Of a DNA stretch of 64,000 nucleotides, positions 1 to 64,000 are shown piece after piece. The stretch spans positions 226,392-290,391 of the forward strand of contig JAXMOG010000003.1 of the NCBI GenBank assembly GCA_034670065.1. The letters are read 5' to 3'. How positions within the stretch are numbered: position 1 is the stretch's first letter; each line of letters starts with the position of its first letter. The notes under the pieces were generated by a model. The model was given only the letters and a program-made list of their open reading frames with translations. It made no database searches and was not told where the DNA came from. Position numbers and translations under genes: made by a program. Source of the stretch: Pseudoprimorskyibacter sp. Lineage in GTDB: Bacteria > Pseudomonadota > Alphaproteobacteria > Rhodobacterales > Rhodobacteraceae.

Positions 1-438
1 AACACGTTGCTGTTGCCCGCCTGACAATTGATCAGGAAACCGGTCTGCCAGCGCAGACAAATCAACAAGCTCCAACATTTCGCCAGCAGCCTTTTCGCGC
101 GTGGCTTTGTCAGACCCTTTCATTTTCAGGCTGAAAGCAACGTTTTCGGCAACGCTAAGGTGCGGAAATAACGCGTAATTTTGAAACATCATTGCTGTGC
201 CACGCTTTGCTGGTGACAGGCTGGAAATATCTCGCCCTCCCAGCAAAATGGCCCCTTCGCTGACGGTTTCATGCCCCGCGATCATCCGCAGCGTCGAGCT
301 TTTGCCGCACCCCGACGGGCCCAGCAGGCAAGCGTATGATGACGGTTTGAAGTGATGGCTTACCGCGTCAACGGCCACGGTATCCCCATAGCGTTTGGTC
401 ACTTTGACCAATTCCAACTCTTTGCCTGTTTCCGACAT
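1..438 (-). CDS. ABC transporter ATP-binding protein (PotA/FbpC-like), N-terminal part; gene continues beyond the window start
   Basis: Reverse translation from ATG 438-436 gives MSETGKELELVKVTKRYGDTVAVDAV...CLLGPSGCGKSSTLRMIAGHE (Walker A)...QLSGGQQQRV (ABC signature) at the window edge. It is open-ended, so it is absent from the ORF track. Confidence 0.85.
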   Translation of the reverse strand, partial: MSETGKELELVKVTKRYGDTVAVDAVSHHFKPSSYACLLGPSGCGKSSTLRMIAGHETVSEGAILLGGRDISSLSPAKRGTAMMFQNYALFPHLSVAENVAFSLKMKGSDKATREKAAGEMLELVDLSALADRFPDQLSGGQQQRV

Positions 439-579
439 GCTCGCCCCAATGCTGATGGCCTCACAAGGAACGAACCGCGAAAAACCGGAAATGATTCTTG
501 CTTTTTTTGACGCACATTTCCGCGCCCTGCCTCATTCCAAGGCACCATTGGAGCGTTTTGGCCACTTTTTGAGCACAAT

Positions 580-591
580 ATTGTATACAAT
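580..591. promoter_or_regulatory. Perfect 12-bp palindrome ATTGTATACAAT, candidate GntR-family operator in the divergent promoter region
   Basis: Read directly. It fits the generic GntR/FadR operator pattern (t.GT-n-AC.a) and lies between the divergently transcribed ABC ATPase and the GntR regulator gene. Confidence 0.4.
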
Positions 592-662
592 TAATTTCAA
601 CTTCCAATACATACGCTCTTCCACTTGAGGACAAAGGCGGCCTCTGACATGGATGAGGCAAT

Positions 663-1367
663 ATGAACGCAGCGTTTGAAAAAATCGGTCGGAACAAGAC
701 GAGTCCGCAAGCTGACAGCGTGGCAGAATCGCTGACCCTGGCCATTCACCAGCATCGGTTGGCCCCTGGCACAAAGCTGGGCGAAGACGAGCTGGCCGAA
801 ATCTATGGGGTATCGCGCACCATCATCCGCGCGGCGATTCAATCATTGGCCCACCACCAGCTGGTGGAGGTCAAACGCAACCGAGGTGCCTTTGTTGCGC
901 AACCGTCCATTCGGGAAGCGCATGAAGTGTTCGAAGCAAGGGCATTGCTGGAACCCCCGATGGCCCGAAGGGCCGCTGACAGGGCTACCCCACAAGACAT
1001 CGAACTGCTGAACCAACATATCCAAGAAGAACATGCCGCGCTTGCCTTGGATGATGCGGGCAAGGCGTTGTACCTTTCCGGCCTGTTTCACGTCGAACTG
1101 ACCCGGATCGCCAACCACGCAACGATCGCCAGCTTTGTCGAAGCGCTGATTGCGCGCTCATCCTTGATTATTGCGCTGTACTGGCGCCGCGAAAGTGCGC
1201 TGTGCGAAAAACATGCGCATCATGCGTTGCTGGACGCTTTGTCGCGCGGCGATGGTCAGGCAGCAGAAGAGTTGATGAAAAGCCACCTTGTTGATCTGCA
1301 TTCAGCGCTGGACCTGCGCGAGCGGCAAAAGCCGTCTCGCTCGTTGAAAGAGGCGCTTTCGCCGTGA
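663..1367 (+). CDS. GntR family transcriptional regulator (FadR-type, FCD C-terminal domain)
   Basis: N-terminal winged HTH ...GEDELAEIYGVSRTIIRAAIQSLAHHQLVEVKRNRGAFV, followed by an all-helical FCD-like C-terminus. Confidence 0.85.
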   Translation: MNAAFEKIGRNKTSPQADSVAESLTLAIHQHRLAPGTKLGEDELAEIYGVSRTIIRAAIQSLAHHQLVEVKRNRGAFVAQPSIREAHEVFEARALLEPPMARRAADRATPQDIELLNQHIQEEHAALALDDAGKALYLSGLFHVELTRIANHATIASFVEALIARSSLIIALYWRRESALCEKHAHHALLDALSRGDGQAAEELMKSHLVDLHSALDLRERQKPSRSLKEALSP

Positions 1368-2188
1368 TGATACGGCGCATGACGCTGGATGAGCTGGCAA
1401 TGGTTCTGGGCTGGGCGCGGGACGAAGGGTGGAATCCCGGTTTGGACGATGCCGCCGCATTCCATGCAGCTGACCCAGATGGGTTCTTTCTGGCCCTGAT
1501 AGATGACACCCCCGTAGCTGCCATATCGGTGGTCAACCATGATGAGAGCCACGCCTTTCTGGGCCTGTACATCTGCTTGCCCGCGTATCGTGGCACCGGT
1601 TGTGGATATGCTCTGTGGCAAGACGCCCTGCGCCATGCCGGTTCGCGATCAGTGACACTGGAAGGCGTGCCCGACCAACAGGCCAACTACATACGGTCCG
1701 GGTTTGCGCGGATCGGCCGTACCATTCGATATAAGGGCGAGGTTTCTGCCGAAAACGAAGCTATCCACGCTGCAACCCCAGACGACGTGCCAGCATTGCT
1801 CAACGCCGACAAAGCGGCGGCTGGCCACGCCCGCCCCGCCTACGCTCAGGCATGGTTTAGCAATTGCGCAACACGACAGACTCAAGTTCTGACACGACCT
1901 ACCGGCGCAATTCAATTTGCCACCTTTCGTAAATGCCATGACGGTCTAAAGATTGGCCCGCTGCACGCCAATGATCGTTCCAGTGCTTTGGCCTTGTTGC
2001 GCGCACGGCCAACACAATTCGGCGATGGGCCGCTGTACATCGACGTACCAGATGGGTCGGCGCTACAGGCACTGGTCATCGAAAACGGGTTTGAACCGGT
2101 ATTTGAGACCGCCAAAATGGTTCTTGGTCGGCCCACAGCCGCGAATCCCCCTGCGTTCTACAGCGTCGCAACACTGGAATTGGGCTAG
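1364..2188 (+). CDS. GNAT family N-acetyltransferase (two-domain, YitH-like C-terminus)
   Basis: GNAT core FLGLYICLPAYRGTGCGYALWQDAL. The start GTG 1364 / ATG 1367 overlaps the GntR stop (GTGATGA). Confidence 0.75.
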   Translation: MMIRRMTLDELAMVLGWARDEGWNPGLDDAAAFHAADPDGFFLALIDDTPVAAISVVNHDESHAFLGLYICLPAYRGTGCGYALWQDALRHAGSRSVTLEGVPDQQANYIRSGFARIGRTIRYKGEVSAENEAIHAATPDDVPALLNADKAAAGHARPAYAQAWFSNCATRQTQVLTRPTGAIQFATFRKCHDGLKIGPLHANDRSSALALLRARPTQFGDGPLYIDVPDGSALQALVIENGFEPVFETAKMVLGRPTAANPPAFYSVATLELG

Positions 2189-2376
2189 TCCGCGAACCGC
2201 GCCGCCCATTGGCGCACTCACCAGACACGCTAACAACACGCCAAACCTGTCGTTCGGCATGCCCAGTCTTTCCGCCAATTGGCCTAAAGAACCAGCTGAC
2301 CACCGCCTTACCTGCCCGAGATCTGCTCAGAACGAAAAAAACATGCGTAAACAATGTGCAATTGCAGCACGCCATG

Positions 2377-2390
2377 TTGCAGCGCAGCAA
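2377..2390. promoter_or_regulatory. FNR/CRP-family (NnrR/Dnr-like) box candidate TTGCA-GCGC-AGCAA
   Basis: TTG-N8-CAA palindrome with a TTGC....GCAA core, centred about 62 nt upstream of ATG 2446. A perfect palindrome TGCAATTGCA lies next to it at 2358-2367. Confidence 0.3.
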
Positions 2391-2445
2391 TGACGATTGA
2401 CCACACGCGGACGTGACTGGTTAAAGCTGTAGCAGCGACCGGACA

Positions 2446-4539
2446 ATGGCGTCCGGGATTATTGAAATGCATGACGCATTTCGATGGGGAGCAGCGAAGC
2501 TCTTAGGCTCTGGCGATCAGCCACAGCCCAGGATTGTTTTGGATGCTCATATGGCAATAGCTGCTCAGATAAATACCCCAGATCACCTTCTTGCTGCCGA
2601 ACTTCCTGTCCTCGTGATTGGAGGCGGCCCGGTTGGCATGCGAGTGGCGCAGCTGCTCAAAAGCGATGGCGTCGAGGTAATGGTGTTAAGCGCCGAACAC
2701 CATCCGCCCTACAACCGCGTTCGACTGACACCGCTTTTGTCCGGTGAGGTACAGTTTGGCGAAATCACCTTGCCACAAAAGACTGATAACGGTGAAGAAA
2801 TTCCGCTGATCTCGGGGCAGCGCGTACTGTCAATTGACCGGGACAATAAGAAAGTCACAACCAGTGACGGGGCGGTTTGGCCCTACTCCAAGCTGGTGAT
2901 TGCCACTGGTTCATCAGCGTTTATTCCCGGTATCGAGGGCAAAGACCTGTCTGGCGTATTTGCGTTCCGGACTGCAGATGATGCGTCGGCGCTGTTGGCC
3001 CGGTCTTTTTCCGCGCGCAAGGTTGCTGTTATCGGCGGCGGATTATTAGGGCTGGAAGCTGCGCGCGGCATGAAGCAGCGTCAGTGCGATGTAACGGTGA
3101 TCGAACACGAAAGCCGGTTGATGCCCCGCCAGTTGGATACCGAGGCCAGCAAACTGCTGGAGACCCGTATTACCGACATGGGCATCGCCGTGCGCACTGG
3201 CACTGCCGTCAAACAGATTGCTGGCACACACAAGGTGACTGGCCTGCATTTTGCCGATCATACGCATCTGGAATGCGACACCGTGATCCTGTGCACCGGC
3301 GTGCGAGCCAATGTTGATTTGGCCAGACAGTCTGGCTTGGCATTCAATCGCGGTGTCATCGTTAACGATCAGATGCAGACGAATGATCCAGACATTTTTG
3401 CCGTGGGCGAATGCGCCCAACATGATGGGCAGATGTATGGATTGGTTGGGCCCGGATACGCCCAAGCCGAAGTCGCGGCCAAGGTCATCGCCGGACAGCA
3501 TGCCGCCTTTCGCGTCAGCCCCCCGGCCACCAAGCTGAAAGTGGTTGGGGCCGATGTGTTTTCGGTGGGCGATGTCGAACAACTGCAAGACATGGTTGGT
3601 GTGCGCCGCCACATCTGGAAGGCCGACGGGCTGTACCGCTGCTTGTATGTTCGGCGCGGGCAACTGGTGGGGGCCAATGCGGTAGGCCTGTGGGATCAGG
3701 CAGGACGCGTACAGGACGCAGCGCATTCAGGCGCAACGATCTATCCTTGGATGATTCACCGGTTTCGCAAGACGGGCGCGATCTGGCTGGACAACAGCGA
3801 AGACTTGGCCGACCTGCCTGACGCAACGACCATTTGCAATTGCACAGGCGTCACATGCGGGCAAATTCGCGGAGCCATCGCGCAGGGCTGCACCGATGCA
3901 CCGGCAATCAGCGCGCGCACGGGTGCGGGCACCGTATGTGGCACGTGCCAGCCTGTTCTGGAAGAACTGGTGAATGCAGGTGGTCCGCCAAAGCCTGTCG
4001 CCTTCTCCAAACCTCTGCTGGCCCTGTCAGGATTGGCCGCGCTAGCCGCACTTATTCCAATTCTGGTGGGCATGGTCCCGCTGCCAAATAGCTTTGACCC
4101 GGACAGCCTGCGCGTTTGGTTGTGGCGGGACAATATCGTCAAACAATGGAGCGGTTTCATCCTGTTGGGCCTGACGATTTCCGCAGCTCTGATTGGTCTG
4201 CGCAAACGCATTCGCCTGATGGACCGGCTGGGCAGCTATGATGGCTGGCGGTTGGTTCATATCGTTCTGGGGGCCATGATCCTTGTTGGATTTCTGGCTC
4301 ATACCGGGTTTCGCATGGGCGCAAATCTGAATTTCATCCTGGGTTTCAGCTTTGTTGCCACACTGATTTTCGGCGCGGCATCAGGCCTGGCCACCGGTGG
4401 CGAACATAAGCTGCGCGAAAAACGAATTGGCACGGCCCGCAAGCCAGCGCGCCGTTGGCCCACATGGTTGCATATTGCAGCGGTGTGGCCCCTGCCCGTC
4501 TTGCTGATGATCCATATCCTGACGGCGTACACATATTGA
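2446..4539 (+). CDS. NirB-N-terminal-type FAD/NAD(P)H oxidoreductase with BFD-like [2Fe-2S] motif fused to a 5-TM, four-histidine (di-heme b-like) membrane domain
   Basis: Two Rossmann motifs (VLVIGGGPVGMRVA; KVAVIGGGLLGLEAA) and FAVGECAQH. BFD-type cysteines are ICNCTGVTCGQ...GTVCGTCQP. The C-terminal about 175 aa has 5 predicted TM helices and H-x13-H in two of them. No siroheme/nitrite-reductase catalytic domain is present. The start is uncertain (ATG 2446, 2467 or 2551). Confidence 0.8.
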   Translation: MASGIIEMHDAFRWGAAKLLGSGDQPQPRIVLDAHMAIAAQINTPDHLLAAELPVLVIGGGPVGMRVAQLLKSDGVEVMVLSAEHHPPYNRVRLTPLLSGEVQFGEITLPQKTDNGEEIPLISGQRVLSIDRDNKKVTTSDGAVWPYSKLVIATGSSAFIPGIEGKDLSGVFAFRTADDASALLARSFSARKVAVIGGGLLGLEAARGMKQRQCDVTVIEHESRLMPRQLDTEASKLLETRITDMGIAVRTGTAVKQIAGTHKVTGLHFADHTHLECDTVILCTGVRANVDLARQSGLAFNRGVIVNDQMQTNDPDIFAVGECAQHDGQMYGLVGPGYAQAEVAAKVIAGQHAAFRVSPPATKLKVVGADVFSVGDVEQLQDMVGVRRHIWKADGLYRCLYVRRGQLVGANAVGLWDQAGRVQDAAHSGATIYPWMIHRFRKTGAIWLDNSEDLADLPDATTICNCTGVTCGQIRGAIAQGCTDAPAISARTGAGTVCGTCQPVLEELVNAGGPPKPVAFSKPLLALSGLAALAALIPILVGMVPLPNSFDPDSLRVWLWRDNIVKQWSGFILLGLTISAALIGLRKRIRLMDRLGSYDGWRLVHIVLGAMILVGFLAHTGFRMGANLNFILGFSFVATLIFGAASGLATGGEHKLREKRIGTARKPARRWPTWLHIAAVWPLPVLLMIHILTAYTY

Positions 4540-4541
4540 CC

Positions 4542-6044
4542 ATGCAAATATCCCGCAAACATATCCTGTGGACCTTGTGGTTGGTCGGTACGCTGATCGC
4601 AGCGGTGGCTGGTGCCAAGACGCTCTTCGTGGCGGGTGATCAGACGGCCCTGATGCCGGGTAACACAACCGGCGTGCATCACCAGTTCGAAATTGCCTGC
4701 GCCACGTGCCACACGTCTGATGTATTTGCCGATGTTGGCAAGGTCCGCAAGGACATCAACAAAACCTGCCTGACCTGCCACAAGGATGAGCTGAAAGCCT
4801 CGGACGACAGCCACCCGAAGAAGAAATTCACCAATCCCCGCATGGCCCCGTATTGGGAACAGGTCGATGGGCGCTATTGCACCACCTGCCATATCGAACA
4901 CGTGCCCGAAGATACGCTGACCAGCATGGTTACTCTGCCCGGCGATTTTTGTGTCGCCTGCCATTCAGAGGGTGAACAAGACGTCCGCGTGAACCGGCCC
5001 AGCCACGAAGGGCTGACCTTTGACACCTGTGCATCTGCCGGCTGCCATAACTTTCACGACAATCGCGCACTCTATGAGGACTTCCTAGTCAAACACGGAA
5101 ATGAGCCGTGGCTATTGCCGGAAACAATTGTGCCCGCCGCTGCGCTGGCGCGTGATCGTGCGCGTGCCAAAAGCAGCGCTGAAATCGATGCCTATCTGGC
5201 GGCGATCACCGCCCCCACACAGACCGTTGAAGAAAAGGTTGCCCATGACTGGGCTGCGTCCGCACATGCCGCTGCAGACGTTGGCTGCGGTGGATGCCAT
5301 GCCCCCGAGGCGGAAACCGAAGAACAAATAGCAGCAGATTGGATCGAGTCCCCAAGCGAAGCCATTTGCGCAGATTGCCACAAGTCCGAAGCCAAGACAT
5401 TTGCGCTTGGCCGCCATGGCATGCGCAGACATCCCAAAATCGCAAAGCCACGGGATGGCGCATCCGCACTGTCCGTTCTTGGCATGGACGAGCCCCCAGA
5501 ATTCTTGATGTCGGTCTTGGCCAAATATCTGGATGATCCTGCGCCACCGCCCATGATGTCCACCGCCGAGGCGCGCGTCCCCCTGCGCCCCGAAGCGCAT
5601 GGGCAAGACCTGACATGTAGCACCTGTCACAAACCGCATGAGCAAAACCTGGAGTTTGCCGCAGTGGGTGCCTGCTTGACCTGTCACAATGATGAACACA
5701 GCCTGGCCTATGAAAGCAGTCCCCATTTCGAACTGTATCAAGCTGAGCTGAGCGGCGCCCTGCCCCCCGGAAGCGGAGTCACCTGCGCCACTTGCCATAT
5801 GCCCAAGACTGAAAAATCCGGGCGTGTAACGTCGAACCACAACCAGAATGACACTCTTCGTCCCAATGAAAAGATGATCCGCCCCGTCTGCATGTCATGC
5901 CACGGCTTGGGCTTTGCAATTGATGCGCTGGCGGATCCCGCCCTCGTCTCAAACAACTTTTCAGGACAACCAGATCGCCACATCGAAAGCATCGATTGGG
6001 CGTTAAAACGCGTGGAACCACCCGAGACTGACGCCAATCAATGA
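4542..6044 (+). CDS. Membrane-anchored or secreted multiheme cytochrome c (10 CxxCH + 1 CxxxxCH)
   Basis: ATG lies 2 nt after the upstream stop. The N-terminal hydrophobic segment is ILWTLWLVGTLIAAVAGA. Heme motifs are CATCH, CLTCH, CTTCH, CVACH, CASAGCH, CGGCH, CADCH, CSTCH, CLTCH, CATCH(MPK) and CMSCH. The ORF-track start 4455 is rejected because it overlaps the upstream gene. Confidence 0.85.
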   Translation: MQISRKHILWTLWLVGTLIAAVAGAKTLFVAGDQTALMPGNTTGVHHQFEIACATCHTSDVFADVGKVRKDINKTCLTCHKDELKASDDSHPKKKFTNPRMAPYWEQVDGRYCTTCHIEHVPEDTLTSMVTLPGDFCVACHSEGEQDVRVNRPSHEGLTFDTCASAGCHNFHDNRALYEDFLVKHGNEPWLLPETIVPAAALARDRARAKSSAEIDAYLAAITAPTQTVEEKVAHDWAASAHAAADVGCGGCHAPEAETEEQIAADWIESPSEAICADCHKSEAKTFALGRHGMRRHPKIAKPRDGASALSVLGMDEPPEFLMSVLAKYLDDPAPPPMMSTAEARVPLRPEAHGQDLTCSTCHKPHEQNLEFAAVGACLTCHNDEHSLAYESSPHFELYQAELSGALPPGSGVTCATCHMPKTEKSGRVTSNHNQNDTLRPNEKMIRPVCMSCHGLGFAIDALADPALVSNNFSGQPDRHIESIDWALKRVEPPETDANQ

Positions 6045-6093
6045 CAAGCGGTCCCACGCACCCTGCAAACCAAAAAAGCAACAGGAGTTAAGA

Positions 6094-6669
6094 ATGTATA
6101 TGAAGATGGGAAAATTAAAAGCGGTAGCCCTAAGCGGCATGTTGGCCTTGGGCGCGATGCAGCCCGCTACAGCTGAAGAAGGCCTGGATTACCAAACCGT
6201 GTCCGACCTTTTGCACCTTGTTATGAGCTCTGACCGTACCGTCTATACGCGCATGATCGTTAACCGTCTGGCTGTTCAGGAAAAAGTCATCACGGCCTCT
6301 GAGCACTTTGTTGACGAAAAAGCTCTGGTTCTGCCCGCGCAGATGTTCCGCTTTGGCTCTGAAATGGTTGCCGAAGAAACCGATGCGTTCTCGTATTCGT
6401 TGCTGTCGCTTTGGCCCATCAACAAGCAAAACGCGCCTACAACCGATCTGGAAAAAGAAGGTCTGACCTACATCGCCGAAAACATTGGCGAGAACTTCTA
6501 TGGCCGTGAAGAGCTGGGCGGAGTCGAGTACTTCACCGCTGTTTACCCAGACATCGCCGTGGCCGAGGCCTGCTCATCTTGCCACAATGATCACAAAGAC
6601 TCCCCCCGCACCGACTTTGAAGGTGGTGATGTAATGGGCGGCGTCGTCATTCGTATTCCGATTGACTAA
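6094..6669 (+). CDS. Periplasmic Tll0287-like (DUF3365) c-type heme protein
   Basis: AGGAG lies 8 nt upstream of the ATG. Signal peptide is MKMGKLKAVALSGMLALGAMQPATA. There is a single C-terminal CSSCH. Overall it resembles the DUF3365/Tll0287 PAS-like heme family, judged from memory of the family. Confidence 0.7.
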   Translation: MYMKMGKLKAVALSGMLALGAMQPATAEEGLDYQTVSDLLHLVMSSDRTVYTRMIVNRLAVQEKVITASEHFVDEKALVLPAQMFRFGSEMVAEETDAFSYSLLSLWPINKQNAPTTDLEKEGLTYIAENIGENFYGREELGGVEYFTAVYPDIAVAEACSSCHNDHKDSPRTDFEGGDVMGGVVIRIPID

Positions 6670-7125
6670 ATGAAACGCTACCTCGGCGCGGCGGTCTTCG
6701 CCGTGTTCCCATTCTTGACCCTCGAACAGGGGCTGGCGGATACCACGCAAGCCTCTGCTCGGGGGCTTGACGGTTTTGTAACCGTCGATCGGCTGAGCGA
6801 TCCTTCAGATCCGCTGCTGCAACAAGGGCGTGCCGTCTGGGCTGACACCTGCCAGAACTGCCACGGCGGAAACAAAGCCACTGGTGCCCCCAAAATCACC
6901 TCCACTCGCGCCTGGGCTCCACGAATTGATCAGGGGATGGCCGTTCTTATCGACCATGCCATCAACGGTTTCGTTGGGCCGCGTTACACCCAAATGCCAC
7001 CACGTGGCGCCAACCCAGACCTGAGCGATGAACAGGTTTCTGCTGCTGTTGCCTTTATGGTTTGGGCCAGCGGTGGGGCGGATGTCGCGTTGGAATACAC
7101 TCAAAAAATGAAAGGGATGGAATAA
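6670..7125 (+). CDS. Class I cytochrome c (c5/c555-like), periplasmic
   Basis: ATG abuts the upstream TAA. It has a signal peptide, one CQNCH, and a distal ...YTQMPPRG (Met ligand region). Confidence 0.8.
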   Translation: MKRYLGAAVFAVFPFLTLEQGLADTTQASARGLDGFVTVDRLSDPSDPLLQQGRAVWADTCQNCHGGNKATGAPKITSTRAWAPRIDQGMAVLIDHAINGFVGPRYTQMPPRGANPDLSDEQVSAAVAFMVWASGGADVALEYTQKMKGME

Positions 7126-7538
7126 TGACACCTGAACAGATTGATCTGGTTCAATCCACATTCAAGAAAGTTGCCCCAATCGCCGATACAGCGGCCGATA
7201 TCTTCTATGACCGCCTGTTCGAGATCGCACCGGACGTGCGCGGTCTGTTCCCAGAAGTGATGACAGACCAGAAAAAGAAGCTGATGCAAATGATCGGCAT
7301 TGCTGTGAACGGCCTGCGTGATCTGGATGCGATTGTGCCTGCGGTTCAAGATCTTGGCGCACGTCACCGTGGCTACGCTGTGAAAGAAGAGCATTATGAT
7401 GTGGTCGGCGCGGCACTGCTCTACACACTGGGCATAGGTTTGGGCGATGACTTCACCCCCGAAGCCGAAGCCGCCTGGGCCGAAACCTACGGCCTGCTTG
7501 CAGGTGTCATGATAGAGGCGCAGCAGGCAGCAGCCTGA
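7125..7538 (+). CDS. Single-domain globin (sensor-globin/protoglobin-related), cytoplasmic
   Basis: MTPEQIDLVQSTFKKVAPIADTAADIFYDRLFEIAPDVRGLF...LGARHRGYAVKEEHYDVVGAALLYTL is a typical bacterial globin-domain pattern with a proximal His in ARHRGY. There is no signal peptide. The start overlaps the upstream stop (TAATG). Confidence 0.8.
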   Translation: MTPEQIDLVQSTFKKVAPIADTAADIFYDRLFEIAPDVRGLFPEVMTDQKKKLMQMIGIAVNGLRDLDAIVPAVQDLGARHRGYAVKEEHYDVVGAALLYTLGIGLGDDFTPEAEAAWAETYGLLAGVMIEAQQAAA

Positions 7539-7590
7539 CTGGAGCCGCTGCCGTCGTTTGCCGAAACAACACAACACAGCCCCAGAAACG

Positions 7591-7620
7591 AAAAAGCCCG
7601 CCGAAATCGGCGGGCTTTCT
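7591..7620. terminator. Bidirectional Rho-independent terminator between the redox operon and the RTX gene
   Basis: Perfect 8-bp stem GCCCGCCG/CGGCGGGC (7596-7603 / 7608-7615) with loop AAAT, flanked by AAAAA on the 5' side and TTT on the 3' side. Confidence 0.75.
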
Positions 7621-7639
7621 CATGTGCTTTGTGGCGTGA

Positions 7640-10600
7640 TCAGACGAAGATCATTTCGTCTGTGATCGTAGCCAAATCGGTGTATTCGAACGTAATCGTT
7701 GTACCTTGATCGGCGAACACAACATTCGTACCCGTCTGAACCATGTTGGCAATCGCATCCGCGCCAGTGGAGTACCCGAAGCCTTCAAACTCCATGAAAT
7801 CCCAAACTTCCAGGTTGCTGACAGAGTTCGTGGCGCCATCAGCGACATCAAACACAAACATATCTGCCATTATGCCACCTGCCAGATGGTTGGTGCCCGA
7901 ACCGGCATCCAGTTCATCATTGATGCCCTGGCCACGAATCCAGCCTTTGACCGAAATCGCCGTATTGTTGATGAATTCCTGCGACTGCGAGAAGCCTTGA
8001 ACAACAGCTTCGCGCGTTCCGCCGCCAGCCAATTGCGCCACCCAGGCATTCAGACCGCCTGCATCAGGCGCACGGTTCAGAACGTTTTGGTAAAGCAGCG
8101 TTACAAAGGCCGTATCGTCCAACGAACCATAGGTGTTCTGGAATTCGGTACTGCCAACGAAGCCGCTGACAACGGACAAGAACGACGTGCCGTCACCCAA
8201 AAACTCTGTCCAACCCAAGAAACCGCCTATGTCTGGCGCGCGATCCAGTGTTGCCTGGTACAGGCGGAACACATCGTCGGAATAGCTGCTCTGGCTATAC
8301 GTTTCGATAAAGCCGGCAGCGCCCGCCGTGGTGTTGTTGACGAATTCCGTACTTTCCGAGAAGCCCAGAACAACGCTTTCGCGCGACGCGCCGCCGTCCA
8401 GTTGACCGACCCAGGCATTCAAACCACCGGTATCCGGAGCACGGCCCAGAACGTTCTGGTAGAGCAATGTTACAAAGCCGGTGTTATCCAGCGAACCGTA
8501 TGCCGCCTGGAATTCCGCACTGCCAACGAAGCCTGCAGCGGCTTGCGTCAACGAGCCAGTGCCCTCACCCACATACTGCGTCCAACCTTCGTGACCGGCC
8601 GCATCTGGCGCACGGTTCAGCGTGGCCTGATACAAGCGGTACACTTGGTACGCTTCGGTCATGTGAGCTGCGATATCGAACGCATCACCATACAGGATGT
8701 CGTTGCCGCCATCGCCGTAGATTTCATCCGCGCCCTCTTCACCCGAAATCGTATCGTTGCCGATATTGCCTTCGATGAAGTCATCAGAGACATCGCCGGA
8801 CAGACTGTCGTTGCCCGCATAGCCCATGATATCATCTTCGGCTGGCGTTCCGGCCGAGGTGACACCGGCATATCCCAGCGAGGAGGTCAGAACGGTCTGG
8901 TCGGTAAAGACCAGTTGCTCAATCCCGTACAATTCGTCTGTGCCATCAGCAGATGTAATCTGAACGGCGCCATTCGATGCTGTGCCAACCGTGACAGAGG
9001 CGAATGTGACATTGAACACGGCTTGGTCGATACCCGTTCCACCAACCAAAGTGTCGTTGCCGGACGAACCGGTCAGCACGTCATTGCCGCGCCCACCTGT
9101 CAGGGTGTCATTGCCGGCAGCACCGGTCAGCGTGTCATTGCCTTCCAAACCTTCGAAGGTCACACCCGTTGACCCGGTGGTGATCATGCTGTCGCTGAAT
9201 TCCGAACCACGGATTTGTTCAATATTTGCCAGTGTGTCCGTATCGCCAAAGGTGTCGGTTACAACGCCTGTGGTCAGGTTGGCCACGATACCGCTGGTGC
9301 CGCCAAAGTCACCTTCGTTCTCATAGCTCACGATGTCCCAGCCGTTGCGGCCATCAATCGTGTCATCCCCGGCCATACCGCTGAATCCTTCGCGATGCGT
9401 CAGGGCAGAACCGATCAGATAGTCATCATCCTGTGAGGCTTCAAAGAATGTCGCATAGGTGAAGGTATCGCTGAGCGACGTGGCATCGCCACTAACCGCA
9501 GTACCCAGACCCTGGCCACCAACAGCGATCGTCAGACCACCAACGCCACCCACATCCGCATAGCTTAGCGACAGGCCTTCGCCTGCGGCAAACCAACCTG
9601 CGTGACCGATGATGGTGTTGTTGCCAAGGCCTGACGCAACCATGTCAGCGCCGTTGCCGGTGGTGCCACCTTGCGAGGCATCAATGACATCGTCACCGTC
9701 GCCACCAATCAGTTCGTCTTTCCCATCACCGCCGGTCAACGTGTCGTTGCCGTCGTCACCGTCCAGAAGAACGTCAAAGCCCACGTTAAACGCGCTGATC
9801 ACGTCGTCATGCGTGGTACCTGTGATCTGCTCGACATTTGTGATCGTGTCAGTATCGCCATGGGTGTCGACAACTGTATTGGCCGCCAGCGTTGCGGTGA
9901 TGGCCATGTCTGGTCCAGTCCAGGCAGATTCCCAACGATAGGAAACTTCATCCCAGCCGTCGCCGCCGTCGATCGTGTCGTTGCCGCCATGACCTTCGAA
10001 GGTTTCGCCCACCAACATGTCGTCGCTGCCGGTGATCAAGTCTGCGTCCTGCGATCCGCCAAAGGAACGCGTGTAAGAGAAACTGTCGTTCACGCTGTTG
10101 TCGCCAGCAACGATAGTACCCGCGCCGTTGATACCGGAGTTGATGGTCAGACCACCTACACCACTGATATCACCATAGCTGATTTCGATACCGCCACCCA
10201 TGGCCCACAGGCCAGAGTGACCGATGATCACGTTGTTACCCAGACCCGGCGTAACAAAGTCGCCGCCCTTCTGGCCTGCAACGGAACCGGCCGACGCGTC
10301 AATCAGGTCATCGCCGATCGAGCCGTCCATGTTGTCTTGGCCGTCACCACCGCGCAGGGTGTCATTGCCCGTGCCGCCGCGCAAACTGTCGTCGCCCGTA
10401 CCACCGGATGCATCCAGCAAGTCATCGCCTGCGCCGCCGGTCAGGTTGTCGTCACCAATGGTCGAGATCAGCGTGTCGTTGCCAGTACCACCCTGCAGAC
10501 GGTCATCCGCAGAAGCGTCTGTCATGCTGTCATTGCCGTCAGAGCCCAGAATGTCTTCGACGTTTGTCAGCGTCTGCGTAAAGGCCACGCCATTATAGCT

Positions 10601-11344
10601 GCCGGTTGCCGTGCCCGCTGAAAGGTCAACCACCAGATTGGTGATCAGCGCATTGCTGAAGCTGACTTCGTCAAAGCCCGCACCACCATCAATGGTGTCG
10701 TTGCCGCCAAAGCCAGAGAACTCATCACGGTTGGCTGTACCAACAAAGTTGTCGGCGAATGTCGTGCCGTCCAGCTGGATTGTACCGGACCCAGATTGCG
10801 TGACGGTTTCAGCATTGCCAAACCCATCATTTGCCACAACACCGGTTGCCAAGTTGACGCTGGCCCCTTGCGTCGCCGCGCCGCTGGTACCAACGCTGAA
10901 GTCCAGATTAACGATAGTGTAAGTGTTCGTAGTGAACGTGTAGCTGTCTGCCCCTTCGCCACCAATAAAGATGAAGAAGCCATCATTGCCGGGCGTCAGG
11001 GAAAAACTGTCCGCTCCGGTTGTGCCGATCACTTCCAGCCCTGCGCCGGTACGCGCCCGGTATTCAGCAGCCAGTTGGACATCAACCAAAGTGTCGGTGC
11101 CGCTCGTCTTTGTGACAGTACCCGTATTGGCACTGGTGTTCAGCGCCACTGCAATCGGGCCAGTTGTGGCCGAATAGTCCAGAACGTAGCTTGAGGAAGA
11201 GGTCGACGAAGAAAATTCAATCTGGTCGTTCCCGGCAGATCCGTTGATCGTATCTCCACCAGAGTTCGAAACCGGTTGGATCGTATCGTCACCCGACGTT
11301 CCAAACAGATCGTCGCCTCCGGTTGTGCCAGCAATAACAGCCAT
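7640..11344 (-). CDS. Giant secreted RTX-type calcium-binding repeat protein with two C-terminal DUF4214 repeats
   Basis: 1234 aa with many GGxGxD nonapeptide runs (GGAGNDTLTGGRGNDVLTGSSGNDTLVGGTGID). An about 190-aa module is duplicated (IIGHSGLWAMGGGIEISYGD... / IIGHAGWFAAGEGLSLSYAD...). Two DUF4214-like units are present (LYQATLNRAPDAAG...LLYQNVLGRAPDTGGLNAWV). There is no Cys and no N-terminal signal peptide. An AAGGAAG SD precedes the ATG. Confidence 0.9.
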   Translation of the reverse strand: MAVIAGTTGGDDLFGTSGDDTIQPVSNSGGDTINGSAGNDQIEFSSSTSSSSYVLDYSATTGPIAVALNTSANTGTVTKTSGTDTLVDVQLAAEYRARTGAGLEVIGTTGADSFSLTPGNDGFFIFIGGEGADSYTFTTNTYTIVNLDFSVGTSGAATQGASVNLATGVVANDGFGNAETVTQSGSGTIQLDGTTFADNFVGTANRDEFSGFGGNDTIDGGAGFDEVSFSNALITNLVVDLSAGTATGSYNGVAFTQTLTNVEDILGSDGNDSMTDASADDRLQGGTGNDTLISTIGDDNLTGGAGDDLLDASGGTGDDSLRGGTGNDTLRGGDGQDNMDGSIGDDLIDASAGSVAGQKGGDFVTPGLGNNVIIGHSGLWAMGGGIEISYGDISGVGGLTINSGINGAGTIVAGDNSVNDSFSYTRSFGGSQDADLITGSDDMLVGETFEGHGGNDTIDGGDGWDEVSYRWESAWTGPDMAITATLAANTVVDTHGDTDTITNVEQITGTTHDDVISAFNVGFDVLLDGDDGNDTLTGGDGKDELIGGDGDDVIDASQGGTTGNGADMVASGLGNNTIIGHAGWFAAGEGLSLSYADVGGVGGLTIAVGGQGLGTAVSGDATSLSDTFTYATFFEASQDDDYLIGSALTHREGFSGMAGDDTIDGRNGWDIVSYENEGDFGGTSGIVANLTTGVVTDTFGDTDTLANIEQIRGSEFSDSMITTGSTGVTFEGLEGNDTLTGAAGNDTLTGGRGNDVLTGSSGNDTLVGGTGIDQAVFNVTFASVTVGTASNGAVQITSADGTDELYGIEQLVFTDQTVLTSSLGYAGVTSAGTPAEDDIMGYAGNDSLSGDVSDDFIEGNIGNDTISGEEGADEIYGDGGNDILYGDAFDIAAHMTEAYQVYRLYQATLNRAPDAAGHEGWTQYVGEGTGSLTQAAAGFVGSAEFQAAYGSLDNTGFVTLLYQNVLGRAPDTGGLNAWVGQLDGGASRESVVLGFSESTEFVNNTTAGAAGFIETYSQSSYSDDVFRLYQATLDRAPDIGGFLGWTEFLGDGTSFLSVVSGFVGSTEFQNTYGSLDDTAFVTLLYQNVLNRAPDAGGLNAWVAQLAGGGTREAVVQGFSQSQEFINNTAISVKGWIRGQGINDELDAGSGTNHLAGGIMADMFVFDVADGATNSVSNLEVWDFMEFEGFGYSTGADAIANMVQTGTNVVFADQGTTITFEYTDLATITDEMIFV

Positions 11345-11926
11345 AACTCTTCCTTTTCCCTACGAATTTAAACGCAATGTTTCTTTAAACGATTCGTGGC
11401 CCATTGCCATAAGTTACGGCAACGCCGCAGCGAATAGTCGCCGAAGCTATGATGCTATCTTCCGAACGTCGGCAAGACCATACGCGGTTATGTCGCCCTG
11501 CGCCAATTCCGCCGCATTTCGTGTAATCCTGCGAAACAGTAAGCAGGTTGGCGCGGATTCTTGCATCAAATGGCCGAAATCGAGGTCGGTTTTTTGATCA
11601 AAACTGATCAAAAGCCGACCAATTGGTTGGCGCAAGAGCTGCATACGATTCGAGCAATCACCGCAAATCCGCCTCATTTTCACAGGTCAACTCGCCCAAT
11701 TGTTGGGCGAATGCAAAAATAACGCCCACCATTTAAGCATTTACACCCAAATACAGCATCTGAAATGCATGTCAGGGTGCCCCATCGTCACCTCACGCCT
11801 CAATCTCCGGCTCGACCCGATCACGCCGATTGGGCAGCGCCGACCAAGGGGGGAATTCCTGACTGCGGCGCTAATATAACCCGCTCATCACTACTGATGC
11901 GCGGATGTCATGGGGACTTACGACTT

Positions 11927-13210
11927 ATGAAAACCAACAAAATTCTCGGCGCCGTTTCGGCACTGGCGATGACCGCAGCCGCACCAGTGTTTGCTGAATG
12001 CGCAGACCCGATCAAAGTGGGTGTCCTGCACTCGCTGTCCGGCACAATGGCCATTTCGGAAACAACTCTGAAAGACACCATGCTGATGCTGGTCGACCAG
12101 CAAAACGCAGCTGGCGGCCTGCTGGACTGTGAAATCGAAACCGTTGTCGTTGACCCGGCATCTGACTGGCCACTGTTCGCTGAAAAAGCGCGTGAACTGC
12201 TGACCGTACATGATGTCGACGTGATCTTCGGTAACTGGACATCGGTTTCGCGCAAATCTGTTCTGCCCGTCATCGAAGAACTGAACGGCCTGCTGTTCTA
12301 CCCGGTCCAGTACGAAGGTGAAGAAAGCTCCAAGAACGTCTTCTACACCGGTGCTGCTCCCAACCAACAAGCCATCCCAGCAACCGATTACTTCCTGGAA
12401 GAATTGGGCGTTGAGAAATTCGCTCTGCTGGGCACGGACTATGTATATCCGCGCACCACAAACAACATTCTGGAAAGCTACCTGAAGTCCAAAGGCATTC
12501 CAGCAGAAGACATCTTTGTGAACTACACCCCGTTCGGTCACTCTGACTGGGCCACCATCGTTGCTGACGTTGTTGCCCTGGGCGAAGACGGCAAGCAGGT
12601 TGGCGTGATCTCCACCATCAACGGTGACGCAAACATCGGCTTCTACAAAGAACTGGCCGCTGCCGGTATCTCTGCAGACGACATTCCTGTTGTTGCATTC
12701 TCGGTGGGTGAAGAAGAACTGTCCGGTCTGGACACATCCAACCTGGTTGGTCACCTGGCGGCCTGGAACTACTTCCAGTCGGCAGACACCGAAGCCAACG
12801 CAGAATGGGTTAAGTCCTGGAAAGCCACCATGGGCGAAGAGCGTGTAACCAACGACCCAATGGAAGCTCACTTCATCGGCTTCAACATGTGGGTTAACGC
12901 GGTCAAAGACGCCGGCACCACCGATGTCGACGCGGTTCGCACAGCCATGTACGGCCAGGAATATCCAAACCTGACCGGTGGTACAGCTGTCATGCTGCCA
13001 AACCACCACTTGGCCAAGCCAGTTCTGATCGGTGAAATCACCGCTGAAGGTCAGTTCGACATCATCAGCCAGACCACCGAAGTTCCGGGCGACGCCTGGA
13101 CCGACTTCCTGCCTGAATCGGCTGTTCTGAAGTCGGATTGGAAAGACCTGGGTTGCGGTATGTACAACACCGAAACCAAAAGCTGCGTTCAGATCAAATC
13201 CAACTACTAA
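11927..13210 (+). CDS. urtA: Urea ABC transporter substrate-binding protein
   Basis: Signal peptide MKTNKILGAVSALAMTAAAPVFA, a LivK-like fold, and the following urtBCDE genes. The ORF-track start 11765 is rejected as an upstream extension. Confidence 0.9.
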   Translation: MKTNKILGAVSALAMTAAAPVFAECADPIKVGVLHSLSGTMAISETTLKDTMLMLVDQQNAAGGLLDCEIETVVVDPASDWPLFAEKARELLTVHDVDVIFGNWTSVSRKSVLPVIEELNGLLFYPVQYEGEESSKNVFYTGAAPNQQAIPATDYFLEELGVEKFALLGTDYVYPRTTNNILESYLKSKGIPAEDIFVNYTPFGHSDWATIVADVVALGEDGKQVGVISTINGDANIGFYKELAAAGISADDIPVVAFSVGEEELSGLDTSNLVGHLAAWNYFQSADTEANAEWVKSWKATMGEERVTNDPMEAHFIGFNMWVNAVKDAGTTDVDAVRTAMYGQEYPNLTGGTAVMLPNHHLAKPVLIGEITAEGQFDIISQTTEVPGDAWTDFLPESAVLKSDWKDLGCGMYNTETKSCVQIKSNY

Positions 13211-13288
13211 TCTGACGTAACTATCCGGCGCGCGGGGGGCCCATTGGCTTCTCGCGCGCCACACCTTCTGCAAAGGCCCTCATACAAA

Positions 13289-15253
13289 ATGTATTCGATG
13301 CTGCGCGCCCTGCTTCTTGCGCTTCTGGTTGGCCTATGGCTTCCCGTTGCTGCCCCCGCCCAAGACCTTCAATCGGTTTTGCAAGCCCATCAGGCCCAGG
13401 TGGCCAAACCTTCCCGCAAATCAGTTTCCCCGGTTCTTGAGAGCCTCGCTGCCTCGGGCCTGCCTTCGGTGACTGACTTTCTGGAACGCTGGCAGAACAA
13501 GGAACTTTATGTTCGCAAAGCCGACGGCCTGTTTTATTACGCGGAACCAGATGGCGATGTTTTTACCCTGACCGATCCGGGAACCGGTGAAACCGCTGGA
13601 ACAGCCGCCAAAAGCGAGCTTGCCCAGATCAAACCCAATGGTGGTGTGCGCAAAGCCATTTCGGAAGCCTTGGTCCAGTTTCAGCTGTCCGACCCAGATA
13701 TCAACCGCCGCAGCTCTGCCGTGGACGCTATTGCACGCTCCATGAATGCAGATCAGCTGGCCCCACTGACCGCCGCAATCGAAAATGAGCCTGACCCCGC
13801 GTTGAAAGCCCGCAAAATCCGCGTGGCCAATATGTTGGCGGCAAGCTTTGCCAAAACCACCGAAGAACGTGTTGCCGCTATCAAGGGATTGGAAGGTGAC
13901 CTGTCTGTCGATTCACGCGGCGTTTTGAACCTGATCCTGACAAAAGGTGACCCAGCCATAGCACCGTTTCCCGATGGAGCGATCGTCGCGCAAGACCTGA
14001 CGCCCGGAACGGACGAATTGTCCGTAGACGCCGCTTATGACCTGATGGTCGCGGCTGGAAAGGCCCTGCCGATCCTTAGCGCCGAGGACCGCCTGGCGAT
14101 CCTGCGGGACAATGTTGAAGACGGACGCGTTGGCGGCATTCTGGTCGGTCAACTGAACACACAAGACGGCCGCGACCGCGCCTATACCGCCCTTGTCGAC
14201 AGTGGCGTTATCCAAGACGAAGGTTGGAATGGCCCGGCGACATCCAAAGCCGAATATGTTGCCACGGAAAAATTCGCCTCGCTCTACAGCGAGTCCGACC
14301 CGGCGGTCATCGAAGCCGCCCGCACAACGCTGGACGGCATCGAAACGCGGGTCAAACTAAACCAGTTTGGTGATTTGGCACTGGATGCCCTGTCGCTCGC
14401 CTCTATCTATTTCCTCGCGGCCATTGGTCTGGCCATCACCTTTGGCGTGATGGGCGTTATCAACATGGCCCACGGCGAATTCATCATGATGGGCGCCTAT
14501 ACCGGCTACGTCGTGCAACAATTCGTTCCGAATTACACCGCCTCGATCATCGTCGCCCTGCCTCTGGCCTTTGCTGTGACCTTCGCCGCAGGTGTGGCGA
14601 TGGAACGGTTGGTTATTCGGTGGCTGTATCACCGGCCCCTTGAAACTCTGTTGGCAACCTTTGGTATATCTATCGCGCTGCAACAGCTGGCCAAGAACAT
14701 CTTCGGCACACAAGCCCGCCCGCTGACTTCTCCCAGCTGGTTGGATGGTGCGTGGATCATCAACGACGTCATTCAAATCGCCTATATCCGTATCGCGATC
14801 TTTGTCTTGGCAGTGATCTTCCTTGGGCTGATCCTGTTTATCCTGAAACGCACACGGCTCGGCCTGGAAGTGCGCGCGGTGACACAAAACCCCGGCATGG
14901 CGGCATCAATGGGTATCAACCCTGACCGCATCAACATGCTGACCTTCGGTCTGGGCTCTGGCATTGCTGGCATCGCCGGCGTCGCCATCGGGCTATACGC
15001 CAAGGTGACATCGGAAATGGGCGCTGACTATATCGTGCAAAGCTTCATGACAGTGGTCGTGGGCGGTGTTGGCAACGTTTGGGGCACATTGGCCGGGGCA
15101 ACCATGATCGGCACGCTGCAAAAAGGGATCGAGTTCCTGAACCCATCCAACACGCTGGCGGCACAAACCTATATGATCCTGTTTATCATCCTGTTCATCC
15201 AATTCCGGCCCAAGGGCATTGTTGCCCTCAAAGGCCGCGCAGCAGGAGATTGA
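13289..15253 (+). CDS. urtB: Urea ABC transporter permease, long form with about 350-aa N-terminal periplasmic extension
   Basis: Signal-like MYSMLRALLLALLVGLWLPVAAPAQ. The LivH-type permease core starts near LSLASIYFLAAIGLAITFGVMGVINMAHGEF. Confidence 0.85.
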   Translation: MYSMLRALLLALLVGLWLPVAAPAQDLQSVLQAHQAQVAKPSRKSVSPVLESLAASGLPSVTDFLERWQNKELYVRKADGLFYYAEPDGDVFTLTDPGTGETAGTAAKSELAQIKPNGGVRKAISEALVQFQLSDPDINRRSSAVDAIARSMNADQLAPLTAAIENEPDPALKARKIRVANMLAASFAKTTEERVAAIKGLEGDLSVDSRGVLNLILTKGDPAIAPFPDGAIVAQDLTPGTDELSVDAAYDLMVAAGKALPILSAEDRLAILRDNVEDGRVGGILVGQLNTQDGRDRAYTALVDSGVIQDEGWNGPATSKAEYVATEKFASLYSESDPAVIEAARTTLDGIETRVKLNQFGDLALDALSLASIYFLAAIGLAITFGVMGVINMAHGEFIMMGAYTGYVVQQFVPNYTASIIVALPLAFAVTFAAGVAMERLVIRWLYHRPLETLLATFGISIALQQLAKNIFGTQARPLTSPSWLDGAWIINDVIQIAYIRIAIFVLAVIFLGLILFILKRTRLGLEVRAVTQNPGMAASMGINPDRINMLTFGLGSGIAGIAGVAIGLYAKVTSEMGADYIVQSFMTVVVGGVGNVWGTLAGATMIGTLQKGIEFLNPSNTLAAQTYMILFIILFIQFRPKGIVALKGRAAGD

Positions 15254-15442
15254 TGTGATGTTCAGGTTCTTAGCCCACTGCCCGCACTATTCTGCCCAAG
15301 CGTCCTCAAACGCCACAGACCAGCGGCAGAAAAGCCTAACCGGGGCATCCGCCCTGCACCCTGCAACGGCCAGCGCAAACCAGGCGCTCGTGCCAGCTGT
15401 GTCCGACACCCGGCGCAACGCAATGTCTAAAGGGAAACAACA

Positions 15443-16672
15443 ATGAACCAAGGTTTCCTGTCCAAAAACCCATCTGTGCTGTGGTTTCTAGCAGCGCTTG
15501 GTCTGTTCACATTGGGCGTTACAGTTCTGGCCGATGCCACCGGCACCGGGGCGATCTCTACCTCCTTCGTCAAGACGTTGGGCAAAACGCTGTGCCTGTG
15601 CCTGATCGCCATCGCAATGGATGTGGTCTGGGGCTATTGCGGTATCCTAAGCCTGGGCCACTTCGCGTTTTTCGGGATTGGCGGCTATGCCATCGGCATG
15701 TGGCTGATGTACGCCCGAACACGCGACATCGTCACTGAAAATTTGGCCAACAGCGTCATCCCTCCCACCACGCAAGAAATCGAAGATGCCATCGGCACAC
15801 AGATTTTCGGGGTTGTGGGATCCAGTGATTTCCCTTGGATTTGGGCCTTTTCAGACTCGCTGTTTTTGCAGCTGATGATGGTTGTTTTGCTGCCCGGTTT
15901 GATTGCCTTGGTTTTTGGCTGGCTGGCCTTCCGCAGCCGCGTGACCGGTGTCTACCTGTCAATCCTGACCCAAGCGATGACCTTGGCGCTGGCGCTTTAC
16001 CTGTTTCAAAATGACAGCGGGCTTCGTGGCAATAACGGCCTATCTGGCTTGCAGAACATCCCAGGCTTTAATGACGTGCCACAGGCGCAAATCTCTATTG
16101 CGTTCTTTTGGGCATCGGCCCTGGCATTGGGGCTGGGCTATGTGATCTTTGCCTGGGTCATGTCCGGCAAAATGGGCAGTGTTGTGCGCGCCATTCGCGA
16201 TGACGAAGCTCGCGTGCGCTTCCTTGGCTATCACGTCGAAAGCTACAAACTGTTTGTCTTTACCCTGACAGCCATCATCGCCGGGATTGCCGGCGCGCTG
16301 TACTACCCGCAGGCTGGCATCATCAACCCGGCCGAAATCGCGCCGATCGCCTCGATCTATCTGGCGGTCTGGGTCGCAATTGGTGGACGTGGGCGCCTGT
16401 ACGGGGCAGTTATTGGCGCGGCCTGTGTTTCGCTTCTGTCCAGCTGGTTTACCGGCGGCGGTGCGCCCAACATCAACCTGGGCTTCTATCTGGTGCAATG
16501 GACTGATTGGTGGCTTGTACTGCTTGGCCTGAGCTTTGTGGCTGTCACCCTGTTCTTCCCCAAAGGTATTGGCGGCCTGTTCGACTTGATATCGGCCCGT
16601 ATGGTGCCAGACCGCGTGGGGGACTATGGCCCTGACAAAGGCGCACTGCGCAAAGAGGAGGGCTCAGAATGA
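15443..16672 (+). CDS. urtC: Urea ABC transporter permease
   Basis: LivM-type permease (GILSLGHFAFFGIGGYAIGMW) in urt operon context. Confidence 0.9.
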   Translation: MNQGFLSKNPSVLWFLAALGLFTLGVTVLADATGTGAISTSFVKTLGKTLCLCLIAIAMDVVWGYCGILSLGHFAFFGIGGYAIGMWLMYARTRDIVTENLANSVIPPTTQEIEDAIGTQIFGVVGSSDFPWIWAFSDSLFLQLMMVVLLPGLIALVFGWLAFRSRVTGVYLSILTQAMTLALALYLFQNDSGLRGNNGLSGLQNIPGFNDVPQAQISIAFFWASALALGLGYVIFAWVMSGKMGSVVRAIRDDEARVRFLGYHVESYKLFVFTLTAIIAGIAGALYYPQAGIINPAEIAPIASIYLAVWVAIGGRGRLYGAVIGAACVSLLSSWFTGGGAPNINLGFYLVQWTDWWLVLLGLSFVAVTLFFPKGIGGLFDLISARMVPDRVGDYGPDKGALRKEEGSE

Positions 16673-17409
16673 GCACACTTCTAGAAGTTTCCGGCGTCTC
16701 AGTGTCGTTTGACGGGTTCAAAGCCATCAACAACCTGTCGCTTCAGATCGCCGAACCAGAGCTGCGCGCCGTGATCGGCCCCAATGGCGCGGGCAAGACT
16801 ACCTTCATGGATATTGTCACCGGCAAAACAAAACCCGACGAAGGCCGCATCATCTGGGGCGAAAAATCTGTCTCGCTGCTGGGCAAATCAGAAAGCCAGA
16901 TCGCGCGTTTGGGAATTGGCCGAAAGTTCCAAAAGCCCACTGTGTTTGAGGCACAAACCGTGCGTGAAAACCTGGCGATGGCGCTGAAAAACCCGCGCGG
17001 TCCGTTTGACGTTCTGATGTATCGCAAAACACCCGAAGGCGCCGCACGGATCGAAGAAATCGCCGAAGAGATCGGCTTGTTGGGCGAACTGCCCCGCTCT
17101 GCCGGAGAACTGAGCCACGGACAAAAGCAGTGGCTGGAAATCGGTATGCTGCTGGCCCAAGACCCGCGCTTGCTGCTGGTTGACGAACCCGCCGCTGGCA
17201 TGACGCCAACCGAACGTGAAAACACCACGGACATGCTGACGCGCCTTGCTCAAACCCGCGCGGTGATTGTGGTGGAACACGATATGGAATTCGTCCGCCG
17301 CCTGAATTGCAAAGTTACTGTGCTGCACGAAGGCTCGGTTCTGGCCGAAGGCAGTTTGGACCATGTCACAAACAACAAAGACGTCATCGACGTCTATCTG
17401 GGGCGCTAA
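16669..17409 (+). CDS. urtD: Urea ABC transporter ATP-binding protein
   Basis: Walker A GPNGAGKTT, signature LSHGQKQWLEI, and ATGA overlap with urtC. Confidence 0.9.
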   Translation: MSTLLEVSGVSVSFDGFKAINNLSLQIAEPELRAVIGPNGAGKTTFMDIVTGKTKPDEGRIIWGEKSVSLLGKSESQIARLGIGRKFQKPTVFEAQTVRENLAMALKNPRGPFDVLMYRKTPEGAARIEEIAEEIGLLGELPRSAGELSHGQKQWLEIGMLLAQDPRLLLVDEPAAGMTPTERENTTDMLTRLAQTRAVIVVEHDMEFVRRLNCKVTVLHEGSVLAEGSLDHVTNNKDVIDVYLGR

Positions 17410-17412
17410 AAG

Positions 17413-18108
17413 ATGTTGCAGATCGAAGACCTGACACTGAAATACGGTCAAAGCCAAATTCTGCACGGTATCTCGCTAACGGCGAACACCGGGCAAGTGA
17501 CCGTGGTTATGGGGCTGAACGGCGTCGGCAAGACATCCTTGCTAAAGGCCATTTCCGGCCGTCACCCCTATGCAAACGGCAGCATCACGCTGGATGGCAA
17601 ACCGCTGAACCATGCCAGCGCCCATTCCGCCGCCAAAGCCGGCATCGCCTATGTCCCACAGGGACGAGAAGTGTTTCCCCTGATGACCGTTATGGAAAAT
17701 CTGGAAAGCGGGTTTGCCTGCCTGCCAGCGTCAGAACGAAAAATCCCGGACCGCATCTTTCAGCTGTTTCCGGTTTTGAAAGAGATGAAAGACCGGCGCG
17801 GCGGCGACCTGTCCGGTGGCCAGCAACAGCAATTGGCCATTGCGCGGGCCCTGATCACAAAGCCCAAAGTACTGCTGTTGGACGAACCGACCGAAGGGAT
17901 TCAGCCCAATATCATCAAGCAGATCGGTGATGTGATCGAAACCCTGCGCGATGAAGGCGACATGGCGATTGTACTGGTGGAACAGTTCTTTGATTTTGCC
18001 ATGCGACTGGGTGATCAGTTTTGCGTGCTGAACCGCGGCGCGGTGGTCATGGACGGCAAGCGCGGCGAAATCGCACGCGAGACTTTGCTGAACGCTGTTT
18101 CTGTCTAA
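17413..18108 (+). CDS. urtE: Urea ABC transporter ATP-binding protein
   Basis: Walker A GLNGVGKTS, signature LSGGQQQQLAIARAL, Walker B LLLDEP. Confidence 0.9.
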   Translation: MLQIEDLTLKYGQSQILHGISLTANTGQVTVVMGLNGVGKTSLLKAISGRHPYANGSITLDGKPLNHASAHSAAKAGIAYVPQGREVFPLMTVMENLESGFACLPASERKIPDRIFQLFPVLKEMKDRRGGDLSGGQQQQLAIARALITKPKVLLLDEPTEGIQPNIIKQIGDVIETLRDEGDMAIVLVEQFFDFAMRLGDQFCVLNRGAVVMDGKRGEIARETLLNAVSV

Positions 18109-18122
18109 CCCAAACGAACAAC

Positions 18123-18150
18123 AAAAGGGCCGTGTATCCACGGCCCTTCT
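18123..18150. terminator. Bidirectional terminator hairpin between urtE and the DsrE-like gene
   Basis: Stem GGGCCGTG/CACGGCCC (18127-34 / 18139-46) with loop TATC. AAAA lies 5' and TT 3'. On the minus strand the hairpin is followed by TTTTGTTGTT. Confidence 0.65.
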
Positions 18151-18170
18151 GGCAGCCCAGTCAGTCGCCG

Positions 18171-18599
18171 CTATGGGCGCACATAGGCATAGCCCTGCTC
18201 TTGCAGCTCAATCAGCCGTACAACACCCGATGGGGTGACAACGGCTTCATCCATCAGCGGAATCTCTTTGCCGGCCTTCGCACTCATCTTGCGATGCGTG
18301 TTGCCGCAGGCGGAAAAGGTCACGTTGTCCATTCCCAAACTCATGGTACTGATCCGGTCTGCCACCGGGCTTTTGCCGGGCACATACATGTTCAGCCCCG
18401 GCCCATAAGCCACAACCTCAATAACAACCGTGTCACCCTGTGCTTCGTAATAGGCCGCAACGTTCTGAACGTTGTTCAGCGCCAAATTCATGACTTTGGG
18501 ATCGTTCTCGTCCACATGGACCGCCAGGTAATGGCTCTGCCCTTCTGCAAAGGCAGTGGTGGCCGCAAACAAGGCTGCAGCCGTGATAAGATATTTCAT
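18171..18599 (-). CDS. Secreted DsrE/DsrF-like family protein
   Basis: Signal peptide MKYLITAAALFAATTAFA and a DsrE-like alpha/beta pattern (LAVHVDENDPKVMNLALNNVQNV...FSACGNT). A GGGAGGA SD is present. Confidence 0.6.
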   Translation of the reverse strand: MKYLITAAALFAATTAFAEGQSHYLAVHVDENDPKVMNLALNNVQNVAAYYEAQGDTVVIEVVAYGPGLNMYVPGKSPVADRISTMSLGMDNVTFSACGNTHRKMSAKAGKEIPLMDEAVVTPSGVVRLIELQEQGYAYVRP

Positions 18600-18869
18600 G
18601 CGTATTTCCTCCCTAGTGCGGGAAGCCTAACACAGATGCCGAGGTACGCATGTGTTTTAATTTGTGCCACTGCCATGTGGGGCACTTCGATACGATGACG
18701 AAACGAAATGACATGGCCAGCCTATAGGCTTTGCTCCAGAGAGTGCGCGCACGGGGCAGCACAGAAGAACCGCCCTTACTTCGCCAAGCACCGGCCGCAT
18801 ACGTGGCACTACAGGCGCTTAATCCGGGGTATGTGGCGGGCCAAAGCCCGCCCTTTGTCGATGATGCGC

Positions 18870-20669
18870 TTAGCTGTCCATCTTCAGCGCAGAAATGAAC
18901 GCTTCCTGCGGGATGTCCACCTTGCCGAATTGGCGCATCTTCTTCTTACCCGCCTTCTGCTTTTCCAGCAGCTTCTTCTTGCGCGTCGCGTCGCCGCCGT
19001 AACATTTGGCGGTCACGTCCTTACGCAGCGCGCTGAGCGTCTCACGGGCGATAACCTTGCCGCCAATCGCCGCTTGGATCGGGATTTTGAACATATGACG
19101 CGGGATCAGGTCTTTGAGCTTTTCGCACATGGCGCGGCCGCGGGCCTCTGCCCGGTCGCGGTGAACCATGGTCGATAGTGCATCAACCGGTTCGTCGTTC
19201 ACCAGAACCTGCATCTTGACCAGCTGATCTTCGCGATAGCCGATCATCTGATAGTCAAAGCTGGCATAACCCTTGGTGACGGATTTCAGACGGTCGTAAA
19301 AATCAAACACCACTTCGTTCAACGGCAGGTCATAAACCACCATCGCACGGGAGCCGGCATAGGTCAGATCCATCTGAATGCCACGACGGTCCTGACACAG
19401 CTTCAGCACATCGCCCAGATACTCATCAGGCACCAGAATGGTGGCCTTGATGCGAGGTTCTTCCAGATGGTCCACCGTCGACATATCCGGCATGTCAGCT
19501 GGATTGTGCAATTCGAACATTTCGCCGTCTTTGGAATGAATGTGATACACAACCGACGGCGCGGTGGTGATCAGATCAATATCATATTCGCGCTCGATCC
19601 GGTCGCGGATCACCTCAAGGTGTAACAACCCAAGGAACCCGCAGCGAAAGCCAAACCCAAGCGCGGCGGATGTTTCCATCTCAAAACTGAAAGACGCGTC
19701 GTTCAGGGCCAGTTTCTCAATTGCGCCGCGCAGGTCTTCAAACTCGGCACTATCCACCGGGAACAGGCCACAGAACACCACAGGGATAGAAGGTTTAAAC
19801 CCTGGCAACGCCTGATCCGTGCCCTTCTTGTCATGCGTGATCGTGTCACCGACCTTGGTGTCGCGCACCTGTTTGATCGACGCCGTCAAAAATCCGATCT
19901 CACCGGGGCCCAGTTCATCAACCGATGTCATGGCCGGGCGGAAAACGCCGATACGATCAACGCCATATTTCGCGTTGGTCTGCATCATCTTGATGTTGTC
20001 GCCCTTCTTCAGAACGCCATCCATGATCCGCACCAGAACGACAACGCCCAAATAGGCGTCATACCAACTGTCGACCAGCATCGCCTTCAACGGCGCATCG
20101 CGCTGACCCGTGGGCGCTGGCAGTTTCTTGACGATGGCTTCCAGCGTTTCCTTGATACCAACTCCCGTCTTGGCCGAAACCTGAATAGCGTCTGATGCGT
20201 CGATACCGATCACATCTTCGATCTGTTCAGCCACGCGCTCACAATCGCTGGCGGGCAGATCGATCTTGTTCAGAACCGGCACAATCTCATGGTCGGCATC
20301 GATCGCCTGATACACGTTGGCCAGCGTCTGCGCTTCGACACCTTGGGTACTGTCCACAACCAGCAACGAACCCTCGACAGCCCGCATGGACCGGCTGACC
20401 TCATAAGCAAAGTCAACGTGGCCGGGGGTGTCGATCAGGTTCAGGACATAAGCTTCACCGTCGTCGGCAATATAGTCGATGCGGACGGTGTTGGCCTTAA
20501 TGGTGATGCCCCGTTCCCGCTCAATATCCATACTGTCGAGCAACTGTTCCTTCATGTCCCGTTCCGCCACTGTGTTGGTGGACTGGATCAAACGGTCAGC
20601 AAGGGTGGATTTACCATGGTCGATATGCGCGACGATGGAAAAATTGCGGATATGGGAAAGCGCTGTCAT
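18870..20669 (-). CDS. lepA: Translation elongation factor 4
   Basis: [27 protein letters not shown]... at full EF4 length (599 aa). The ORF-track start 20747 is an upstream extension. Confidence 0.95.
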
Positions 20670-20732
20670 GTAAGGCGATATGATGCGGAAATGCGGGGCG
20701 GTCAATATCCGACGCAGTATCAGAGCCACATG

Positions 20733-20759
20733 AAAAAGGCCGGACACGAATGCCCGGCC
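20733..20759 (-). terminator. Rho-independent terminator downstream of the small RTX gene
   Basis: On the minus strand GGCCGG-(10 nt)-CCGGCC is followed by TTTTT. A second hairpin GCGCCCC/GGGGCGC lies at 20775-20793. Confidence 0.5.
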
Positions 20760-20804
20760 CGAATTCTGTGCGCAGCGCCCCGTTTTGGGGCGCCGGTATT
20801 CGCC

Positions 20805-21347
20805 TTATGCGAAGTTGTAGTACAGGTCAGCGTCGGCAACGTAGCCGTCGATTTCCATACCCATCGTTGACAGATAGTCATCCCACGCCTGGGCCAGACC
20901 ACCGGACCATGCGTCCAGCAGCAGAATTTGCTGGGTGTCGCCGGATTCGGAGTTCTCGATGGTGAATACGATGTCGGTGCCGTAATCCACGTTGTTGCGC
21001 AGATCCCAACCGTTCTTTTCTTCGATTTCCGACTTAACCAGTTGGATCGACAGCACGTTCAGGTCAGCGCTGGCGCTGTCCAAGAACTGCAACATGTCGT
21101 CCTGACGGATGTCGAAATCTGTGATGATATCGGTGCCGTCGTCAACAATATGACCGGCCGAGAAAACAAACGTGTCACGATCCAAACCGCCCATCATGAC
21201 GTCTTCGCCCTGACCGCCGATAATCGTGTCGTCGCCACGACCGCCGATAATAATGTCGTTTCCGCTGTAGCCACGCATCAGATCGTCTTCACGCGTGCCC
21301 CACAGTTTATCGCTTACACCTTGTGCAGTACCTTCGATAATGGGCAT
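20805..21347 (-). CDS. Small RTX-type calcium-binding repeat protein (180 aa)
   Basis: GYSGNDIIIGGRGDDTIIGGQGEDVMMGGLDRDTFVF nonapeptide repeats. It is acidic, has no Cys and no signal peptide. Confidence 0.8.
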   Translation of the reverse strand: MPIIEGTAQGVSDKLWGTREDDLMRGYSGNDIIIGGRGDDTIIGGQGEDVMMGGLDRDTFVFSAGHIVDDGTDIITDFDIRQDDMLQFLDSASADLNVLSIQLVKSEIEEKNGWDLRNNVDYGTDIVFTIENSESGDTQQILLLDAWSGGLAQAWDDYLSTMGMEIDGYVADADLYYNFA

Positions 21348-21560
21348 TCTGTGTCCCCCTTTTTAAAAACATGCTCGCCTCTTTCGGCACTAAGAATCAT
21401 ACGCCTGTTCAGCCGGGCATTCGAGGGGGAGAAGTCGTATTTTGACTTCAAAAATCGCGGCAGGATTGTTTCAGCATATGTCGCAATTCGTGACCATACC
21501 TGCCATTGTTCGGATTTTATCACCTAAATATGGCATTTTAGGCGATTTTTCTCCGACGCC

Positions 21561-22130
21561 TCAGAAAGAATTTGACACGCCCAACCGGGCTGACCGGCGC
21601 CGCCGCCGTTGCCGAAAAATCACGGTTCCCAAAAGAAGACTGGTGCCAAGTAACGTCATCGTGTTTGGCAGTGGAACAACTGACGCTTCAAACGTGCAGT
21701 TTACGTCTTGCCCGCAGTAGAAATTGCCGCCGTCTCGATAGTCCAGATTGCCGATCCCGACCCATTCTTTGCGCCAAACAGTCAGCCCCAGCAGGTCGTA
21801 GAAGGCGCTGCGATCCGAAAAGGTAAAGTACATTTTCGAATCCGGATTCAGAATATCGGCACTGTTCCAAAACTGAATTGGCGCGACAGCAGGGTCCAAC
21901 GTTCCGACAACATCCAGAAACCGCGCCTCTGCCCACAGCGGTTGCGGCAGGTAAGATTGCACAGGCTGCCCGTCAGGTGGCGTTAGATACGTATAGGCAA
22001 CATGTGCGTTCTGCCCGGCGTAGAGCCCAGACAGAAAGTGATAATCTATGGTCTGCTTAATTGTAGCGGCTTGGGCCGAAGTGGCCAAAGCCGCCGCAAG
22101 AATTGCAGCCGCCAGTCGGGCTACCCTCAT
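21561..22130 (-). CDS. VPLPA-CTERM sorting-domain protein, paralog 1 (189 aa)
   Basis: Signal peptide MRVARLAAAILAAALATSAQA. The C-terminus is ...YCGQDVNCTFEASVVPLPNTMTLLGTSLLLGTVIFRQRRRRR (VPLP motif + TM + basic tail). The start overlaps the stop of paralog 2 (ATGA). Confidence 0.75.
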   Translation of the reverse strand: MRVARLAAAILAAALATSAQAATIKQTIDYHFLSGLYAGQNAHVAYTYLTPPDGQPVQSYLPQPLWAEARFLDVVGTLDPAVAPIQFWNSADILNPDSKMYFTFSDRSAFYDLLGLTVWRKEWVGIGNLDYRDGGNFYCGQDVNCTFEASVVPLPNTMTLLGTSLLLGTVIFRQRRRRRSARLGVSNSF

Positions 22131-22699
22131 GCAGTGGTCTCCCCAGCCTTGGCTTTCTGAGACCGCTTGCGCCGACCAAAGGCCAACCCGCCCAGCGCCA
22201 ATGCACTGCCCAATAGCGGCAAAGCAGCCGGCAAAGGAACCACAGAGGCCTGGAAAGTACAATTCAGGTCTTCCCCACCACAACGATAGGTCAGCACATC
22301 ATCCTGATCGCGGCTCCACACACCGATGTTAGAGGTGTTCCACACCAAGAATGCGCGCAGCAAATCCGATGTGGGCCCCGGCCATGAGAAATAGAAGTCG
22401 AGATAGGGCTCAGGCTGCATGATGTTGCCCGAACCGGAAAAGACCAACAGCGCGGTGCTGGTATCCAACACGCCAACCCAGCCGTTGAAATTGACAAAGG
22501 CATTCCCCGGCACCGGGCTGTATGGCCAGATGCTCTCCCCATCTGGCAAGTCAGGGTAATAATATTCGACATGCGCATCCCAACCGGCCCATGGGCCTGT
22601 CAGAAAGTCATAATCGATGGTTTGCTTGATCGTAGACGCCCCGGCTGCGCTGCCCAAAGCAAGCGCTGCGACGGTGGCCAGAACTTTGGTTCCAGACAT
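22127..22699 (-). CDS. VPLPA-CTERM sorting-domain protein, paralog 2 (190 aa)
   Basis: Signal peptide MSGTKVLATVAALALGSAAGAS. The C-terminus is ...RCGGEDLNCTFQASVVPLPAALPLLGSALALGGLAFGRRKR. The N-terminal block [AS]TIKQTIDY.FL.G is shared with paralog 1. Confidence 0.75.
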   Translation of the reverse strand: MSGTKVLATVAALALGSAAGASTIKQTIDYDFLTGPWAGWDAHVEYYYPDLPDGESIWPYSPVPGNAFVNFNGWVGVLDTSTALLVFSGSGNIMQPEPYLDFYFSWPGPTSDLLRAFLVWNTSNIGVWSRDQDDVLTYRCGGEDLNCTFQASVVPLPAALPLLGSALALGGLAFGRRKRSQKAKAGETTA

Positions 22700-22952
22700 C
22701 AGTACCCCCCAATTCAGAGGTTCGCGCGTTGACGTAGTGTCAGAGATCAGAGCGCGTGTGTCAATGATTTGGGTCAAGTGGAGGTTTGAAGGGGCATTGG
22801 AGCGATGGGTGCCCAAGGTGAACACCCCAGCCCGCCGCAACACCCACAGCCGCGAAGACTTTGTGGCTTCGCAGATGTGGCGAGCGTCTTCACGGAGACA
22901 CAAACTTGAAAGAAGGTGTCAGAAAGCCGACTTGTCGCCGGCTTTTCCGATG

Positions 22953-23861
22953 TTAGCCCTCTACAACCTCTAAAAACTCCCGCCATTCCCGCTTGCTCAA
23001 GCCGGATGTCTCTTGCGTGACCTCTTCACCCTTCAACATCCGCCGAACGCAATCAAGGGCTGCGCCAGACAGGTTCGCACCGCCCATGCGGTAATCCTCG
23101 AAGGCTTTGTAGGCAAAAGGCACCCAATCGGCCACGATCTTGCAGATCGCATCGGCATAAACACGGATTTCGTATTGGGCGTGAGCATCGGCGCGCAGGC
23201 GCAGAAAATGCAGCAGGTTGTGCAGGTCCACTTTCCAATACCATTGGGTATAGATGTTGGCAGGCAGGTTCATACGCGCCAATTCGCGGGCCAGGCCTTG
23301 TTGGCCGTCTTGGCTGATCATCTCTTCGTAATGGTCATACGCCTTCATCGCGTCTTCGCGCAGGTAACGCAGGACGCGCTCGGCCTCTTCACCGCTCAGC
23401 GCTTCACCCCGACCCTGATTATTGATGACAGATTGTGCCGCCAGTGCATCAGGTTCCGGGATATAAAATTCGCGATCCAGAATGGAATAACGGGCCGAGT
23501 ATTCGTTGACGTTGGCTGTCCGGTGACGGATCCATTGACGCGCAACAAAGACCGGCAGTTTGACGTGCAGCTTGATTTCGCACATTTCAAACGGGGTCGA
23601 ATGCCAGTGACGCATCAGATAGCGGATCAATCCTTCGTCATTCTGGACGGATTTCGTTCCCTTGCCATAAGACACGCGCGCCGCTTGGCAAATGGCAGCA
23701 TCGTCCCCCATGTAATCAATCACCCGCACCAGGCCGTGATCCAAGACCGGATACGCGGTGTACAGATGCGCCTCCATTCCTTCTGACACGGCGCGTAGGG
23801 TCTGGCGCGGTGTGCTGCGCTGTTCGTCAATTTCGGCCTGTTGTTCGGGCGAAAGCGGCAT
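22953..23861 (-). CDS. thyX: FAD-dependent thymidylate synthase
   Basis: ThyX signature [17 protein letters not shown]. The start is taken at MPLSPEQQ (the ORF-track start 23960 is an extension). Confidence 0.9.
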
Positions 23862-24068
23862 GGGGCGAATCCTTTTGGCACAAGATGAGTCGCGAGCCAC
23901 TATATCTGGACAATCCGTCAGGGTGTACCGCCACATGATGCGGCGGCAAAAGGGTCGCATTCTTGCCTAAATCACACAATGCGCCAGTGGTTTCCATTGA
24001 CTTTACAGCATTGTCCAAGCAACTTTCAGCCCAAGAAAAAAACCGGGCAGGCGATCCGAGGCAGTCAT

Positions 24069-25034
24069 ATGAAACGTATTTTTGTAACGCTGGCGACAGC
24101 GAGTGCATTGGCGAGTTGTAGCGTCAGCGGTGGCAATCCGCTGATTGGCACAACCGACGACGGCACAACAACCGACACAGGAACCGCGACAGCCGCGGAC
24201 AATAGCGCACTGACGAAGAACCTTTCTTCGATCACAGTGCCCGATGGCAGTCAGGTTTTGGTGAACATCGCATCGCTTGACGGGACACCCTTGGAAGCAA
24301 CCTTTGTGCGGCGTACCGATCTGGATACCGCCGGGTATGAAGCCTATGCCATTCAGGAAGACCCGCTGGACCGCTTGTTCATCGCTCTGACCAAAACCGC
24401 AAACGATAACGCCAGCCGCGCCGCAGTGGTGCAGGACGGCGGACAGTTTAACCGTTATTTGGACGGCGGGTATTACGAACAGACCGGCCCTTACACCGCC
24501 CCCGACCCCAACAGCACAACAGCCGGCACCGGACAGGTGTCCTACGCCGGGACATACGCGGGCTTCACCAACATCGCCACTGCATCTGGCGCGGGTCTGC
24601 TGGCCATTCCTGGAACGGTTGATCCAACCACCCTGCCCGATCTGCCGGCCGAAGCGTTCCGCATTTCGGCACTTGCCTTCCTGAACGCCAACTTTGCCGA
24701 CAACGTGGTGAACGGTGAAATCTACAATCGTGATATGATCGATCCGTCCGATCTCAGCGTTGTTACGCGCTATCCCAACATCTCGTTGATCGTCACCGAC
24801 ATTGACGCTGACGGCGGGTTCTTGGGCACGGCTGAAATCGAAAACGATGTGGGTGTGACCAGCGGATCTTACGGTGGTGTCTTTGGTGGCACCGGCGCCA
24901 CCTCCGTTTCCGGTATTCTGGCGTTGACCAACTTCGACAACGATATTGATGATGAAGAAGAAATCGGGATTTTCGTGCTGACCAAATGTGGGGCAACGGG
25001 CGACAGCGCACTGTGCGACGCGGTACAACCTTAA
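24069..25034 (+). CDS. Lipoprotein with TbpB/fHbp-like C-terminal beta-barrel (candidate Slam-dependent surface lipoprotein)
   Basis: Lipobox MKRIFVTLATASALASC. A T/D/G-rich linker follows. The C-terminal pattern is GQVSYAGTYAGF...ANFADNVVNGEIYNR...DIDADGGFLGTAEI...GSYGGVFGGTGATSVSGILAL, typical of the 8-stranded barrel of TbpB-like lipoproteins. Confidence 0.6.
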   Translation: MKRIFVTLATASALASCSVSGGNPLIGTTDDGTTTDTGTATAADNSALTKNLSSITVPDGSQVLVNIASLDGTPLEATFVRRTDLDTAGYEAYAIQEDPLDRLFIALTKTANDNASRAAVVQDGGQFNRYLDGGYYEQTGPYTAPDPNSTTAGTGQVSYAGTYAGFTNIATASGAGLLAIPGTVDPTTLPDLPAEAFRISALAFLNANFADNVVNGEIYNRDMIDPSDLSVVTRYPNISLIVTDIDADGGFLGTAEIENDVGVTSGSYGGVFGGTGATSVSGILALTNFDNDIDDEEEIGIFVLTKCGATGDSALCDAVQP

Positions 25035-26413
25035 CCCGCAGATTGCGCAACTTGGCTGTGGTGCTGCTGATCGGCGGCGCCCAGCCCGCATTTGCGCAAG
25101 ATGTGATAGACGTCAAAACTGTGCCTCAGGCGCAGCGATTGGCGATGGTGGCGATTGGGTCCGGGCAACTGGAACTGGCTCTGCAACTGGCAGATGCCAT
25201 TTTGGCCGCGCACCCCGAAGACAGCTTTGCCCATATGGTTCGGGCAACGGCATTGTTGCAAAGCGGCCAGCCACGCGAAGCGGCACCAGAGGCACGACGC
25301 GCCTATCGGTATGCCGAGACCCCGCGTCAGAAATACGAAGCCGCCCGCATTGCCGCCTTGGCTGCGACCCGACAACAGCGATTTTTGCCTGCCCAAATAT
25401 GGATGCGCCGCGCCATTCAAGCTGCCCCACTGCCAACAGACCGTGCCCGCGCCTCTCAGGAGTTTCGAGCTGTGCGTCAGGCTGCGCGTCTGGGCATTGA
25501 TCTGGGCTTTTCGGTGGTTCCATCCTCGAATGTGAACGGTGGCAGCGGCGACCGATTGAACGTGATCGAAGGTGTGGATCTGGTTGGCGTATTGTCCGGC
25601 GCTGCATTGGCATTGCCTGGAACCGTCACATCTGGCCAAGCGAAACTACGCTACCGTTTGGCGCAAAACCAGCGCAGTATCACTCAACTGACCGGCGCAT
25701 TGGAAGTGACCCGCGTTGCTTTGACCGATGAGGCACGCACGTTGGCACCAACGACGTCCAACAAGGATTTTTCCGCCACTTATGCCGAAATCGGCCTGAC
25801 ACATGCGCGGATGATGGGGCCGGACGGTGCGGTCCTTCGGCTGAATGCCGATTTGGGGCGTGTCTGGCGGGCCGGTGATATTTCTCACAATGTTGCGCGG
25901 GGCACGCTGTCTTACGGCTGGAATCTCAGCCAGACCACACGGCTGACCTTGTCCGGCACGGCGCAGCAAGAATTTTCCTTTGCCGATGGGCGCGATGACG
26001 TTCGCACCGGCGCGGTTGCAGCGACCTTTCACCATAGCCTGGCCAACAAAGACACTCTGTCGCTTCAACTGGGGCGCAGCGCCGCCTTGTCAGACAATGC
26101 TCAGGCGGAACGAACGGCAAGCACCCTGTCACTGGGGTACACGCGCCACAAACCTTTGGGGCCTGTCACCCTGTCTGGGCGCTTAACTCTGAGCGAAGCC
26201 CATTACCCGGACTATATGGTTGGGTTGATCACCGTACCAAACGGGCGGCGCGATCAACGCATTGCGGCCCAAGTGAATTTCGGAATCACCCCATTGGAAT
26301 ATATGGGGTTTCTGCCCACAGTTACGCTGTCGGCGGAAAAAACAGACTCAAACGTCAGCCGGTTCACGACAGACGAAATGTCTGTTTCAGTCGGCTTTCG
26401 CTCTGCTTTCTGA
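24986..26413 (+). CDS. Outer-membrane TPR + DUF560 beta-barrel protein (surface lipoprotein assembly modifier, Slam-like)
   Basis: Signal peptide ...LRNLAVVLLIGGAQPAFA. The N-terminal region is helical and TPR-like. The C-terminal about 300 aa has alternating beta-strand patterns starting GIDLGFSVVPSSNVNGGS and ending ...VSVGFRSAF (terminal Phe). An alternative TTG start at 25043 would remove the 49-nt overlap with the upstream gene. Confidence 0.6.
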   Translation: MWGNGRQRTVRRGTTLTRRLRNLAVVLLIGGAQPAFAQDVIDVKTVPQAQRLAMVAIGSGQLELALQLADAILAAHPEDSFAHMVRATALLQSGQPREAAPEARRAYRYAETPRQKYEAARIAALAATRQQRFLPAQIWMRRAIQAAPLPTDRARASQEFRAVRQAARLGIDLGFSVVPSSNVNGGSGDRLNVIEGVDLVGVLSGAALALPGTVTSGQAKLRYRLAQNQRSITQLTGALEVTRVALTDEARTLAPTTSNKDFSATYAEIGLTHARMMGPDGAVLRLNADLGRVWRAGDISHNVARGTLSYGWNLSQTTRLTLSGTAQQEFSFADGRDDVRTGAVAATFHHSLANKDTLSLQLGRSAALSDNAQAERTASTLSLGYTRHKPLGPVTLSGRLTLSEAHYPDYMVGLITVPNGRRDQRIAAQVNFGITPLEYMGFLPTVTLSAEKTDSNVSRFTTDEMSVSVGFRSAF

Positions 26414-26490
26414 CCTTCGACAATCACCTCTCGACAGTCCGCGCAAAGCCCCTATCCTTGGACCCAACAACTATTCCAACAGGAGGCCCC

Positions 26491-26919
26491 ATGAGCGTTA
26501 AATATCTGCACACCATGGTTCGCGTGAAAGACCTTGAAAAATCAGTCGCGTTTTTCAAATTGCTGGGCTTGAAAGAGACCCGCCGCACCGACAACGACAA
26601 AGGCCGCTTTACACTGTTGTTCATGGCCCCTCCTGGACAAGAGGAATGCCCGGTCGAGTTGACCTACAACTGGGATGGCGATGACGGCTTGCCATCTGAC
26701 AGCCGTCACTTTGGCCATCTGGCTTATTCGGTCGCGAATATTTACGAAACTTGTCAGCTACTTCAGGACAATGGCGTGGTTATCAACCGCCCGCCGCGCG
26801 ATGGCCATATGGCCTTTGTTCGGTCCCCCGACAATGTGTCGATTGAACTGTTGCAACACGGCGATGCATTGGAGCCTCAAGAGCCATGGGCAAGCATGGG
26901 CAATACCGGACATTGGTAA
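26491..26919 (+). CDS. gloA: Lactoylglutathione lyase (glyoxalase I, VOC family)
   Basis: MSVKYLHTMVRVKDLEKSVAFFKLLGLKE...FGHLAYSVANIYETCQLLQDNGV...AFVRSPDNVSIELLQ. An AGGAGG SD is present. Confidence 0.85.
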   Translation: MSVKYLHTMVRVKDLEKSVAFFKLLGLKETRRTDNDKGRFTLLFMAPPGQEECPVELTYNWDGDDGLPSDSRHFGHLAYSVANIYETCQLLQDNGVVINRPPRDGHMAFVRSPDNVSIELLQHGDALEPQEPWASMGNTGHW

Positions 26920-27608
26920 GCCGTGGGGCAGCCCTATTGGTTGCCCTGACAATCGGCACTTCGGTCCAGGCGGCACAGCAATGTCGCTTGGCCCTTGCGC
27001 TGGCGTTGGACGTGTCTTCTTCTGTCGATGCCGAGGAATACGTGCTTCAGCGCCAAGGCTTGGCCAAAGCGTTGACAGCGCCAGACGTTATGGCGGCGAT
27101 ACTGGCACCGCGCCAACCACCAATGGCCTTGGCGGTCTACGAATGGAGCGGCCGAAACCAAAGCACTGTGGTGTTGAATTGGACGATCCTGAACACCGCC
27201 GAAGACGTGATGCATGTCGCTGAGATTCTGACAACTGGGGCACGCAGTTTCACCCAGTTCCCAACAGCTATGGGGTTTGCTCTGGGGTTTGGTGCGAATT
27301 TGATGCAAGAGGCACCAACCTGCGACCGACAAGTCATCGACATTTCCGGCGACGGCATCACCAATGACGGGTTTCGCCCCAAACTGGCCTACAAGCACTT
27401 TGAGTTCAATGAAATCACTGTAAATGGGCTGGCTGTTCTGGGTGCCGATGACCGCGTCCTGAACTATTTTCTGAACGAAGTCCGGCACGGGCCCGGCGCG
27501 TTTGTGGAAACCGCCGAAGGCTATGCCGGATTTCACAGCGCAATGGCCCGCAAATTGATGCGCGAGATCAATTCACTGGTGATCGGACAGTTGCCAGCAG
27601 ATCAGTAG
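26886..27608 (+). CDS. DUF1194 (vWA-like) domain protein, secreted
   Basis: Signal peptide ...AALLVALTIGTSVQA, then CRLALALALDVSSSVDAEEY...VIDISGDGITN, typical of DUF1194. The start is uncertain (ATG 26886 or TTG 26913). Confidence 0.7.
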   Translation: MGKHGQYRTLVSRGAALLVALTIGTSVQAAQQCRLALALALDVSSSVDAEEYVLQRQGLAKALTAPDVMAAILAPRQPPMALAVYEWSGRNQSTVVLNWTILNTAEDVMHVAEILTTGARSFTQFPTAMGFALGFGANLMQEAPTCDRQVIDISGDGITNDGFRPKLAYKHFEFNEITVNGLAVLGADDRVLNYFLNEVRHGPGAFVETAEGYAGFHSAMARKLMREINSLVIGQLPADQ

Positions 27609-28099
27609 ATATAGCGTATCTGATCCGTCCAGAACCGTTCAACGCGCCTTAGGGACGTGGTGACCAAATCCAGATCAGAGGCTGAAATATGCCCCTTCTC
27701 CTCCATCACCTTGGATTGGGTGGTGAACAATCCGTCCACTATATCGCGTATGTCCCGCCCCTTTTGTGTCAGACGTACCCGCACAGAACGGCGATCAATT
27801 TCACAACGTTGATGGTGCATATAGCCCAGATCGACCAGCTTTTTCAGGTTATAGCTGACATTGCTGCCCTGATAATAACCGCGGGTCCGAAGCTCCCCGG
27901 CGGTGACTTCATTTTCGCCAATGTTAAACAACAGCAATGCCTGAACGGCGTTAATCTCAATCACGCCAACGCGCTCAAACTCATCCTTGATCACGTCCAA
28001 AAGCAACCGGTGCAATCGTTCTACCAACGAAAGTGCGTCCAGATACTCAGCCGCAAACCCGTGCCGGGTCGGGCGCCCAAGTTGCGCATGTATGCTCAT
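27602..28099 (-). CDS. MarR family transcriptional regulator
   Basis: Winged-helix region NAVQALLLFNIGENEVTAGELRTRGYYQGSNVSYNLKKLVDLGYMHHQRCEIDRRSVRVRLTQKG. Confidence 0.8.
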   Translation of the reverse strand: MSIHAQLGRPTRHGFAAEYLDALSLVERLHRLLLDVIKDEFERVGVIEINAVQALLLFNIGENEVTAGELRTRGYYQGSNVSYNLKKLVDLGYMHHQRCEIDRRSVRVRLTQKGRDIRDIVDGLFTTQSKVMEEKGHISASDLDLVTTSLRRVERFWTDQIRYIY

Positions 28100-28188
28100 A
28101 TCGGTCTCCGCCTTTTATCCTTTGACGGCAACCTCAGAGAAAAAACGAAACATCCGGTTAAGTGTAATGCAGAAGCGTAAAATCCGCG

Positions 28189-28452
28189 CTATTTGGCGGC
28201 AAACGCCGTTTTTGAAATATCGGCAATCACATCCTGCAAGGGGGCTGGCGCGGACGTTTGCCCAGACACCCATTGGTAAAGATCCTGATCATTTTCGGAC
28301 AACAACGCTTCGTATTTGTCCAATTCCTGCTCGGACATCACCGGCAACCGCGTTTCGGCATAGCGCGACAGAATGATATCCATCTCTTTGATTCCTCGAC
28401 GCATCGACCGCATCGACAGACGTTTCAGACGGGTTTCATGTGACTCTGTCAT
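28189..28452 (-). CDS. sdhE: FAD assembly factor SdhE (succinate dehydrogenase assembly factor 2)
   Basis: 87 aa with the RRGIKEMD (RGxxE) motif and the SdhE/DUF339 helix pattern ...YEALLSENDQDLYQWVSGQ. Confidence 0.8.
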   Translation of the reverse strand: MTESHETRLKRLSMRSMRRGIKEMDIILSRYAETRLPVMSEQELDKYEALLSENDQDLYQWVSGQTSAPAPLQDVIADISKTAFAAK

Positions 28453-28465
28453 TCGGTTTGATCCT

Positions 28466-28849
28466 TCAATTTTCTTTCAGGGTCATGCGCAGCTTCTTTT
28501 CCAAACGACCCAGCCGCTCGGCATTCAGCATCATTTGCGCTCGCAAATCGCGCAACTCAGTCAAAAGGTCAATCACTGCGGGCGTCAGTTCAACTTCGGT
28601 ATCCGGTGCATCCAGCCCTTCGCCTTCGCCGTTCAGCAACCACATCATCGAAACATTCAACATGCCCGCCACCATCTGAAGCTTGTTAGCACGAGGTTCA
28701 GACACGTCATTTTCCCAAGACCGGAGCGTTTTAATCTTAATGCCCAGGCGTTTCGCCAAATATTCTTGCGACAAACCAGCGGTTTCCCGCGCGGCAGAAA
28801 GCCGATCACCGAAAGTTGCGGCCTCTGGTCCGTACCAATCGTCGGTCAT
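28466..28849 (-). CDS. XRE-family helix-turn-helix transcriptional regulator
   Basis: FGDRLSAARETAGLSQEYLAKRLGIKIKTLRSWENDVSEPRANKLQMVAGMLNVSMMWLLNG. Confidence 0.8.
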   Translation of the reverse strand: MTDDWYGPEAATFGDRLSAARETAGLSQEYLAKRLGIKIKTLRSWENDVSEPRANKLQMVAGMLNVSMMWLLNGEGEGLDAPDTEVELTPAVIDLLTELRDLRAQMMLNAERLGRLEKKLRMTLKEN

Positions 28850-28897
28850 TGTGCTCTCCTGGGTTGCCTGCTTGATCGTGCGTGACGCGCACCCTAA

Positions 28898-30136
<1,239 letters not shown>

Positions 30137-30165
30137 CACGGGACCAGTTTGAAAAGGATGGCGGT

Positions 30166-30576
30166 ATGAGTGATGAACTACCTGACTATTACTTCCGCGC
30201 CCGTGAAAACGGGGCCGCCGTCTTTAAAGTAGATACCCGAAATCGCCTGCGCCGGATCGACTTTGAGCAGATCGCAGTGGTCAATATCCGCAGTGGCGAA
30301 ATACGACCTCAGGGCGAAACCATATTGTCTGACACCGATATGGCCGAAATCCAGAAATGGGTCGCCCAGCGAAAGCAAATTCTGGTTGAACGCGATGTCG
30401 ATGACATCTTCCGTGCAATGGACCACCTGAACTACGTCAGCCAATGGGCGCAAACCAAAGCCACGCCCGAACAGCTTGAGTCGGTAACCGACCAATTGCT
30501 GATGTCGATGCACGACCTAAGAAACATACTTGTGCGTAAAAAAGCGGATCGTGCGGCCAAATCGGCCTCTGATTGA
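30166..30576 (+). CDS. Hypothetical protein (136 aa)
   Basis: Clean ORF with GC3-rich codon usage and a GGATGG SD-like sequence upstream. No recognisable domain. Confidence 0.5.
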   Translation: MSDELPDYYFRARENGAAVFKVDTRNRLRRIDFEQIAVVNIRSGEIRPQGETILSDTDMAEIQKWVAQRKQILVERDVDDIFRAMDHLNYVSQWAQTKATPEQLESVTDQLLMSMHDLRNILVRKKADRAAKSASD

Positions 30577-30601
30577 CGCCAACCAGCATCTAAAACCCTA
30601 A

Positions 30602-30669
30602 GTTGAACATGCTTTGGACCCATCCAGCACAAAGCACGGACATACCCGTGCCAAAAATGCATGTTCAAC
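30602..30669. repeat. Nested inverted repeat upstream of glgP
   Basis: Perfect 11-bp arms GTTGAACATGC (30602-12) and GCATGTTCAAC (30659-69) enclose a second hairpin GCACGG-ACATAC-CCGTGC (30634-51). Confidence 0.5.
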
Positions 30670-30737
30670 CAACAACCAACGGATGTCGGATTGCGCTGGC
30701 ATCATGTTTTGAGGCAGCTAGATAGGGCGAGCAGACC

Positions 30738-33140
30738 ATGGCAAAGGACAGCTTTATGCCGTCGACGGATTTCAAGACCGACATTCTGAAACATTTAACC
30801 TATACGCTGGGCAAAGACCCGGATCATTCTACGGTGTACGATTGGCGCATGGCGCTATCTTTTGCCGTACGTGATCGGATCGTGGACCGCTGGATGCAGT
30901 CCACTCGGCAAACATACACAGCGGGGGCCAAACGGGTTTACTACCTGTCGATGGAATTCCTGATCGGACGTTTGCTGGAAGATGGCATCGTCAATCTGGA
31001 AATCTCTGACCAGGCCCGCAGCGCGATTGAAAGCTTCGGTCTGAATTATTCCGATGTTTTGCATGACGAACCGGATGCCGCGCTTGGCAATGGTGGCTTG
31101 GGCCGATTGGCCGCTTGCTTCCTTGAATCGCTTTCCTCGCTAGGATGCCCGGCCTATGGCTACGGCATTCGCTACGAGCACGGCCTGTTCCGCCAGTCCT
31201 TTGAGGACGGCAAACAGATGGAATCGCCCGAAACCTGGCTGCATCAACAGCACGCCTGGGAATTTGAGCGCACCGAGGCACGTTTCCTGATGGGCTTTGG
31301 CGGCACGGTGAAAACCAAAGCCGGCAAAGCAATCTGGACACCCGCCGAAACCGTGATCGCCGAAGCCTACGACACGCCGGTAATCGGCTGGCAAGGCCGT
31401 TGGGCGAATACTCTGCGCCTGTGGGCTGGTAAAAGCGTCGAACCGTTTGACCTGACCCGCTTTAACGCAGGTGACTTCACCGCCGCCACCGAAGGCGAGG
31501 CACTGGCACGCACAATCAGCCGTGTTCTGTACCCGGAAGATTCCACCGAAATCGGTAAAGAACTGCGCCTGAAGCAAGAATTCTTCTTCACCGCAGCATC
31601 GGTGCGCGACATCCTGCGTCGCTTCGAAAGCGAATATAGTGATCTGGCCCTTCTTCCACAAAAAGTGGCCATTCAGATGAACGACACCCACCCAGCTATT
31701 GCAGGCCCAGAAATGATCCGCCTGCTGGTAGACGAACGTGGCATGCCGTTTGACCAAGCGATGCAGATCGCTCAGGGCTGTCTGAACTACACAAACCACA
31801 CGTTGCTTCCAGAAGCGCTGGAAAGCTGGGAAGACAGTCTGATGGGCAGCCTGCTGCCACGTCACCTGCAGATCGTCGATCAGATCGACTCGGCCCATGC
31901 CAAAGCACATCCAAAGCGCAAGGTCTCGGCCCACAGCGACGGCAATGTGAAGATGGGCGAACTGTCCTTTATCATGGCCAATCGCGTGAACGGTGTTTCG
32001 GCACTGCACACGGAACTGATGAAGGAAACCGTGTTCAAAGACTTGCACGGCATGCACCCTGAAAAAATCGTCAACGAAACAAATGGTGTGACCCCGCGTC
32101 GCTGGCTGCATTCGTGCAACCCACGCCTGTCCTCCCTGATCACATCGACCATCGGTGATGGTTGGGTCGGTGATCTGGAACAGCTGGAAAAACTGGAACC
32201 ACATGTTGATGATGCTGGCTGGTTGTCTGACTACGCCGCGGTGAAACAGGCCAATAAGACGGACCTGTCCAACTACATCAAATCAGAGCATGGCATCTCC
32301 GTTGATCCAAGCAAGATGTTCGATGTGCAGATCAAACGCATCCACGAATACAAGCGTCAGCACCTGAACATTCTGGAAACCATTGCACTGTGGCAAGAGA
32401 TCAAAGCCAATCCAAAGGCTGATTGGACACCACGGGTCAAGATTTTCGGCGGCAAGGCAGCACCGGGCTATTTCTTTGCCAAGGACATCATCCGCCTGAT
32501 CAACGACGTGGCCGCTGTCATCAATGCAGACGCGGAAACCAACCACGCGCTTCAGGTTGTGTATTTGCCAAACTACAACGTCACGATGGCGGAACGGTTG
32601 ATCCCTGCATCTGACCTGTCGGAACAAATCTCGACCGCCGGTAAAGAAGCCAGCGGCACCGGCAACATGAAGTTTGCCCTGAACGGCGCGCTTACAATTG
32701 GTACGCTAGACGGTGCAAACGTTGAAATCCGCGAGCGCGTCGGGGCAGATAACTTCTTCCTGTTCGGCATGACTGCGGATGAGGTGATGAAGCGTCGCAA
32801 GGTGGCCAAACATGCCGCCAAGGCTGTCGCCGCTGATCCGCGCCTGGCCAAAGCGATCAAAGCGATCGAAACGGGTGTCTTCTCGCCCAAACAGCCAAAG
32901 CGCTATGCCAATATCGTCGAAAATCTGACCGGCGAGGATTACTTCCTTGTGTCGTCCGACTTCACCGATTTCTGGCGCAGCCAACGCGAGGTGGATCAGG
33001 CGTATAAGGATCAGACGAATTGGTTCCGCATGGCCGCGCTGAACACCGCGCGTTCTGGTTGGTTCTCGTCGGATCGCACAATTCGCGGATACATGTCCGA
33101 TATCTGGGGTGCTCAGAGCCTTCTTGATACAAATGCTTGA
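30738..33140 (+). CDS. glgP: Glycogen/maltodextrin phosphorylase
   Basis: 800 aa; LGNGGLGRLAACFLES..., EASGTGNMKFALNGALTIGTLDGANVE (PLP site). Confidence 0.95.
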   Translation: MAKDSFMPSTDFKTDILKHLTYTLGKDPDHSTVYDWRMALSFAVRDRIVDRWMQSTRQTYTAGAKRVYYLSMEFLIGRLLEDGIVNLEISDQARSAIESFGLNYSDVLHDEPDAALGNGGLGRLAACFLESLSSLGCPAYGYGIRYEHGLFRQSFEDGKQMESPETWLHQQHAWEFERTEARFLMGFGGTVKTKAGKAIWTPAETVIAEAYDTPVIGWQGRWANTLRLWAGKSVEPFDLTRFNAGDFTAATEGEALARTISRVLYPEDSTEIGKELRLKQEFFFTAASVRDILRRFESEYSDLALLPQKVAIQMNDTHPAIAGPEMIRLLVDERGMPFDQAMQIAQGCLNYTNHTLLPEALESWEDSLMGSLLPRHLQIVDQIDSAHAKAHPKRKVSAHSDGNVKMGELSFIMANRVNGVSALHTELMKETVFKDLHGMHPEKIVNETNGVTPRRWLHSCNPRLSSLITSTIGDGWVGDLEQLEKLEPHVDDAGWLSDYAAVKQANKTDLSNYIKSEHGISVDPSKMFDVQIKRIHEYKRQHLNILETIALWQEIKANPKADWTPRVKIFGGKAAPGYFFAKDIIRLINDVAAVINADAETNHALQVVYLPNYNVTMAERLIPASDLSEQISTAGKEASGTGNMKFALNGALTIGTLDGANVEIRERVGADNFFLFGMTADEVMKRRKVAKHAAKAVAADPRLAKAIKAIETGVFSPKQPKRYANIVENLTGEDYFLVSSDFTDFWRSQREVDQAYKDQTNWFRMAALNTARSGWFSSDRTIRGYMSDIWGAQSLLDTNA

Positions 33141-33185
33141 ATGACAGCGCGTTTGTTTTAGGCTGGTCTGTGAACGGGGGTGCAC

Positions 33186-35378
33186 ATGGACAAGAACTTG
33201 CCACAACTAGTGGCTGACCCGGATCGTCTTTCCGAGATTATCGAGGGACGTAGCGAAGATCCCTTCGCCATCCTCGGCCCACACAAAGTGGGCCGAGTGC
33301 GCCACGTCACGGCGTTCGACCCAGCCGCTGAAACCATGGCAGCCGAGACTGCGGGAAAAACTCACATCTTGTCCCCTGTTGAAGGCATGACCGGTCTGTT
33401 TCACGGCAAAGTGCCGGGAACCAAGCCATATGTCTTGCAATGTACCGGCATGGGCGGATCGTGGGTTATGGAAGACCCTTATCGTTTTGGCACCGTTCTA
33501 AGCGATATTGACGAATACCTGATCGGCGAAGGCACGCACCAGCGTCTTTGGCATGCTTTGGGTGCACATGTGATGACCCACGAAGGCGTCAACGGCACGC
33601 ATTTCGCGGTCTGGGCACCAAATGCAAAGCGTGTTTCCGTTGTTGGCGACTTCAACGGCTGGGACGGTCGGCGTCACCCGATGCGCCGTCGCGGCGCAAC
33701 CGGCGTATGGGAAGTGTTTCTGCCCAGCATCGGCGAAGGCGCTGCCTACAAATTCGAATGCATGGGTCAGGATGGACAAACCTGGACCAAGGCAGACCCG
33801 GCCGGATTTGGCTCGCAGCATCCACCGGAAACCGCCTCCATCGTTCGCGACATCAGCGGCTACGGATGGTCGGACGAAGATTGGATCCAAACACGGGCCC
33901 AAGCGCATCGCACCGATCAGCCGATTTCGATCTACGAAGTTCACTTGGGATCATGGCGTCGCAAAGATGGCGGGCGTCCAATCTCATACAAGGAAGCTGC
34001 CGAAGAACTGGTGGGATATGCCAAGGATATGGGATTCACCCATATCGAGTTGATGCCCATTTCGGAATTCCCGTTTGATGGTTCTTGGGGATACCAACCT
34101 GTCGGTCTGTACGCCCCCACCATCCGTTTTGGCCCCCCGCATGAATTTCGCGATCTGGTGAACGCCACGCACCGTGCCGGGCTTGGCCTGATCTTGGATT
34201 GGGTTCCCGGCCACTTCCCTTCTGATCCACATGGTTTGGGCCGGTTTGACGGCACTGCGTTGTATGAACATGAAGACCCGCGCGAAGGCTTCCACCAAGA
34301 CTGGAACACACTGATCTACAATTACGGCCGTCGCGAAGTTAAGAACTACCTGATGTCCAATGCGTTGTATTGGCTGGAAGAATACCATGTTGACGGTTTG
34401 CGGGTCGATGCGGTCGCGTCGATGCTGTATCGCGACTATTCCCGCAAGCACGGAGAGTGGGTGCCCAACAAAGACGGCGGGCGCGAAAACTACGAAGCCA
34501 TCGAAACGCTGCGTGACACAAATGTTCTGGCATATGGCGAACAGCCCGGAATCATGACCATTGCCGAAGAAAGCACTGCCTATCCCGGTGTTTCCAGCCC
34601 CGTTCACGATGGTGGGCTTGGATTTGGTTTCAAATGGAACATGGGCTGGATGAACGACACACTGGAATACATGAAGTTCGATCCGATCCATCGCCGTCAT
34701 CATCACGGTCAAATGACCTTTGGCCTGCAATACGCCTTTACCGAAAACTTCATTCTGCCGATCAGCCATGACGAAGTTGTGCATGGCAAAGGTGCCATGC
34801 TGGCGAAAATGCCAGGCAATGAATGGGAAAAGTTCGCCAATCTGCGCGCTTATTACGGGTTTATGTGGGGCCATCCGGGCAAAAAACTTTTGTTCATGGG
34901 ACAGGAATTTGCCCAAGGCCACGAATGGAACCATGACGAAGAACTGGATTGGGGTTGCCTGAGTTCACACGCACATGCCGGTGTCCAAAATCTGGTTCGG
35001 GATCTGAACAAAGTTTATCACGACACACCTGGCCTGCATGCAAAGGATAACTCTGCTGACGGGTTCCAGTGGATTGTCTCAACGGATGCAGACAATTCTG
35101 TCTTTGCTTGGGTCCGACGTGGCAACGAAAACGACCCCGAGGTTGTTGTTGTGTGCAACTTCACACCAATCGAACGACCGGCCTATCGTTTGGGGTTCCC
35201 CCAGATCGGCACTTGGCGCGAAGCACTGAATACAGATGCCGAAATTTATGGCGGTGGTGGCCGTGGGAATTTGGGCCAAGTCACTGCCACACAGGGCGAC
35301 TGGCAAGGTCAGCCCGCAATGGCAGAGATCACCCTGCCCCCTCTATCCACTCTGATATTTGTCAGGGACGCAAAGTAA
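33186..35378 (+). CDS. glgB: 1,4-alpha-glucan branching enzyme
   Basis: GH13 motifs [45 protein letters not shown] 33186 is preferred over GTG 33180. Confidence 0.95.
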
Positions 35379-35434
35379 CGAGTTGTAAAAACAACCATTC
35401 GCGTAAACGCGAAAGCTCAAGGGAAGAAACCAGA

Positions 35435-36700
35435 ATGTCACAACAGAACAACCGCTTGGCAAACAGAACCATGGCATTCGTATTGGCCGGGGGACGCGGA
35501 TCGCGCTTGAAAGAGCTGACAGACTCGCGCGTGAAACCTGCGGTGTATTTTGGTGGCAAAACCCGGATCGTCGACTTTGCACTGTCCAACGCGTTGAATT
35601 CCGGCATTCGGAAAATCGCAATTGCCACCCAGTACAAAGCGCACTCTCTGATCCGCCATGTGCAACGTGGCTGGAGTTTCTTTCGCGCGGAACGCAATGA
35701 GTTTCTGGATATTCTGCCTGCGTCGCAAAGATACAATGAAAGCATGTGGTATCGCGGAACAGCCGATGCCGTGGCCCAGAACATCGACATTATCGACAGC
35801 TACGATGTGGACTACGTCCTGATCCTTGCCGGTGATCACATTTACAAAATGGATTACGAGCGGATGATCCAGCACCACGTGAACACGGGGTCTGATGTCA
35901 CCATTGGTTGCCTGACAGTTCCGGTGGACGAAGCCAGCGCCTTTGGCGTGATGGCTGTGGACAACGCTGACCGGATCACCGAATTCCTGGAAAAACCGGC
36001 CCAACCGCCTGCAACGCCGGACGATCCGGATGTGGCGCTGGCCTCGATGGGTATTTACGTCTTCAGATGGTCCTTCCTGCGCGACCTGTTGTTGAAAGAC
36101 ATGGAAGACCCGAACAGCTCTCATGATTTTGGGAATGATCTGATCCCGGAAATCGTAAAACACGGCAAAGCTCAAGCGCACCGTTTCAGCACCAGCTGTG
36201 TCCGCTCGCACCCCGAGGCCCCCGCCTATTGGCGTGATGTCGGCACGATCGATGCGTTCTGGAAGGCCAATCTGGACCTGACCAACTTCACTCCAGAGCT
36301 TGATCTGTGGGATCGGGATTGGCCAATCTGGACCTATTCCGAAGCAGTGCCACCCGCCAAATTTATTCATGACCAACCCGACAGACGCGGTTTGGCGACC
36401 AGCTCTTTGATCGCCGGTGGCTGTATCGTGTCGGGTACAAACATTCGCAAATCCCTGCTCTTCACCGAAGTGCACACCAACTCTTTCGCAACGCTGAATT
36501 CAGCGGTTGTCTTGCCAAGGGTCGAGGTGGCGCGCCATGCCCGCCTGACCAAAGTGGTGATCGACCGCGGCGTTCGTATTCCCGAAGGTTTGGTAGTGGG
36601 GGATGATCCGGAAGAAGACAAAAAGTGGTTCACCGTGTCTGAACACGGTGTCACCTTGATTACTCAAAACATGATAGACAGAAGGGCCGCCGCCTTATGA
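35435..36700 (+). CDS. glgC: Glucose-1-phosphate adenylyltransferase
   Basis: [29 protein letters not shown]...WYRGTADAV. The ORF-track start 35069 overlaps glgB and is rejected. Confidence 0.95.
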
Positions 36701-38106
36701 CACGGGTATTGTCCGTCACCTCTGAATGCGTACCTCTGGTAAAAACCGGTGGGCTGGCCGATGTGGCCGGTGCCTTGCCGGGCGCACTTAACCTTGTAGG
36801 CGTGGATATGCGCACCATTCTGCCCGGATACCGGGCGGTTATGTCAGCACAGCCAGACGCCCCGGTGGTTCGCGAATTCAGTGATCTTTTTGGCGGGCCA
36901 GCACGACTGCGCCGCGGCGCACTGGGCGATACAGTTTTATACATTCTGGACGCCCCCCATTTGTTTGACCGGGACGGCACTCTGTACCTTGGCCCTGACG
37001 GCAAAGACTGGGCCGATAATCCTCAGCGCTTTGCCGCGCTAAGCAAAGCCGCCGCCATTATTGGTGCCGAAGGCATCGATGACTGGCAGCCAGAATTGCT
37101 TCACCTGCATGATTGGCAGGCCGCCCTGACACCCGTCTATCTAAAGCAGATGGGCGCCGATCATGTGAAAACGCTGATCACCATCCATAACATCGCGTTT
37201 CAGGGCTTGGCCGACGCCAGCTTGGCAGACGCTATGGAACTGCCCGCTGACGGTTTCCAATCAAACGGATACGAATATTGGGGCAAAGTTTCTGCGCTGA
37301 AAGCAGGTTTGATCTATTCCGATAAACTGTCGACGGTCAGCCCAACCTACGCAGAAGAGCTGATGACCCCCGAATTCGGTATGGGAATGGACGGCATTCT
37401 GCGGGAACGCGCGGCCGATTTCGTTGGCATTCTGAATGGCATCGACGAAGCGCTGTGGGATCCGCCCTACAAAACGCCGCGCGGTAAGGCAAAATTCAAA
37501 ACCGCGCTGAAAGAAGAATTTGGCCTGCCAGACTCAGACGGTCCGCTGTGCGTGGTGATTGCGCGTTTGACCGGGCAAAAAGGCCTTGATCTGTTGCTGG
37601 ATGCCCTTCCCGCCCTTTTGGCACAGGGTGGCCAGCTGATTGTTTTGGGCACTGGCGAAGCCCATCTGGAAGCCGCCTTCCGGCAGTCCTCTGAACGCCA
37701 TGCCAATGTTGCGGTGCACATTGGGTATGACGAGGCGATGTCGCGCCGTATGATGGCCGGTGCAGATGCCATACTTGTGCCGTCACGGTTTGAACCTTGT
37801 GGCCTGACACAATTGTTCGGTCTGCGCTTCGGCACAGTGCCGATCGTGTCGATGACAGGCGGTTTGGCCGATACTATTATCAACGCTTCTGCTGCCGGTT
37901 TGGCAGCTGGGGTTGCCACTGGCATTCAATATCAGCCGGTGACAGAACAAGCGCTGGCCAATGCCCTGACACGGGCCGGACAGCTTTTCCGTCAACCAAA
38001 AATCTGGTCGCGTATGTCGCGCAATGCCATGGCGCACCCTGTGGGGTGGGATGCGTCGGCACGTGCTTACGCCGAATTATATGAATCGATGATAGCCCCC
38101 AAATGA
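36697..38106 (+). CDS. glgA: Glycogen synthase (ADP-glucose type)
   Basis: [25 protein letters not shown], with ATGA overlap with glgC. Confidence 0.95.
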
Positions 38107-40196
38107 CACAAGATTATTCCATTCTCGAAGGGCGGCCAAACCCGCTTGGCGCGACCTTTGATGGCGACGGCGTAAATTTCGCCGTCTTTTCCCAAAACGC
38201 AACTCGGGTCACCGTTTGCCTGTTTTCAGACGATGGCAAGACAGAGCAGCAAAGGATCGATTTGCCCGAACGTTCGGGCGATATCTGGCATGGCTACATT
38301 CCCAGCCTGCGTCCGGGCGATATGTACGGCCTGCGCGCAGATGGGCCCTACGCCCCAACCGAAGGACACCGGTTCAACTACAACAAACTGTTGTTGGACC
38401 CTTATGCCAAACGGCTGACAGGCCATCCCACATGGCATGATGCATTGATGGGCTACACTGTTGGGCACCCGGATGAAGACCTCAGCTTTGATAAGCGGGA
38501 CAGTGCGCCATATATGCCGCGCTGCGTTATCGAAGACCCTTCGTTTTCGTGGGGGGATTCATCGCCTCCGGCCACACCACTGGAACGCTCTGTTATTTAC
38601 GAGGCACATGTCAAAGGCTTCACACGCCAGATGCCCAACGCCGTGCAAAAAGGAACGTTCCTTGGCATTGGTTCAGACGCAGCGATTGAGCACATGCAAA
38701 ACCTGGGCATTACGGCAGTCGAGCTTTTACCCGTACAAGCCTTTTTGGATGACCGGTTCCTGATCGAAAAACGGCTGGTCAACTACTGGGGGTATCAGAC
38801 GCTTGGCTTCTTTGCGCCAGAACCTCGGTATATGGCCCATGGCCAGATTTCCGAATTCCAGCAGATGGTTGCCCGCCTGCATTCCGCCGGGATCGAAGTG
38901 ATCCTGGATGTGGTCTACAACCACACCTGTGAAGGGTCTGAACTGGGGCCAACCCTGTCCTTCCGTGGGCTGGACAACCGCAGCTACTACCGGTTGGCCG
39001 ATGATCCCCGCTATTGCATCAACGACACCGGCACAGGCAACACCATCAACATGGATCACCCGATGGTCCTGCGGATGATCATGGATTCCCTGCGATATTG
39101 GGTCGAAGTGATGCATGTCGACGGTTTCCGCTTTGACCTGTGCGCCACGCTGGGCCGGACCGCCGCCGGGTTTGACCGGGGGTCGGCCTTCTTTGATGCC
39201 ATCCAACAAGACCCGGTTTTGAACCGCGTCAAATTGATCGCCGAGCCGTGGGACATCGGCCCCGGTGGATACCAATTGGGCGGCTTCCCACCACCCTTTG
39301 CCGAATGGAATGACAAGTTCCGCGACAACACACGCCGGTTCTGGCGCGGCGACGATGGACACGTGCCCAAACTGGCATCGCGCCTGACAGGCTCTGCCCT
39401 GCAATTTGACCATTCCGGCCGCGCGGCCACATCCTCGGTCAACTTTTTGACGGCGCATGACGGTTTCACACTGAATGACGTGGTCAGCTACAACGAACGC
39501 CACAATGCCGCCAATGGTGAAGACAACCGCGATGGTCACGGCGCAAACCAGTCCTACAACATGGGCGTTGAAGGGCCGACGGATGACCCGAAAATCCAGG
39601 CAGCCCGCGGCCGCCGACGCCGCAATATGATGGCAACCTTGTTGCTGTCGCAGGGTACTCCAATGATCTTGGCCGGTGATGAAATCGGCAATGGTCAAAA
39701 CGGTAACAACAACGCCTATTGTCAGGATAACGCGATCGGCTGGATCAACTGGGACGATGCCGATGATCAGTTCCACGAGTTTGTCAAAAAACTGATCGCG
39801 TTCCGCAAAGAACACCCGATTTTGCGTCAAAAGCGGTTCTTGCACGCACGGGAACGCACCGTGGACGGCGTAGAAGACCTGTTCTGGCGGCGCGCAGATG
39901 GCGAACCGATGTCCCACAGCGACTGGGAAAAACCATCGCTTCGCATCCTGTGTGCCGAAATGCGGATGGCTTCGGGCACGCCACGCTATGCCCAGCGCGA
40001 AGAGGCGGTCTTTCTGATCTTCAACTCTGGCAAAGCGTCCAGAGTCACCTTGCCCGAGCTGCCCGAACATCGCGTGTGGCGAAAGTACATTGATACAGAC
40101 GAGCCCGGCGCGGAACCGCGCGATATCGATGCGCGAAAGATGAAAGTGCCCGCCGAAAGCGTGATTGCCCTGGTACAGGAAAACTCCGGTGTCTGA
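38103..40196 (+). CDS. glgX: Glycogen debranching enzyme
   Basis: GH13 motifs VILDVVYNHT, DGFRFDLCATL, LIAEPWD, FLTAHDGFTLND, with ATGA overlap with glgA. Confidence 0.95.
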   Translation: MTQDYSILEGRPNPLGATFDGDGVNFAVFSQNATRVTVCLFSDDGKTEQQRIDLPERSGDIWHGYIPSLRPGDMYGLRADGPYAPTEGHRFNYNKLLLDPYAKRLTGHPTWHDALMGYTVGHPDEDLSFDKRDSAPYMPRCVIEDPSFSWGDSSPPATPLERSVIYEAHVKGFTRQMPNAVQKGTFLGIGSDAAIEHMQNLGITAVELLPVQAFLDDRFLIEKRLVNYWGYQTLGFFAPEPRYMAHGQISEFQQMVARLHSAGIEVILDVVYNHTCEGSELGPTLSFRGLDNRSYYRLADDPRYCINDTGTGNTINMDHPMVLRMIMDSLRYWVEVMHVDGFRFDLCATLGRTAAGFDRGSAFFDAIQQDPVLNRVKLIAEPWDIGPGGYQLGGFPPPFAEWNDKFRDNTRRFWRGDDGHVPKLASRLTGSALQFDHSGRAATSSVNFLTAHDGFTLNDVVSYNERHNAANGEDNRDGHGANQSYNMGVEGPTDDPKIQAARGRRRRNMMATLLLSQGTPMILAGDEIGNGQNGNNNAYCQDNAIGWINWDDADDQFHEFVKKLIAFRKEHPILRQKRFLHARERTVDGVEDLFWRRADGEPMSHSDWEKPSLRILCAEMRMASGTPRYAQREEAVFLIFNSGKASRVTLPELPEHRVWRKYIDTDEPGAEPRDIDARKMKVPAESVIALVQENSGV

Positions 40197-42015
40197 GCGC
40201 GTTCTGCAACAAGCCGAAGCGCTGGGTGTGGTTGCGACCTACAAAGATCAGACAGGTCAATTGCGCCACACCAGCGTTGAGACAGCCAAGGCCCTGATGG
40301 CGGCAATGGGTGTTTCTGATCCATCAGAGGCTGACAAAGTTCTGTCAGACCTGCCCACCGATGTGATTTGCGAGGTTGATAGCCCGCCCCCGCTGGTGCT
40401 GAAAACGCCTTGGGTTTTGACATTGGAGGATGGCACCCAAACCACCGGCACCGGCCCCTTGCCCGGTTTGCCATTGGGCATTCATACGCTGGTATCGGGT
40501 GGTGAAAGCTACACCCTGCTGTCCGCGCCACGCGCGCTGCCGTTGCCGCCCAAAAGCTGGGGCATGGTGGTTCCACTGTACGGGCTTAGCGAAACGGGCA
40601 TCGGCACCTATGATCAGCTGGGTCAGCTGGCGGCCGATTTGGCACCCAAAGGGGCCAGCTTTCTGGGCCTAAACCCAGTTCACGCCGGCTTCCCGTCTGC
40701 GCCTGAGGTCTTTAGCCCATATACCCCATCACACCGCCGCCGCTTGAATGTCATTCATCTGGCGGGCGATGCCGGCACCCCCGGACCGCTGGTGGATTAC
40801 CCTGCTGATGTGCCCACTCGCTTGGCCGCTCTGAAGGCAGAATTTTTGGCCGCACCATTCGATGAAAGCTTCGAAAGCTGGCAAAAATCCGAAGGGGATC
40901 GCCTGCAGCGTTTCGCGTTACACCAAGCGCTTTCTTTCCGGCACGGTCCGTTTTGGGACAGCTGGCCCATAGCGCTGCAAGATCCCACCAGCCCGGAAAC
41001 CAAAGCAACCGCGCAAGAATTGGCCGAAGAGGTTCGCTTCCACGCCTGGCTGCAATGGCGCGCGGAACATGCGCTTATGGCCGCCCAGACAGAGGCCCAA
41101 AGCGCCGGAATGCGTTTCGGCCTTTACCTGGATTTGGCGGTTGGCACACATCCCTATGGGGCCGAAACATGGGAAGACCGCGATAGTTTCGCCTTTGGCG
41201 CTTCGCTGGGCGCACCGCCCGACGCGTTTGCCGCCGATGGGCAAAACTGGAACCTTGCGCCGTTCAACCCGCTGGCCCTGCGCGCCCGTGCCTATGCCCC
41301 ACTGGCCGAAACACTACGGCGTCAGATGCAACTGGCTGGCCTTTTGCGGATCGACCATATTTTGGGGTTCGAGCGGGCATTCTGGGTTCCCGAAGGGGCA
41401 CCCGGTGCCTATGTCACCATGCCACGCGATGCCATGCTGGCCGTCGTGCGTATCGAAGCAGCCCGCGCCCAGGCCACGGTTGTGGGCGAGGACTTGGGCA
41501 ATATTCCCGATGGGCTGCGCGGATCGCTGGAAGCTTCGGGCGTTTTGGGATGCCGCGTGATGATGTTTGAACGCACATCCTGGGAACCCCCGGTATTTCG
41601 CGAACCAAAAGACTATGACGCCGCCGCAATGACCAGCTTTTCAACCCATGACCTGCCCACGTGGCAAGGCTGGCGTGACGGCCGCGACATTGATGAACGT
41701 GCGCGTCTTGGCAGCTTGGATGCCAAAGCACAGGCGCAGGAGACCAAGCACAGAAAGACCGAAGTTTCGGCTTTGGATGATCTGCTACCCGCCCCAACGC
41801 TGGCGGCAATGCACACCGCGCTGGCACAAAGTCATTCGCGGCTGGTGGCGGTGCAGGCTGAAAACGCGTTGCACATGGCAGACCAACCCAATCTGCCCGG
41901 CACAATCGACGAATTCCCGAACTGGCGACAGCGCCTGCCCGTCACGGCACAGGCTTTGGGCCGCCACGAAACTGTTACACACATCGCGCAGATCATGCGC
42001 AACAATGGACGATAG
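40189..42015 (+). CDS. malQ: 4-alpha-glucanotransferase (amylomaltase)
   Basis: GH77-like ...LRIDHILGFERAFWVP...VVGEDLGNIPDG...FSTHDLPT. GTG 40189 (MSERVLQQAEALGV) is preferred. The ORF-track TTG 40165 is an alternative. Confidence 0.85.
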   Translation: MSERVLQQAEALGVVATYKDQTGQLRHTSVETAKALMAAMGVSDPSEADKVLSDLPTDVICEVDSPPPLVLKTPWVLTLEDGTQTTGTGPLPGLPLGIHTLVSGGESYTLLSAPRALPLPPKSWGMVVPLYGLSETGIGTYDQLGQLAADLAPKGASFLGLNPVHAGFPSAPEVFSPYTPSHRRRLNVIHLAGDAGTPGPLVDYPADVPTRLAALKAEFLAAPFDESFESWQKSEGDRLQRFALHQALSFRHGPFWDSWPIALQDPTSPETKATAQELAEEVRFHAWLQWRAEHALMAAQTEAQSAGMRFGLYLDLAVGTHPYGAETWEDRDSFAFGASLGAPPDAFAADGQNWNLAPFNPLALRARAYAPLAETLRRQMQLAGLLRIDHILGFERAFWVPEGAPGAYVTMPRDAMLAVVRIEAARAQATVVGEDLGNIPDGLRGSLEASGVLGCRVMMFERTSWEPPVFREPKDYDAAAMTSFSTHDLPTWQGWRDGRDIDERARLGSLDAKAQAQETKHRKTEVSALDDLLPAPTLAAMHTALAQSHSRLVAVQAENALHMADQPNLPGTIDEFPNWRQRLPVTAQALGRHETVTHIAQIMRNNGR

Positions 42016-43656
<1,641 letters not shown>

Positions 43657-43691
43657 TCTTTTGCGTCCGGGCCTGTTTTTGGGTCCGGACG

Positions 43692-45050
43692 CTACTTGAG
43701 TGCAGACAGGCTGTGGCGCCAGAACCGTCGGTTCAACAGCACAGCCGCCGCGGTCAATCCGGCCACCAAGCCCAGCCAGATTCCAACGCCGCCCCAATCC
43801 AACCAAAAGCCCAGACCGTAACTGACCGGCAGCCCGACACCCCAATAGGCGATGCCTGAAATGATCATGGGTTCATGGGTATCCTGCATCCCGCGTAACA
43901 AGCCATGCAGAACCACCTGTCCACCATCCACAAGTTGGAACACTGCGGCCACAGCCAACAAACCAACGCCTGCGGCCAAAATTTCGGCTCGGTCCGGGTC
44001 AGCCGGGTCTAGAAACGCCGAAATCAACAGTTCCGGCAGGAACAGAAAAATCCCCATCCCCACCAATGAAACCATCACCGACAGGATCAATATCGCCCGC
44101 GCTCCGGTGATAAGATTAGCGCTGTCACTCTGCCCAAAAAACTGCCCGGTGCGCACTGTCGCCGCGTTTGATAGGCCGACATGTACCATGAATGTCGCTG
44201 TCGCCAGTTGCACCGCGATACCATGTGCGGCCAGTGGGATCGTGCCCAGCCACCCCATCATAATGCTGGCCACCACGAACAAACCCACTTCGGACAGATT
44301 GGTCACGCTTATCGGCCATCCCAGCTTGAACACGCGGGCCAAGACCTCGGTATCTGGACGAAAGAAACGGCCAAACAGGTCATGTTCGGGCAAAACGGCC
44401 CGCACATAGACGACCGCCGCAATCAACGAAACCACTTGCGTACAAACTGACGCCACCGCCGCCCCGACAATGCCCATTTCAGGAGCGCCGAAATTCCCGA
44501 ATACCAACGCATAGTTGGCAATGGCGTTCACAACTGCCGCGCCGACGGTGATCCACAAAATCACCTGCGTACGCTCCAAACCCGCCATATAGCTTTTCAA
44601 GGTCATTACGGCCAACGCGGGCAACAATCCCAGCCCGACAATCTGTAGGTATTCAGCGGCCATCGCGGACAAGGCCGGTGTTTGCCCCAGAATCTGCAAC
44701 AGCGTTCCCGAAGCCGCCCAAAACGGCAGCGAAAACACAAAGAACATGATCGACAGCCAAAGCCCCATCCGCGTCGCACGGCGGATCATGATCTGATCAT
44801 CGTCAGCGGCAAAACTGGCCACCAATGGCATGACAGCCCAGGCAAAACCTGATCCAACCAGGAAGAAAATGAAGAAATAGCCCTGCGCCAAGGTCAGCGC
44901 CGCCAGCTCCTCAACACCATACCAACCCAGCATGATTGTGTCGGTCAAACTGATGGCGAACTGCGCCAGGTGACCACCCACCAAAGGCAGACCTAAAAAC
45001 AGCGTACGGCGCATATGCGCCCAGATATTGAGTGTATCAAACTTGGACAT
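43692..45050 (-). CDS. MATE family efflux transporter
   Basis: 452 aa and 12 predicted TM helices, with the typical NorM-like N-terminus ...LGLPLVGGHLAQFAISLTDTIMLG. Confidence 0.85.
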   Translation of the reverse strand: MSKFDTLNIWAHMRRTLFLGLPLVGGHLAQFAISLTDTIMLGWYGVEELAALTLAQGYFFIFFLVGSGFAWAVMPLVASFAADDDQIMIRRATRMGLWLSIMFFVFSLPFWAASGTLLQILGQTPALSAMAAEYLQIVGLGLLPALAVMTLKSYMAGLERTQVILWITVGAAVVNAIANYALVFGNFGAPEMGIVGAAVASVCTQVVSLIAAVVYVRAVLPEHDLFGRFFRPDTEVLARVFKLGWPISVTNLSEVGLFVVASIMMGWLGTIPLAAHGIAVQLATATFMVHVGLSNAATVRTGQFFGQSDSANLITGARAILILSVMVSLVGMGIFLFLPELLISAFLDPADPDRAEILAAGVGLLAVAAVFQLVDGGQVVLHGLLRGMQDTHEPMIISGIAYWGVGLPVSYGLGFWLDWGGVGIWLGLVAGLTAAAVLLNRRFWRHSLSALK

Positions 45051-45086
45051 GGCATGGGCTTACGCCCGGCCATTTACCCTAGCAAG

Positions 45087-45386
45087 TCAAATCACGCGGC
45101 GTAGCCTGCGGCGTGTGAAAGCCCAGGCGGTTCCCAACAAAACGCCAACCAATGCAGGCATCGCCAATAGGTAAACCAGCGAAGAGTAGACGGAGTTTTC
45201 CCAACCGCTGTTGGCCATAATCTGCCACACGGAAAAGACCAGTGTCGCGCCCCAGATTGCAACGAATGCCCAGATGGTTTCCCACCTGCGCCGGCGCGCA
45301 GAATGATGCGCGGCCCACGTATGAATCATAAGAACGAAAGCTGGTACAAACCAAGCCACATCAGCCCCCTTTGGGATTACAGCCAA
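45087..45386 (-). CDS. Small hypothetical membrane protein (about 3 TM); start uncertain
   Basis: Hydrophobic segments VAWFVPAFVLMIHTWAA, TIWAFVAIWGATLVFSVWQIM and VYLLAMPALVGVLLGTAWAF. The track start is TTG, and an overlapping alternative frame exists (45079-45354). Confidence 0.35.
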   Translation of the reverse strand: MAVIPKGADVAWFVPAFVLMIHTWAAHHSARRRRWETIWAFVAIWGATLVFSVWQIMANSGWENSVYSSLVYLLAMPALVGVLLGTAWAFTRRRLRRVI

Positions 45387-45505
45387 GTCTTAATATACAC
45401 CAGAATCATGCATTTTAAGAAATCAGCGTAAGATACTGTTATTTAAATACAAATCAACAATCTCTCAGGGGGAAAGAATGCGAACCTGATTCTCTGAACT
45501 GGCCT

Positions 45506-46126
45506 TTAAGCCTCGTCAGTCTGTTTTTCGTCGGCGTCGTCGATCCCGTATTCGGTGAACAACCGGCTTTGCGTCATGAAGAACAAAAACACCGCGCCGG
45601 TCAGGCCGAAGGTTTTGAAATATACCCAGGATTCCGTCGACATCGTGCGCCAGATTACTTCGTTCAGCACGGCCAGACCCAAAAACAACCCGGTCACCCG
45701 TTGCGTCAGTTTCATCCAGCCGGTCTCAGTCAGGGGCACCGCCCCATCCATAACGAAGCGCAGATAGCTTTTGCCGCGAAGCAAGCCAAACCCCAGAACA
45801 CCACCGAAAAGCAAGTAGATCATTGTGGGCTTCATTTTGAAAAACCGATCATCATTCAGCCAAACGCTCAGCCCGCCAAAGATCACGATCAGCACGGCCG
45901 TGACAACCTGCATACGGTTCAACCGCCCTGTCAGGGCCCACATTGCACCGGTTGCAGCCAGAAGAACCGGGATAAAGCCCGCCGTGACCACGATGAAACC
46001 TTCATAGTCAGTGCCACCAATTGTAAACGTGCGGTCCTTCAACCACAGATAAGCGACGAAAAAACCGACAATCGGCCCGAACTCCAGAGCCGCTTTCAGC
46101 ATGGGGTTAATCGGTTTGCCTGACAT
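45506..46126 (-). CDS. yciB: Inner-membrane septation protein A (YciB/IspZ family)
   Basis: MSGKPINPMLKAALEFGPIVGFFVAYLWLK..., the typical YciB N-terminus, with 5 TM. Confidence 0.8.
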   Translation of the reverse strand: MSGKPINPMLKAALEFGPIVGFFVAYLWLKDRTFTIGGTDYEGFIVVTAGFIPVLLAATGAMWALTGRLNRMQVVTAVLIVIFGGLSVWLNDDRFFKMKPTMIYLLFGGVLGFGLLRGKSYLRFVMDGAVPLTETGWMKLTQRVTGLFLGLAVLNEVIWRTMSTESWVYFKTFGLTGAVFLFFMTQSRLFTEYGIDDADEKQTDEA

Positions 46127-46158
46127 TCACTTCTCCATTTTCGGCCTATATGGACCGT

Positions 46159-47070
46159 TCAGCTGCCCATCTCAACGATCACTGCGCCCAAAGCGATCAA
46201 ACTCATCAATGCGATACGGCGCGGACCAACCGTTTCTTTCAAAATCAGCCAACCAATCAGCGCTGCGAACACGGTAGATGTTTCGCGCAGCACTGCCGCT
46301 TCGCCCACCTTGTCCAGCCGCGTGGCCAACATGATAGAGCCAAAACTGAACATGGCCACAACTGCACCGATCACGCCGCGAGTCATCAAGGGCGCAAGGT
46401 ACGGCTTTTCAGCCATCGTCCGCCACCGCAACATTGCGATCGGTGGCATCAGCAAACCGTCCAACATGAAAAACCATGCCAAAAAGGTGAACGGGTCTGC
46501 CGTGGACCGAATGCCAAATGCATCAAACGTGGTGTAAAGCGCGACAAACATCCCCGTTGCGACAGCCAACCCAATGGCCGCCCACAAGGTATCACGCTCT
46601 GCCTCAAGAAAAATCAGGTTGTAAACAGCCAGCCCGAAAATCCCGACCAGCAATACACCGACGCCCAGCCATTGGATCAGCGTGAACTGCTCTCCGAACA
46701 ACAGATAAGCACCCAGCACGGTGAACAGTGGCCCAGTGCCCCGCACCACCGGATACACAACGGTGTACGCCCCTTTGGTATAGGCCTGCGCTTGCAGCAG
46801 TTTGTAGATTGCGTGAATTAAGAACACGCCCAAAAAGATCAGCCACATATGCGGTTCGGGCCAAGGCACAACGAACAATGCAAATGGCATCGCCATAAGG
46901 AAATAGCAGAAATCAATCGCGCCACGAGACATCCAGGGGTCGTGCCGCCCCTTTTGCAAAGCGCCAAAAACCGCATGTAGAAACGCCGCCAACAGGGCCA
47001 GACCTAGCGCGATGTGACTACCCGTTTCGGTGCCTTCTAACCCAACCAGCCATTCTGAAAGCCCGTTCAA
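46159..47070 (-). CDS. DMT superfamily (EamA-like) transporter
   Basis: 303 aa with 10 predicted TM in two EamA-like halves. Confidence 0.75.
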   Translation of the reverse strand: MNGLSEWLVGLEGTETGSHIALGLALLAAFLHAVFGALQKGRHDPWMSRGAIDFCYFLMAMPFALFVVPWPEPHMWLIFLGVFLIHAIYKLLQAQAYTKGAYTVVYPVVRGTGPLFTVLGAYLLFGEQFTLIQWLGVGVLLVGIFGLAVYNLIFLEAERDTLWAAIGLAVATGMFVALYTTFDAFGIRSTADPFTFLAWFFMLDGLLMPPIAMLRWRTMAEKPYLAPLMTRGVIGAVVAMFSFGSIMLATRLDKVGEAAVLRETSTVFAALIGWLILKETVGPRRIALMSLIALGAVIVEMGS

Positions 47071-47151
47071 GTCAAATCGCCTTGATGTCCTGCGGCGACA
47101 TCAGAAGAGCGGCACAATGGCCGGTGCAACCCTGAACGGTAGGTGGCCATA

Positions 47152-48477
47152 TCAGTTTTCGACGCCGGTCAACGCAGCGGCAAACTCTTCCGGATCAAAA
47201 GGTGCCAGATCATCGATCTGTTCGCCAACCCCGATCGCGTGAATGGGCAACCCAAACTTATCCGCCAACGACACCAGAATGCCGCCCTTGGCTGTGCCAT
47301 CCAGTTTGGTCATGACCAAGCCAGACACGTCGGCCAGCTTCTGAAAGATTTCAACCTGATTGATCGCGTTTTGCCCGGTTGTGGCATCCAACACCAACAG
47401 TGTGTTGTGCGGCGCATCCGGGTCTTTCTTGCGGATCACCCGGACGATCTTGGACAGTTCTTCCATCAGGTCTGCGCGGTTCTGCAAACGGCCCGCAGTA
47501 TCTATCATCAGCAAATCCGCACCATCTTCATGCGCTTTTGTCATGGCATCGAACGCCAGGCTTGCCGGGTCTGACCCCTCGGGTGCGGTCAAGACAGGCA
47601 CACCAGCGCGCTCCCCCCAAACCTGAAGCTGTTCAACGGCTGCGGCACGGAAGGTGTCACCCGCCGCGATCACCACGCTTTTCCCTGCGTTACGAAACTG
47701 AAGCGCCAGCTTGCCGATGGTGGTTGTCTTGCCCGATCCGTTGACCCCAACAACAAGGATCACCTGCGGTTTCTTTTGATACAGGGGTACAGGTTTGGCG
47801 ACCGGCTCCATGATCCGGGTCACCTCATCCGCCAAAAGCTGTTTGATCTCTGGCACAGATAGCTTACGGCCCAAACGGCCCTCTGCCATATTCGCCGTGA
47901 CACGCAGCGCGGTGTCTACGCCCATGTCCGCTGTGATCAGCAGCTCTTCCAGCTGCTCCAACATGTCGTCATCCAGCGCGCGGCGCATCACTGGCTGCGC
48001 CTCTTGTCGACGGAACAGGCGGTTCAATAGCCCTCCGCCACCAGATGGGTTCTGCACCGGCTCTTCCATCGGTGCCTCAACCGGTATCGGGTCTGCGGGT
48101 GATGGCACTTCGACCGGGGGCGCAACAGGCTGTGGCGCAGATGGTTCGGGCAGTTCGACAGGCGCAGGCTCCGGCGGCATCTCTGGTTGCGGCGCCTCTG
48201 GCACCTGAACAGGCACCGGATCAACGGGCTGCGGTGCCTCTACCGGCGGGGCAGCCGGTGTTGGATCAGGCACGTCTGGTGCTTCTACCGGAACCTCTGT
48301 CGGAACAGGGTCAACCGGGGTTGGGGCCTCTGGCTGTGGCTGCGGCGGGATTTCCGGTTCAGGCGCAACATCTGCCGCCTCAGCCGTACCGCCATCCGCC
48401 ACAATGGCATCCAGCCCCTCCTCTAACTTAGAGGAGGACTTAAAAAGCCGATTTTTCAGCTTACCGAAGAAAGACAT
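47152..48477 (-). CDS. ftsY: Signal recognition particle receptor
   Basis: C-terminal NG domain VILVVGVNGSGKTTTIGKLA...DTAGRLQN...VMTKLDGTAKGG. The N-terminal about 110 aa is a P/E/V-rich acidic region. Confidence 0.95.
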   Translation of the reverse strand: MSFFGKLKNRLFKSSSKLEEGLDAIVADGGTAEAADVAPEPEIPPQPQPEAPTPVDPVPTEVPVEAPDVPDPTPAAPPVEAPQPVDPVPVQVPEAPQPEMPPEPAPVELPEPSAPQPVAPPVEVPSPADPIPVEAPMEEPVQNPSGGGGLLNRLFRRQEAQPVMRRALDDDMLEQLEELLITADMGVDTALRVTANMAEGRLGRKLSVPEIKQLLADEVTRIMEPVAKPVPLYQKKPQVILVVGVNGSGKTTTIGKLALQFRNAGKSVVIAAGDTFRAAAVEQLQVWGERAGVPVLTAPEGSDPASLAFDAMTKAHEDGADLLMIDTAGRLQNRADLMEELSKIVRVIRKKDPDAPHNTLLVLDATTGQNAINQVEIFQKLADVSGLVMTKLDGTAKGGILVSLADKFGLPIHAIGVGEQIDDLAPFDPEEFAAALTGVEN

Positions 48478-48543
48478 GGGCCCGGACCTTTCCCGTCAGT
48501 TCTGAACTTTTTCCTATTACGGACTGCAAGAAGATAAAAGACC

Positions 48544-49620
48544 TCAGGCAATCCCACCTTTGATAAGACCCTGCGCCAGTTGGGCATAAGCATCGGCCAT
48601 AACACCGCCTTGGGCGGCGATCGGCGTCCCGCCATCGCCCGCCAAGCGCGTGTCCAGATCAATTGGCAGGCTGGCAAGCAAGGGCAGGCCCAGCTTCTTG
48701 GCTTCTGATGCAACACCGCCATGCCCAAAGATATGGGATTCGTGCCCGCAATTGGGACAGTGAAACAGCGACATATTTTCGATCAGCCCCAATACCGGGG
48801 TTTTTAACGTGGAGAACATGTCCAGCGCTTTGCGGGCATCCAGCATCGCCACATCCTGCGGTGTGGAAACCACGATGGCGCCTGTCAGCTTTGCCTTTTG
48901 GCACAAAGTCAGCTGAACATCCCCAGTTCCCGGCGGCAGATCGACAATCAGCACGTCCAATTCGCCCCAATTGACCTGCCCCATCATCTGTTGCAACGCG
49001 CCCATCAGCATCGGACCACGCCAGACAACGGCCTTGTCATCCGGCATCATCAGACCGATGGACATCAAGGTGACGCCATGCGCGTGCAGCGGCTCTATCG
49101 TTTTTCCATCGGGGCTGGCTGGCCGTTTGGACACGCCCATCATGCGCGGTTGCGATGGACCGTATATATCAGCATCCAGCAGACCAACCTTGCGACCCTG
49201 TAGTGCCAAGGCGACAGCCAGATTTGACGAAACAGTGGATTTGCCCACACCGCCTTTGCCTGACCCGACTGCGATGATGCGTTTGACCCCCTTTGGGTTC
49301 ATGGGTTCAGCCTGTGGTTTTGGGTGCCCGCCGATCTTTAAAGACGGCGCAGATTGCTGCGGCGCAGCAGAGGCGCCATGGGCTGTCAGAACGACACTGA
49401 CGGCGCTAACACCAGCTACAGCCTGCACGGCTTCTTCTGCAGCCTTGCGAATTGGCTCCATCTTGCGGGCCATATCGGGTGTTGGGGCCTCGATAACGAA
49501 TCGCACCGAGTCCCCTTCTATGGTCAATGCACGAATCAAATCGTGTGATAGCAACGACTTGCCGTCGGGTAACCCAACTTTTTCCAATGCCGCCAGAATG
49601 TCATCTCGGTTTAGAGACAT
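48544..49620 (-). CDS. apbC: Fe-S cluster carrier ATPase (Mrp/ApbC/NBP35 family)
   Basis: IIAVGSGKGGVGKSTVSSNLAVALA and CPNCGHESHIFG. The start is at MSLNRDDILAAL (the track start 49674 is an extension). Confidence 0.9.
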   Translation of the reverse strand: MSLNRDDILAALEKVGLPDGKSLLSHDLIRALTIEGDSVRFVIEAPTPDMARKMEPIRKAAEEAVQAVAGVSAVSVVLTAHGASAAPQQSAPSLKIGGHPKPQAEPMNPKGVKRIIAVGSGKGGVGKSTVSSNLAVALALQGRKVGLLDADIYGPSQPRMMGVSKRPASPDGKTIEPLHAHGVTLMSIGLMMPDDKAVVWRGPMLMGALQQMMGQVNWGELDVLIVDLPPGTGDVQLTLCQKAKLTGAIVVSTPQDVAMLDARKALDMFSTLKTPVLGLIENMSLFHCPNCGHESHIFGHGGVASEAKKLGLPLLASLPIDLDTRLAGDGGTPIAAQGGVMADAYAQLAQGLIKGGIA

Positions 49621-49855
49621 GTGAGAACTCCCAAAATTTGATGAAATAAGCGGCGATTTTTGTACGAGATGCAACCCCAGCGGCCAGATTCACAGCGCTT
49701 TGAACTAAAAGGTGAGAATTCAACCCCTCATTCATGCGCATGCTGCATACCAGCATTGATTTAATGTGGGATTGTGCACTCGCAGCATTTGCCCCATCTT
49801 GGTTTCAACAAACACGAAACAACATACACACACACGAAATAGAGCGAATACTGAA

Positions 49856-50068
49856 ATGGCCTTTGCATCCAATATCTCACATGCCCAAAACGGTTTTACC
49901 CTGGCCGGCATTCTGGCGCGCTTTCGCAGCCACATGGAGCGTCGTCGGGTTTTTCGCAGCACTTACAACGAGCTGGTGCAGCTGTCTGATCGCGAGCTTT
50001 CCGACCTGGGTTTGAACCGGTCGATGATCCGCCGCCTGGCACTGCAAGCTTCGCTGGAAGCAAAATAA
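49856..50068 (+). CDS. ccaF1: DUF1127 small protein (CcaF1-like), 70 aa
   Basis: ...HMERRRVFRSTYNELVQLSDRELSDLGLNRSMIRRLA is the DUF1127 signature (R-rich, L.LSDRELxDxGLxRxxI). It is followed 11 nt later by CCUCCUCCC-loop hairpins, as in the Rhodobacter sphaeroides RSP_6037-CcsR locus. Confidence 0.8.
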   Translation: MAFASNISHAQNGFTLAGILARFRSHMERRRVFRSTYNELVQLSDRELSDLGLNRSMIRRLALQASLEAK

Positions 50069-50079
50069 TTCGGTTTCGA

Positions 50080-50140
50080 CTGGCCTCTCCTCCTCCCTGG
50101 CCAGCCGATTGGGTGAAAGCGCTCTCCTCCTCCCTGCGCT
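50080..50140 (+). ncRNA. ccsR: CcsR/cuckoo-type sRNA unit 1 (two hairpins with CCUCCUCCC loops)
   Basis: Hairpin CTGGCC-[TCTCCTCCTCCCT]-GGCCAG lies at 50080-50104. Hairpin AGCGC-[TCTCCTCCTCCCT]-GCGCT lies at 50118-50140. Confidence 0.75.
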
Positions 50141-50179
50141 GACACCAAAATACGGAGCGTTTCGCTCCACTGACATGAC

Positions 50180-50268
50180 CCGGGCTTTCTCCTCCCTTCC
50201 TGCCCGGACATGACCCCGGCGATGGCATCTTCCTCCTCCCTGATGTCATCGCCCCGGAATTCCGGGGC
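50180..50268 (+). ncRNA. ccsR: CcsR/cuckoo-type sRNA unit 2
   Basis: Hairpin CCGGGC-[TTTCTCCTCCCTTCCT]-GCCCGG lies at 50180-50207. Hairpin GATGGCATC-[TTCCTCCTCCCT]-GATGTCATC (one G-U pair) lies at 50221-50250. The palindromic hairpin GCCCCGGAATTCCGGGGC lies at 50251-50268. Confidence 0.7.
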
Positions 50269-50290
50269 CGAATTGGCCTCACAGAAGATC

Positions 50291-50368
50291 GGAGCCCCTC
50301 TCCTCCTCCCTGGGGTCCCGTAACCTGGAAACGGCGGCGCACCTCCTCCCTAGCGCCGCCGTTTTTTT
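50291..50368 (+). ncRNA. ccsR: CcsR/cuckoo-type sRNA unit 3, ending in a Rho-independent terminator
   Basis: Hairpin GGAGCCCC-[TCTCCTCCTCCCT]-GGGGTCCC lies at 50291-50319. The terminator hairpin GGCGGCGC-[ACCTCCTCCCTA]-GCGCCGCC lies at 50333-50360 and is followed by G+T7. Confidence 0.75.
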
Positions 50369-50370
50369 GC

Positions 50371-50435
50371 GTTTGGGGCAGCCAAACGAGGGGCCAGCCC
50401 CTCGTGCTCCCCGAGGTATTTCCAAACAGAAGAAG
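50371..50435 (-). repeat. Dispersed intergenic repeat, copy A (core CTTCTTCTGTTTGGAAATACCTCGGGGAG on the minus strand plus GC hairpins)
   Basis: The core at 50407-50435 matches 58976-59003 in inverted orientation (25 of 29 positions, 1 gap). Adjacent hairpins are ACGAGGGG-CCAG-CCCCTCGT (50386-50405) and GTTTGG/CCAAAC (50371-50387). Confidence 0.6.
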
Positions 50436-50506
50436 AACAGGGGGTTTTCCCCGCCCATCCCATTGGGTACAGCAGAGCGGATGAATTTTGCCCTGCGAGA
50501 TACCCA

Positions 50507-53434
50507 ATGACGATGGACAAGACCTTTGATGCCAGCACTGCCGAAGCGCGGATTTACGAGACTTGGGAAAACGCCGGCGCGTTCAAGGCCGGCGCGAACG
50601 CGTCCAGGCCCGAAACCTTCTCCATCATGATCCCGCCGCCCAATGTGACAGGGTCGCTGCACATGGGGCATGCGTTTAACAATACGCTGCAAGATATTCT
50701 GATCCGCTGGAAGCGCATGCAGGGGTATGACACACTGTGGCAGCCCGGCACGGATCACGCGGGTATTGCCACGCAAATGGTGACAGAGCGCGAGATGGCG
50801 GCCAATCAGGAGCCATCGCGCCGTGAAATGGGGCGCGAGGCCTTTGTTCAGCGGGTCTGGCAGCAAAAAGTCAAATCGCGCGGAACAATCATTGGTCAGC
50901 TGAAACGGCTGGGCGCCTCCTGCGATTGGTCGCGTGAAGCCTTTACCATGGGCGGCGCTGCCGGTGATCCCGATGCGGGCAAGGGCGCGCCGAACTTCCA
51001 CGACGCGGTGATCAAGGTCTTTGTGGACATGTATCACAAAGGGCTGATCTATCGTGGCAAACGGTTGGTGAACTGGGACCCGCATTTTGAGACGGCCATT
51101 TCCGATTTGGAAGTGGAAAACCTCGAAGTTGCGGGCCATATGTGGCACTTCAAATACCCGTTGGCGGGTGGCGCGACCTATACCTATGTCGAGAAGGATG
51201 AGGATGGGACTGTCGTTCTGGAAGAAGAGCGCGATTACATCTCTATCGCCACGACACGGCCTGAAACCATGCTGGGGGATGGCGCTGTTGCTGTGCACCC
51301 ATCAGATGAACGTTATGCGCCAATTATTGGAAAACTATGCGAGATTCCGGTTGGCCCCAAAGAGCAGCGTCGTTTGATCCCAATCATCGTTGATGAGTAC
51401 CCGGACCCCGATTTCGGCTCTGGCGCGGTGAAGATTACCGGCGCGCATGACTTCAATGACTACGGAGTGGCCAAGCGCGGTGGCATTCCGCTGTACCGCT
51501 TGTTGGACACACGCGCGCAAATGCGCGACGACGGTGCGCCCTATGCAGAGGCCGCCGCCATTGCGATGGCTGTGGCCAAGGGCGAGCGCGCGTTGACCGG
51601 TGCCGAGGCCGATACCGTGAACCTGGTGCCTGATCATCTGCGCGGGCTGGACCGGTTTGAGGCGCGTAAAAAAGTGGTGGCTGAGATCACCGCCGATGGC
51701 TTGGCCGTGATGACCAATTCGGACGATCCGCGACTGGGCCCCAAACCCAAGCTGAAAAAAGGGGAAGAGGCGCCGCCCGTCACCCAAGTGCCCTTGGTAG
51801 AAGCCAAGGCGATTATGCAGCCGTTTGGCGACCGCTCGAAGGTGGTGATTGAGCCGATGTTGACGGACCAGTGGTTTGTGGACGCGGATAAAATCGTGGG
51901 TCCGGCACTGGACGCCGTCAAGGATGGCACCGTTAAGATCGCACCAGAAAGCGGCGAGAAGACCTATTACCACTGGCTGGAGAACATCGAGCCATGGTGT
52001 ATCTCGCGTCAGCTGTGGTGGGGGCATCAGATTCCGGTTTGGTTCGATGCCGAAGGCAACGAGTATTGCGCACCAACTGAAGAAGACGCTCAGGCGCTTG
52101 CGGGTGCAGGCGTTGCTTTGACCCGCGACCCCGACGTGCTGGACACCTGGTTCTCTTCCGGCCTTTGGCCCATCGGCACGCTGGGCTGGCCCGAAGAAAC
52201 AGATGAGCTGAAAAAATACTTCCCCACCAGCGTTCTGGTGACCGGGCAGGACATTTTGTTCTTCTGGGTCGCGCGGATGATGATGATGCAACTGGCCGTG
52301 GTCGATGAGATCCCGTTCCACGATGTGTACCTGCACGGGCTGGTGCGTGACGCCAAGGGCAAGAAGATGTCCAAGTCGCTGGGCAATGTCGTTGATCCGC
52401 TTGAGATCATTGACGAATACGGCACCGATGCGCTGCGTTTCACCAATGCGGCAATGGCCAGCCTTGGCGGCGTTTTGAAGCTGGATATGCAGCGGATTGC
52501 AGGCTACCGCAACTTTGGCACCAAGCTGTGGAACGCCACACGCTTTGCCGAGATGAACGGTGTCTTCGAAGGGCGCGTTCCGTCATCTGACGTGCCAATG
52601 GCCACAGCCACGGTGAACAAGTGGATCATCGGCGAAACCGCCCGTGTGCGTGCCGAGGTAGATGGCGCATTGGCCGCCTATCGCTTTGATGATGCCGCTG
52701 CAGCGCTGTACCGCTTTGTCTGGGGTAAGGTTTGCGATTGGTATGTCGAATTTTCCAAACCCTTGCTGGATGAAAAAGCCCCGGAACGTGCGGAAACACA
52801 GGCTGTTATGGGCTGGGTCATCGACCAGTGCCTGATCCTGCTGCACCCGATCATGCCTTTCATCACCGAAGAGCTTTGGAGTGTGACAGGCGACCGCGAC
52901 AAGATGTTGATCCACGCGGATTGGCCAACCTATGGCGATGATCTGATCGACGCGAACGCAGATGTCGAAATGAACTGGACCGTAGCGCTGATCGAAAGCA
53001 TCCGCTCTGCACGGGCACAGATGCATGTGCCTGCAGGGCTGTATCTGCCATTGGTCGTACGTGACATGGATGGCGCCGCGCGCGCAGCCTGGGACAACAA
53101 CGAGACGCTGATCAAACGTCTGGCCCGTATTGAGGACCTGACGGTGGTTGACGCCTTCCCCAAGGGCTGTGCCACGGTTCCTGCCCAAGGCGCGACCTTT
53201 GGATTGCCATTGGAAGGCACCATCGACATTGCCGAAGAAATGGCACGTCTGGAAAAAACGCTGGGCAAGTTGGCCAAGGAAATTGGCGGGCTGAAGGGCC
53301 GTTTGAACAACCCCAAATTCGTGGAAAGCGCCCCAGACGAAGTGGTGGAAGAAGCCCGCGCCAATCTGGCGGCGCGCGAAGGCGAAGAAGCCAAGCTGAA
53401 AGACGCGCTGGAGCGTTTGGCAGAACTGGGCTGA
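50507..53434 (+). CDS. valS: Valine--tRNA ligase
   Basis: 975 aa; [16 protein letters not shown] (HIGH), KMSKSLGN (KMSKS), and a C-terminal coiled coil. Confidence 0.95.
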
Positions 53435-53510
53435 TCCTTTAAAAACGTGGTGTGGCGGGCCTTTGCCCGCCCGCCCCGACGGCTGTAACGCTATCCGCTA
53501 TACGATGGTA

Positions 53511-54959
53511 TTAACCGCGCCAGAACCGTGGCGTCAGAATAGCAAAAACCGCCAACAGCTCTAGACGCCCCAGCAGCATTGCGAATGACAGCAGCCATTT
53601 GGCCGTGTCGTTCAGCCCGGAAAAGTTGCCAGACGGGCCGATGCGATCGCCCAAGCCAGGACCGATATTGGCCAGCGCGGTGGCCGCACCGGAAACCGAG
53701 GTCACAAAATCCAGCCCCGTCATGGCCAGAGCGACCGAAAACAGCCCCATCGTCACGACGAAAAACCCAAAGAACGAAATCACAGAGTTCAGAACGTCAT
53801 CGCTTACCGGGTTGCCCTGATACCGAGGCACAAACACACCACTGGGCGTACGGATGCGACGCAACTGTGTGCGGATGGACGCTAGTAGAATCTGATACCG
53901 GAAGATCTTGATCGAACAGGCGGTTGAGCCCGCACAACCACCGATCAAACCGATAAAGAAGAAGATCGAAATCAGGAACGGGCCCCATCGCATATAATCC
54001 ACACTGGCGTAGCCCGTGCCTGTCATGATCGAAACGATATTGAACAGCGCTTCACGCACGGCCTGTTCGGGATGGTGTGGAAAGATCCACAGCAAGGTGA
54101 TCGCCGTAATCACCACCAAAACGCCCATCGTCCACAAAAAGCCGCGGACCTGTACATCACGGAACAATGCCCATCGGTTGCCGTTCAGGATTTGCACATA
54201 GCGCACAAAGGGCAGCGCCGCTGACAGCATAAAGACTGAGGCCACATATTCTGTAGGCCCTTGGAAGGTGCCGAACGAGGCGTCGTAGTTGGAAAACCCA
54301 CCCGTCGAAACCGTGGTCAGCGCATGCACAGTGGCATCGAAAATGTTCATGCCACACAGGACATAAGACAGTACGCAGGCCAGGGTAATCCCGACATAAA
54401 CCGTGGAAATGGATGAGGCGATCTGGGTCGCGCGCGGCAGAATTTTACCCATTGTATCAAAGGCTTCTGATCGGAAAATCTGCATGCCGCCGATCCGAAG
54501 CTCGGGCAGAAATACCATTGCCACAACAATAATCCCAACACCGCCCAGCCATTGCAGCAACCCGCGCCACAACAGCAACCCTTTGGGCAGATCATCCAGA
54601 CCCGAAAAAACCGTGGAACCAGTGGTTGTTAACCCGGACATGGCTTCGAAAAACGCATCCGTATAGCTGGCATCAGTCGCCCCCAGAACAAACGGAATAG
54701 CGCCAAATACGGGCAAGGCCACCCAGACCCCGGTTGTCAGCAAAAAGGTTTGTTGAATAGAGAGCCGCTCACTCAAGCCATTGGCACAAGCCAGCGCTGT
54801 CAGCCCACCGATAAAGACGCATAAGATAGAGCTTTCCAGAAATACATGCCACTGCCCGCGCCCTTCGGCCAGGTCCACCAACATTGGCAGCAGCATGGTC
54901 AGGCCCAAGGCCGCAACCAGAAGACCAATCACATAGGCAACGGGACGCACGTCAAACAT
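53511..54959 (-). CDS. trkH: Trk-type potassium uptake protein
   Basis: Multi-TM protein with TrkH selectivity-filter-like motifs ...MSGLTTTGSTVF..., ...TTVSTGGFSN..., ...IMTGTGYAS.... The start is at MFDVRPVAYVIG. Confidence 0.9.
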   Translation of the reverse strand: MFDVRPVAYVIGLLVAALGLTMLLPMLVDLAEGRGQWHVFLESSILCVFIGGLTALACANGLSERLSIQQTFLLTTGVWVALPVFGAIPFVLGATDASYTDAFFEAMSGLTTTGSTVFSGLDDLPKGLLLWRGLLQWLGGVGIIVVAMVFLPELRIGGMQIFRSEAFDTMGKILPRATQIASSISTVYVGITLACVLSYVLCGMNIFDATVHALTTVSTGGFSNYDASFGTFQGPTEYVASVFMLSAALPFVRYVQILNGNRWALFRDVQVRGFLWTMGVLVVITAITLLWIFPHHPEQAVREALFNIVSIMTGTGYASVDYMRWGPFLISIFFFIGLIGGCAGSTACSIKIFRYQILLASIRTQLRRIRTPSGVFVPRYQGNPVSDDVLNSVISFFGFFVVTMGLFSVALAMTGLDFVTSVSGAATALANIGPGLGDRIGPSGNFSGLNDTAKWLLSFAMLLGRLELLAVFAILTPRFWRG

Positions 54960-55060
54960 CCGCAAAGCGTTGGCGCGACCGCACGCCAGTGTCAAGAAGC
55001 AGTGCAGCAGTTGGGCTCAGCAACCTGTCGGTCGTGGCTTACAGATGCTAGATTTTCGAC

Positions 55061-55288
55061 CTACGCGCAGAAAAGATCGCGAAATACATGCGGTACGATA
55101 TCTTCGCGCCGCAGGCCCATCCGCGCCAGATCACGGTCGCTCTTTTCTTCCAAGGCAATCACTTGCCCCAAGCGCTGCCGTCGCAGCCCGGCGGGGTTCA
55201 CCCCCAACCCGATTTCCGCAAAGAACCTGTCAATCTTCGCCAGTGGGGAAGATTGCAGAAACACGATTTGGACATTGTCGATCTTCAT
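55061..55288 (-). CDS. DUF1127-like small protein (75 aa)
   Basis: C-terminal LRRQRLGQVIALEEKSDRDLARMGLRREDI fits the DUF1127 pattern. It lies upstream of trkH on the same strand. Confidence 0.5.
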   Translation of the reverse strand: MKIDNVQIVFLQSSPLAKIDRFFAEIGLGVNPAGLRRQRLGQVIALEEKSDRDLARMGLRREDIVPHVFRDLFCA

Positions 55289-55359
55289 GATGAGTTCACC
55301 TTTTCAACGATGTCCTCCCATGTCTGCCAGCATGAGCCTGTAGCGATATCCGAAACACT

Positions 55360-55396
55360 AAAAACAAAAAGACCTGCCAAGATTTCTGCTGGCAGG
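55360..55396 (-). terminator. Rho-independent terminator downstream of folE2
   Basis: On the minus strand CCTGCCA-(10 nt)-TGGCAGG is followed by TCTTTTTGTTTTT. Confidence 0.65.
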
Positions 55397-55469
55397 CCGG
55401 TGTTGCGATGTATCGGACACAGTCAAATGCCAGACAGCACGGAAAATTGGCGGGCTGGCGAGAAAATGA

Positions 55470-56573
55470 TCACCCGACGTGAAACAGCGTTGAAAACAGC
55501 CGCGGGTCCAAGCTGTCGGCGGCGAATGTATTGCCTTCGGTCAGCACCGACACAGCATCATGGCTATGCAAGCTTTCCTGATGGCTGGCCACAACACGGT
55601 AATCGCCCACACGTGGTTCTGCCTGCAATTGCTCTGCAAACAGGCGCGCAGCATCTTCTACAAAGATCGGATTGGCAGCGTTCAGTTCCGCAAATGCCTG
55701 CTCATCTTCTCGTTTTACCATCACCTGCGTTTCTGTTGGCACCGCACGGCGGCACATATCGATCAGATCCTCGAACCACAGGCACGGTGTGCCTTGCTCC
55801 ATCTCAACCGAAATCCGTGCAACAGACCGTTGTGAATGCGGTGTCGCCAATTGGCCACGCGCACGGCGCGCATGCTCGGACAATTCCAGCGAACACGGGC
55901 AGGTGGAACTGTAAACATAGTCCAGATGCACCATTCTGCGGCGCACGCCGTTATGCTCAAACAGCTCCAACGCGATGTCGTAGTACTGATAGCCCGTAAG
56001 CCCTGAACGCAGACTGTCCACCTTTACCGGAAAGGAAAACCGCATCTGGATTCGGGCATCAAAGCTTTCCAGATCCGTTTTATAATCGTCCAGCGCAGCC
56101 TCAATCACTTCAAACGAAAACGTCTTTTCCGCATGGCGATAAAACGATCGCATGATCCGGGACATGTTGATGCCCTTCTTGTCCGCCTCCAGGCTGACAG
56201 TCCCCGTCACACTGGTTTCCAATGTCAGGTTTCCATTGTCACGGGTTCGGTACTGAATCGGCAGCCGGAAATTTGAAATGCCGACGTGCTGGATCATCCG
56301 GTTTTCGCCCTTGATCAGCGAGGATGGCCCATTCTGCAAATCCGGCAATTCATCTTTATACGCCGCGTCCACAGTAAAATCGGCGGGGTACTGACGGGAC
56401 AAAACCGGGTAATCTGCACCGGGGGCCTGCGGTAACAAGCCTGCCACTGCCGGGTCCAGCGCCTCTACTTCAGACGGTTGAGACGCATCAGCCCAGCGAC
56501 GCAACAGCGCCAAGGCTTCCTCAGCTTCTTGCTGCGTTGGACGACGGTCCAGATCAGGCGAATATATGTTCAT
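55470..56573 (-). CDS. folE2: GTP cyclohydrolase I type 2 (FolE2/MptA family)
   Basis: ...IQHVGISNFRLPIQY...EADKKGINMSRIMRSF...VYSSTCPCSLELSEHAR...VASHQESLHSHDAV, the DUF198/GCYH-IB pattern. Confidence 0.8.
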   Translation of the reverse strand: MNIYSPDLDRRPTQQEAEEALALLRRWADASQPSEVEALDPAVAGLLPQAPGADYPVLSRQYPADFTVDAAYKDELPDLQNGPSSLIKGENRMIQHVGISNFRLPIQYRTRDNGNLTLETSVTGTVSLEADKKGINMSRIMRSFYRHAEKTFSFEVIEAALDDYKTDLESFDARIQMRFSFPVKVDSLRSGLTGYQYYDIALELFEHNGVRRRMVHLDYVYSSTCPCSLELSEHARRARGQLATPHSQRSVARISVEMEQGTPCLWFEDLIDMCRRAVPTETQVMVKREDEQAFAELNAANPIFVEDAARLFAEQLQAEPRVGDYRVVASHQESLHSHDAVSVLTEGNTFAADSLDPRLFSTLFHVG

Positions 56574-56816
56574 AGTGACCCCCTGCGGTCTGCGCGGACC
56601 TGCTATAGATAAGTTGCAGAGTCTCTTATTTCCATGGTTTTGTAGGTTTTACGCAGAAACAATGGTTTTGGATCAAATATTTCATTCAGGTCGCTGGGCC
56701 CCAATCCGGGGCCCAGACCTGTTCCGCCCAGCAATGTGCCAGGCAACTTTCGTCAGTCGGCTTTGACCGAAACGTCGAAACATGAATGCTCTAGCCCGAT
56801 CCAAAGGGCCAAAACA

Positions 56817-57998
56817 TCAGGCGGATTCCAACGCCTGCTTCAGGTCCGCAATCAGATCGTTCACATCTTCCAAACCTGCCGACAAACGCACCAACCCGTC
56901 AGATATTCCCAGGATGTCTTTGTCTTCCTGCGGCAGACGCTGATGCGTCGTAGTCGCCGGATGAGTGGCGATTGATTTGGCATCGGCGAAGTTGTTGGAA
57001 ATGGTGACAATCTTCAACGCGTTCAGGAACCGGAAACACGCCTCCTTGCCGCCAGCGACGTCAAAAGCCAGCACAGTGCCCCCTGACGGCGCCTGTGACA
57101 TGGCAATGGCGTGTTGCGGGTGGCTGGGCAACTGCGGATACCGCACAGACGTAAGCTTTGGATGCCCGTTCAGTGCCTGTGCAATCGTCATCGCTGTGGC
57201 GGCCTGTTCGCGCACACGCAAATCCAAGGTTTCCAGAGCCTTCAGATGGACCCAAGCGGTAAACGGGTTCATCGCAGCACCGGTGTGCTTGATATAGGTT
57301 TCGATGGGGCCGCGAATGATTTCTTTGTCACCACAAATGATGCCGCCCAGCATCCGGCCCTGCCCATCCACATGTTTGGTGGTCGAAACAATCACCAGAT
57401 CGGCGTTGCACGCTTTGGCATAGGAAAAGACAGGCGTGGCCATGGCATTGTCCACCAACACCTTGGCACCGTTTCGATGCGCCACTTCGCAAACATACCG
57501 CAGGTCAATCACTTCCAGCGTCGGGTTGGAAATGCTTTCCAGAAAGACCAATGTCGTGTCAGGCCCAATCGCCGCGTCCCATGCCGCGTTATCCGTGCCG
57601 TCAACCAGTGTGATTTTCACCCCAAAGCGAGCCAACACATCCTGCAGCACATACAGGCAAGATCCAAACAGCGCGCGCGAAGCAACCACATGATCGCCCG
57701 CCTTCAGCAACGCCATCAAGGCTCCGTTCACCGCCGCCATACCAGATGCGCAGGCAAAGGCATCTTCATAGCCTTCAATCAGCGCCATGCGGTCTTCGAA
57801 CATGCGTACCGTCGGGTTGCCATAGCGGGCATAGATGAACTCATCATCTCCCGCTTTCTGAAACCTCGCCTCCGCAGCTTCGGCCGTGTCATACACAAAA
57901 CCTTGCGTCAGAAACATGGCTTCGCTCACCTCACCATATTGGCTGCGGCGCGATCCGGCGTGAACCAATTGTGTCCGCCGGCTCCAGTCATTGCTCAT
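56817..57998 (-). CDS. metZ: O-succinylhomoserine sulfhydrylase (Cys/Met PLP family)
   Basis: MSNDWSRRTQLVHAGSRRSQYGEVSEAMFLTQGFVY...VVSTTKHVDGQG (PLP lysine). The ORF-track start 58160 is an extension into the leader. Confidence 0.85.
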   Translation of the reverse strand: MSNDWSRRTQLVHAGSRRSQYGEVSEAMFLTQGFVYDTAEAAEARFQKAGDDEFIYARYGNPTVRMFEDRMALIEGYEDAFACASGMAAVNGALMALLKAGDHVVASRALFGSCLYVLQDVLARFGVKITLVDGTDNAAWDAAIGPDTTLVFLESISNPTLEVIDLRYVCEVAHRNGAKVLVDNAMATPVFSYAKACNADLVIVSTTKHVDGQGRMLGGIICGDKEIIRGPIETYIKHTGAAMNPFTAWVHLKALETLDLRVREQAATAMTIAQALNGHPKLTSVRYPQLPSHPQHAIAMSQAPSGGTVLAFDVAGGKEACFRFLNALKIVTISNNFADAKSIATHPATTTHQRLPQEDKDILGISDGLVRLSAGLEDVNDLIADLKQALESA

Positions 57999-58037
57999 AT
58001 CAGTCGTCCTCTGGGTGCGCAGGCAGGCGCACCTCAC

Positions 58038-58070
58038 AAAAAAAACCCCGTTTCGGCCAAGCGAAAGGGG
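58038..58070 (-). terminator. Intrinsic terminator/attenuator inside the metZ leader
   Basis: On the minus strand CCCCUUUCG-(6 nt)-CGAAA(C)GGGG is followed by U8, 39 nt upstream of the metZ ATG. Confidence 0.6.
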
Positions 58071-58082
58071 GCTTTCGTCTGA

Positions 58083-58133
58083 CCTTTTAGCGGAATATTT
58101 AACGTGGCCCGCAATCCGGTAACAAATCGCCAC
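58083..58133 (-). promoter_or_regulatory. SAM-II-like (metA-motif) riboswitch aptamer candidate
   Basis: The minus strand reads GUGGCGAUUUGUUACCGGAUUGCGGGCCACGUUAAAUAUUCCGCUAAAAGG. It has a P1 stem GUGGC/GCCAC, GAUUU after P1, and an A-rich 3' tail CCGCUAAAA able to pair with the loop UUGCGG (pseudoknot). It lies upstream of a methionine-biosynthesis gene. Confidence 0.5.
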
Positions 58134-58267
58134 GCCGTCGAAATAAAGCCCGCACAGCAACAGGTCAAGCCTGTCTTACACAGGGCACATCACCGCAATG
58201 CGCGCATTTTGCCCCCCATTGCCGATCCCGCCGAAACCCGCATGATGGCCCAAACTCAGGAGGCCCC

Positions 58268-58951
58268 ATGACATCCGCAATAGATTTTTATTACTGGCCC
58301 ACGCCAAACGGCTGGAAAATCGCCATCGCCCTCGAAGAAATGGGCCTGCCCTACACCACCCACCTGATCAGGATCGGCGCCGGAGACCAGTACAAACCAG
58401 AGTTTCTGGCCATCTCCCCCAACAATAAAATCCCCGCCATCGTTGATCCGGACGGCCCCGACAATGACCCGGTATCAGTCTTTGAGACCGGCGCCATTCT
58501 GCTCTATCTGGCTGAAAAAACCGGACAGTTTGACGGCACCACCGCCCGCGAAAAGATCGCCGTGCGCGAATGGCTGATGTGGCAGATGGGCGGGCTGGGC
58601 CCAATGGCCGGCCAAGCGCATCACTTTCTGAAATTCGCCCCAGAAAACATTCCCTATGCGCAAAACCGATACGTCACCGAAACCGCGCGTCTCTACAAAG
58701 TGCTCGACACACGACTGGCCACAAATCGCTTTGTCGCCGGTGACACCTATACCATTGCTGATATGGCGATCTGGGGCTGGGCGTCTCTATGGGCCGGTCA
58801 AAACCAAACACTCGATGACAAACCCCACCTGAACCGCTGGTTAGAAGACGTCTTTGCCCGCCCCGCCGTGCGACGAGGCCGCGCCCTGCATATGGAGCTG
58901 CGCAAAGACCCAAAACCAGATCGCTATGGCGCTCAGCTGATCAGCAGATAG
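58268..58951 (+). CDS. yfcG: Nu-class glutathione S-transferase (YfcG-like)
   Basis: IDFYYWPTPNGWKIAIALEEMGLPY...PEFLAISPNNKIPAIVDPDG...FETGAILLYLAEKTG...WLMWQMGGLGPMAGQAHHF closely parallels E. coli YfcG as I recall it. Confidence 0.75.
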   Translation: MTSAIDFYYWPTPNGWKIAIALEEMGLPYTTHLIRIGAGDQYKPEFLAISPNNKIPAIVDPDGPDNDPVSVFETGAILLYLAEKTGQFDGTTAREKIAVREWLMWQMGGLGPMAGQAHHFLKFAPENIPYAQNRYVTETARLYKVLDTRLATNRFVAGDTYTIADMAIWGWASLWAGQNQTLDDKPHLNRWLEDVFARPAVRRGRALHMELRKDPKPDRYGAQLISR

Positions 58952-58975
58952 CGCGCGCCCCAAAAACGCCAGCGG

Positions 58976-59036
58976 CTTCTTCTGTTCAAAATACCTCGGG
59001 GAGTCCGCACCGCAGGCGCGGACGGGGCAGCGCCCC
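58976..59036 (+). repeat. Dispersed intergenic repeat, copy B (core CTTCTTCTGTTCAAAATACCTCGGGGAG plus GC hairpins)
   Basis: The core at 58976-59003 is followed by hairpins GTCCGC/GCGGAC (59003-59023) and GGGGC-AGC-GCCCC (59024-59036). It matches copy A at 50407-50435 in the opposite orientation. Confidence 0.6.
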
Positions 59037-59069
59037 ATTGGCAGGGCAGCGGCGCAGCCGATGACCTGC

Positions 59070-59099
59070 AAAAACAGCGCGCCGCCCACAGGGCGGCGC
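59070..59099 (-). terminator. Rho-independent terminator downstream of uvrD
   Basis: Perfect 9-bp stem GCGCCGCCC/GGGCGGCGC (59079-87 / 59091-99), followed on the minus strand by GCTGTTTTT. Confidence 0.7.
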
Positions 59100-59115
59100 T
59101 CAATCAGCCAGGGTG

Positions 59116-61467
59116 TTAAAACGGCACATCATCCGCGCCATGAATGAACCGGGCCACAACCTTCTTGGTTCCAGCCTTTTCAAACGCCACTTCCAGCTTG
59201 TCGCCCTCGATACCAGAGATCACGCCATAGCCGAATTTCTGATGGAACACGCGCTCGCCCACCTCAAATGCTGAGGTGGCAGTGATGTCGATCACTACGT
59301 TCCGGCTTTCGCGTGGCTGGCTGATCGGGCGTTCGTTCGCGCGGGCCTGCATCCGCTTCCAACCCGGCGAATTATATACATTCGCCTCTGTCACACGCTG
59401 TTCAATCCGCGAAGAGCCTCCGCCCCCCGAAGCCGCCCCATAGCCACCGCCATACAGGCCCGGCGGCGTCAGCACATCCACATGTTCCTCAGGCAATTCA
59501 TCAATAAACCGCGATGGCAAAGACGATTGCCATTGCCCAAACACCCGCCGGTTCGCCGCAAAAGAAATGGTGCACAGCTCTTCTGCCCGTGTGATACCGA
59601 CATAGGCCAGGCGTCGTTCTTCTTCCAAACCTTTCAGCCCGCTTTCATCCATCGAGCGTTGAGATGGGAACAGCCCATCCTCCCACCCCGGTACAAAAAC
59701 CGCCGGAAACTCCAACCCCTTGGCGGCGTGCAAAGTCATGATGCTGACCTTGGCCCCGCCATCATCGGTCTCGTTGTCCATGATCAGGCTGACATGCTCC
59801 AAAAACCCTTGCAGGTTTTCAAAATTCTCCAGCGCCTTCACCAATTCTTTCAGGTTTTCCAACCGTCCCGGCGCTTCGGGGGTTTTGTCGTTCTGCCACA
59901 TCGTGGTGTAGCCGGATTCATCCAGAATGATCTCTGCCAGCTCCATGTGGCTGGTCGCATCATCGCCGGTCATACGACCCCAGCGCGCCAGATCGACCAC
60001 CAGTTGCCCCAATGCCGCAGCACCCTTGCCTTTGATCAAACCCTGCTCAATCGCCAGGGCAGCCCCGTCCAGCAGCGACACACCATTTGCGCGTGCCGTG
60101 GTTTGAATGGTTTGCTGAGCCTTGTTGCCCAGCCCGCGCTTGGGCGTGTTCACAATCCGCTCGAACGCCAGATCATCATCAGGGCTGACCACCATACGGA
60201 AATACGCCATGGCATCGCGTATCTCTAACCGCTCATAAAACCGTGGTCCGCCGATCACCCGATAAGGCAACCCAATGGTCAGAAAACGGTCTTCAAAGGC
60301 ACGCATCTGATGGCTGGCCCGCACCAGAATCGCGATGTCGTCCAAACCAAAAGACCGCATCCCCCGCGTGCCCGATTGCATCGCCTCGATCTCGTCTCCG
60401 ATCCAGCGGGCTTCCTCTTCGCCATCCCAATGGCCAATCAGACGAACTTTTTCACCATCCTGCGCCTCGGTCCAAAGCTCTTTGCCCAATCGCCCGGTAT
60501 TGCCCCGGATCACGCCCGAAGCCGCTGCCAAAATATGCGGGGTGGAACGGTAATTCTGTTCCAGACGAACAACATAGGCGCCGGGAAAGTCCTTTTCGAA
60601 CCGCAGAATATTCCCAACTTCGGCGCCGCGCCAACCATAGATCGACTGATCATCGTCTCCTACGCAACAGATGTTCTTGTGCCCCCCGGCCAACAGACGC
60701 AACCACAGATACTGGGCCACGTTGGTATCTTGGTATTCGTCCACCAGCACATAGCGGAACCAGCGCTGATATTGCTCCAACACATCCGCATGCGTTTGAA
60801 AGATCGTGACCATGTGCAGCAGCAGATCGCCGAAATCCACTGCGTTCAACTCTTTCAGCCGGGCCTGGTATTGTGCGTAAAGTGCCACGCCTTGCTGATT
60901 AAACGCAGCCGAATCCGCCGTCGGCACCCGATCCGGGGTCAGCGCGCGGTTTTTCCAACTGTCGATCACTCCAGATAATTGCCGGGCGGGCCAACGTTTG
61001 TCATCAATGCCTGCCGCCACGATCAGTTGCTTCATTAGGCGCAGCTGGTCGTCCGTATCCAGAATGGTAAAATTCGATTTTAACCCAACAAGCTCTGCAT
61101 GACGGCGCAACAGCTTCACACAGATAGAGTGGAACGTGCCCAGCCAAGGCATCCCTTCAACCGTCTCGCCCAACATACGGCCGACACGCAATTTCATCTC
61201 GCGCGCGGCTTTGTTGGTGAAGGTCACGGCCAGAATTTCATTCGGGCGTGCGCGGCCAGTGTTCATCAAATGAACAATGCGCGCGGTCAGCGCCTTGGTC
61301 TTGCCTGTCCCTGCCCCGGCCAGCATCAAAACCGGCCCATCCATCCGCTCTACCGCGTCGCGTTGCGCCGGGTTCAATTCGTTCAAATACGGGGCGGGCC
61401 GGGCTGACATGGCCCGTGCCGACAAAGATGCGCCTTCAAAGGCGTCCAATTCATCAAAGCTGCTCAT
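59116..61467 (-). CDS. uvrD: ATP-dependent DNA helicase II (UvrD/PcrA family)
   Basis: 783 aa; LAGAGTGKTKALT (Walker A), VLVDEYQDTN, TLHAAKGLEFPAVF, VGITRA. Confidence 0.9.
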   Translation of the reverse strand: MSSFDELDAFEGASLSARAMSARPAPYLNELNPAQRDAVERMDGPVLMLAGAGTGKTKALTARIVHLMNTGRARPNEILAVTFTNKAAREMKLRVGRMLGETVEGMPWLGTFHSICVKLLRRHAELVGLKSNFTILDTDDQLRLMKQLIVAAGIDDKRWPARQLSGVIDSWKNRALTPDRVPTADSAAFNQQGVALYAQYQARLKELNAVDFGDLLLHMVTIFQTHADVLEQYQRWFRYVLVDEYQDTNVAQYLWLRLLAGGHKNICCVGDDDQSIYGWRGAEVGNILRFEKDFPGAYVVRLEQNYRSTPHILAAASGVIRGNTGRLGKELWTEAQDGEKVRLIGHWDGEEEARWIGDEIEAMQSGTRGMRSFGLDDIAILVRASHQMRAFEDRFLTIGLPYRVIGGPRFYERLEIRDAMAYFRMVVSPDDDLAFERIVNTPKRGLGNKAQQTIQTTARANGVSLLDGAALAIEQGLIKGKGAAALGQLVVDLARWGRMTGDDATSHMELAEIILDESGYTTMWQNDKTPEAPGRLENLKELVKALENFENLQGFLEHVSLIMDNETDDGGAKVSIMTLHAAKGLEFPAVFVPGWEDGLFPSQRSMDESGLKGLEEERRLAYVGITRAEELCTISFAANRRVFGQWQSSLPSRFIDELPEEHVDVLTPPGLYGGGYGAASGGGGSSRIEQRVTEANVYNSPGWKRMQARANERPISQPRESRNVVIDITATSAFEVGERVFHQKFGYGVISGIEGDKLEVAFEKAGTKKVVARFIHGADDVPF

Positions 61468-61507
61468 GGGGCGAACTTAACGCTTTTCTAATCGAAGTTA
61501 AAGAATT

Positions 61508-61522
61508 GTTCGCATTATGTTC
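61508..61522. promoter_or_regulatory. Alphaproteobacterial LexA (SOS) box GTTC-N7-GTTC upstream of uvrD
   Basis: GTTCGCATTATGTTC is read directly, 41 nt upstream of the uvrD start codon (61467). It matches the direct-repeat operator GTTC-N7-GTTC described for Rhodobacter/Rhizobium LexA. Confidence 0.55.
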
Positions 61523-61611
61523 CTGCCAGGCAGGCGCCATATCCGCACATTTTCGCGCAGCCCGCGGCGCAAACTTTCATCACACCGCAGGCAAAAGGCT
61601 GATTTATGGTG

Positions 61612-62199
61612 TCACATACATTCCTGAAGCCGCGCCACATAGCGCGCCAAGGTGTCAATTTCCAGATTGACACTATCCCCTTCGGCCACCCGACCCCAAG
61701 TTGTGACCTCTTTGGTATGCGGGATCAAATTGACACCGAACGTGTCGCCCTCAACCTCGTTCACTGTCAAAGATGTGCCGTTAAGGGTCACAGAACCCTT
61801 GGGCGCAATAAACCGGGCCAAATCTTTGGGCGCGCGAAAGGTCACGCGCGTGCTGTCTCCATCGTCCCGCAATCCGATCACCGTGGCCACGCCATCAACA
61901 TGGCCAGACACGATATGTCCGCCCAACTCATCCCCGACGCATAGCGCCCGTTCCAGATTGATACGGCGACCAAGCGCCCATGTGCGCAAGTTGCTTTTGT
62001 CCAGTGTTTCAGCACTGATATCCACGTCAAACCAATCATCGCCAAGAGCAACAACCGTCAAGCAAACACCATCGCAGGCGATGGAAGCGCCGATATCAAT
62101 ACTGTCAGTGTCATAAGTGGTTGCGATCCGGGCACGCAGGTCACCATTGTGCTGCGTGTCTTTAACCTCTCCCAAATCGGTCACAATTCCGGTAAACAT
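61612..62199 (-). CDS. ribE: Riboflavin synthase (alpha chain)
   Basis: MFTGIVTDLGEV...ASIACDGVCLTVV...GGHIVSGHVDGVATV...SLTVNEV. The track start 62301 is an extension. Confidence 0.9.
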   Translation of the reverse strand: MFTGIVTDLGEVKDTQHNGDLRARIATTYDTDSIDIGASIACDGVCLTVVALGDDWFDVDISAETLDKSNLRTWALGRRINLERALCVGDELGGHIVSGHVDGVATVIGLRDDGDSTRVTFRAPKDLARFIAPKGSVTLNGTSLTVNEVEGDTFGVNLIPHTKEVTTWGRVAEGDSVNLEIDTLARYVARLQECM

Positions 62200-62290
62200 T
62201 TTGTACAACCTTTCAGAGCCGGGACGGCAGCACAGGCATCGAACCCGGCCGTTAATCGTATTTAGTGCATACATGAGGTAAATCGGGCGC

Positions 62291-63583
62291 ATGCTCAACA
62301 CAACACACGATCAGCGTGTCTTCTTGTTCCTGCAAGGTCCGCACGGGCCATTTTTTGCTCGGCTGGGTGAAATGTTGCAACAAGCAGGTGCACATGTTTG
62401 GCGTGTTGGGTTCAACGCCGGCGATGCCGCGTTCTGGCATGACAGCGCCCGATACATTCCCTATTCCGCCCCAGCCGCAGACTGGGCCCAAACATTTGCG
62501 CAATTGATTACCGACAAAGCGGTGACTGATCTGGTTCTATACGGAGACACACGGCCTATTCATGCGCAGGCAATTGCTCATGCCCGCCTTGTTGGTTTGC
62601 GCATCCACGTGTTCGAGGAAGGTTATCTGCGCCCCTATTGGGTGACTTACGAACGCGGCGGCTCAAACGGGTATTCCCGCCTGATGACAATGGATGTCGC
62701 AAATATGGCCGACGCCATGCGCCACAGTGATATGGAGGCCCCGTTGCCACCGGCTCATTGGGGGGACATGCGCCAGCATATGTTTTACGGCGCGCTGTAC
62801 CATTGGTTCGTCATGGCCCGGAACCGAATGTATCGGCAATTCTCGCCGCATCGCGACCTGACAGTGACACAAGAATTCAAGCTGTACCTGCGACGTTTAC
62901 TGCTGCTGCCCGCAACGATTGTCGAACGCATGGTCGCCACACGGCGCATCCGGCGCGGTGGCTTTCCCTATCATCTGGCGCTGATGCAGCTGGAACATGA
63001 TGCCAGCTTCCAGGCGCATTCCCCGCTCAGCTCGATGTCTGAGTTTATCGACGCTGTTGTTGACGGCTTTGCCGATGGCGCACCGGGCCACCATCACCTG
63101 GTTTTCAAAGCGCACCCGCTGGAAGACGGGCGCGTAAAAGTCCGCAAATTGATCCGCCAAGCCGCAGAACGACGCGGCATTTCGAATAGGGTTCACTATG
63201 TTCGCGGCGGGAAACTGGCCTTTTTGCTGAACGAAGCGCGCACCGCTGTCACCGTGAACTCCACATCTGGTCAACAAGTCTTGTGGCGCGGCATCCCGCT
63301 GAAACTGTTCGGCACAGCAATCTATGCCAAACCTGAATTTGTGTCAGACCAGCCATTGGCGGAGTTTTTCGCCAAACCGGAACGGCCCGACAACAGCGCC
63401 TATAGGGTATTTCGGCGATATTTGTTGGAAACCAGCCAGTTACCGGGCGGCTTTTATTCAGCGCGTGGGCGGCGGCAGTTGCTGCGCCATGTGGTCGATA
63501 TGATGCTGGCTGAAGAAGACCCATATGACGCTTTGCTAAGCGGAACCGCGGCTCCACGGCAACAGTTGCGCGTTGTGAACTGA
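62291..63583 (+). CDS. kpsS: Capsule polysaccharide biosynthesis protein KpsS (beta-Kdo transferase family)
   Basis: RVFLFLQGPHGPFFARLG...GDTRPIHAQAI...IHVFEEGYLRPYWVTYE parallels E. coli KpsS (LLLQGPMGPFF, FEEGYLRP). Confidence 0.85.
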   Translation: MLNTTHDQRVFLFLQGPHGPFFARLGEMLQQAGAHVWRVGFNAGDAAFWHDSARYIPYSAPAADWAQTFAQLITDKAVTDLVLYGDTRPIHAQAIAHARLVGLRIHVFEEGYLRPYWVTYERGGSNGYSRLMTMDVANMADAMRHSDMEAPLPPAHWGDMRQHMFYGALYHWFVMARNRMYRQFSPHRDLTVTQEFKLYLRRLLLLPATIVERMVATRRIRRGGFPYHLALMQLEHDASFQAHSPLSSMSEFIDAVVDGFADGAPGHHHLVFKAHPLEDGRVKVRKLIRQAAERRGISNRVHYVRGGKLAFLLNEARTAVTVNSTSGQQVLWRGIPLKLFGTAIYAKPEFVSDQPLAEFFAKPERPDNSAYRVFRRYLLETSQLPGGFYSARGRRQLLRHVVDMMLAEEDPYDALLSGTAAPRQQLRVVN

Positions 63584-63678
63584 TCCTCGAATCACGTGAC
63601 TCTGGCTTTTTCGTTTGAAATTCGGTAATTTGACGAAAAATCTGAGGCAAAAAAATAATAGGTCGAGGAGACCGAGCA

Positions 63679-64000
63679 GTGAAAAATGTATCTTCCCGTA
63701 TGGTGAAGACCGTCGCCATTGTGGCGGCCGTTTCCCTAGTTGCGTCCTGTGGCCTCCCACGTCCTGGCCCGAACAAACGTGAAATCTTTGCAGGTTCGGT
63801 CCTGGAACAAGGCGATGCGTTCATCGTTTCAGTGAATGATCGCGTGACACGCGCCACATCTGTGACGCCCGCGTTGGGGTTTTCCACCGAATTCAAGAAT
63901 GGCGCACTTTTGGGGTCTGACACCATCCGCCCCGGTGACACCCTTGGCCTGACGATCTGGGAAAACGTGGATGATGGTCTGCTGACGCCGACCAATGCCA
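63679..64000 (+). CDS. Polysaccharide export outer-membrane lipoprotein (Wza/KpsD-type Poly_export domain), N-terminal part; runs off the window end
   Basis: GAGGAG lies 8 nt upstream of GTG 63679. The lipobox is ...VAIVAAVSLVASC. IRPGDTLGLTIWENVDDGLL fits the Poly_export motif. The frame is open with no stop to the window end, so it is not in the ORF track. Confidence 0.7.
   Translation, partial: MKNVSSRMVKTVAIVAAVSLVASCGLPRPGPNKREIFAGSVLEQGDAFIVSVNDRVTRATSVTPALGFSTEFKNGALLGSDTIRPGDTLGLTIWENVDDGLLTPTNA

Follow-up and report, generated by a model that had tools for sequence, protein, structure and literature searches.

NOX, DUOX, FRE and the bacterial NOX homologs carry electrons from cytoplasmic NAD(P)H through a flavin and two stacked bis-His b hemes to an acceptor outside. 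Their b hemes are held on two helices by His residues about 13–14 positions apart, and in cytochrome b, as in the NOX/FRE family, the His ligands of the two transmembrane hemes are spaced i,i+14. Membrane b-heme modules also join cytoplasmic or membrane reductants to periplasmic redox proteins, including multiheme cytochromes c, in MsrPQ with Fre, in the Hmc/Tmc complexes of sulfate reducers and in CbcL/CymA. To our knowledge, in none of these is the b-heme domain fused to an NAD(P)H flavoprotein and a BFD domain. A precedent for reduction of a b heme by a BFD [2Fe-2S] cluster is found in the Bfd-bacterioferritin pair. Here we describe a heme operon from Pseudoprimorskyibacter sp. that has points in common with these systems. 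It is genuine, widespread across bacteria and uncharacterised, and it appears to take electrons that NADH supplies in the cytoplasm and deliver them, across the inner membrane, to a chain of heme proteins in the periplasm. A search of the literature found no publication describing this system.

The operon lies near the start of the window, the whole 64-kb stretch of DNA analysed, and consists of five tightly packed genes on the + strand, as the earlier note on this DNA had proposed. Gene 1 (2446..4539, a 697 aa ORF as called) encodes P1, a cytoplasmic FAD/NADH reductase with a BFD [2Fe-2S] domain and a five-helix, four-His transmembrane (TM) domain. It is followed by genes for P2, a membrane-anchored or secreted 11-heme cytochrome c (4542..6044), P3, a periplasmic stand-alone Tll0287-like/sCache_heme monoheme c protein (6094..6669), P4, a periplasmic class-I monoheme cytochrome c with the motif CQNCH (6670..7125), and P5, a cytoplasmic single-domain globin (7125..7538). 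This parts list agrees with the one given previously and is borne out by the Pfam domains of all five products. The junctions read directly from the sequence likewise match the gaps and overlaps claimed: TGA 4537-4539 and ATG 4542 are separated by 'cc', a 49-nt gap with AGGAG at 6083-6087 lies between TGA 6042-6044 and ATG 6094, and TAA 6667-6669 abuts ATG 6670; P4 and P5 overlap in TAATG at 7123-7127. The bidirectional terminator that had been placed at 7591-7620 corresponds to an intrinsic-terminator hairpin at 7593..7618 with an 11-bp stem, a 4-nt loop and a T-run on each side. It is stable on both strands (-28.9 kcal/mol, z = -4.6 on the + strand; -33 kcal/mol, z = -5.1 on the - strand) and is common to the operon and a convergent gene at 7640-11344.

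The start assigned to gene 1 at ATG 2446 is probably wrong because this codon falls in the loop of a conserved non-coding leader hairpin, and homologs have just ~20–30 residues ahead of the GGGPVG motif. The true start is probably TTG 2539 or ATG 2551. The leader stem-loop, ccggaCAATGGCGtccgg (2439..2456, + strand), has a 6-bp stem including the closing C-G pair and a hexaloop AAUGGC, folds at -11.3 kcal/mol, and is the sole strict site for its motif on either strand of the window. Its covariance-model score is 23.2 bits (E = 0.0016; next best 15.2 bits), and the stem is supported by covariation across the family; the motif is conserved and previously undescribed. A second, degenerate copy, GGGAGCAGCGAAGCUCUU (2487..2504, + strand), is the best position-weight-matrix site in the window, and its spacing to the gene is the one seen in homologs; it forms a 6-bp hairpin whose stability is not above that of shuffled sequence (z = +0.5). 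We tentatively recognize a weak, stemless first copy of the motif core, CAATGACG (2382..2401, + strand), from an exact core match at -220 and a covariance-model score of just 11.7 bits.

The flavoprotein module of P1 (residues 55-427, 2608..3726, + strand) contains two Rossmann GxGxxG motifs and a Rubredoxin_C domain, with Pfam matches to Pyr_redox_2 (1.8e-63) and Rubredoxin_C (2.8e-11). The BFD-like [2Fe-2S] domain follows at residues 462-510 (3829..3975, + strand; Cys464, 466, 498 and 501), matching Fer2_BFD at 2e-11 (44.5 bits vs a cut-off of 26). These are the FAD, NADH and BFD [2Fe-2S] parts of the N-terminal half of NirB: residues 55-512 align with positions 2-468 of 794 in TIGR02374, at 405.6 bits vs a cut-off of 578. 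Unlike NirB, P1 has a TM domain in place of the siroheme/[4Fe-4S] catalytic half, and the domain profiles thus bear out the earlier description of a NirB-N-terminal-type FAD/NAD(P)H reductase lacking that half. The closest structures to P1 are rubredoxin/ferredoxin reductases and 3KLJ, a 'NirB-family N-terminal domain'; NorW and these reductases stand with NirB among the closest known systems to P1. A weak PDB match to 4E6K, which we cite beside the Bfd-bacterioferritin precedent, was also found. In the Rossmann fold, an acidic residue at the strand end usually suggests NADH over NADPH; because the strand at the NAD site of P1 terminates in ...VTVIEHE, a preference for NADH is suggested.

The C-terminal part of P1 (residues 524-693, 4015..4524, + strand) contains five hydrophobic helices by hydropathy (524-542, 567-585, 603-621, 630-648 and 675-693) and five His, of which His654 lies in a loop and the other four lie within helices. 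His605 and His619 in TM3 and His676 and His690 in TM5 are invariant across homologs and form two i,i+14 pairs, in agreement with the 5-TM four-His domain claimed earlier. From the K/R-rich loops at 586-602 and 649-674, the flavoprotein is predicted to be cytoplasmic and the C-terminus to lie outside. The overall topology given in the earlier note, with a cytoplasmic flavoprotein and [2Fe-2S] cluster, a two-heme-type TM His pattern, periplasmic c hemes and a cytoplasmic globin, holds as a prediction. Despite the likeness to NOX/FRE, the parts are non-homologous, with no match to Ferric_reduct, FAD_binding_8 or NAD_binding_6. The five-helix domain is C-terminal to the flavoprotein, a [2Fe-2S] cluster lies between flavin and putative hemes, and output would enter an 11-heme cytochrome c and not O2 or Fe(III) directly. 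In Pfam and PDB sequence searches the domain also matched none of the families of MsrPQ, Hmc/Tmc or CbcL/CymA. It matches no Pfam family (the best, cytochrome b561 PF01292, scores 14.6 bits vs a cut-off of 30.1) and has no PDB relative by sequence or fold search; judged from these profiles, it appears to be novel. AlphaFold models of P2 and the TM domain were of low confidence (pLDDT 62 and 65), and Foldseek returned no significant match with either.

Relatives of P2 are encoded in at least 570 species genomes, and 76 of the 80 best genome loci repeat the gene order, which we take as more than chance. In 73 of the 76 loci that were placed in type A or B, the genes for the TM protein, P2 and P3 are neighbours with a common orientation, and no other gene is conserved beside these three. 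The invariant core therefore has three parts: the four-His TM domain, the 11-heme cytochrome c and the Tll0287/Cache-heme protein. It does not extend to all five genes of the unit described earlier; the class-I cytochrome c and the globin are variable. The TM-domain family comprises 730 representative clusters, and among the best 150 of these the domain is C-terminal in every member. It carries one of three cytoplasmic heads. Head A, found in this operon, is the NirB-type FAD/NADH reductase with BFD [2Fe-2S]. Head B occurs in about half of the best loci; here a GPP34-like domain, for which no cofactor is known, stands in for the flavoprotein and BFD, and its hosts are mostly Gammaproteobacteria and metagenome-assembled genomes with names suggesting sponge symbionts. 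Type-B loci do without the fused flavoprotein and BFD, an observation that goes against an export chain. Head C is an FNR-type FAD_binding_6/NAD_binding_1 reductase with BFD, accompanied by EF-hand or cNMP-binding domains; the EF-hands are shared with NOX5 and DUOX. P2 homologs (38-39% identity) follow the type-C TM protein, and a P3 homolog (59% identity) is also found downstream where the contig extends (locus L091).

We hypothesize, with somewhat better than even confidence, that the operon encodes a self-contained transmembrane electron-export chain running from NADH through P1 and P2 to P3. The FAD domain of P1 would oxidise NADH in the cytoplasm and pass electrons to the BFD-type [2Fe-2S] cluster. 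Two bis-His b-type hemes, stacked within the five-helix domain, would then carry them over the membrane, with His605/His676 binding the cytoplasmic-side heme and His619/His690 the periplasmic-side heme. Membrane-anchored P2 would accept the electrons and serve as a wire, and they would finish on P3, with P4 as an optional extra carrier. P3 would be the site at which a small diffusible oxidant, most likely NO or O2, is bound or reduced. Outward transfer from NAD(P)H to heme is supported by the occurrence, on the same TM domain, of two NAD(P)H flavoprotein heads that are unrelated to each other but both contain a BFD domain. The non-homologous FNR-type fusion of type C thus lends independent support to the scheme of NAD(P)H to FAD, [2Fe-2S], b hemes and periplasm put forward in the earlier note. 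NAD(P)H input is not a feature of every family member. Type B has no redox head, which argues that a fused NAD(P)H head is dispensable for the core; in type B it may draw, for example, on quinol or a separate partner.

In one alternative, which we consider unlikely, the TM domain would act as a quinol dehydrogenase (or quinone reductase) in the role of NapC, CymA, NrfH or CbcL. The core would then be an ordinary respiratory branch that links the quinone pool with an acceptor in the periplasm, and the fused heads would only regulate it or feed the quinone site. The absence of a redox head in type B, the sub-threshold matches of the TM domain to cytochrome b561, DUF4405 and DUF2231, and the EF-hand or cNMP regulatory domains on type-C heads are all consistent with this. 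However, regulation does not readily account for two unrelated NAD(P)H flavoproteins that each keep a BFD [2Fe-2S] beside the TM domain, most proteins among the best 150 representatives of the TM family are 640-690 aa long, as in type A, and no quinone-site motif or known quinol-dehydrogenase family was detected.

P2 contains the 11 heme-binding motifs previously counted, as 10 CXXCH and one CX4CH (CASAGCH), all invariant in 24 homologs, and its Pfam matches are multiheme cytochrome c families. Its N-terminal hydrophobic helix (residues 7-30) has a conserved LWxLW, which would be unusual for a cleaved signal peptide. Outside the motifs, 12 His are invariant among the 24 homologs, enough in principle for all-bis-His ligation of 11 hemes, and neither the CXXCK of NrfA nor another atypical catalytic motif is present in the protein. 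P2 looks like a wire for these two reasons. Its last two hemes (CATCHMPK...HNQN...CMSCH) resemble hemes 7-8 of octaheme nitrite reductase (TvNiR/ONR) and hemes 4-5 of pentaheme NrfA. This similarity is local, confined to residues 394-466 (profile E about 3e-9). Homologs of P2 are labelled 'NrfA' in public annotations.

These resemblances favor a second alternative, in which P2 is an NrfA-, ONR- or HAO-like catalytic reductase of nitrite, hydroxylamine or NO in an operon under FNR/NnrR control. Pfam Cytochrom_C552 also scores above its cut-off on P2 (39.9 vs 24.1 bits, over a 57-column stretch), and the globin and Cache-heme protein both point to NO. We nevertheless think this reading improbable. 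The matching di-heme module is an electron-transfer one that also matches P2 residues 219-288, and the NrfA NCBIfam models score 24.7 vs a cut-off of 595 and 15.6 vs 692.5. Unlike ONR and NrfA, P2 lacks a catalytic CXXCK heme and any whole-protein similarity to them, and has 11 hemes, an N-terminal c3-like block with CX4CH and a membrane anchor; its invariant non-motif His also exceed its hemes in number. The possible upstream NnrR/FNR box does exist as a sequence, TTGCAGCGCAGCAA at 2377-2390, but it is not conserved: just 3 of the 36 homologous loci have a TTG-N8-CAA pattern upstream (one each in two, two in the third), and its positions are scattered. A regulator site responding to NO, O2 or iron was not found for the operon. 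The earlier note leaned toward an N-oxide substrate, and nothing marks P2 as NrfA/HAO-type; it was right that sequence alone does not fix the chemistry.

P4 (Cytochrome_CBB3, PF13442 at 4.8e-14) is a class-I cytochrome c of the ordinary kind, akin to CcoP and c5. Its presence, together with a wire-like P2 and no evident catalytic subunit, could indicate a non-catalytic NADH:cytochrome c oxidoreductase bypass that loads the periplasmic cytochrome c pool via P3/P4 for terminal oxidases or denitrification enzymes, an NADH overflow route around complex I and the bc1 complex. We assign this a low probability. P4 is optional in the family, occurring in 24 of 35 type-A loci (missing from 11) and in none of the 41 type-B loci, whereas the invariant and most conserved partner is P3; eleven hemes far exceed what is needed to reach a soluble cytochrome c, and the globin linkage is left unexplained.

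That globin, P5 (PF00042 at 3.9e-16), accompanies the NirB-type head exclusively: 31 of 35 type-A loci have it, and none of the 41 type-B loci does. It matches Hmp NF009805 over the globin domain only, its closest structure is 3S1I ('hemoglobin-like flavoprotein'), and it is a single-domain globin of the flavohemoglobin/Vgb (F) lineage. Tyr28, Gln49, His81 and Tyr91 align with B10, E7, F8 and G5 of Hmp, and P5 shares with this NO dioxygenase a genetic tie to an NADH flavoprotein. Unlike Hmp, the globin is a separate 137-aa protein and the linked type-A reductase is NirB-type, not FNR-type. We hypothesize that P5 is accessory to the export chain, a second client to which P1 would pass electrons, in effect a split flavohemoglobin for intracellular NO/O2 chemistry.

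P3 passes the Pfam threshold for PF11845 (69.5 bits) and carries the defining CXXCH motif of the Tll0287/sCache_heme (DUF3365) family as CSSCH at 160-164. Like about half of that family it is a stand-alone periplasmic domain; unlike other members, it is always partnered with this 11-heme cytochrome. It is the most conserved component of the operon (median identity 77% in type A, 65% in type B), and is too divergent for any PDB sequence match, even with a profile. Unlike Tll0287 and the P. putida type, P3 has no distal Cys, and 60 of 76 homologs have just the two motif Cys. At least 95% of the 76 homologs retain Met84 and His167, which are invariant in a 12-sequence subset; Met84 could make P3 a plain six-coordinate carrier. 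Sensor-fused relatives bind NO tightly, the stand-alone Cache-heme proteins tested to date bind it only weakly, and superoxide is formed with O2 by every member tested (PMC12889525). Inward flow, with periplasmic hemes oxidising Fe(II), hydroxylamine or sulfur species, or a role for P3 as a Cache-type redox/NO sensor relayed via hemes to the cytoplasmic head, would fit its sensor-domain superfamily (PMC12889525) and the signalling domains among the heads (EF-hand, cNMP, GPP34), but is very improbable given that inward transfer to NAD+ is uphill and opposed by the membrane potential, that output domains (kinase, GGDEF, HTH) are neither part of a fusion nor among conserved neighbours, and that an 11-heme chain with a flavoprotein would be an expensive sensor.

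Under the export chain that we favor, electrons leave the cytoplasm, and the system would therefore dissipate, not build, membrane potential. If true, a role in detoxification, signalling or reductive acquisition would match this better than one in respiration.

All five plus-strand open reading frames proposed from the sequence in the earlier note were found in the window: P1 (2446..4539), P2 (4542..6044), P3 (6094..6669), P4 (6670..7125) and P5 (7125..7538). Their junctions, read directly on the plus strand, match the description exactly. P1 and P2 are joined by TGA-cc-ATG at 4537-4544, P2 and P3 are separated by a 49-nt gap with an AGGAG six nucleotides ahead of the ATG at 6094, a TAA abuts an ATG between P3 and P4 (6667-6672), and P4 and P5 overlap as TAATG (7123-7127). 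The bidirectional terminator was recovered as a hairpin at 7593-7618 with a strong stem on both strands (z = -4.6 and -5.1). Pfam and NCBIfam searches agree with the proposed identity of each product: P1 combines Pyr_redox_2, Rubredoxin_C and BFD-like [2Fe-2S] domains, P2 is a multiheme cytochrome c in which we counted the expected 11 heme motifs (10 CXXCH and one CX4CH), P3 is Tll0287-like, P4 is a class-I cytochrome c, and P5 is a globin. The terminator also serves a convergent minus-strand gene (7640-11344) for a 1234-aa protein with RTX-type HemolysinCabind repeats and DUF4214, a neighbourhood that is not kept in other genomes. Just 5' of the operon, a GntR/FCD regulator (663-1367, plus strand) overlaps a GNAT acetyltransferase (1364-2188, plus strand) by 4 nt; the pair is found in the same-species contigs L001 and L002 and is absent from other genera. 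Far downstream, the window holds a SAM-II riboswitch (SAM_alpha, RF00521; 58067-58143, minus strand; 58 bits), as would be expected of alphaproteobacterial DNA.

P1 belongs to the flavoprotein reductases with two dinucleotide-binding domains. Its FAD and NAD(P)H Rossmann motifs, with GxGxxG at residues 59-64 and 196-201, pass the Pfam threshold (PF07992, 215 bits against 26.1; PF00070, 85.8 bits), and a BFD-like [2Fe-2S] domain (PF04324, 44.5 bits against 26) presents the CxC...CxxC pattern as Cys464, Cys466, Cys498 and Cys501. We infer that P1 uses NADH because an acidic residue ends the strand of the NAD site. P1 is not a NirB large subunit: it scores 405.6 bits against a cut-off of 578.35 for TIGR02374 and 276 against 883 for NF011565, the match to the NirB model is restricted to positions 2-468 of 794, and Pfam detected no NIR_SIR domains, the siroheme/[4Fe-4S] half, in the protein.

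The remainder of P1 is a membrane domain of five hydrophobic helices (residues 524-693) whose loops at 586-602 and 649-674 contain 6 and 8 Lys/Arg. Under the positive-inside rule these Lys/Arg-rich loops and the flavoprotein are predicted to be cytoplasmic and the C-terminus to lie outside, in agreement with the topology first suggested. His605 and His619 in TM3 and His676 and His690 in TM5 are invariant in 11 sequences; both pairs are spaced 14 residues, with one His of each pair close to each membrane face. This arrangement is the textbook pattern for a pair of bis-His hemes stacked through a membrane. On this His-pair criterion the TM domain falls among the transmembrane di-heme b cytochromes, a functional class, with predicted heme sites. 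It gave no match to the NOX/FRE ferric reductases (PF01794) at E <= 10, and its best Pfam match, prokaryotic cytochrome b561 (PF01292), fell short of its cut-off (14.6 bits against 30.1). A profile search of the PDB returned no relative of the TM domain and nothing past the BFD part, and Foldseek against the PDB with an AlphaFold2 model of modest quality (pLDDT 64.6) gave a best E of 0.4. When 1.84 billion representative proteins were searched exhaustively with a profile, only 730 clusters emerged; in all of the best 150 the domain is C-terminal, and most of those proteins are 640-690 aa long. Judged by these searches, the TM domain makes up a small, dedicated family and matches no known family or structure.

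Relatives of P2 are widespread, comprising more than 3,000 homolog clusters and encoded by at least 570 species-representative genomes; among the carriers whose records bear a name, marine Alpha- and Gammaproteobacteria predominate. The best match among species-representative genomes, a set from which the species of the window is seemingly absent, shares 69% identity and comes from Thalassococcus halodurans. Exact copies were found in one NCBI contig and in Logan assemblies of runs SRR218227xx, and nowhere else. We searched the best 80 loci by tblastn with each window protein. In 35 of them, designated type A, the FAD reductase-BFD-TM fusion is followed by P2, with P3 in 34/35 (the exception is a truncated contig), P4 in 24/35 and the globin in 31/35; hosts are Rhodobacteraceae, Minwuia, Hwanghaeella, Acuticoccus, Albimonas and Lentilitoribacter. 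A further 41, designated type B, encode the TM domain at 35-46% identity fused to a GPP34-like domain, again followed by P2 and, in 39/41, by P3, with neither P4 nor a globin at any of the 41. Type-B hosts are mostly Gammaproteobacteria (Arenicellales, Pseudomonadales, Chromatiales), Defluviicoccus and uncultured Alphaproteobacteria MAGs, and many of the names hint at sponge symbionts. P3 is the most conserved of the TM domain, P2 and P3 (median identity 77% in type A and 65% in type B). All-against-all clustering of open reading frames across the 80 loci revealed no further conserved neighbour gene, and flanking genes were different in each genome inspected. Since the TM domain, the 11-heme cytochrome and the Cache-heme protein are retained in both types with no other conserved neighbour, these three constitute the invariant module. 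The co-conservation anticipated for all five genes therefore holds for this core; P4 is optional, and globin genes occur solely alongside the NirB-type head.

A third head (type C) was seen in two long members of the TM family, P0232 (951 aa) and P0242 (1013 aa), in which a BFD domain followed by FAD_binding_6 and NAD_binding_1 precedes the four-His TM domain, with an EF-hand pair in front in P0232 and three cNMP-binding domains in front in P0242. This head is of the ferredoxin-NADP-reductase type, unrelated to the NirB-type flavoprotein of type A, and its regulatory domains recall the Ca2+-regulated NOX5 and DUOX. Relatives with EF-hand or triple cNMP-binding domains, BFD, an FNR-type reductase and the TM domain occur at L091 (704-3559), L089 (6881-9922) and L090 (2187-5228). 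A full-length P2 homolog (38-39% identity) lies directly 3' on the type-C contigs, and L091 additionally encodes a P3 homolog with 59% identity. One source names one type-C relative 'nitric-oxide synthase'. The same four His are kept in the type-B and type-C proteins. Because two non-homologous NAD(P)H flavoproteins, each with a BFD domain, precede the same TM domain and periplasmic partners, this arrangement is the best available evidence that the TM domain would receive NAD(P)H electrons through [2Fe-2S].

At the type-B loci (41 including L033-L085; for example L004, 6406-7587), the four-His TM protein has a GPP34 (GOLPH3-like) domain as its N-terminal, cytoplasmic part and is encoded beside the multiheme cytochrome. 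GPP34 is regarded as an effector of sponge symbiosis in a 2025 paper, which describes its fusion to P450 and Rieske domains but no GPP34-TM redox fusion (PMC11706023). The fusion suggests a redox-partner or membrane role for GPP34, at least in the type-B subfamily.

Outward electron transfer is the best-supported model for the operon on present comparisons. Electrons would pass from NADH to FAD, [2Fe-2S], the two b hemes and the 11-heme wire formed by P2, and then to P3 with or without P4. There is a precedent for a BFD cluster reducing a b heme, namely Bfd-bacterioferritin. The globin P5 would be a cytoplasmic side-client of the flavoprotein, and P1 may double as its reductase because P5 occurs only with the NirB-type head. 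Export of NADH electrons dissipates membrane potential, and for that reason we favour detoxification, signalling or reductive acquisition over respiration. The foremost alternative is a quinol-linked respiratory branch. The type-B head is without a known cofactor, which is the main counter-evidence to the NADH-fed outward model, and it is possible on that account that quinol or a separate partner also supplies electrons to the core of TM domain, P2 and P3. The two unrelated flavoprotein heads argue for NAD(P)H as the source, and outward flow from NADH stays the preferred reading.

A second alternative makes P2 itself catalytic and NrfA-like, in keeping with the original leaning towards an enzyme acting on N-oxides. 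Similarity to octaheme nitrite reductase and NrfA does exist. It is confined to the last di-heme module, residues 394-466, and a module of the same kind also matches residues 219-288, so that collinearity with the whole of TvNiR was rejected. P2 matches only generic multiheme families in Pfam and NCBIfam. Every curated model for NrfA, ONR, HAO or decaheme cytochromes lies far under its cut-off, including the NrfA models (NF008339, 24.7 bits against 595; TIGR03152, 15.6 against 692.5) and the DmsE/MtrA-type decaheme model TIGR03508 (65 against 192.2), and CXXCK is absent. All 11 heme motifs and 12 further His are invariant in 24 diverse homologs, and these extra His would be enough to bis-His ligate every heme. 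The N-terminal hydrophobic helix is conserved (LWxLW), suggesting that it stays in place as a membrane anchor and is not cleaved off as a signal peptide. Given the low NrfA scores, the missing CXXCK, the similarity limited to one module, the invariant motifs and His and the conserved helix, P2 is best read as a putative wire, and the N-oxide leaning is not borne out. Foldseek found no PDB match to P2 at E < 0.1, with an AlphaFold2 model that was too poor (pLDDT 61.7). Public annotations often name P2 homologs 'NrfA'.

P3 passes the threshold of the Tll0287-like/sCache_heme family (PF11845, 69.5 bits against 24.1). At least 95% of 76 homologs keep its CSSCH (residues 160-164) as well as Met84 and His167, and in a 12-sequence subset none of these varies. 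Assignment to the Cys/His-ligated 'Cluster 1', which is defined by a distal axial Cys (Cys68 in Tll0287, Cys59 in the P. putida protein), was rejected because P3 of the window has no Cys outside CSSCH; 60 of the 76 homologs likewise have exactly two Cys, the motif pair. Neither sequence nor profile searches found PDB relatives. A 2026 preprint reclassifies DUF3365/Tll0287 proteins as heme-c Cache domains and reports tight NO binding by sensor-fused members, weak NO binding and a proposed redox role for a stand-alone Cys/His-ligated member, and formation of superoxide with O2 by all members tested (PMC12889525). P3 is stand-alone like the weakly NO-binding member of that study, but is without the distal Cys.

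P5 passes the globin threshold (PF00042, 60 bits against 22), belongs to the F-lineage globins and matches the globin domain alone of flavohemoglobin. It is not itself Hmp, scoring 79.5 bits against 432 for NF009805 and covering only model positions 2-138 of 399. Its best PDB relatives are 3S1I and 3UBC (Methylacidiphilum 'hemoglobin-like flavoprotein'), followed by Vgb and Hmp. Tyr28, Gln49, His81 and Tyr91 align with what we take to be Hmp B10, E7, F8 and G5. A pocket of Tyr B10, Gln E7, His F8 and Tyr G5 is typical of bacterial globins of the NO-dioxygenase type. Globin and Cache-heme protein point to NO/O2 chemistry, and for P3 we would tentatively put NO or O2 first among the possible ligands. 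An NADH:cytochrome c bypass is a further alternative; it too would begin at NADH, and P4, its class-I cytochrome c, is an optional component. Inward flow or a sensing function is the remaining alternative, and outward transfer is better supported.

A possible NnrR/FNR box had been noted upstream of P1, and the window does contain an FNR-like box, TTGCAGCGCAGCAA, at 2377-2390. Taking as the mark of FNR/NnrR control a conserved TTGAT-N4-ATCAA-like box upstream of orthologous loci, we found TTG-N8-CAA in only 3/36 homologous loci, at scattered positions, and the box is not a conserved feature. Expectation-maximisation over the upstream regions instead returned the motif GAGCAAnGACGCTC (log-likelihood 159, against 23-30 in shuffled sequences). 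It lies ~50-110 nt 5' of probable start codons, always on the sense strand, and generally consists of an asymmetric core, C-AAYGRY-G, between variable yet complementary arms. For covariation we chose sites by the core alone, giving 40 sites in 34 type-A loci. Standard base pairs account for 83% of the cells in the arms, compared with 58% after shuffling, and 0/500 shuffles attained the observed level; double-sided changes number 73 against 28 in shuffles, and the covariation score is 0.686 against 0.214 shuffled and at most 0.22 in slid registers. G.U outnumbers A.C by 19 : 3 in the arms on the sense strand, compared with 101 : 112 elsewhere. This excess favours a motif acting as an RNA hairpin, subject to the caveat that a recurrent GGGC...GCTC variant supplies many of these cases.

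Sites are 18-fold enriched 5' of type-A genes and precede 0/41 type-B genes. Type-A operon leaders carry the motif in 1-3 copies, at 2382-2504 (plus strand) in the window and at homologous leader positions in loci among L008-L088 (for example L029, 3839-3858, and L016, 3883-3902). A single strict site, 2439-2456, occurs in 128 kb (the window, both strands counted), and a degenerate second copy lies at 2487-2504. The only strong covariance-model match outside operon leaders, at L016 9734-9753, is inside a minus-strand open reading frame and was taken as chance. No Rfam family matches the leader, and to our knowledge the motif fits none of the consensus sequences of FNR, NnrR, NsrR, IscR, RirA, Irr, RegR/PrrA, sigma-54 or SoxR. 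The stem-loop is a putative cis-regulatory element, uncatalogued so far, and might disclose the inducing signal. Two type-A loci, L016 (3265-3693) and L024 (1743-2171), and no others among the 80, encode an NsrR/IscR-like Rrf2-family regulator with three clustered Cys directly 5' of the operon and in its orientation; this neighbour weakly hints at Fe-S or NO-responsive control.

The leader also bears on the start of P1. The ATG at 2446, used in the earlier note and in public gene calls (697 aa), sits in the loop of the hairpin at 2439-2456, and P1 homologs have only ~20-30 residues ahead of GGGPVG. We therefore revise the start: it is probably TTG 2539, which has AGGA ahead, or ATG 2551, so that P1 would probably be ~31-35 residues shorter than called.

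Full-text literature searches found no published description of the operon or of its TM domain; matches to the Tenderiales Uet cluster, Idiomarina and the S. meliloti NolR regulon were unrelated to it. The operon would work like NOX/FRE or MsrQ-type transmembrane electron transfer combined with multiheme periplasmic wires, but is a member of none of those families. Periplasmic cytochromes in bacteria are thought to be fed from the quinone pool. A direct heme conduit from NAD(P)H to the periplasm would be a new bacterial electron-transfer module, built on a TM domain without a described family. With three interchangeable heads on the cytoplasmic side, the family lends itself to direct tests of the electron donor and of the direction of flow.

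Extracellular superoxide from marine heterotrophs drives the redox cycling of Mn, Fe and Hg, and we know of no enzyme yet assigned to its production. In 2026 the bacterial source was still described only as a 'NOX-like, DPI-sensitive' membrane-associated oxidoreductase (PMC13440305). It is conceivable, though we consider it improbable, that the operon represents an independently invented bacterial analogue of NADPH oxidase, a second-messenger-regulatable, NAD(P)H-driven exporter of electrons across the membrane (with reference to the EF-hand and cNMP versions) whose Cache-heme end deliberately makes periplasmic or extracellular superoxide or consumes NO. If this reading were true, it would identify the long-sought 'NOX-like, DPI-sensitive membrane oxidoreductase' of marine heterotrophs such as the roseobacters. 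The operon family offers a concrete candidate gene set for marine extracellular superoxide.

Follow-up and report, generated by a model that had tools for sequence, protein, structure and literature searches.

Textbook routes from NADH to periplasmic cytochromes pass through the quinone pool, and CbcL, CymA/NrfH, and NarI/FdnI all make use of that pool; in CbcL and related systems, a di-haem b module and a multihaem c-type cytochrome together pass electrons between membrane and periplasm. In the NADPH oxidases and ferric reductases (NOX/FRE, and SpNOX/CsNOX5), a cytoplasmic NAD(P)H-flavin dehydrogenase and a membrane domain share a single chain that exports electrons, with two helices bearing two histidines each, ~13 residues apart, ligating two stacked b haems. 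Cytochrome b of the bc1/b6f complexes also carries H-x13-H on two helices of its bundle. Four central histidines, highly conserved, mark a further group of small membrane proteins in bacteria, the DUF4405-like, FezC, and PepSY (FoxB) proteins, with haem b binding shown experimentally for six-TM DUF4405 proteins and FezC (PMC11334425). Where bacterial MsrQ-like and PepSY-like proteins carry an NAD-binding domain, use of cytosolic NAD(P)H has been proposed (bioRxiv 10.1101/2021.01.07.425746).

The window analysed here, a 64,000-nucleotide stretch of DNA from Pseudoprimorskyibacter sp., holds a gene whose product is probably, judging from its sequence, a single-polypeptide transmembrane electron exporter that takes electrons from NADH to the periplasm without quinone. 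The features of this gene and of those downstream are as follows.

2446..4539, + strand: whole gene, 697 aa, flavoprotein, BFD [2Fe-2S] domain, and five-TM four-His module (ORF list, translation)
2608..3726, + strand: cytoplasmic FAD/NADH flavoprotein with two dinucleotide-binding domains, residues 55-427 (Pfam, TIGR02374, Foldseek)
3829..3975, + strand: BFD-like [2Fe-2S] domain, residues 462-510 (Pfam PF04324, Foldseek, Cys conservation)
4006..4536, + strand: membrane module, predicted di-haem b-type cytochrome, residues 521-697 (AlphaFold2, hydropathy, positive-inside)
4006-4068, + strand: TM1, residues ~521-541
4132-4209, + strand: TM2, residues ~563-588
4237-4305, + strand: TM3, residues ~598-620
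4258..4302, + strand: TM3 H-x13-H, His605 (codon 4258, cytoplasmic side) and His619 (codon 4300, periplasmic side) (invariant; depth in helix)
4327-4398, + strand: TM4, residues ~628-651
4453-4533, + strand: TM5, residues ~670-696
4471..4515, + strand: TM5 H-x13-H, His676 (codon 4471, cytoplasmic side) and His690 (codon 4513, periplasmic side) (conservation)
4542..6044, + strand: partner, periplasmic undecahaem cytochrome c, 500 aa, with an N-terminal membrane helix (Pfam, conservation, synteny)
6094..6669, + strand: periplasmic Tll0287-like (sCache_heme) c-haem protein with a signal peptide (Pfam PF11845, E 5.5e-19)
6670..7125, + strand: accessory periplasmic mono-haem cytochrome c (Pfam Cytochrome_CBB3, Cytochrom_C)
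7125..7538, + strand: cytoplasmic single-domain globin (HGbI/neuroglobin/Vitreoscilla-like), last gene of the cluster (Pfam Globin, E 3.8e-16)

The open reading frame 2446..4539 is called identically on public contigs, with ATG 2551 (Met36) a likely alternative start that may be the true one, since homolog N-termini begin ~20–30 aa ahead of the GGGPVG motif. An earlier note, made from the sequence of this stretch alone, had described FAD/NAD(P)H Rossmann domains and a CxC...CxxC BFD motif upstream of the membrane helices, and Pfam identifies these as Pyr_redox_2 (residues 55–341, E 1.8e-63) and Fer2_BFD (PF04324, residues 462–510, 44.5 bits against a cut-off of 26), with Rubredoxin_C at residues 360–427 (E 2.8e-11). 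The N-terminal flavoprotein, from which a signal peptide is absent, matches ferredoxin/rubredoxin reductases of the PDB at E 1e-36 to 1e-31 (phmmer), whilst Foldseek with the full-length model aligns it over ~400 columns with ferredoxin reductases, among them putidaredoxin reductase, TodA, and BphA4 (E about 1e-33 (2e-33), TM-score (target) 0.84–0.88); the FAD and NADH Rossmann domains and the C-terminal domain all share the ferredoxin/rubredoxin reductase fold. The flavoprotein is of the NADH:[2Fe-2S]-ferredoxin/rubredoxin reductase type and is equivalent to the N-terminal half of NirB. The BFD ligands Cys464, Cys466, Cys498, and Cys501 (codons 3835, 3841, 3937, and 3946) form the CxC...CxxC motif within the Fer2_BFD match and are invariant in 60 full-length homologs of 32–50% identity, and the domain superposes on P. 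aeruginosa Bfd (6e6r) with a TM-score (target) of 0.81 and an rmsd of 1.7 Å (Foldseek). The N-terminal half of NirB, NorW, putidaredoxin reductase, BphA4, TodA, and Bfd are thus clear homologs of the FAD/NADH fold and BFD domain, and the NADH:rubredoxin/ferredoxin reductases do the same job, which is to supply an Fe-S carrier with single electrons split from the hydride of NADH. In contrast to NirB and the ferredoxin reductases, the window protein has neither a sirohaem domain nor a soluble ferredoxin partner, and its Fe-S domain is tethered to a membrane cytochrome.

The membrane module is made up of five helices, located from the secondary structure of the AlphaFold2 models together with a hydropathy scan (pLDDT 89.8 and pTM 0.83 for the BFD domain plus membrane module, pLDDT 91.4 at full length). 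Translation of 2446-4539 reproduces both H-x13-H pairs of the earlier note, at codons 4258 and 4300, and 4471 and 4513, in the helices WRLVHIVLGAMILVGFLAHTG (TM3) and WLHIAAVWPLPVLLMIHILTAY (TM5), and the five-helix map agrees with its numbering of these as helices 3 and 5. The TM3 pair is followed by a conserved HTGFRxGxN motif, whilst TM5 has a nearly invariant WPxP kink between His676 and His690, with W, P, and P each at least 90% conserved. Two or more H-x13-H pairs arise in 0.3% of 200,000 shuffles of the 182-aa C-terminal domain (P about 0.003), and this rarity, together with the invariance of the histidines in relatives, places the two pairs beyond chance. The earlier note had made its case depend on all four histidines being invariant among homologs, which they essentially are: His605, His619, His676, and His690 are kept in 176/176, 176/176, 175/176, and 176/176 membrane domains of 50%-identity cluster representatives (at least 175/176 at each site), in all of 25 relatives with identity down to 32%, and in the same 60 full-length homologs as the BFD cysteines.

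Loop charges averaged over 176 sequences (−1.24 after TM1, +1.2 after TM2 plus an RKR at the TM2 end, and +2.65 after TM4) follow the positive-inside rule and, with a flavoprotein that has no signal peptide, indicate an N-in, C-out topology. In TM3 and TM5, respectively, His605 and His676 lie 7–8 residues in from the cytoplasmic end, and His619 and His690 at the periplasmic end, so that the histidines of the two helices stand at equal depth and in register across the membrane. This topology is compatible with the bis-His ligation envisaged in the earlier note, with paired histidines in register on both faces, and the register is that required for two stacked bis-His haems, which the module is predicted to bind.

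The relationships of the module to known families are faint. No Pfam family is matched at cut-off, and profile searches of the PDB with two alignments return no sequence match even at E ≤ 10. The Foldseek query for the module was the model of the BFD domain plus membrane module, of which the BFD domain alone matched; for the membrane part every match had an E of 0.5 or higher, NarI and cytochrome b6 among them (E about 3, TM-scores ~0.25–0.3), and no fold-level assignment is made for want of a significant match. The weak Pfam similarity of the module and its relatives is confined to DUF4405, Ferric_reduct, and Ni_hydr_CYTB, all di-haem membrane cytochrome families, and all of it is sub-threshold. 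DUF4405 (PF14358) finds no match in the window protein itself and sub-threshold matches in 6/14 and 5/28 relatives (best E 6.3e-5, 23.9 bits against 26.7), and Ferric_reduct (PF01794), not matched by the window domain even at E ≤ 10, finds 3/14 and 2/28 relatives, again sub-threshold (best 21.6 bits against a cut-off of 28, E 2.4e-4, over profile positions 8–114 of 121). The module scores 14.6–18.7 bits against Ni_hydr_CYTB (PF01292; cut-off 30.1, E 0.0015–0.028), and a bridging relative, P0238, scores 26.2 bits against PF01292 and aligns with the module family by hhalign at 91% probability over TM2–TM3, both histidines included. Alignment by hhalign with E. coli MsrQ (probability 0.1%) and YodB reveals no similarity, although single-sequence targets make this a weak test, and bc1/b6f cytochrome b, CbcL, CymA/NrfH, and NarI/FdnI give no sequence or structural match to the module. 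The module family numbers 768 cluster representatives at 50% identity (E ≤ 0.001). Its hosts, mostly marine Rhodobacteraceae that live as aerobic heterotrophs, include the culturable Thalassococcus halodurans DSM 26915, Pelagimonas phthalicica DSM 26923, and Epibacterium ulvae.

The window protein shares with NOX and the ferric reductases the single chain, the cytoplasmic dehydrogenase, and the two helices with two histidines each, however the order is reversed, with the dehydrogenase N-terminal and no C-terminal FNR-like domain, a [2Fe-2S] BFD domain lies between flavin and haem, and five membrane helices replace six. The dehydrogenase is of the putidaredoxin-reductase/NirB type rather than FNR-like, FNR-like reductases being found only in variants of the family (P0075 and P0128). 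The earlier note spoke of NOX-like logic built from different parts; this stands for the dehydrogenase, but perhaps not entirely for the membrane module given the weak DUF4405, Ferric_reduct, and Ni_hydr_CYTB matches. Acceptors also differ, being O2, Fe(III), MsrP, or a flavinylated protein for NOX, ferric reductases, and MsrQ-like proteins, and an 11-haem cytochrome c here. The DUF4405-like, FezC, and PepSY proteins have six helices against five, lack the fused NADH flavoprotein/Fe-S unit, and lie among ApbE/flavinylation or ferrosome genes, whereas the neighbours here encode a multihaem cytochrome c and an sCache_heme protein. Unlike CbcL, CymA/NrfH, and NarI/FdnI, the window protein has its own NADH input. 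The earlier note did not recognise the domain combination as characterised, and neither the fusion nor the operon is described in the full-text literature searched, which lies mostly outside subscription journals and does not by itself prove novelty.

The undecahaem cytochrome gene begins 3 bp downstream of the flavoprotein-fusion gene, and in every one of the 35 genome loci long enough to show it, the next gene downstream encodes a homologous undecahaem cytochrome (38–69% identity). Its haem motifs comprise ten CxxCH and one CX4CH (C163ASAGCH), with Pfam matches to Cytochrom_c3_2, Paired_CXXCH_1, and, in part, C552, and its N-terminal helix carries conserved Trp10 and Trp13. All 11 haem motifs, along with 11 further histidines, show conservation of 95% or more across 36 homologs, as expected for a wire in which every haem would be bis-His ligated. 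A role as a catalytic multihaem enzyme is disfavoured, with no CxxCK motif present and the 11 haem motifs matched by the 11 further histidines, and the similarity to octahaem nitrite reductases spans just ~60–70 residues; the protein looks more like a wire than an enzyme, though this falls short of proof. The sCache_heme protein is encoded by the most conserved gene of the cluster (62–92% identity across loci), has no cysteine besides its CSSCH motif, and is also encoded downstream of stand-alone and EF-hand variants of the membrane module. The mono-haem cytochrome c gene is present in 27 of the 32 loci that extend that far, and that for the globin, which matches 3s1i and 3ubc of the PDB at E about 1e-28, in 28/32, being absent from distant variants. 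Upstream of the cluster, an FNR/NnrR-type box (TTG-N8-CAA, ~2377-2390) was considered as a conserved regulator site and rejected, since it is missing from most of 23 other loci; a GCAAYGNCG-like 9-mer recurs in 14–15 of 24 upstream regions at one mismatch, with inconsistent position and symmetry.

Variant architectures separate the module from its reductase. In P0075 the module is fused to EF-hands, a BFD domain, and a non-homologous FNR-like NAD(P)H reductase, an arrangement that recalls NOX5, and in P0128 to three cNMP-binding domains, a BFD domain, and an FNR-like reductase. Other versions carry a fused, non-redox GPP34 domain or consist of the module alone, with the undecahaem partner retained and an NAD(P)H reductase neither fused nor adjacent. 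The remote H-x13-H relative P0238 is a separate subunit encoded between a Pyr_redox_2/4Fe-4S protein and a 10-haem cytochrome. A homolog of the undecahaem cytochrome lies directly downstream in four of the five variant architectures examined, and in the fifth (L044) it is reduced to a 124-aa two-haem fragment. As module and multihaem partner occur without a fused reductase, the core does not depend on the flavoprotein, which serves as an input module; what is conserved as the core is the membrane module plus undecahaem cytochrome, with the cytoplasmic reductase exchangeable. This range of inputs (NirB-type, FNR-type with EF-hands or cNMP-binding domains, or none) suggests a regulated, general-purpose unit of membrane wire plus multihaem cytochrome.

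In the export reading, cytoplasmic NADH would be oxidised by the putidaredoxin-reductase-type FAD domain, from which single electrons would pass to the fused BFD-type [2Fe-2S] cluster and on to a b haem near the cytoplasmic face, ligated by His605 (TM3) and His676 (TM5). A second b haem, near the periplasmic face and ligated by His619 and His690, would receive them across the membrane and pass them to the membrane-anchored undecahaem cytochrome c, whose own acceptor may be either of two products of the cluster, the haem-Cache protein and the mono-haem cytochrome c, or something else in the periplasm. We infer haem occupancy, outward flow, and quinone independence from several lines of evidence: the flavoprotein is structurally the type of enzyme that hands single electrons to Fe-S carriers, the four histidines and four BFD cysteines are invariant with those of TM3 and TM5 in register, the undecahaem cytochrome follows in every locus that extends far enough, the weak Pfam similarity of the module is all to di-haem membrane cytochromes, and the independent fusions of P0075 and P0128 and the arrangement around P0238 repeat the same logic.

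The alternative that carries most weight, although we consider it unlikely, is that the four-His module is a quinone-reactive cytochrome b of the NarI, FdnI, CybB, or CbcL/CymA class. The core of module and undecahaem cytochrome would then be a quinol:cytochrome c oxidoreductase, and the fused flavoprotein either an NADH:quinone reductase or a second entry point beside the quinone pool. Many small di-haem cytochromes b are quinol dehydrogenases, the module has weak similarity to Ni_hydr_CYTB, and in the GPP34-fused and stand-alone versions, which keep their multihaem partner with no NAD(P)H reductase fused or adjacent, electrons must enter otherwise; quinol is a possible source, so that the module may have a quinone site. 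However, no quinone-site motif was identified in the module, and three independent reductase inputs, each with an Fe-S carrier (NirB-type, FNR-type, and the separate Pyr_redox_2/4Fe-4S subunit), attach to or adjoin it, which is hard to reconcile with quinol as the normal donor. Identification of the protein as the NirB nitrite reductase large subunit is almost certainly wrong. Homologs bear only the public names 'nitrite reductase (NADH) large subunit' (the name also given to JGI fragments), 'NAD(P)/FAD-dependent oxidoreductase', or 'hypothetical', and TIGR02374 matches at E 4.7e-121, however the match covers model positions 2–468 of 794 at 405.6 bits against a cut-off of 578.35, with 469–794 unmatched; this identity is refuted by the domain content, the sirohaem/[4Fe-4S] NIR_SIR domains being absent and the membrane module standing in their place.

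It is very unlikely that the histidines of the module are not haem ligands but bind another metal or play a structural part, the module serving as an anchor or sensor for a cytoplasmic reductase of the globin. The cluster does end in a cytoplasmic globin, which would need a reductase, but invariant, in-register H-x13-H on two parallel helices is the arrangement of cytochrome b and NOX, all the weak family matches are to di-haem cytochromes, and the globin, unlike the multihaem partner, is missing from 4/32 loci and from the distant variants. Reverse flow, from a periplasmic low-potential donor through the multihaem cytochrome, b haems, [2Fe-2S] cluster, and FAD to NAD+, is likewise very unlikely. 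Whilst every cofactor is reversible in principle and a short stretch of the multihaem protein resembles octahaem and pentahaem nitrite reductases, reduction of NAD+ (about −320 mV) by electrons that move inward against the membrane potential calls for a donor of very low potential, for which the cluster holds no dehydrogenase, and the mostly aerobic, heterotrophic character of the marine hosts also argues against it.

For the export reading itself, a more specific and rather speculative extension, which we consider improbable, is that the family represents quinone-independent NAD(P)H-to-periplasm export convergent with eukaryotic NOX, with Ca2+-gated (EF-hand) and cyclic-nucleotide-gated versions, and with an undecahaem/haem-Cache output that would deliver electrons to a small oxidant in the periplasm or outside the cell. 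Of the candidate oxidants, O2, whose reduction would yield superoxide, is the most interesting. The alternatives are Fe(III) and a nitrogen oxide, whether NO or another, to which the linked globin and a haem-Cache protein with no extra cysteine point.

The annotation of these proteins as nitrite reductase large subunit is misleading and is corrected by their domain content. If the export reading is true, the route NADH → FAD → [2Fe-2S] → two haems b → 11 haems c would be a direct bypass of quinone that consumes membrane potential, and would follow the design principle of the NADPH oxidases, assembled largely from other parts. For Roseobacter-clade bacteria, as for other heterotrophs, an NADH-dependent system that produces extracellular superoxide has long been sought, and the family would fill this role if superoxide is indeed the output. 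The family is not rare, and its presence in cultured marine Rhodobacteraceae makes it genetically tractable. Finally, the system of module and undecahaem cytochrome is a candidate physiological partner for the stand-alone sCache_heme (Tll0287-like) proteins, whose role has so far been given merely as 'redox-related' (bioRxiv 10.64898/2026.02.01.703092).

From its sequence, the fusion protein contains the electron-input half of NirB and lacks the sirohaem catalytic half, since the NCBIfam NirB model was matched at positions 2–468 of 794 only and scored 405.6 against a cut-off of 578.35; an identity as NirB itself was rejected on the missing catalytic half and this score. The helices and histidine codons quoted in the earlier note match the translation exactly, and the CxC...CxxC motif it took to be BFD-type lies in a Fer2_BFD domain above the Pfam cut-off, with residues ~520–697 giving nothing above threshold in Pfam.

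Features of the fusion gene and its product
2446..4539, + strand: fusion ORF, 697 aa (ORF list and translation)
Residues 55-341: Pyr_redox_2 (Pfam, E 1.8e-63)
Residues 360-427: Rubredoxin_C (Pfam)
Residues 462-510: Fer2_BFD (Pfam, 44.5 bits, cut-off 26)
C464, C466, C498, C501: BFD cysteines
His605, His619, His676, His690: codons at 4258, 4300, 4471, 4513

In Foldseek searches, residues ~55–450 group with putidaredoxin reductase, TodA, and BphA4 (E about 1e-33, TM-score 0.84–0.88), and sequence search also assigns the flavoprotein to the NADH-dependent [2Fe-2S]-ferredoxin reductases. These enzymes hand the electrons of NADH singly to Fe-S carriers, the carrier served here being the fused BFD domain, which matches Bfd with a TM-score of 0.81 (Foldseek). 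A conserved acidic residue behind the second Rossmann strand (‘VIE’) suggests NADH rather than NADPH as the donor. The first ATG, at 2446, places a leader of 57 residues ahead of the GGGPVG FAD motif; as homologs begin 20–30 residues before this motif, ATG 2551 (Met36) is suggested as the real start. No signal peptide was found with the start at either 2446 or 2551.

At least two H-x13-H pairs arise in 0.3% of shuffles of the 182-aa C-terminal domain, with conservation providing the stronger argument against chance. The four histidines, whose invariance among homologs had been proposed as a check on their role, are essentially invariant, being retained in 25 relatives with identity as low as 32%, and in 176/176, 176/176, 175/176, and 176/176 membrane domains (50%-identity cluster representatives). 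In 60 full-length homologs (identity 32–50%) they are invariant together with the four BFD cysteines; a fifth histidine of the module, His654, is variable. A HMMER scan of 1.84 billion representatives returned 768 family members at E<=0.001, of which 171 reached E<=1e-30; most have 640–720 aa and the fusion as in the window.

AlphaFold2 models of the BFD and membrane parts (pLDDT 89.8, pTM 0.83) and of the full-length protein (pLDDT 91.4, pTM 0.75) contain five long helices at residues ~521–541, 563–588, 598–620, 628–651, and 670–696. In 176 sequences, loop 4 and the stretch from the end of TM2 through loop 2 carry a strong positive charge, and the net charge of loop 1 is negative. This charge distribution, with the cytoplasmic N-terminal flavoprotein, predicts an N-in, C-out protein in which both TM3 and TM5 cross from the cytoplasmic to the periplasmic side. 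His605 and His676 lie 7–8 residues from the cytoplasmic ends of TM3 and TM5, and His619 and His690 at the periplasmic ends, so that the paired histidines, which might have fallen on incompatible membrane faces, sit at matching depths, in the predicted register required of two bis-His haems, with one in each leaflet.

The membrane module is concluded to constitute an unmodelled family. Its profiles matched no PDB sequences at E<=10, and the membrane part of the model gave no significant Foldseek match. The Pfam signals of the module and its relatives are all sub-threshold, and all point to families of di-haem membrane cytochromes: Ni_hydr_CYTB for the window protein itself (E 0.0015), DUF4405 for relatives (6/14 and 5/28, with a best E of 6.3e-5), and Ferric_reduct, again for relatives (3/14 and 2/28), with a best E of 2.4e-4 and a match spanning almost the entire profile. 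Experiments have established DUF4405 proteins as haem-b cytochromes with four central histidines (PMC11334425). The remote relative P0238 forms a bridge, with an hhalign probability of 91% to the family across TM2–TM3, both histidines included, and an H-x13-H in its last helix. No similarity to E. coli MsrQ or YodB, taken as single-sequence targets, was found by hhalign. Any kinship of the module with the MsrQ/DUF4405/cytochrome b561 class is at most distant.

The 36 genome loci with the fusion are mostly from Rhodobacteraceae, among them Thalassococcus, Pelagimonas, Tropicibacter, Actibacterium, Epibacterium, Tritonibacter, Donghicola, and Jannaschia; other hosts are Hwanghaeella, Minwuia, Roseibium, Kordiimonas, and the gammaproteobacterium Halochromatium. 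The cluster genes overlap or are closely packed across these loci.

Genes downstream of the fusion gene in the window, with counts among the fusion loci that extend far enough
4542..6044: 500-aa undecahaem cytochrome, homolog directly downstream in 35/35 loci
6094..6669, + strand: Tll0287-like protein, 32/32 loci
6670..7125: mono-haem cytochrome c, 27/32 loci
7125..7538: single-domain globin, 28/32 loci
7640..11344, − strand: 1234-aa protein with RTX calcium-binding repeats and four DUF4214 domains, convergent with the operon end
11765..18108, + strand: urea/branched-chain-amide-type ABC transporter cluster

The window operon is near-contiguous (junctions 4539/4542, 6669/6670, and 7123-7127), with the cytochrome c stop and globin ATG sharing one base (TGATG), which suggests translational coupling. 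A GCAAYGNCG-like 9-mer is enriched upstream (14–15 of 24 regions at one mismatch; window about 2188..2446 and 23 loci), lacking an evident palindrome or a constant position in these 24 regions, and the only TTG-N8-CAA box of the window (about 2377-2390) shows no conservation at other loci. The ABC cluster comprises a Peripla_BP_5 binding protein, two BPD_transp_2 permeases, the first with an N-terminal extension of ~370 aa, and two ATPases.

The undecahaem cytochrome carries ten CxxCH motifs and one CX4CH, all conserved, 11 further conserved histidines, no CxxCK, and an N-terminal helix with conserved Trp10 and Trp13, a pattern more in line with a putative membrane-anchored, all-bis-His wire than with an enzyme. 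Its likeness to octahaem nitrite reductases is limited to ~60–70 residues. The CX4CH motif, which is unusual, reads CASAGCH (residues 163–169; window 5028..5048), with CAAAGCH, CNNAGCH, and CATAGCH in distant homologs and a CX3CH (CRGACH) in one relative. The Tll0287-like protein, the most highly conserved in the cluster (62–92% identity across genera), is a member of sCache_heme, a family defined only recently, in which stand-alone proteins are given ‘redox-related roles’ (bioRxiv 10.64898/2026.02.01.703092). In contrast to Tll0287, with its distal Cys haem ligand, it has no Cys besides its CSSCH motif, making the His/Cys ligation of Tll0287 impossible; distant versions (L042 7857-8462, L044 7139-7744) are lipoproteins that likewise lack other Cys. 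The electron chain may have its functional end-point in this Tll0287-like protein.

Variant architectures of the membrane module, and the unit of a remote relative
L041 704-3559 (metagenomic contig): P0075, EF-hands, BFD, and FNR-like FAD/NAD reductase fused to the module
L038 6001-9042 (metagenomic contig): P0128, three cNMP-binding domains, BFD, and FNR-like reductase fused to the module
L040 6001-7185: P0038, bacterial GPP34 (Golgi phosphoprotein 3-like) domain fused to the module
P0193 and P0157: module standing alone
L045/L046 3467-8920: P0238-type three-gene unit of 844-aa protein, 297-aa cytochrome-b-like H-x13-H protein, and 673-aa 10-haem cytochrome

P0075, P0128, P0038, and P0193 are each followed by an undecahaem cytochrome homolog (38–51% identity to that of the window), the CX4CH motif being kept in three of the four; at the P0157 locus this cytochrome is reduced to a 124-aa two-haem fragment. 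A Tll0287-like protein lies downstream in 3/5 variant loci. The EF-hand and cNMP fusions, reminiscent of NOX5, suggest that Ca2+-gated and cyclic-nucleotide-gated versions of the system may exist. One source names one such fusion ‘nitric-oxide synthase’. P0238, with a faint Ni_hydr_CYTB signal, is a separate subunit between a Pyr_redox_2/cNMP/4Fe-4S protein and the 10-haem cytochrome; this three-gene unit adjoins ccm cytochrome-maturation genes. The same module and multihaem pair has thus been joined to two NAD(P)H-flavin reductases that share no homology and that both bring an Fe-S carrier, which argues that the module would take electrons from cytoplasmic Fe-S centres and pass them to the periplasmic cytochrome. 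The reductase-less versions of module and cytochrome show that this core can be fed by another route, and keep alive the alternative that it is quinone-linked.

With the Fe-S-fed module, electrons would pass from NADH through FAD to the [2Fe-2S] cluster, thence to an inner haem b (predicted ligands His605/His676), an outer haem b (predicted ligands His619/His690), the undecahaem cytochrome c, and finally the haem-Cache protein, cytochrome c, or another acceptor. Haem-propionate or partner contacts may be made by the conserved periplasmic HTGFRxGxN motif behind His619 and by the WPxP kink that lies between His676 and His690. The fusion protein would work in the manner of NOX/FRE, and similarly to the MsrQ-like or PepSY-like bacterial proteins carrying NAD-binding domains that were put forward by Méheust et al. 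(bioRxiv 10.1101/2021.01.07.425746). Tested features set it outside each of these classes. Database names of homologs are generic or wrong, and full-text literature searches found no account of the fusion, membrane family, or operon, in keeping with the earlier note, which did not recognise the domain combination as a characterised one. The principle of a flavin feeding two b haems across the membrane is already known, whilst its parts are new here, as are the Fe-S relay and an undecahaem partner that is obligatory. As in NOX, electron export from inside to outside would dissipate the membrane potential, so that a role in reducing an external or periplasmic substrate, in detoxification, or in redox balancing is more likely than one in energy conservation.

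Follow-up and report, generated by a model that had tools for sequence, protein, structure and literature searches.

A conserved gene pair for a type 11 secretion system outer-membrane protein and its predicted cargo lipoprotein in Pseudoprimorskyibacter sp.: a likely ortholog of the marine cluster 3 locus

Introduction

Almost all work on type 11 secretion systems (T11SS, Slam/DUF560 family) has dealt with animal-associated bacteria, in which these systems display iron-, haem- or complement-binding proteins. In the Neisseria outer-membrane proteins (OMPs) Slam1 and Slam2, a TPR domain in the periplasm is joined to a 14-stranded DUF560 barrel. Corresponding cargo proteins such as TbpB, LbpB, fHbp and HpuA (cluster 1) are lipoproteins that have an 8-stranded barrel at the C-terminus as well as a flexible tether, and are encoded beside the OMP gene. 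Haemophilin (HphA), represented by the HsmA T11SS in Acinetobacter and by the Stenotrophomonas structure 8gmm, is secreted as a soluble haemophore, binds haem through a His residue and is encoded in a haem-uptake locus together with a TonB-dependent receptor; its N-terminal β ‘clamp’ or handle is followed by an 8-stranded barrel. The dependence of haemophilin on a DUF560 OMP is described in PMC8560813. Furthermore, DUF560 OMPs paired with an adjacent cargo also occur beyond the classical iron-piracy paradigm, as in NilB/NilC and HrpB/HrpC of Xenorhabdus; NilC is described as a two-domain surface lipoprotein (PMC9100927, PMC8406197).

For marine Rhodobacterales, a locus termed “marine cluster 3 T11SS” was published together with its predicted cargo (Grossman, Mucci and Goodrich-Blair, Microb Genom 2025;11:001406; PMC12282271, Fig. 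8 and Supplementary File 3). Its gene order is thyX (divergent), a gene for an SPII lipoprotein whose C-terminal part is an 8-stranded barrel, the OMP gene, and genes for a lactoylglutathione lyase and a DUF1194 protein. The authors pointed out that “thymidylate synthase” is a wrong annotation of this lipoprotein and left open whether cluster 3 OMPs have another cargo (DUF1194) or another function (PMC12282271). Experiments on members of cluster 3 were not found in the literature searched. This T11SS is conserved across an abundant and largely environmental order, and its ligand would reveal the job of the secretion system outside a host.

Results and Discussion

Identity of the locus

The 64-kb stretch of Pseudoprimorskyibacter sp. 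DNA analyzed here is referred to as the window. The gene pair under study and its conserved or facultative neighbours are the following:

22953..23861, minus strand: thyX, encoding an FAD-dependent thymidylate synthase; conserved divergent neighbour
24069..25034, plus strand: gene for the predicted T11SS cargo lipoprotein, 321 aa (based on the ORF, homologue alignment, AF2 and Foldseek)
24986..26413, plus strand: gene for the T11SS/Slam-family OMP, 475 aa from the first ATG (based on Pfam, AF2 and the family profile)
26491..26919, plus strand: gloA, encoding a lactoylglutathione lyase (PF00903, E = 7.5e-17); conserved downstream neighbour
26886..27608, plus strand: gene for a DUF1194 (vWA-like) protein with a signal peptide (PF06707, E = 1.9e-66)

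Both ORFs of the pair were recovered on the plus strand at positions 24069-26413, where the sequence-only reading had placed a Slam-type translocon and a TbpB/fHbp-like lipoprotein; this interpretation of the two genes is supported, with a favourable outcome for each of the computational checks suggested there. The assignment of thyX is based on matches to TIGR02170 (207.6 bits) and PF02511 (E = 1e-57), and gloA scored 92.2 bits against TIGR00068 without reaching the cut-off of 120. Gene content and order revealed no essential difference from the marine cluster 3 locus, of which the locus in the window would represent a further ortholog. A profile built for the cargo matched the published predicted cargo proteins of Roseovarius THAF27 (1e-97), Sulfitobacter NAS-14.1 (1e-84) and Ascidiaceihabitans donghaensis (9e-74), and the OMP profile matched the published OMPs SPO1271 (6e-97) and that of Rhodovulum NI22 (3e-105). 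The Ruegeria pomeroyi cargo SPO1272, encoded at the same position, is only a distant relative (E = 4e-13), so that at least two divergent cargo types fill this slot.

It is considered likely that the two genes form an operon encoding a T11SS (Slam/DUF560 family) OMP and its cognate cargo lipoprotein, orthologous to the marine cluster 3 locus. Since a 2025 publication on marine Rhodobacterales had already reported this gene pair together with its surroundings (PMC12282271), the prediction made from the window is correct but already known: it concerns a published locus type rather than a new oddity, and no novel kind of system is contributed by the window. Additions to the published picture, which is sharpened by the comparative results, are the near-universal pairing with a constant cargo, the conserved N-domain of that cargo, a conserved and constitutive-looking putative σ70-type promoter with no conserved operator found, and a link to thymidylate synthase outlasting the non-orthologous displacement of thyX by thyA.

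Within the window, homologue-built profiles found only these two ORFs, far beyond chance (E = 5e-176 and 8e-113), although these values are inflated because the window sequences are rows of both alignments. A second copy of either gene was not found in the 64 kb by this profile scan.

The outer-membrane protein

Two domains were delineated for the OMP:

about 25121-25483, plus strand: TPR-like helical domain
about 25490-26410, plus strand: 14-stranded barrel with terminal Phe

The AF2 model of the OMP (pLDDT 92.4) comprises 7 helices at residues 46-166 (pLDDT >94) and 14 long strands within residues 169-473, as well as a short hairpin at residues 191-202, and its last residue is F475 (C-terminus ...GFRSAF). 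The predicted signal peptide reads ...LAVVLLIGGAQPAFA|QD, ending with ...AQPAFA|QD. The TPR-like region and the β-barrel ending in Phe, first read from the sequence along with a signal peptide, are reproduced by the model.

Against the Pfam model SlipAM (PF04575), the window OMP reached 15.8 bits (E = 0.01; cut-off 22) with only residues 399-472 aligned, and its match to TPR_16 (E = 5.9e-5) was likewise under the cut-off of that model. Among 54 full-length OMP homologues related to the window protein at E = 1e-27 to 1e-169, 35 matched SlipAM/DUF560 at E<0.01 (best value 8e-14). Six homologues that were checked all exceeded the Pfam cut-off of 22, with scores of 25.5-39.8 bits, e.g., P0005, which is 53% identical to the window OMP (25.5 bits), P0006 (30 bits), P0020 (39.8 bits) and P0036 (34.1 bits over profile positions 2-272 of 288). 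P0006 and P0014 carry the NCBI label ‘surface lipoprotein assembly modifier’. The proposed DUF560 assignment thus holds for the family, but the HMM does not recognize the window protein itself at its cut-off. Because the Pfam scores of the window proteins are sub-threshold, family membership is founded on transitive homology and predicted structures.

The best PDB fold matches of the OMP model were PelBC (1.3e-8) and BcsC (2.2e-8); FadL, CymA and OmpG, which are 14-stranded barrels, were also matched. These are generic TPR-plus-barrel or 14-stranded barrel folds, and no Slam structure was among the PDB matches. The barrels of PelB, BcsC and PgaA are 16-stranded, whereas 14 strands were modelled for the OMP. 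Moreover, the OMP family matches SlipAM in Pfam, polysaccharide synthase genes were absent from all loci examined, and the adjacency to the lipoprotein gene in 77/77 genomes is not a coincidence. A polysaccharide exporter of the PelB/BcsC/PgaA type that merely happens to lie next to a lipoprotein gene, as could be suspected from the best fold matches and from the former clustering of PgaA-like sequences with DUF560 reported in PMC8406197, is therefore considered extremely improbable.

The cargo lipoprotein

The lipoprotein was divided into five segments:

24069-24119, plus strand: signal peptide and lipobox with Cys17
24120-24203, plus strand: disordered linker
24204-24488, plus strand: β-sheet N-domain
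24534-24986, plus strand: C-terminal barrel
24987-25031, plus strand: tail with the invariant Cys pair C307/C316

The N-terminus reads MKRIFVTLATASALASC, and a GAGG Shine-Dalgarno sequence is located 7 nt 5' of the start codon. The lipobox LASC noted earlier ends with Cys17 (L-A-S-C17), a residue conserved in at least 90% of the 115 aligned homologues; a lipobox was detected in 78/80 genome loci. It is followed by the low-complexity linker, which is disordered and rich in Thr/Gly/Asp. The C-terminal barrel pattern noted from the sequence was also found (VSYAGTYAGF...LNANFADNVVNGEIYN...GSYGGVFGGTGATSVSG).

An N-terminal β-domain and a C-terminal barrel are present in the AF2 model (pLDDT 89.8, pTM 0.86), in which residues 156-306 form 8 strands with pLDDT >95; a break in one strand at residues 235-238 raises the DSSP count to 9 segments. 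Foldseek searches against the PDB retrieved the TbpB C-lobe (5kkx, E = 5.7e-8) as top match, followed by fHbp, HphA and NHBA, all with a probability of 1.00, and the top 50 PDB matches listed belong exclusively to these four proteins. The 8-stranded barrel anticipated for the lipoprotein is supported by this comparison of the predicted structure. In addition, a search of the PDB with the lipoprotein family profile retrieved the C-barrel of fHbp (E = 0.005). The window lipoprotein itself had no match to PF01298 (TbpB_B_D) or PF08794 (FHBP_C) at E <=1; of its 115 homologues, 27 matched TbpB_B_D at E<0.01 and five matched FHBP_C. When three homologues were rescored one by one, P0132 passed the cut-off (27.1 vs. 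26 bits), while P0087 and P0146 remained just under the cut-off.

While the cargo model matches the structures of the TbpB C-lobe and fHbp, sequence similarity between the Neisseria systems and the window pair is seen only at the level of Pfam thresholds. Unlike the bilobed TbpB, the window cargo is a single lobe of 321 aa, and its last barrel strand is followed by an additional tail containing the invariant Cys pair. The pair also differs from the Neisseria systems by lacking a TonB-dependent receptor partner or an iron-type context and by its location in a syntenic block of the core genome instead of a mobile island. A bilobed transferrin/lactoferrin receptor of the TbpB/LbpB type (two handle and barrel lobes, >500 aa, TbpA-type partner) was rejected, as only one lobe and no nearby receptor gene were found.

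Mean pairwise identity among the lipoprotein homologues was 48% for the N-domain, 48% for the barrel and 28% for the linker. The N-domain is as conserved as the barrel and under clear purifying selection; it is conserved across the order, whereas the corresponding part of Neisseria cargo is hypervariable. Conserved positions are occupied by Asp, Glu, Gln, Asn, Arg, Tyr, Phe and Gly, in addition to the single Cys pair of the C-terminal tail, and an invariant acidic motif, QEDPLDR, lies within the N-domain.

The lipoprotein could be envisaged to scavenge haem in the manner of haemophilin/HphA, or metals as another type of surface receptor, with the same role in nutrient piracy as in pathogens, since holo-HphA (8gmm) is among its structural matches (E = 8.9e-6, TM normalized to target 0.52) and some Rhodobacterales cargo proteins were placed in the ‘haemophilin-like 1’ architecture (PMC12282271). 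This explanation is judged to be unlikely. The alignment of 115 sequences contains no invariant or near-invariant His or Met. A TonB-dependent receptor gene was found neither in three Pfam-labelled loci (L084-L086) nor among the labelled downstream genes of the window locus (L001), and the interval from thyX to the aminotransferase gene is so filled with conserved genes in the other loci that none would fit there. TonB and haem-utilization genes were likewise not seen in the labelled loci, and such genes are rare in cluster 3 according to the published co-occurrence analysis (PMC12282271). Furthermore, no conserved operator palindrome, including Fur-, Irr- or Zur-like ones, was seen at the putative lipoprotein/barrel promoter in the aligned upstream regions. 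Unlike HphA, the window protein is predicted to be lipidated, and it lacks both a conserved His and haem-uptake neighbours; with only the general fold alike, it was not assigned to the HphA-type haemophores.

Pairing and conservation across Rhodobacterales

The OMP gene lies directly 3' of the lipoprotein gene in 77/77 evaluable Rhodobacterales species genomes, in line with the Slam-substrate adjacency noted from the sequence. Loci picked from the OMP side gave the same result, with the cargo family upstream in 3/3. According to heuristic start calls, 69 of 76 cargo/OMP junctions overlap or are at most 30 nt apart. In the window, the first ATG of the OMP gene results in a 49-nt overlap with the lipoprotein gene; other starts are equally possible, namely GTG 25013 (22-nt overlap) and TTG 25043 (8-nt gap). 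Due to this ambiguity, the overlap stated in the sequence-only reading is likely but not certain, since it exists with the ATG or the GTG and disappears with the TTG. In line with a coupling of the two genes, both are broken together in Lentibacter sp. XHP0401, the cargo gene by a nonsense codon and the OMP gene by a frameshift.

All relatives are members of the Rhodobacterales, including freshwater and phototrophic Rhodobacter and Gemmobacter, and the same cargo type is present in Rhodobacter capsulatus. The core synteny thyX...gloA...MarR-SdhE-HTH-aspartate aminotransferase is conserved. Throughout the order, non-marine members included, the pair belongs to the vertically inherited core genome and is not a pathogen-like island. 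The Xenorhabdus pairs, in contrast, are host-association determinants at variable loci of a gammaproteobacterial symbiont; the order-wide and syntenic occurrence of the window pair suggests a housekeeping role.

Published Pfam-based detection identified cargo genes in only 8/145 cluster 3 loci (PMC12282271), whereas the profile-based scan placed the OMP gene next to the cargo family in every evaluable genome. We infer that much of the published cargo shortfall reflects the limited sensitivity of the Pfam models.

The secreted DUF1194 (vWA/MIDAS) protein was proposed as an alternative cargo or partner of cluster 3 OMPs (PMC12282271). In that case, the lipoprotein would be an accessory factor or a co-receptor signalling to DUF1194. 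DUF1194 is the commonest domain co-occurring with cluster 3 OMPs (102/145 loci; PMC12282271); a DxSxS MIDAS motif (DVSSS) and a signal peptide were recognized in the protein encoded in the window, its gene overlaps gloA by 34 nt, and the QEDPLDR motif of the lipoprotein N-domain is of a type that a MIDAS site might bind. However, DUF1194 is a facultative neighbour, located within 6 kb in only 40/73 evaluable loci. It is missing within this distance in the other 33/73, which keep the lipoprotein/barrel pair, notably in Rhodobacter, Gemmobacter and Paenirhodobacter, and DUF1194 lacks the 8-stranded barrel common to all verified T11SS cargo (PMC12282271). Across the loci compared, the constant partner of the OMP is the predicted cargo lipoprotein and not DUF1194, and the DUF1194 protein as true cargo is regarded as improbable.

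Proposed mechanism

Based on established lipoprotein biogenesis and on features of the sequence, the lipoprotein precursor would be exported by Sec, lipidated at Cys17 and delivered to the outer membrane by the Lol pathway. In the later steps, which are modelled on Neisseria Slam and on the Xenorhabdus or Acinetobacter T11SS, the TPR-bearing 14-stranded barrel may recognize the C-terminal 8-stranded barrel of the cargo and move the cargo to the cell surface, where the lipid anchor would retain it. The conserved N-terminal β-domain, held out by the flexible linker of roughly 28 residues, would then bind the ligand.

The tight one-to-one pairing, the apparent translational coupling and the conservation throughout the order would be equally compatible with two proteins that form an obligate complex, in which the lipoprotein stays on the periplasmic side and stably plugs or accompanies the barrel, as in LptD-LptE, and serves another transport or envelope function. 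Such an arrangement is considered very unlikely, because the predicted fold class of the cargo (β-sheet N-domain, 8-stranded barrel and long disordered tether) is that of the surface-displayed proteins TbpB, fHbp and HphA, and the OMP belongs to DUF560, for which reconstituted translocation is described in PMC9090332 and PMC8406197. By analogy with these systems, the barrel probably puts the lipoprotein on the cell surface.

Putative promoter elements, neighbouring genes and possible role

Two putative promoter elements were recognized in the region between thyX and the lipoprotein gene:

23899..23907, minus strand: -10-like element AGATATAGT of a putative thyX promoter (based on conservation)
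23997..24003, plus strand: -35-like element TTGACTT of the putative lipoprotein/barrel operon promoter

The TTGACTT element is located about 65 nt 5' of the lipoprotein start codon, and TTGACT occurs at the same position in 67/79 upstream regions; a weaker -10-like ‘gA...T’ follows 16-17 nt 3' of it. A generic promoter scan did not flag this site. Judged by this conservation, the promoter looks like a σ70-type promoter and expression looks constitutive.

Unlike the systems of pathogens, the pair has the appearance of a constitutively expressed, vertically inherited housekeeping feature. This view is supported by the conserved core synteny, the conservation of the N-domain, the -35-like element with no conserved operator palindrome, and the lack of TonB-dependent receptor genes in the labelled loci. 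A host iron or complement protein is therefore probably not the ligand; more probable candidates are a molecule of ubiquitous occurrence and a conserved component of the cell itself or its envelope. Downstream of the pair, gloA was found in 71-74/75 evaluable loci, and its product is probably cytoplasmic. On the other side, a thymidylate synthase gene remains the divergent neighbour even in genomes where thyA-folA took the place of thyX. Because this adjacency persists despite the replacement, a role in thymidylate, folate or nucleotide metabolism might apply. The lipoprotein might capture a nucleoside-, pterin- or DNA-related nutrient, or take part in an envelope function together with the vWA-like DUF1194 protein. 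The full proposal of an order-wide constitutive housekeeping T11SS, with a role unrelated to host piracy and perhaps linked to thymidylate, folate or nucleotide metabolism, is a speculative one to which we assign a low probability. If true, a housekeeping, non-piracy role would constitute a new functional class for type 11 secretion.

Regarding thyX itself, ACTATATCT on the plus strand occurs in 41/78 upstream regions at a fixed distance to the lipoprotein gene, and in 58 aligned windows the element sits about 35-40 nt 5' of the thyX RBS/ATG. The conserved RBS and ATG in about 58 loci suggest that the true start of thyX is ATG 23861 (MPLSPEQQ...) rather than that of the longer ORF extending to 23960.

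Gene pair in the window

The interval 24069-26413 holds two open reading frames, both on the same strand, and the observation of this gene pair was confirmed. The pair and its immediate neighbors are arranged as follows:

22953-23861 (-), thyX, divergent upstream gene
24069-25034 (+), lipoprotein (cargo) gene, 321 aa; ATG 24069 is the best start, with a GAGG Shine-Dalgarno sequence 7 nt upstream
24986-26413 (+), gene of the Slam-like outer-membrane barrel protein (OMP), at most 475 aa, C-terminus ...GFRSAF
26491-26919 (+), gloA
26886-27608 (+), DUF1194 gene

The lipoprotein begins with MKRIFVTLATASALASC, its lipobox L-A-S-C17 being followed by a Thr/Gly/Asp-rich segment, and the C-terminal pattern quoted in the sequence-only reading is present in its C-terminal half. 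For the OMP, the start is ambiguous: ATG 24986 results in a 49-nt overlap with the lipoprotein gene, GTG 25013 in a 22-nt overlap and TTG 25043 in an 8-nt gap. The same reading had described the genes as overlapping, which applies to the first two starts and not to the third. The signal peptide (...LAVVLLIGGAQPAFA/QD) is unbroken with each of the three candidate starts. Across the window, profiles of the two families matched solely this pair of ORFs, and a paralogue search found no second Slam or cargo copy.

Family assignment and predicted structure of the barrel protein

Searched alone, the OMP scored 15.8 bits against SlipAM/DUF560 (PF04575; Pfam cut-off 22), the aligned part comprising only the C-terminal 74 residues, and its TPR matches in Pfam were sub-threshold. 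For the lipoprotein, the direct scan of Pfam and NCBIfam gave no match. Since direct scans of both proteins were sub-threshold or empty, the assignment had to draw on family-level scans and structure models.

In total, 54 full-length OMP homologues were considered, all originating from Rhodobacterales wherever the source is named. SlipAM was matched at E<0.01 by 35 of them (top E = 8e-14), and six homologues rescored singly reached 25.5-39.8 bits, all above the cut-off, one of them covering nearly the entire Pfam model. Some homologues bear the NCBI name 'surface lipoprotein assembly modifier'. The proposed placement of the barrel protein in DUF560/Slam is thus borne out for the family, the window protein alone staying below the cut-off.

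The AlphaFold2 model of the OMP, computed on the 54-homologue alignment, was confident (pLDDT 92.4, pTM 0.81) and comprises seven helices (residues 46-166) followed by 14 long β-strands (169-473), with a short hairpin after strand 1. Its closest PDB folds were the TPR-plus-barrel exporters PelBC and BcsC and the 14-stranded barrels FadL, CymA and OmpG; for a member of this SlipAM-matching family, a function as polysaccharide exporter is considered very unlikely. No solved Slam structure was found in the PDB by sequence-profile and Foldseek searches, the top matches being generic TPR proteins and barrels.

Features of the predicted cargo lipoprotein

Among 115 lipoprotein homologues, 27 matched TbpB_B_D (PF01298) and five matched FHBP_C (PF08794) at E<0.01, and the family profile recovered factor H binding protein from the PDB by its C-terminal barrel (E = 0.005). 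In the AlphaFold2 model (pLDDT 89.8, pTM 0.86), a disordered tether (residues 18-45) precedes a seven-strand β N-domain (52-138), the C-terminal barrel (156-306) and a short tail helix. All 50 Foldseek matches listed from the PDB were TbpB C-lobes or full TbpB, fHbp, HphA and NHBA (best E = 5.7e-8; probability 1.00 for all 50). Based on family matches, model and Foldseek matches, the structural prediction of a TbpB/fHbp-like lipoprotein with a C-terminal barrel holds at the model level.

Within the lipoprotein alignment, mean pairwise identity amounts to 48% for the N-domain versus 48% for the barrel and 28% for the linker. The N-domain carries the invariant motifs Q96-x-D98-x-L100-x-R102 (in QEDPLDR) and GGQFNR, and two invariant cysteines are located in the C-terminal tail, beyond the last barrel strand. 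No conserved His or Met was found in the alignment of 115 homologues. Fold similarity to 8gmm is the point in favor of a haemophilin-like role, a likeness at fold level only; the expected residues and gene context are absent. As judged from residue conservation, the tail Cys pair more likely represents a disulfide than a CDGSH cluster, which requires three Cys and one His. Matches to zf-CDGSH in eight homologues were dismissed as spurious, since, of these residues, the tail offers no His and no more than two conserved Cys.

Orthologues of the lipoprotein are widely misnamed 'thymidylate synthase' in NCBI and UniRef (e.g., homologues P0065, P0078, P0087 and P0111), evidently an annotation error spread from the adjoining thyX. 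Further names in the family are 'transferrin-binding protein-like solute binding protein' and 'HupA family protein'.

Conservation of the locus across Rhodobacterales

Scanning one genome per GTDB species revealed 206 genomes encoding a relative, and the loci of the best 80 of these 206 were annotated with profiles. All 80 belong to Rhodobacterales, including the freshwater/phototrophic Rhodobacter capsulatus, Gemmobacter and Paenirhodobacter. The Slam-substrate adjacency claimed for the window recurs throughout: a Slam-family gene lies directly 3' of the lipoprotein gene in 77/77 evaluable loci, and the junction is overlapping or at most 30 nt long in 69 of 76, start calls being heuristic. 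Likewise, the same cargo family lies upstream in each of three loci (Salipiger, Alloyangia, Sulfitobacter) that had been selected by their OMP. Divergent thyX precedes the lipoprotein gene in 66/72 evaluable loci, gloA follows the OMP gene in 71-74 of 75, and genes for a MarR (LdtR-like) regulator, SdhE, an HTH protein and aspartate aminotransferase are syntenic farther downstream in many loci. The locus is a vertically inherited core-genome block and not an island.

A DUF1194 gene occurs within 6 kb of the lipoprotein gene in 40 of 73 evaluable loci. The suggestion that DUF1194 is the true cargo of the OMP (PMC12282271) is weakened by the other 33 of the 73, where the pair persists although no DUF1194 gene is close by; a facultative partnership of DUF1194 with the pair may exist.

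In Lentibacter sp. XHP0401 (locus L060, 5989-8325), an isolate genome with 156x coverage, the cargo gene has an in-frame stop in the invariant GGQFNR region, and a frameshift splits the Slam-family gene where the TPR domain ends. This double disruption may represent joint pseudogenisation of both partners or a sequencing error.

Thymidylate synthase genes beside the operon

A thyA-folA pair (PF00303-type thyA; folA encoding DHFR) takes the place of thyX in L056, L065 and L077 and in the separately fetched Alloyangia locus L085 (2271-3599), whereas thyA without detected folA was observed in L017 and L081, where contigs end just upstream. The replacing thyA has the same position and strand, divergent from the cargo gene. 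As an exception, L061 features a PLP-dependent dehydratase-like gene in this position. With thyX or in-place thyA, nearly every evaluable locus keeps a thymidylate synthase beside the operon despite non-orthologous displacement. This linkage may be functional or may reflect mere in-place replacement through recombination.

Conserved intergenic promoter-like elements

In the thyX-lipoprotein intergenic region, two promoter-like elements stand back to back at a distance of about 90 nt, both strongly conserved:

23997-24003 (+), TTGACTT, -35-like, some 65 nt ahead of the lipoprotein start, kept in 67/79 loci
23899-23907 (-), AGATATAGT, -10-like, on the thyX side, some 35-40 nt ahead of the thyX RBS

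These were the sole conserved elements retrieved by the operator search in 78-79 upstream regions, in which k-mers and aligned windows revealed no Fur-, Irr-, Zur- or NrdR-type palindrome. Conservation extends to a 'CGACTCA' block that directly follows the thyX -10 element. In the generic scan of 23800-28200, promoters and terminators were no more numerous than after shuffling of the sequence, and none of the terminators fell between the OMP gene and gloA. Rfam returned a single insignificant SorX match for the intergenic region (15 bits; gathering score 46.6).

Relation to the published cluster 3 locus

'Marine cluster 3' OMPs of the type 11 secretion system (T11SS; Slam/DUF560) are found nearly exclusively in Rhodobacteraceae and Roseobacteraceae, in a syntenic locus with genes for a flavin-dependent thymidylate synthase, an SPII cargo lipoprotein, the T11SS OMP, lactoylglutathione lyase and DUF1194; the predicted cargo is 282-375 aa long and has an eight-stranded barrel at its C-terminus (Grossman, Mucci, Goodrich-Blair, Microb Genom 2025, PMC12282271). 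The supplement of that study marks two cargo sequences as 'incorrectly annotated as thymidylate synthase'. Since this locus type was described in 2025, the present finding is a rediscovery. The cargo proteins of Roseovarius THAF27, Sulfitobacter NAS-14.1 and A. donghaensis fall into one family with the window cargo (profile E = 1e-97 to 9e-74), and the window OMP matches SPO1271 (E = 6e-97); SPO1272, the R. pomeroyi cargo, is no more than distantly related (E = 4e-13). Comparison with the supplement indicated at least two highly divergent cargo types in the same syntenic slot: the window type ends in ...FVLxQCG...C...P, with the Cys pair, and the Ruegeria pomeroyi SPO1272/Rhodovulum type in ...VRETGGFI(V/L)Y (window-family profile E ~1e-12 to 1e-13). 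In the literature searched, neither relevant data on SPO1271 and SPO1272 nor an experimental test of any cluster 3 system was found. Comparative constraints added here are the universal pairing, the conserved predicted promoter, the conserved cargo head and the persistent thymidylate synthase neighbor.

Proposed function

The interpretation given in the sequence-only reading is supported: in the best-supported scenario, the two-gene operon would encode a T11SS translocon together with the cognate lipoprotein that it brings to the surface. Judging from the lipobox and established lipoprotein biogenesis, the cargo would be exported by Sec, lipidated at Cys17 and delivered to the outer membrane by Lol. 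If it works like reconstituted Slam and further T11SS (PMC9090332, PMC8406197), the TPR-bearing DUF560 OMP would then recognise the C-terminal barrel of the cargo and transfer it to the outer leaflet, the tethered N-domain serving as putative functional head. A less likely alternative is that lipoprotein and OMP form a periplasmic LptDE-like complex.

Compared with pathogen systems, the lipoprotein family of the window differs in its N-domain, conserved as much as the barrel, in lacking conserved His/Met and in its extra tail with two invariant cysteines. Moreover, no TonB-dependent receptor gene was seen near the pair in the labelled loci (the window's own and the three OMP-side loci), and the -35-like element is conserved, unlike any operator palindrome. 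Together, these features argue against haem, iron or complement piracy and point to a housekeeping protein of the cell surface, presumably expressed constitutively, whose ligand would be conserved and not specific to a host. The residual interest lies in what T11SS does in this environmental order.

Other features of the window

Three small genes between lepA and thyX (20805-22699, -), a regulator gene and a riboswitch were recorded:

20805-21347 (-), RTX calcium-binding-repeat protein (PF00353, E = 1.2e-14)
21561-22130 and 22127-22699 (-), tandem paralogues with signal peptides and weak floc_PepA and PEP-CTERM matches
27602-28099 (-), MarR-family regulator, convergent with DUF1194 (LdtR NCBIfam 232.8 bits, cut-off 250)
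58067-58143 (-), alphaproteobacterial SAM riboswitch aptamer (RF00521, 58 bits, E = 2e-10)

The C-terminal tail of the tandem paralogues, VPLP...LLG...RRR(R/K), resembles PEP-CTERM sorting signals. In the closest relative (L004), the lepA-thyX gap of less than 1 kb is too short for the three small genes. LdtR regulates an L,D-transpeptidase in other alphaproteobacteria, and most marine members carry the LdtR-like regulator in synteny with the locus. RF00521 is the sole Rfam match of the window above the gathering score and fits its alphaproteobacterial origin.

Follow-up and report, generated by a model that had tools for sequence, protein, structure and literature searches.

The locus described here raises the question of what is encoded by a short gene for a DUF1127 protein together with the run of hairpins that begins just beyond its stop codon. 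An earlier note on this DNA had taken the hairpins for a cluster of CcsR/cuckoo sRNAs, and our analysis arrives at a closely similar answer: judged from its sequence, the region is very probably a ccaF1-ccsR operon, that is, a CIN1-type cuckoo sRNA locus made up of the DUF1127 gene and three sRNA units. Directly established are the open reading frame and its domain, the six hairpins with their loops, the terminator, three units delimited by a covariance model, the positional conservation of the arrangement, the covariation of stems, and a promoter-like block upstream. The locus is a well-kept but ordinary instance of a described alphaproteobacterial stress module. The sRNA family, its linkage to DUF1127 and the 2-2-2 layout have already been published, and the locus contributes little new on the sRNA side. 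What may perhaps be new is the fusion of a conserved dyad and a TGCA-N6-GCAT box to a sigma-32-like promoter, and we offer this dual-box architecture as a lead and not as a result. The coordinates are collected in Table 1; they refer to the window, by which we mean the whole 64-kb stretch (64,000 nucleotides) that was analysed.

Table 1. Features of the locus, in window coordinates, with the evidence or detail for each.
Feature	Coordinates	Strand	Evidence or detail
Near-palindromic dyad TGCTGCATACCAGCA	49741..49755	.	consensus TGCTGCAT[A/G]GCAGCA; putative transcription-factor site, about 31 nt before the promoter box
Promoter-like element TTGTGCACTCGCAGCATTTGCCCCATCT	49772..49799	+	-35 TTG 49772-74; -10 CCCCATCT 49792-99; 17-nt gap
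TGCA-N6-GCAT box, in promoter spacer	49774-87	+	motif match
ccaF1-like gene	49856..50068	+	ATG 49856; TAA 50066-50068; 70 aa
Cuckoo/CcsR unit 1 (HP2)	50068..50153	+	orthologue-derived CM R1, 44.5 bits, E=4.5e-8
Hairpin 1	50080-50104	+	loop 50086-98; local fold
Hairpin 2	50118-50140	+	loop 50123-35; local fold
Spacer hairpin 1, motif-less, GGAGCG-UUU-CGCUCC	50154..50168	+	folds; between units 1 and 2
Cuckoo/CcsR unit 2 (HP2)	50170..50260	+	CM R1, 46.5 bits, E=1.7e-8; Rfam CcsR1, 22.3 bits
Hairpin 3	50180-50207	+	16-nt loop 50186-201, UCUCCUCCC; folds
Hairpin 4	50218-50253	+	12-bp stem, loop 50230-41; folds
Spacer hairpin 2, motif-less, CCGG-AAUU-CCGG	50254..50265	+	within palindrome CCCCGGAAUUCCGGGG; folds; between units 2 and 3
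Cuckoo/CcsR unit 3 (HP2)	50281..50370	+	CM R1, 63.8 bits, E=4e-12
Hairpin 5	50294-50316	+	loop 50299-311; folds
Hairpin 6	50327-50366	+	loop 50341-52; folds

The DUF1127 gene and its product

The 70-residue product matches the Pfam family DUF1127 (PF06568) over residues 23-59 (E=1.7e-13; score 50.5 bits, cut-off 23.3). It contains ten arginines, eight of them inside the C-terminal domain, and in its length and its Arg-rich C-terminal DUF1127 domain it has the form of CcaF1-type proteins, which are 60-75 residues long. The lengths of homologues, 70-72 residues, back ATG 49856 as the start codon, and the open reading frame is annotated as a gene by the caller in public contigs. The gene downstream of the locus is valS. 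An identical 70-residue protein is present in a 378-kb NCBI contig and in marine metagenome assemblies (Logan runs and one SOLA sample of the ENA). Citreicella, Shimia and Ruegeria are, at 50-64% identity, the nearest named relatives, and the host is therefore, on this sequence evidence, an uncultured marine alphaproteobacterium of the Roseobacter group.

A Smaug/SAM-like fold is a published proposal for CcaF1. The AF2 model of the protein encoded here is three-helix bundle-like, with a pLDDT of 77.7. Foldseek comparison of this model to the PDB gave a best match with E=1.2 and none to SAM or Smaug, and a phmmer search of the PDB with the protein sequence gave no match; because there is no significant PDB match, the Smaug/SAM-like likeness is neither confirmed nor refuted. 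We also considered that the gene might avoid a strong Shine-Dalgarno sequence and thereby escape its own anti-Shine-Dalgarno loops. This was rejected, since the pairing energy of its ribosome-binding site (-3.8 kcal/mol, with an orthologue mean of -4.6 kcal/mol) is near the window median of -4.2.

Six hairpins in three units

The first stem starts at 50080, and the DUF1127 gene ends 11 nt before it, as the earlier note had described; this is the adjacency expected of a CIN1/ccaF1-ccsR locus. Local folding of 55-nt pieces places all six copies of the motif in loops, and the loop coordinates (Table 1) are identical to those that had been proposed. All six loops carry CUCCUCCC; the full 9-mer CCUCCUCCC is present in five of them, again as claimed, and loop 3 has the one-base variant UCUCCUCCC, in which the 8-mer is kept. 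In sequence, the six stems bear no relation to one another (CUGGCC, AGCGC, CCGGGC, GGCGAUGGCAUC, GCCCC and GGAAACGGCGGCGC). Within the window CTCCTCCC occurs six times, always on the plus strand (at 50090, 50127, 50189, 50233, 50303 and 50343), compared to an expectation of 1.14 from dinucleotide shuffles, none of which (0/100) reaches six. A folding energy of -135 kcal/mol is obtained for the whole 307-nt segment (z = -9.2 relative to dinucleotide shuffles), and unconstrained MFE folds give the expected hairpins, with hairpin 5 appearing in the local fold only. The last hairpin had been interpreted as a Rho-independent terminator, and it has the form of one: a GC-rich stem with the core CGGCGGCGC/GCGCCGCCG that leads into T7 at 50362-50368, the U7 of the transcript, such that hairpin 6 is both part of unit 3 and the terminator of the operon. 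A simple terminator scanner skips it because its 12-nt loop is larger than the 8-nt limit of the program.

The Rfam models recognise these hairpins incompletely. A scan of the whole 64-kb window in gathering mode gave no cuckoo-type match. In a second scan, using permissive local filters on an 821-nt region, ar14 (RF02344) scored 58.3 bits on unit 3 (E 7e-10) and 45.8 bits on unit 1 (E 4e-7), the better of these missing the gathering threshold of 58.8 by 0.5 bit, and CcsR1 (RF02791) scored 36.5, 22.8 and 22.3 bits on units 3, 1 and 2 (E 4e-7, 4e-3 and 6e-3), below its gathering threshold of 65.3; no other family came close in that region. The covariance-model check proposed in the earlier note has therefore a divided outcome, in that the best E-values (7e-10 for ar14 and 4e-7 for CcsR1) speak for the assignment but both scores lie below the curated cut-offs. 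RF02344 presumes exactly three hairpins, and HP2 and HP4 members are mis-annotated or missed as a result (Reinkensmeier and Giegerich, PMC4615179). At the locus described here the ar14 model forces three hairpins over unit boundaries, and the sub-threshold scores fit this published limitation of fixed-structure models.

Because the curated Rfam thresholds were not reached, we built an independent, orthologue-based test, a covariance model (R1) whose source alignment comprises 71 two-hairpin units, all of them taken from other species. In the whole 64-kb window R1 finds exactly three tiled two-hairpin units, the next match having an E-value of 0.28, and the prediction that six loops would give three units is borne out. 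At the level of sequence, the locus has every feature by which the cuckoo family and CIN1 are defined, and falls short only of Rfam's two score cut-offs. Each of the three units has two adjacent hairpins without a multiloop, within the family's range of two to four, the stems vary in sequence with their pairing kept, and the loops carry CCUCCUCCC, in full in five of them and as UCUCCUCCC in loop 3. In practical terms, true HP2 cuckoo clusters of uncultured Roseobacter-group bacteria escape the curated thresholds of RF02344 and RF02791, and annotation pipelines then pass over roughly 300 nt of functional RNA.

The units differ in detail. The second hairpin of unit 1 is unusually short, with a 5-bp core compared to the approximately 10-bp GCGGCGGCG consensus, and the sequence GUUUCG at 50073-78, at the start of this unit, resembles the mapped 5' RNase E site of CcsR1, GUUUCC. 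AU-rich linkers follow units 1 and 2, and the AU-rich stretch CAAAAUA before the spacer hairpin at 50154 is likely a processing zone. Small spacer hairpins are also found at equivalent inter-unit places in orthologues, for example at 2761-77 in locus L006 and 2774-90 in locus L008.

The arrangement is conserved well beyond this organism. A scan with one genome per species yielded 80 loci encoding relatives of the DUF1127 protein, and those of the Rhodobacterales have 2-18 copies of CTCCTCCC that begin 17-45 nt past the DUF1127 stop, on the coding strand and with none on the opposite strand. A divergent apbC/mrp gene lies upstream of the DUF1127 gene in 34 loci, and the loci are therefore positional orthologues; 39 such Rhodobacterales loci share the order of a DUF1127 gene and then 2-18 loops, which is the conservation downstream of DUF1127 orthologues that the earlier note had anticipated. 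In the Rhizobiales loci that were fetched, a triplet of the motif is located approximately 350-500 nt upstream of the DUF1127 reading frame, and both orientations, with the RNA downstream or upstream of DUF1127, have been described by Gruetzner et al. (PMC8034643). Motif copies lie inside hairpin loops in 310 of 311 cases, with a mean of -19.3 kcal/mol versus -7.4 for shuffled flanks. The consensus of the second hairpin, taken over the 71 orthologous units, has compensatory changes at all ten of its pairs, consistent with the claim that the stems differ and covary; covariation in the first hairpin was judged by per-copy folding, as MAFFT lost the stem register there. The loop-to-loop spacing of 37/62/44/70/40 is the 2-2-2 layout of Ruegeria loci, and the 46 loci surveyed show the module clearly, with loops numbering 2-18, small hairpins as spacers, and some copies in decay.

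The upstream region

The conserved TTG-N17-CCCCATCT element upstream of the DUF1127 gene fits the sigma-32/RpoH consensus by resemblance. RpoHI and RpoHII promoters of R. sphaeroides have a consensus of TTG at -35 and TAT at -12, and CCCCATCT is without the TAT of the R. sphaeroides form; many orthologues read CCTATNT or CTTATCT at the -10 place, and a -10-like hexamer is present in 31 of the 46 loci. We infer a transcription start near 49806 and a single transcript extending from about 49806 to about 50368, the latter because a scan finds no sigma-70-like promoter site and no internal terminator within 49500-50600. Elsewhere in the window, a sigma-32-like string at 23684 was dropped as it appears inside a coding region.

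We note that the promoter region is conserved far beyond what a promoter needs. Of the 46 Rhodobacterales loci, 34 have the dyad with up to two mismatches; in each case it precedes the second box by 30-31 nt, and it has no occurrence elsewhere in the approximately 198 kb of those loci. A TTGTGCA-N3-GCAGCA box is present in 40 of the 46, of which 39 also have the hairpin array, and TGCA-N6-GCAT is present in 35. In S. meliloti, TGCA-N6-GCAT is the box of the LysR-type regulator LsrB at PnfeR1, and it is required for transcription of NfeR1. With a transcription start near 49806, the boxes are centred near -58 (the dyad) and -26 (TGCA-N6-GCAT); such a spacing, of three helical turns, is the recognition/activation (RBS/ABS) site geometry that is usual for LysR-type regulators.

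One possible reading, which we advance tentatively and consider doubtful, is that the ccaF1-ccsR operons of Rhodobacterales are controlled by a dedicated DNA-binding regulator of paired boxes in addition to an RpoH-type sigma factor. The pair would consist of the dyad TGCTGCAT(R)GCAGCA and of TGCA-N6-GCAT overlapping the -35 and spacer, 30-31 nt apart. If this is correct, the common ancestor of Rhizobiales and Rhodobacterales would already have had its cuckoo sRNAs under LsrB-like control, despite the inverted order of RNA and protein genes in the two groups. The fetched Rhizobiales loci show, over the 130 nt that precede their first loop, no TGCA-N5/6-GCAT that recurs at a constant distance; because their transcription starts vary in position, this comparison is uninformative. 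A tblastn search of the 64-kb window with an approximate E. coli OxyR query found no gene for a LysR-type regulator, and none of the open-access literature searched mentions LsrB together with CcsR. The conserved dual-box promoter is a testable lead on the regulation of a widespread stress sRNA operon in marine Rhodobacterales. A second, similar pair of boxes (2355-2389) precedes a 697-aa flavoprotein/BFD reading frame, but two exact matches in 64 kb are not significant alone.

Proposed mechanism, alternatives and known systems

By analogy with characterised relatives we infer that the gene and the units are transcribed together and induced by stress, that the transcript is processed by RNase E and bound by the protein, and that the products regulate their targets in trans through anti-Shine-Dalgarno pairing. 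Transcription would most likely start at the sigma-32/RpoH-type promoter (49772-49799), read through the 70-residue DUF1127 gene and a 3' UTR of about 300 nt, and end at hairpin 6 and its U7 tract (about 50368). The 3' UTR would comprise the three two-hairpin units, parted by AU-rich linkers and the small spacer hairpins, and RNase E would be expected to cut the linkers, as in R. sphaeroides, giving three sRNAs of approximately 85-90 nt; the DUF1127 protein, again by analogy with R. sphaeroides, may bind the precursor and modulate maturation of the sRNAs. In that organism co-transcription and RNase E processing of the equivalent layout are experimental findings, cleavage occurs beside U residues at the 5' end of each unit (in CcsR1, GUUUCC), and maturation of the CcsR precursor is altered by CcaF1, which binds it (PMC8034643). 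Each sRNA would present two single-stranded CCUCCUCCC loops that mimic the anti-Shine-Dalgarno sequence of 16S rRNA, and these would pair with G-rich ribosome-binding sites of target mRNAs, leading to a block of translation and to decay. Among the relatives, the anti-Shine-Dalgarno seeds of NfeR1 occlude the ribosome-binding site of ntrB, and CcsR1-4 act on flhR mRNA. Inside the window the best real-looking anti-Shine-Dalgarno targets are an ABC-transporter ATPase gene (16669, GAGGAGGG) and a DsrE-like gene (18599, GGGAGGA), which are leads only, as any strong Shine-Dalgarno sequence scores well.

The units could be independent sRNA genes with a promoter or promoters of their own that merely neighbour the DUF1127 gene, as with NfeR1/ar14 in Sinorhizobium: in S. 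meliloti a separate sigma-70 promoter drives the cuckoo RNA NfeR1, which is situated upstream of the DUF1127 gene, and the motif triplets of the Rhizobiales loci are likewise several hundred nucleotides (approximately 350-500) upstream of the reading frame. We think this quite unlikely here, where the first stem follows the stop codon after just 11 nt, 49500-50600 contains no sigma-70-like promoter site, and no U-tract terminator precedes 50362. The sole conserved promoter-like block is upstream of the reading frame; of the 40 loci that have it, 39 have the array as well, and the R. sphaeroides equivalent is known from experiment to be co-transcribed and processed by RNase E. It is also conceivable, but in our view very unlikely, that the array yields no trans-acting sRNA and works in cis only; the structured 3' UTR would then serve to stabilise or end the DUF1127 mRNA, or to sequester either ribosomes or the protein. 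Every hairpin is indeed on the mRNA, the last is its terminator, and the CcaF1 protein of R. sphaeroides does bind the precursor. Yet the 8-9-nt single-stranded loop is invariant over 311 copies while the stems drift, which argues for selection on base-pairing by the loop rather than on mere structure, and the homologues CcsR1-4 and NfeR1 have been shown to act in trans via anti-Shine-Dalgarno seeds.

That the region is a different kind of element altogether, namely a minus-strand protein gene (the 203-aa reading frame at 49896-50507), a CRISPR-like or tandem repeat, or a REP-type palindrome, is extremely improbable. Repeated palindromes are present in the sequence, and long minus-strand reading frames (49896-50507 and 49877-50176) do exist mechanically, as the earlier note had pointed out; its expectation that standard gene callers would place them is not supported, as four public contigs from this organism leave the hairpin region uncalled and neither product turns up among about 15 billion predicted proteins. 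The 203-aa frame, moreover, overlaps the conserved DUF1127 gene. The earlier dismissal of a CRISPR array is well founded: TRF reports no tandem repeat array at the hairpin region, and in place of regular direct repeats of at least about 20 nt there are 8-9 nt in common at irregular spacing, with the loop alone conserved. The motif is found nowhere else in the 64 kb, unlike dispersed REP elements, and its position relative to DUF1127 is fixed across genera.

The preferred reading, a ccaF1-ccsR operon, also agrees with what is known of characterised systems, and the match to the R. sphaeroides arrangement proposed in the earlier note holds for gene order, strand and HP2 units (PMC8034643, PMC4615179). 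Relative to CcsR1-4 and CcaF1 (RSP_6037) of Rhodobacter (Cereibacter) sphaeroides 2.4.1 (PMC8034643), the locus has the same gene order and strand, a protein of about 70 residues with the domain at about 23-60, HP2 units in the 3' UTR with CCUCCUCCC in both loops, one terminal Rho-independent terminator, an RpoH-type promoter-like element upstream, and a GUUUC motif at the start of unit 1. It differs in having three units rather than four, CCCCATCT at -10 and valS downstream; it scores only 22-37 bits with the Rfam CcsR1 model (GA 65.3), reflecting diverged stems. The cuckoo family is defined by two to four adjacent hairpins with CCUCCUCCC in each loop and variable stems, and a '222' layout is listed for R. 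pomeroyi (PMC4615179). With this CIN1 locus of Ruegeria pomeroyi DSS-3 the present one shares the family definition, the adjacency to DUF1127, the 2-2-2 layout and the spacing, although the host is a different, uncultured organism and one loop has a 1-nt variant of the motif. NfeR1/ar14 (RF02344) of S. meliloti and other Rhizobiales has the same anti-Shine-Dalgarno loop motif, the linkage to DUF1127 and TGCA-N6-GCAT in the promoter region, and of the Rfam models it is ar14 that scores best at our locus; the Rhizobiales RNA has three hairpins and its own promoter and lies upstream of DUF1127, whereas the two-hairpin units described here are downstream, in the 3' UTR.

Conserved elements upstream of the DUF1127 gene

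A block of approximately 65 nt is kept 5' of the DUF1127 gene, both in the window (49727-49800) and in the loci L001-L043, L052, and L055 that encode relatives of the protein, with the consensus CCATGC-N3-TGCTGCAT(R)GCAGCATTG-N12-ATTGTGCA-N3-GCAGCAT-N3/4-CCCCATNT. It contains a dyad and, 30-31 nt away, a TGCA-N6-GCAT box that matches the LsrB box of Sinorhizobium meliloti, and both are joined to a sigma-32-like promoter. The arrangement suggests that a putative LysR-type or other regulator acts here in addition to RpoH. A related sequence, TTTTGCAGCGCAGCATATATT (TGCA-N5-GCAT), lies about 115 nt 5' of the DUF1127 ORF start in many Neorhizobium and Rhizobium loci (among the Rhizobiales loci L044-L080), between the ar14-type triplet and the ORF; it precedes the protein gene and not the sRNA.

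The window has a further box pair, in which TGTGCAATTGCAGCA is the same as the box at 49773-87 except within the N3, and TGTTGCAGCGCAGCA follows 20 nt beyond. This pair is a candidate second site for the putative regulator of the upstream block, although taken alone it is without statistical significance.

Some database homologues (P0003 and P0011) are 101-102 residues long as a consequence of an upstream start picked by the gene caller. The equivalent GTG in the window is at 49766, 5' of the predicted promoter, and we therefore regard the 70-aa form as the credible one.

Variation among the cuckoo arrays

The number of loops per array ranges from 2 to 18, with long runs at a spacing of approximately 37-41 nt in the Cypionkella/Pseudorhodobacter loci, and some hairpins carry degenerate loops such as UCUCCUCCUCCUU, UCUCCUUCC, ACCUUCUCCC, and UUCCUCCCUU (L001, L004, L013, L017, L021, L025, L030, L033, and L041). 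Together these features look like birth-and-death evolution through unit duplication and decay. In the window, the second hairpin of unit 1 (50118-50140) has a core stem of just 5 bp (AGCGC/GCGCU), whereas 71 orthologous units share a conserved stem, about 10 bp long (GCGGCGGCG/CGCCGCCGC), at the same position. Unit 1 is possibly a copy that is weaker or has decayed in part.

Other elements in the window

Among plausible ribosome-binding sites in the window, those at 16669 and 18599 have the best complementarity to the loops, and as predicted anti-Shine-Dalgarno targets they are only leads. The SAM_alpha element is an ordinary methionine-pathway riboswitch.

Positions of additional features in the window
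Feature	Position	Strand	Context
Box pair TGTGCAATTGCAGCA + TGTTGCAGCGCAGCA	2355-2389		Intergenic, 5' of ORF 2446-4539
697-aa ORF	2446-4539		Pyr_redox_2 / Rubredoxin_C / BFD-[2Fe-2S]
Ribosome-binding site GAGGAGGG	16669	+	Precedes branched-chain-type ABC-transporter ATPase
Ribosome-binding site GGGAGGA	18599	-	Precedes DsrE-like gene
SAM_alpha riboswitch (RF00521)	58067-58143	-	58 bits, E 2e-10
Cys/Met-metabolism PLP enzyme gene	~56817-58040	-	Downstream of SAM_alpha riboswitch
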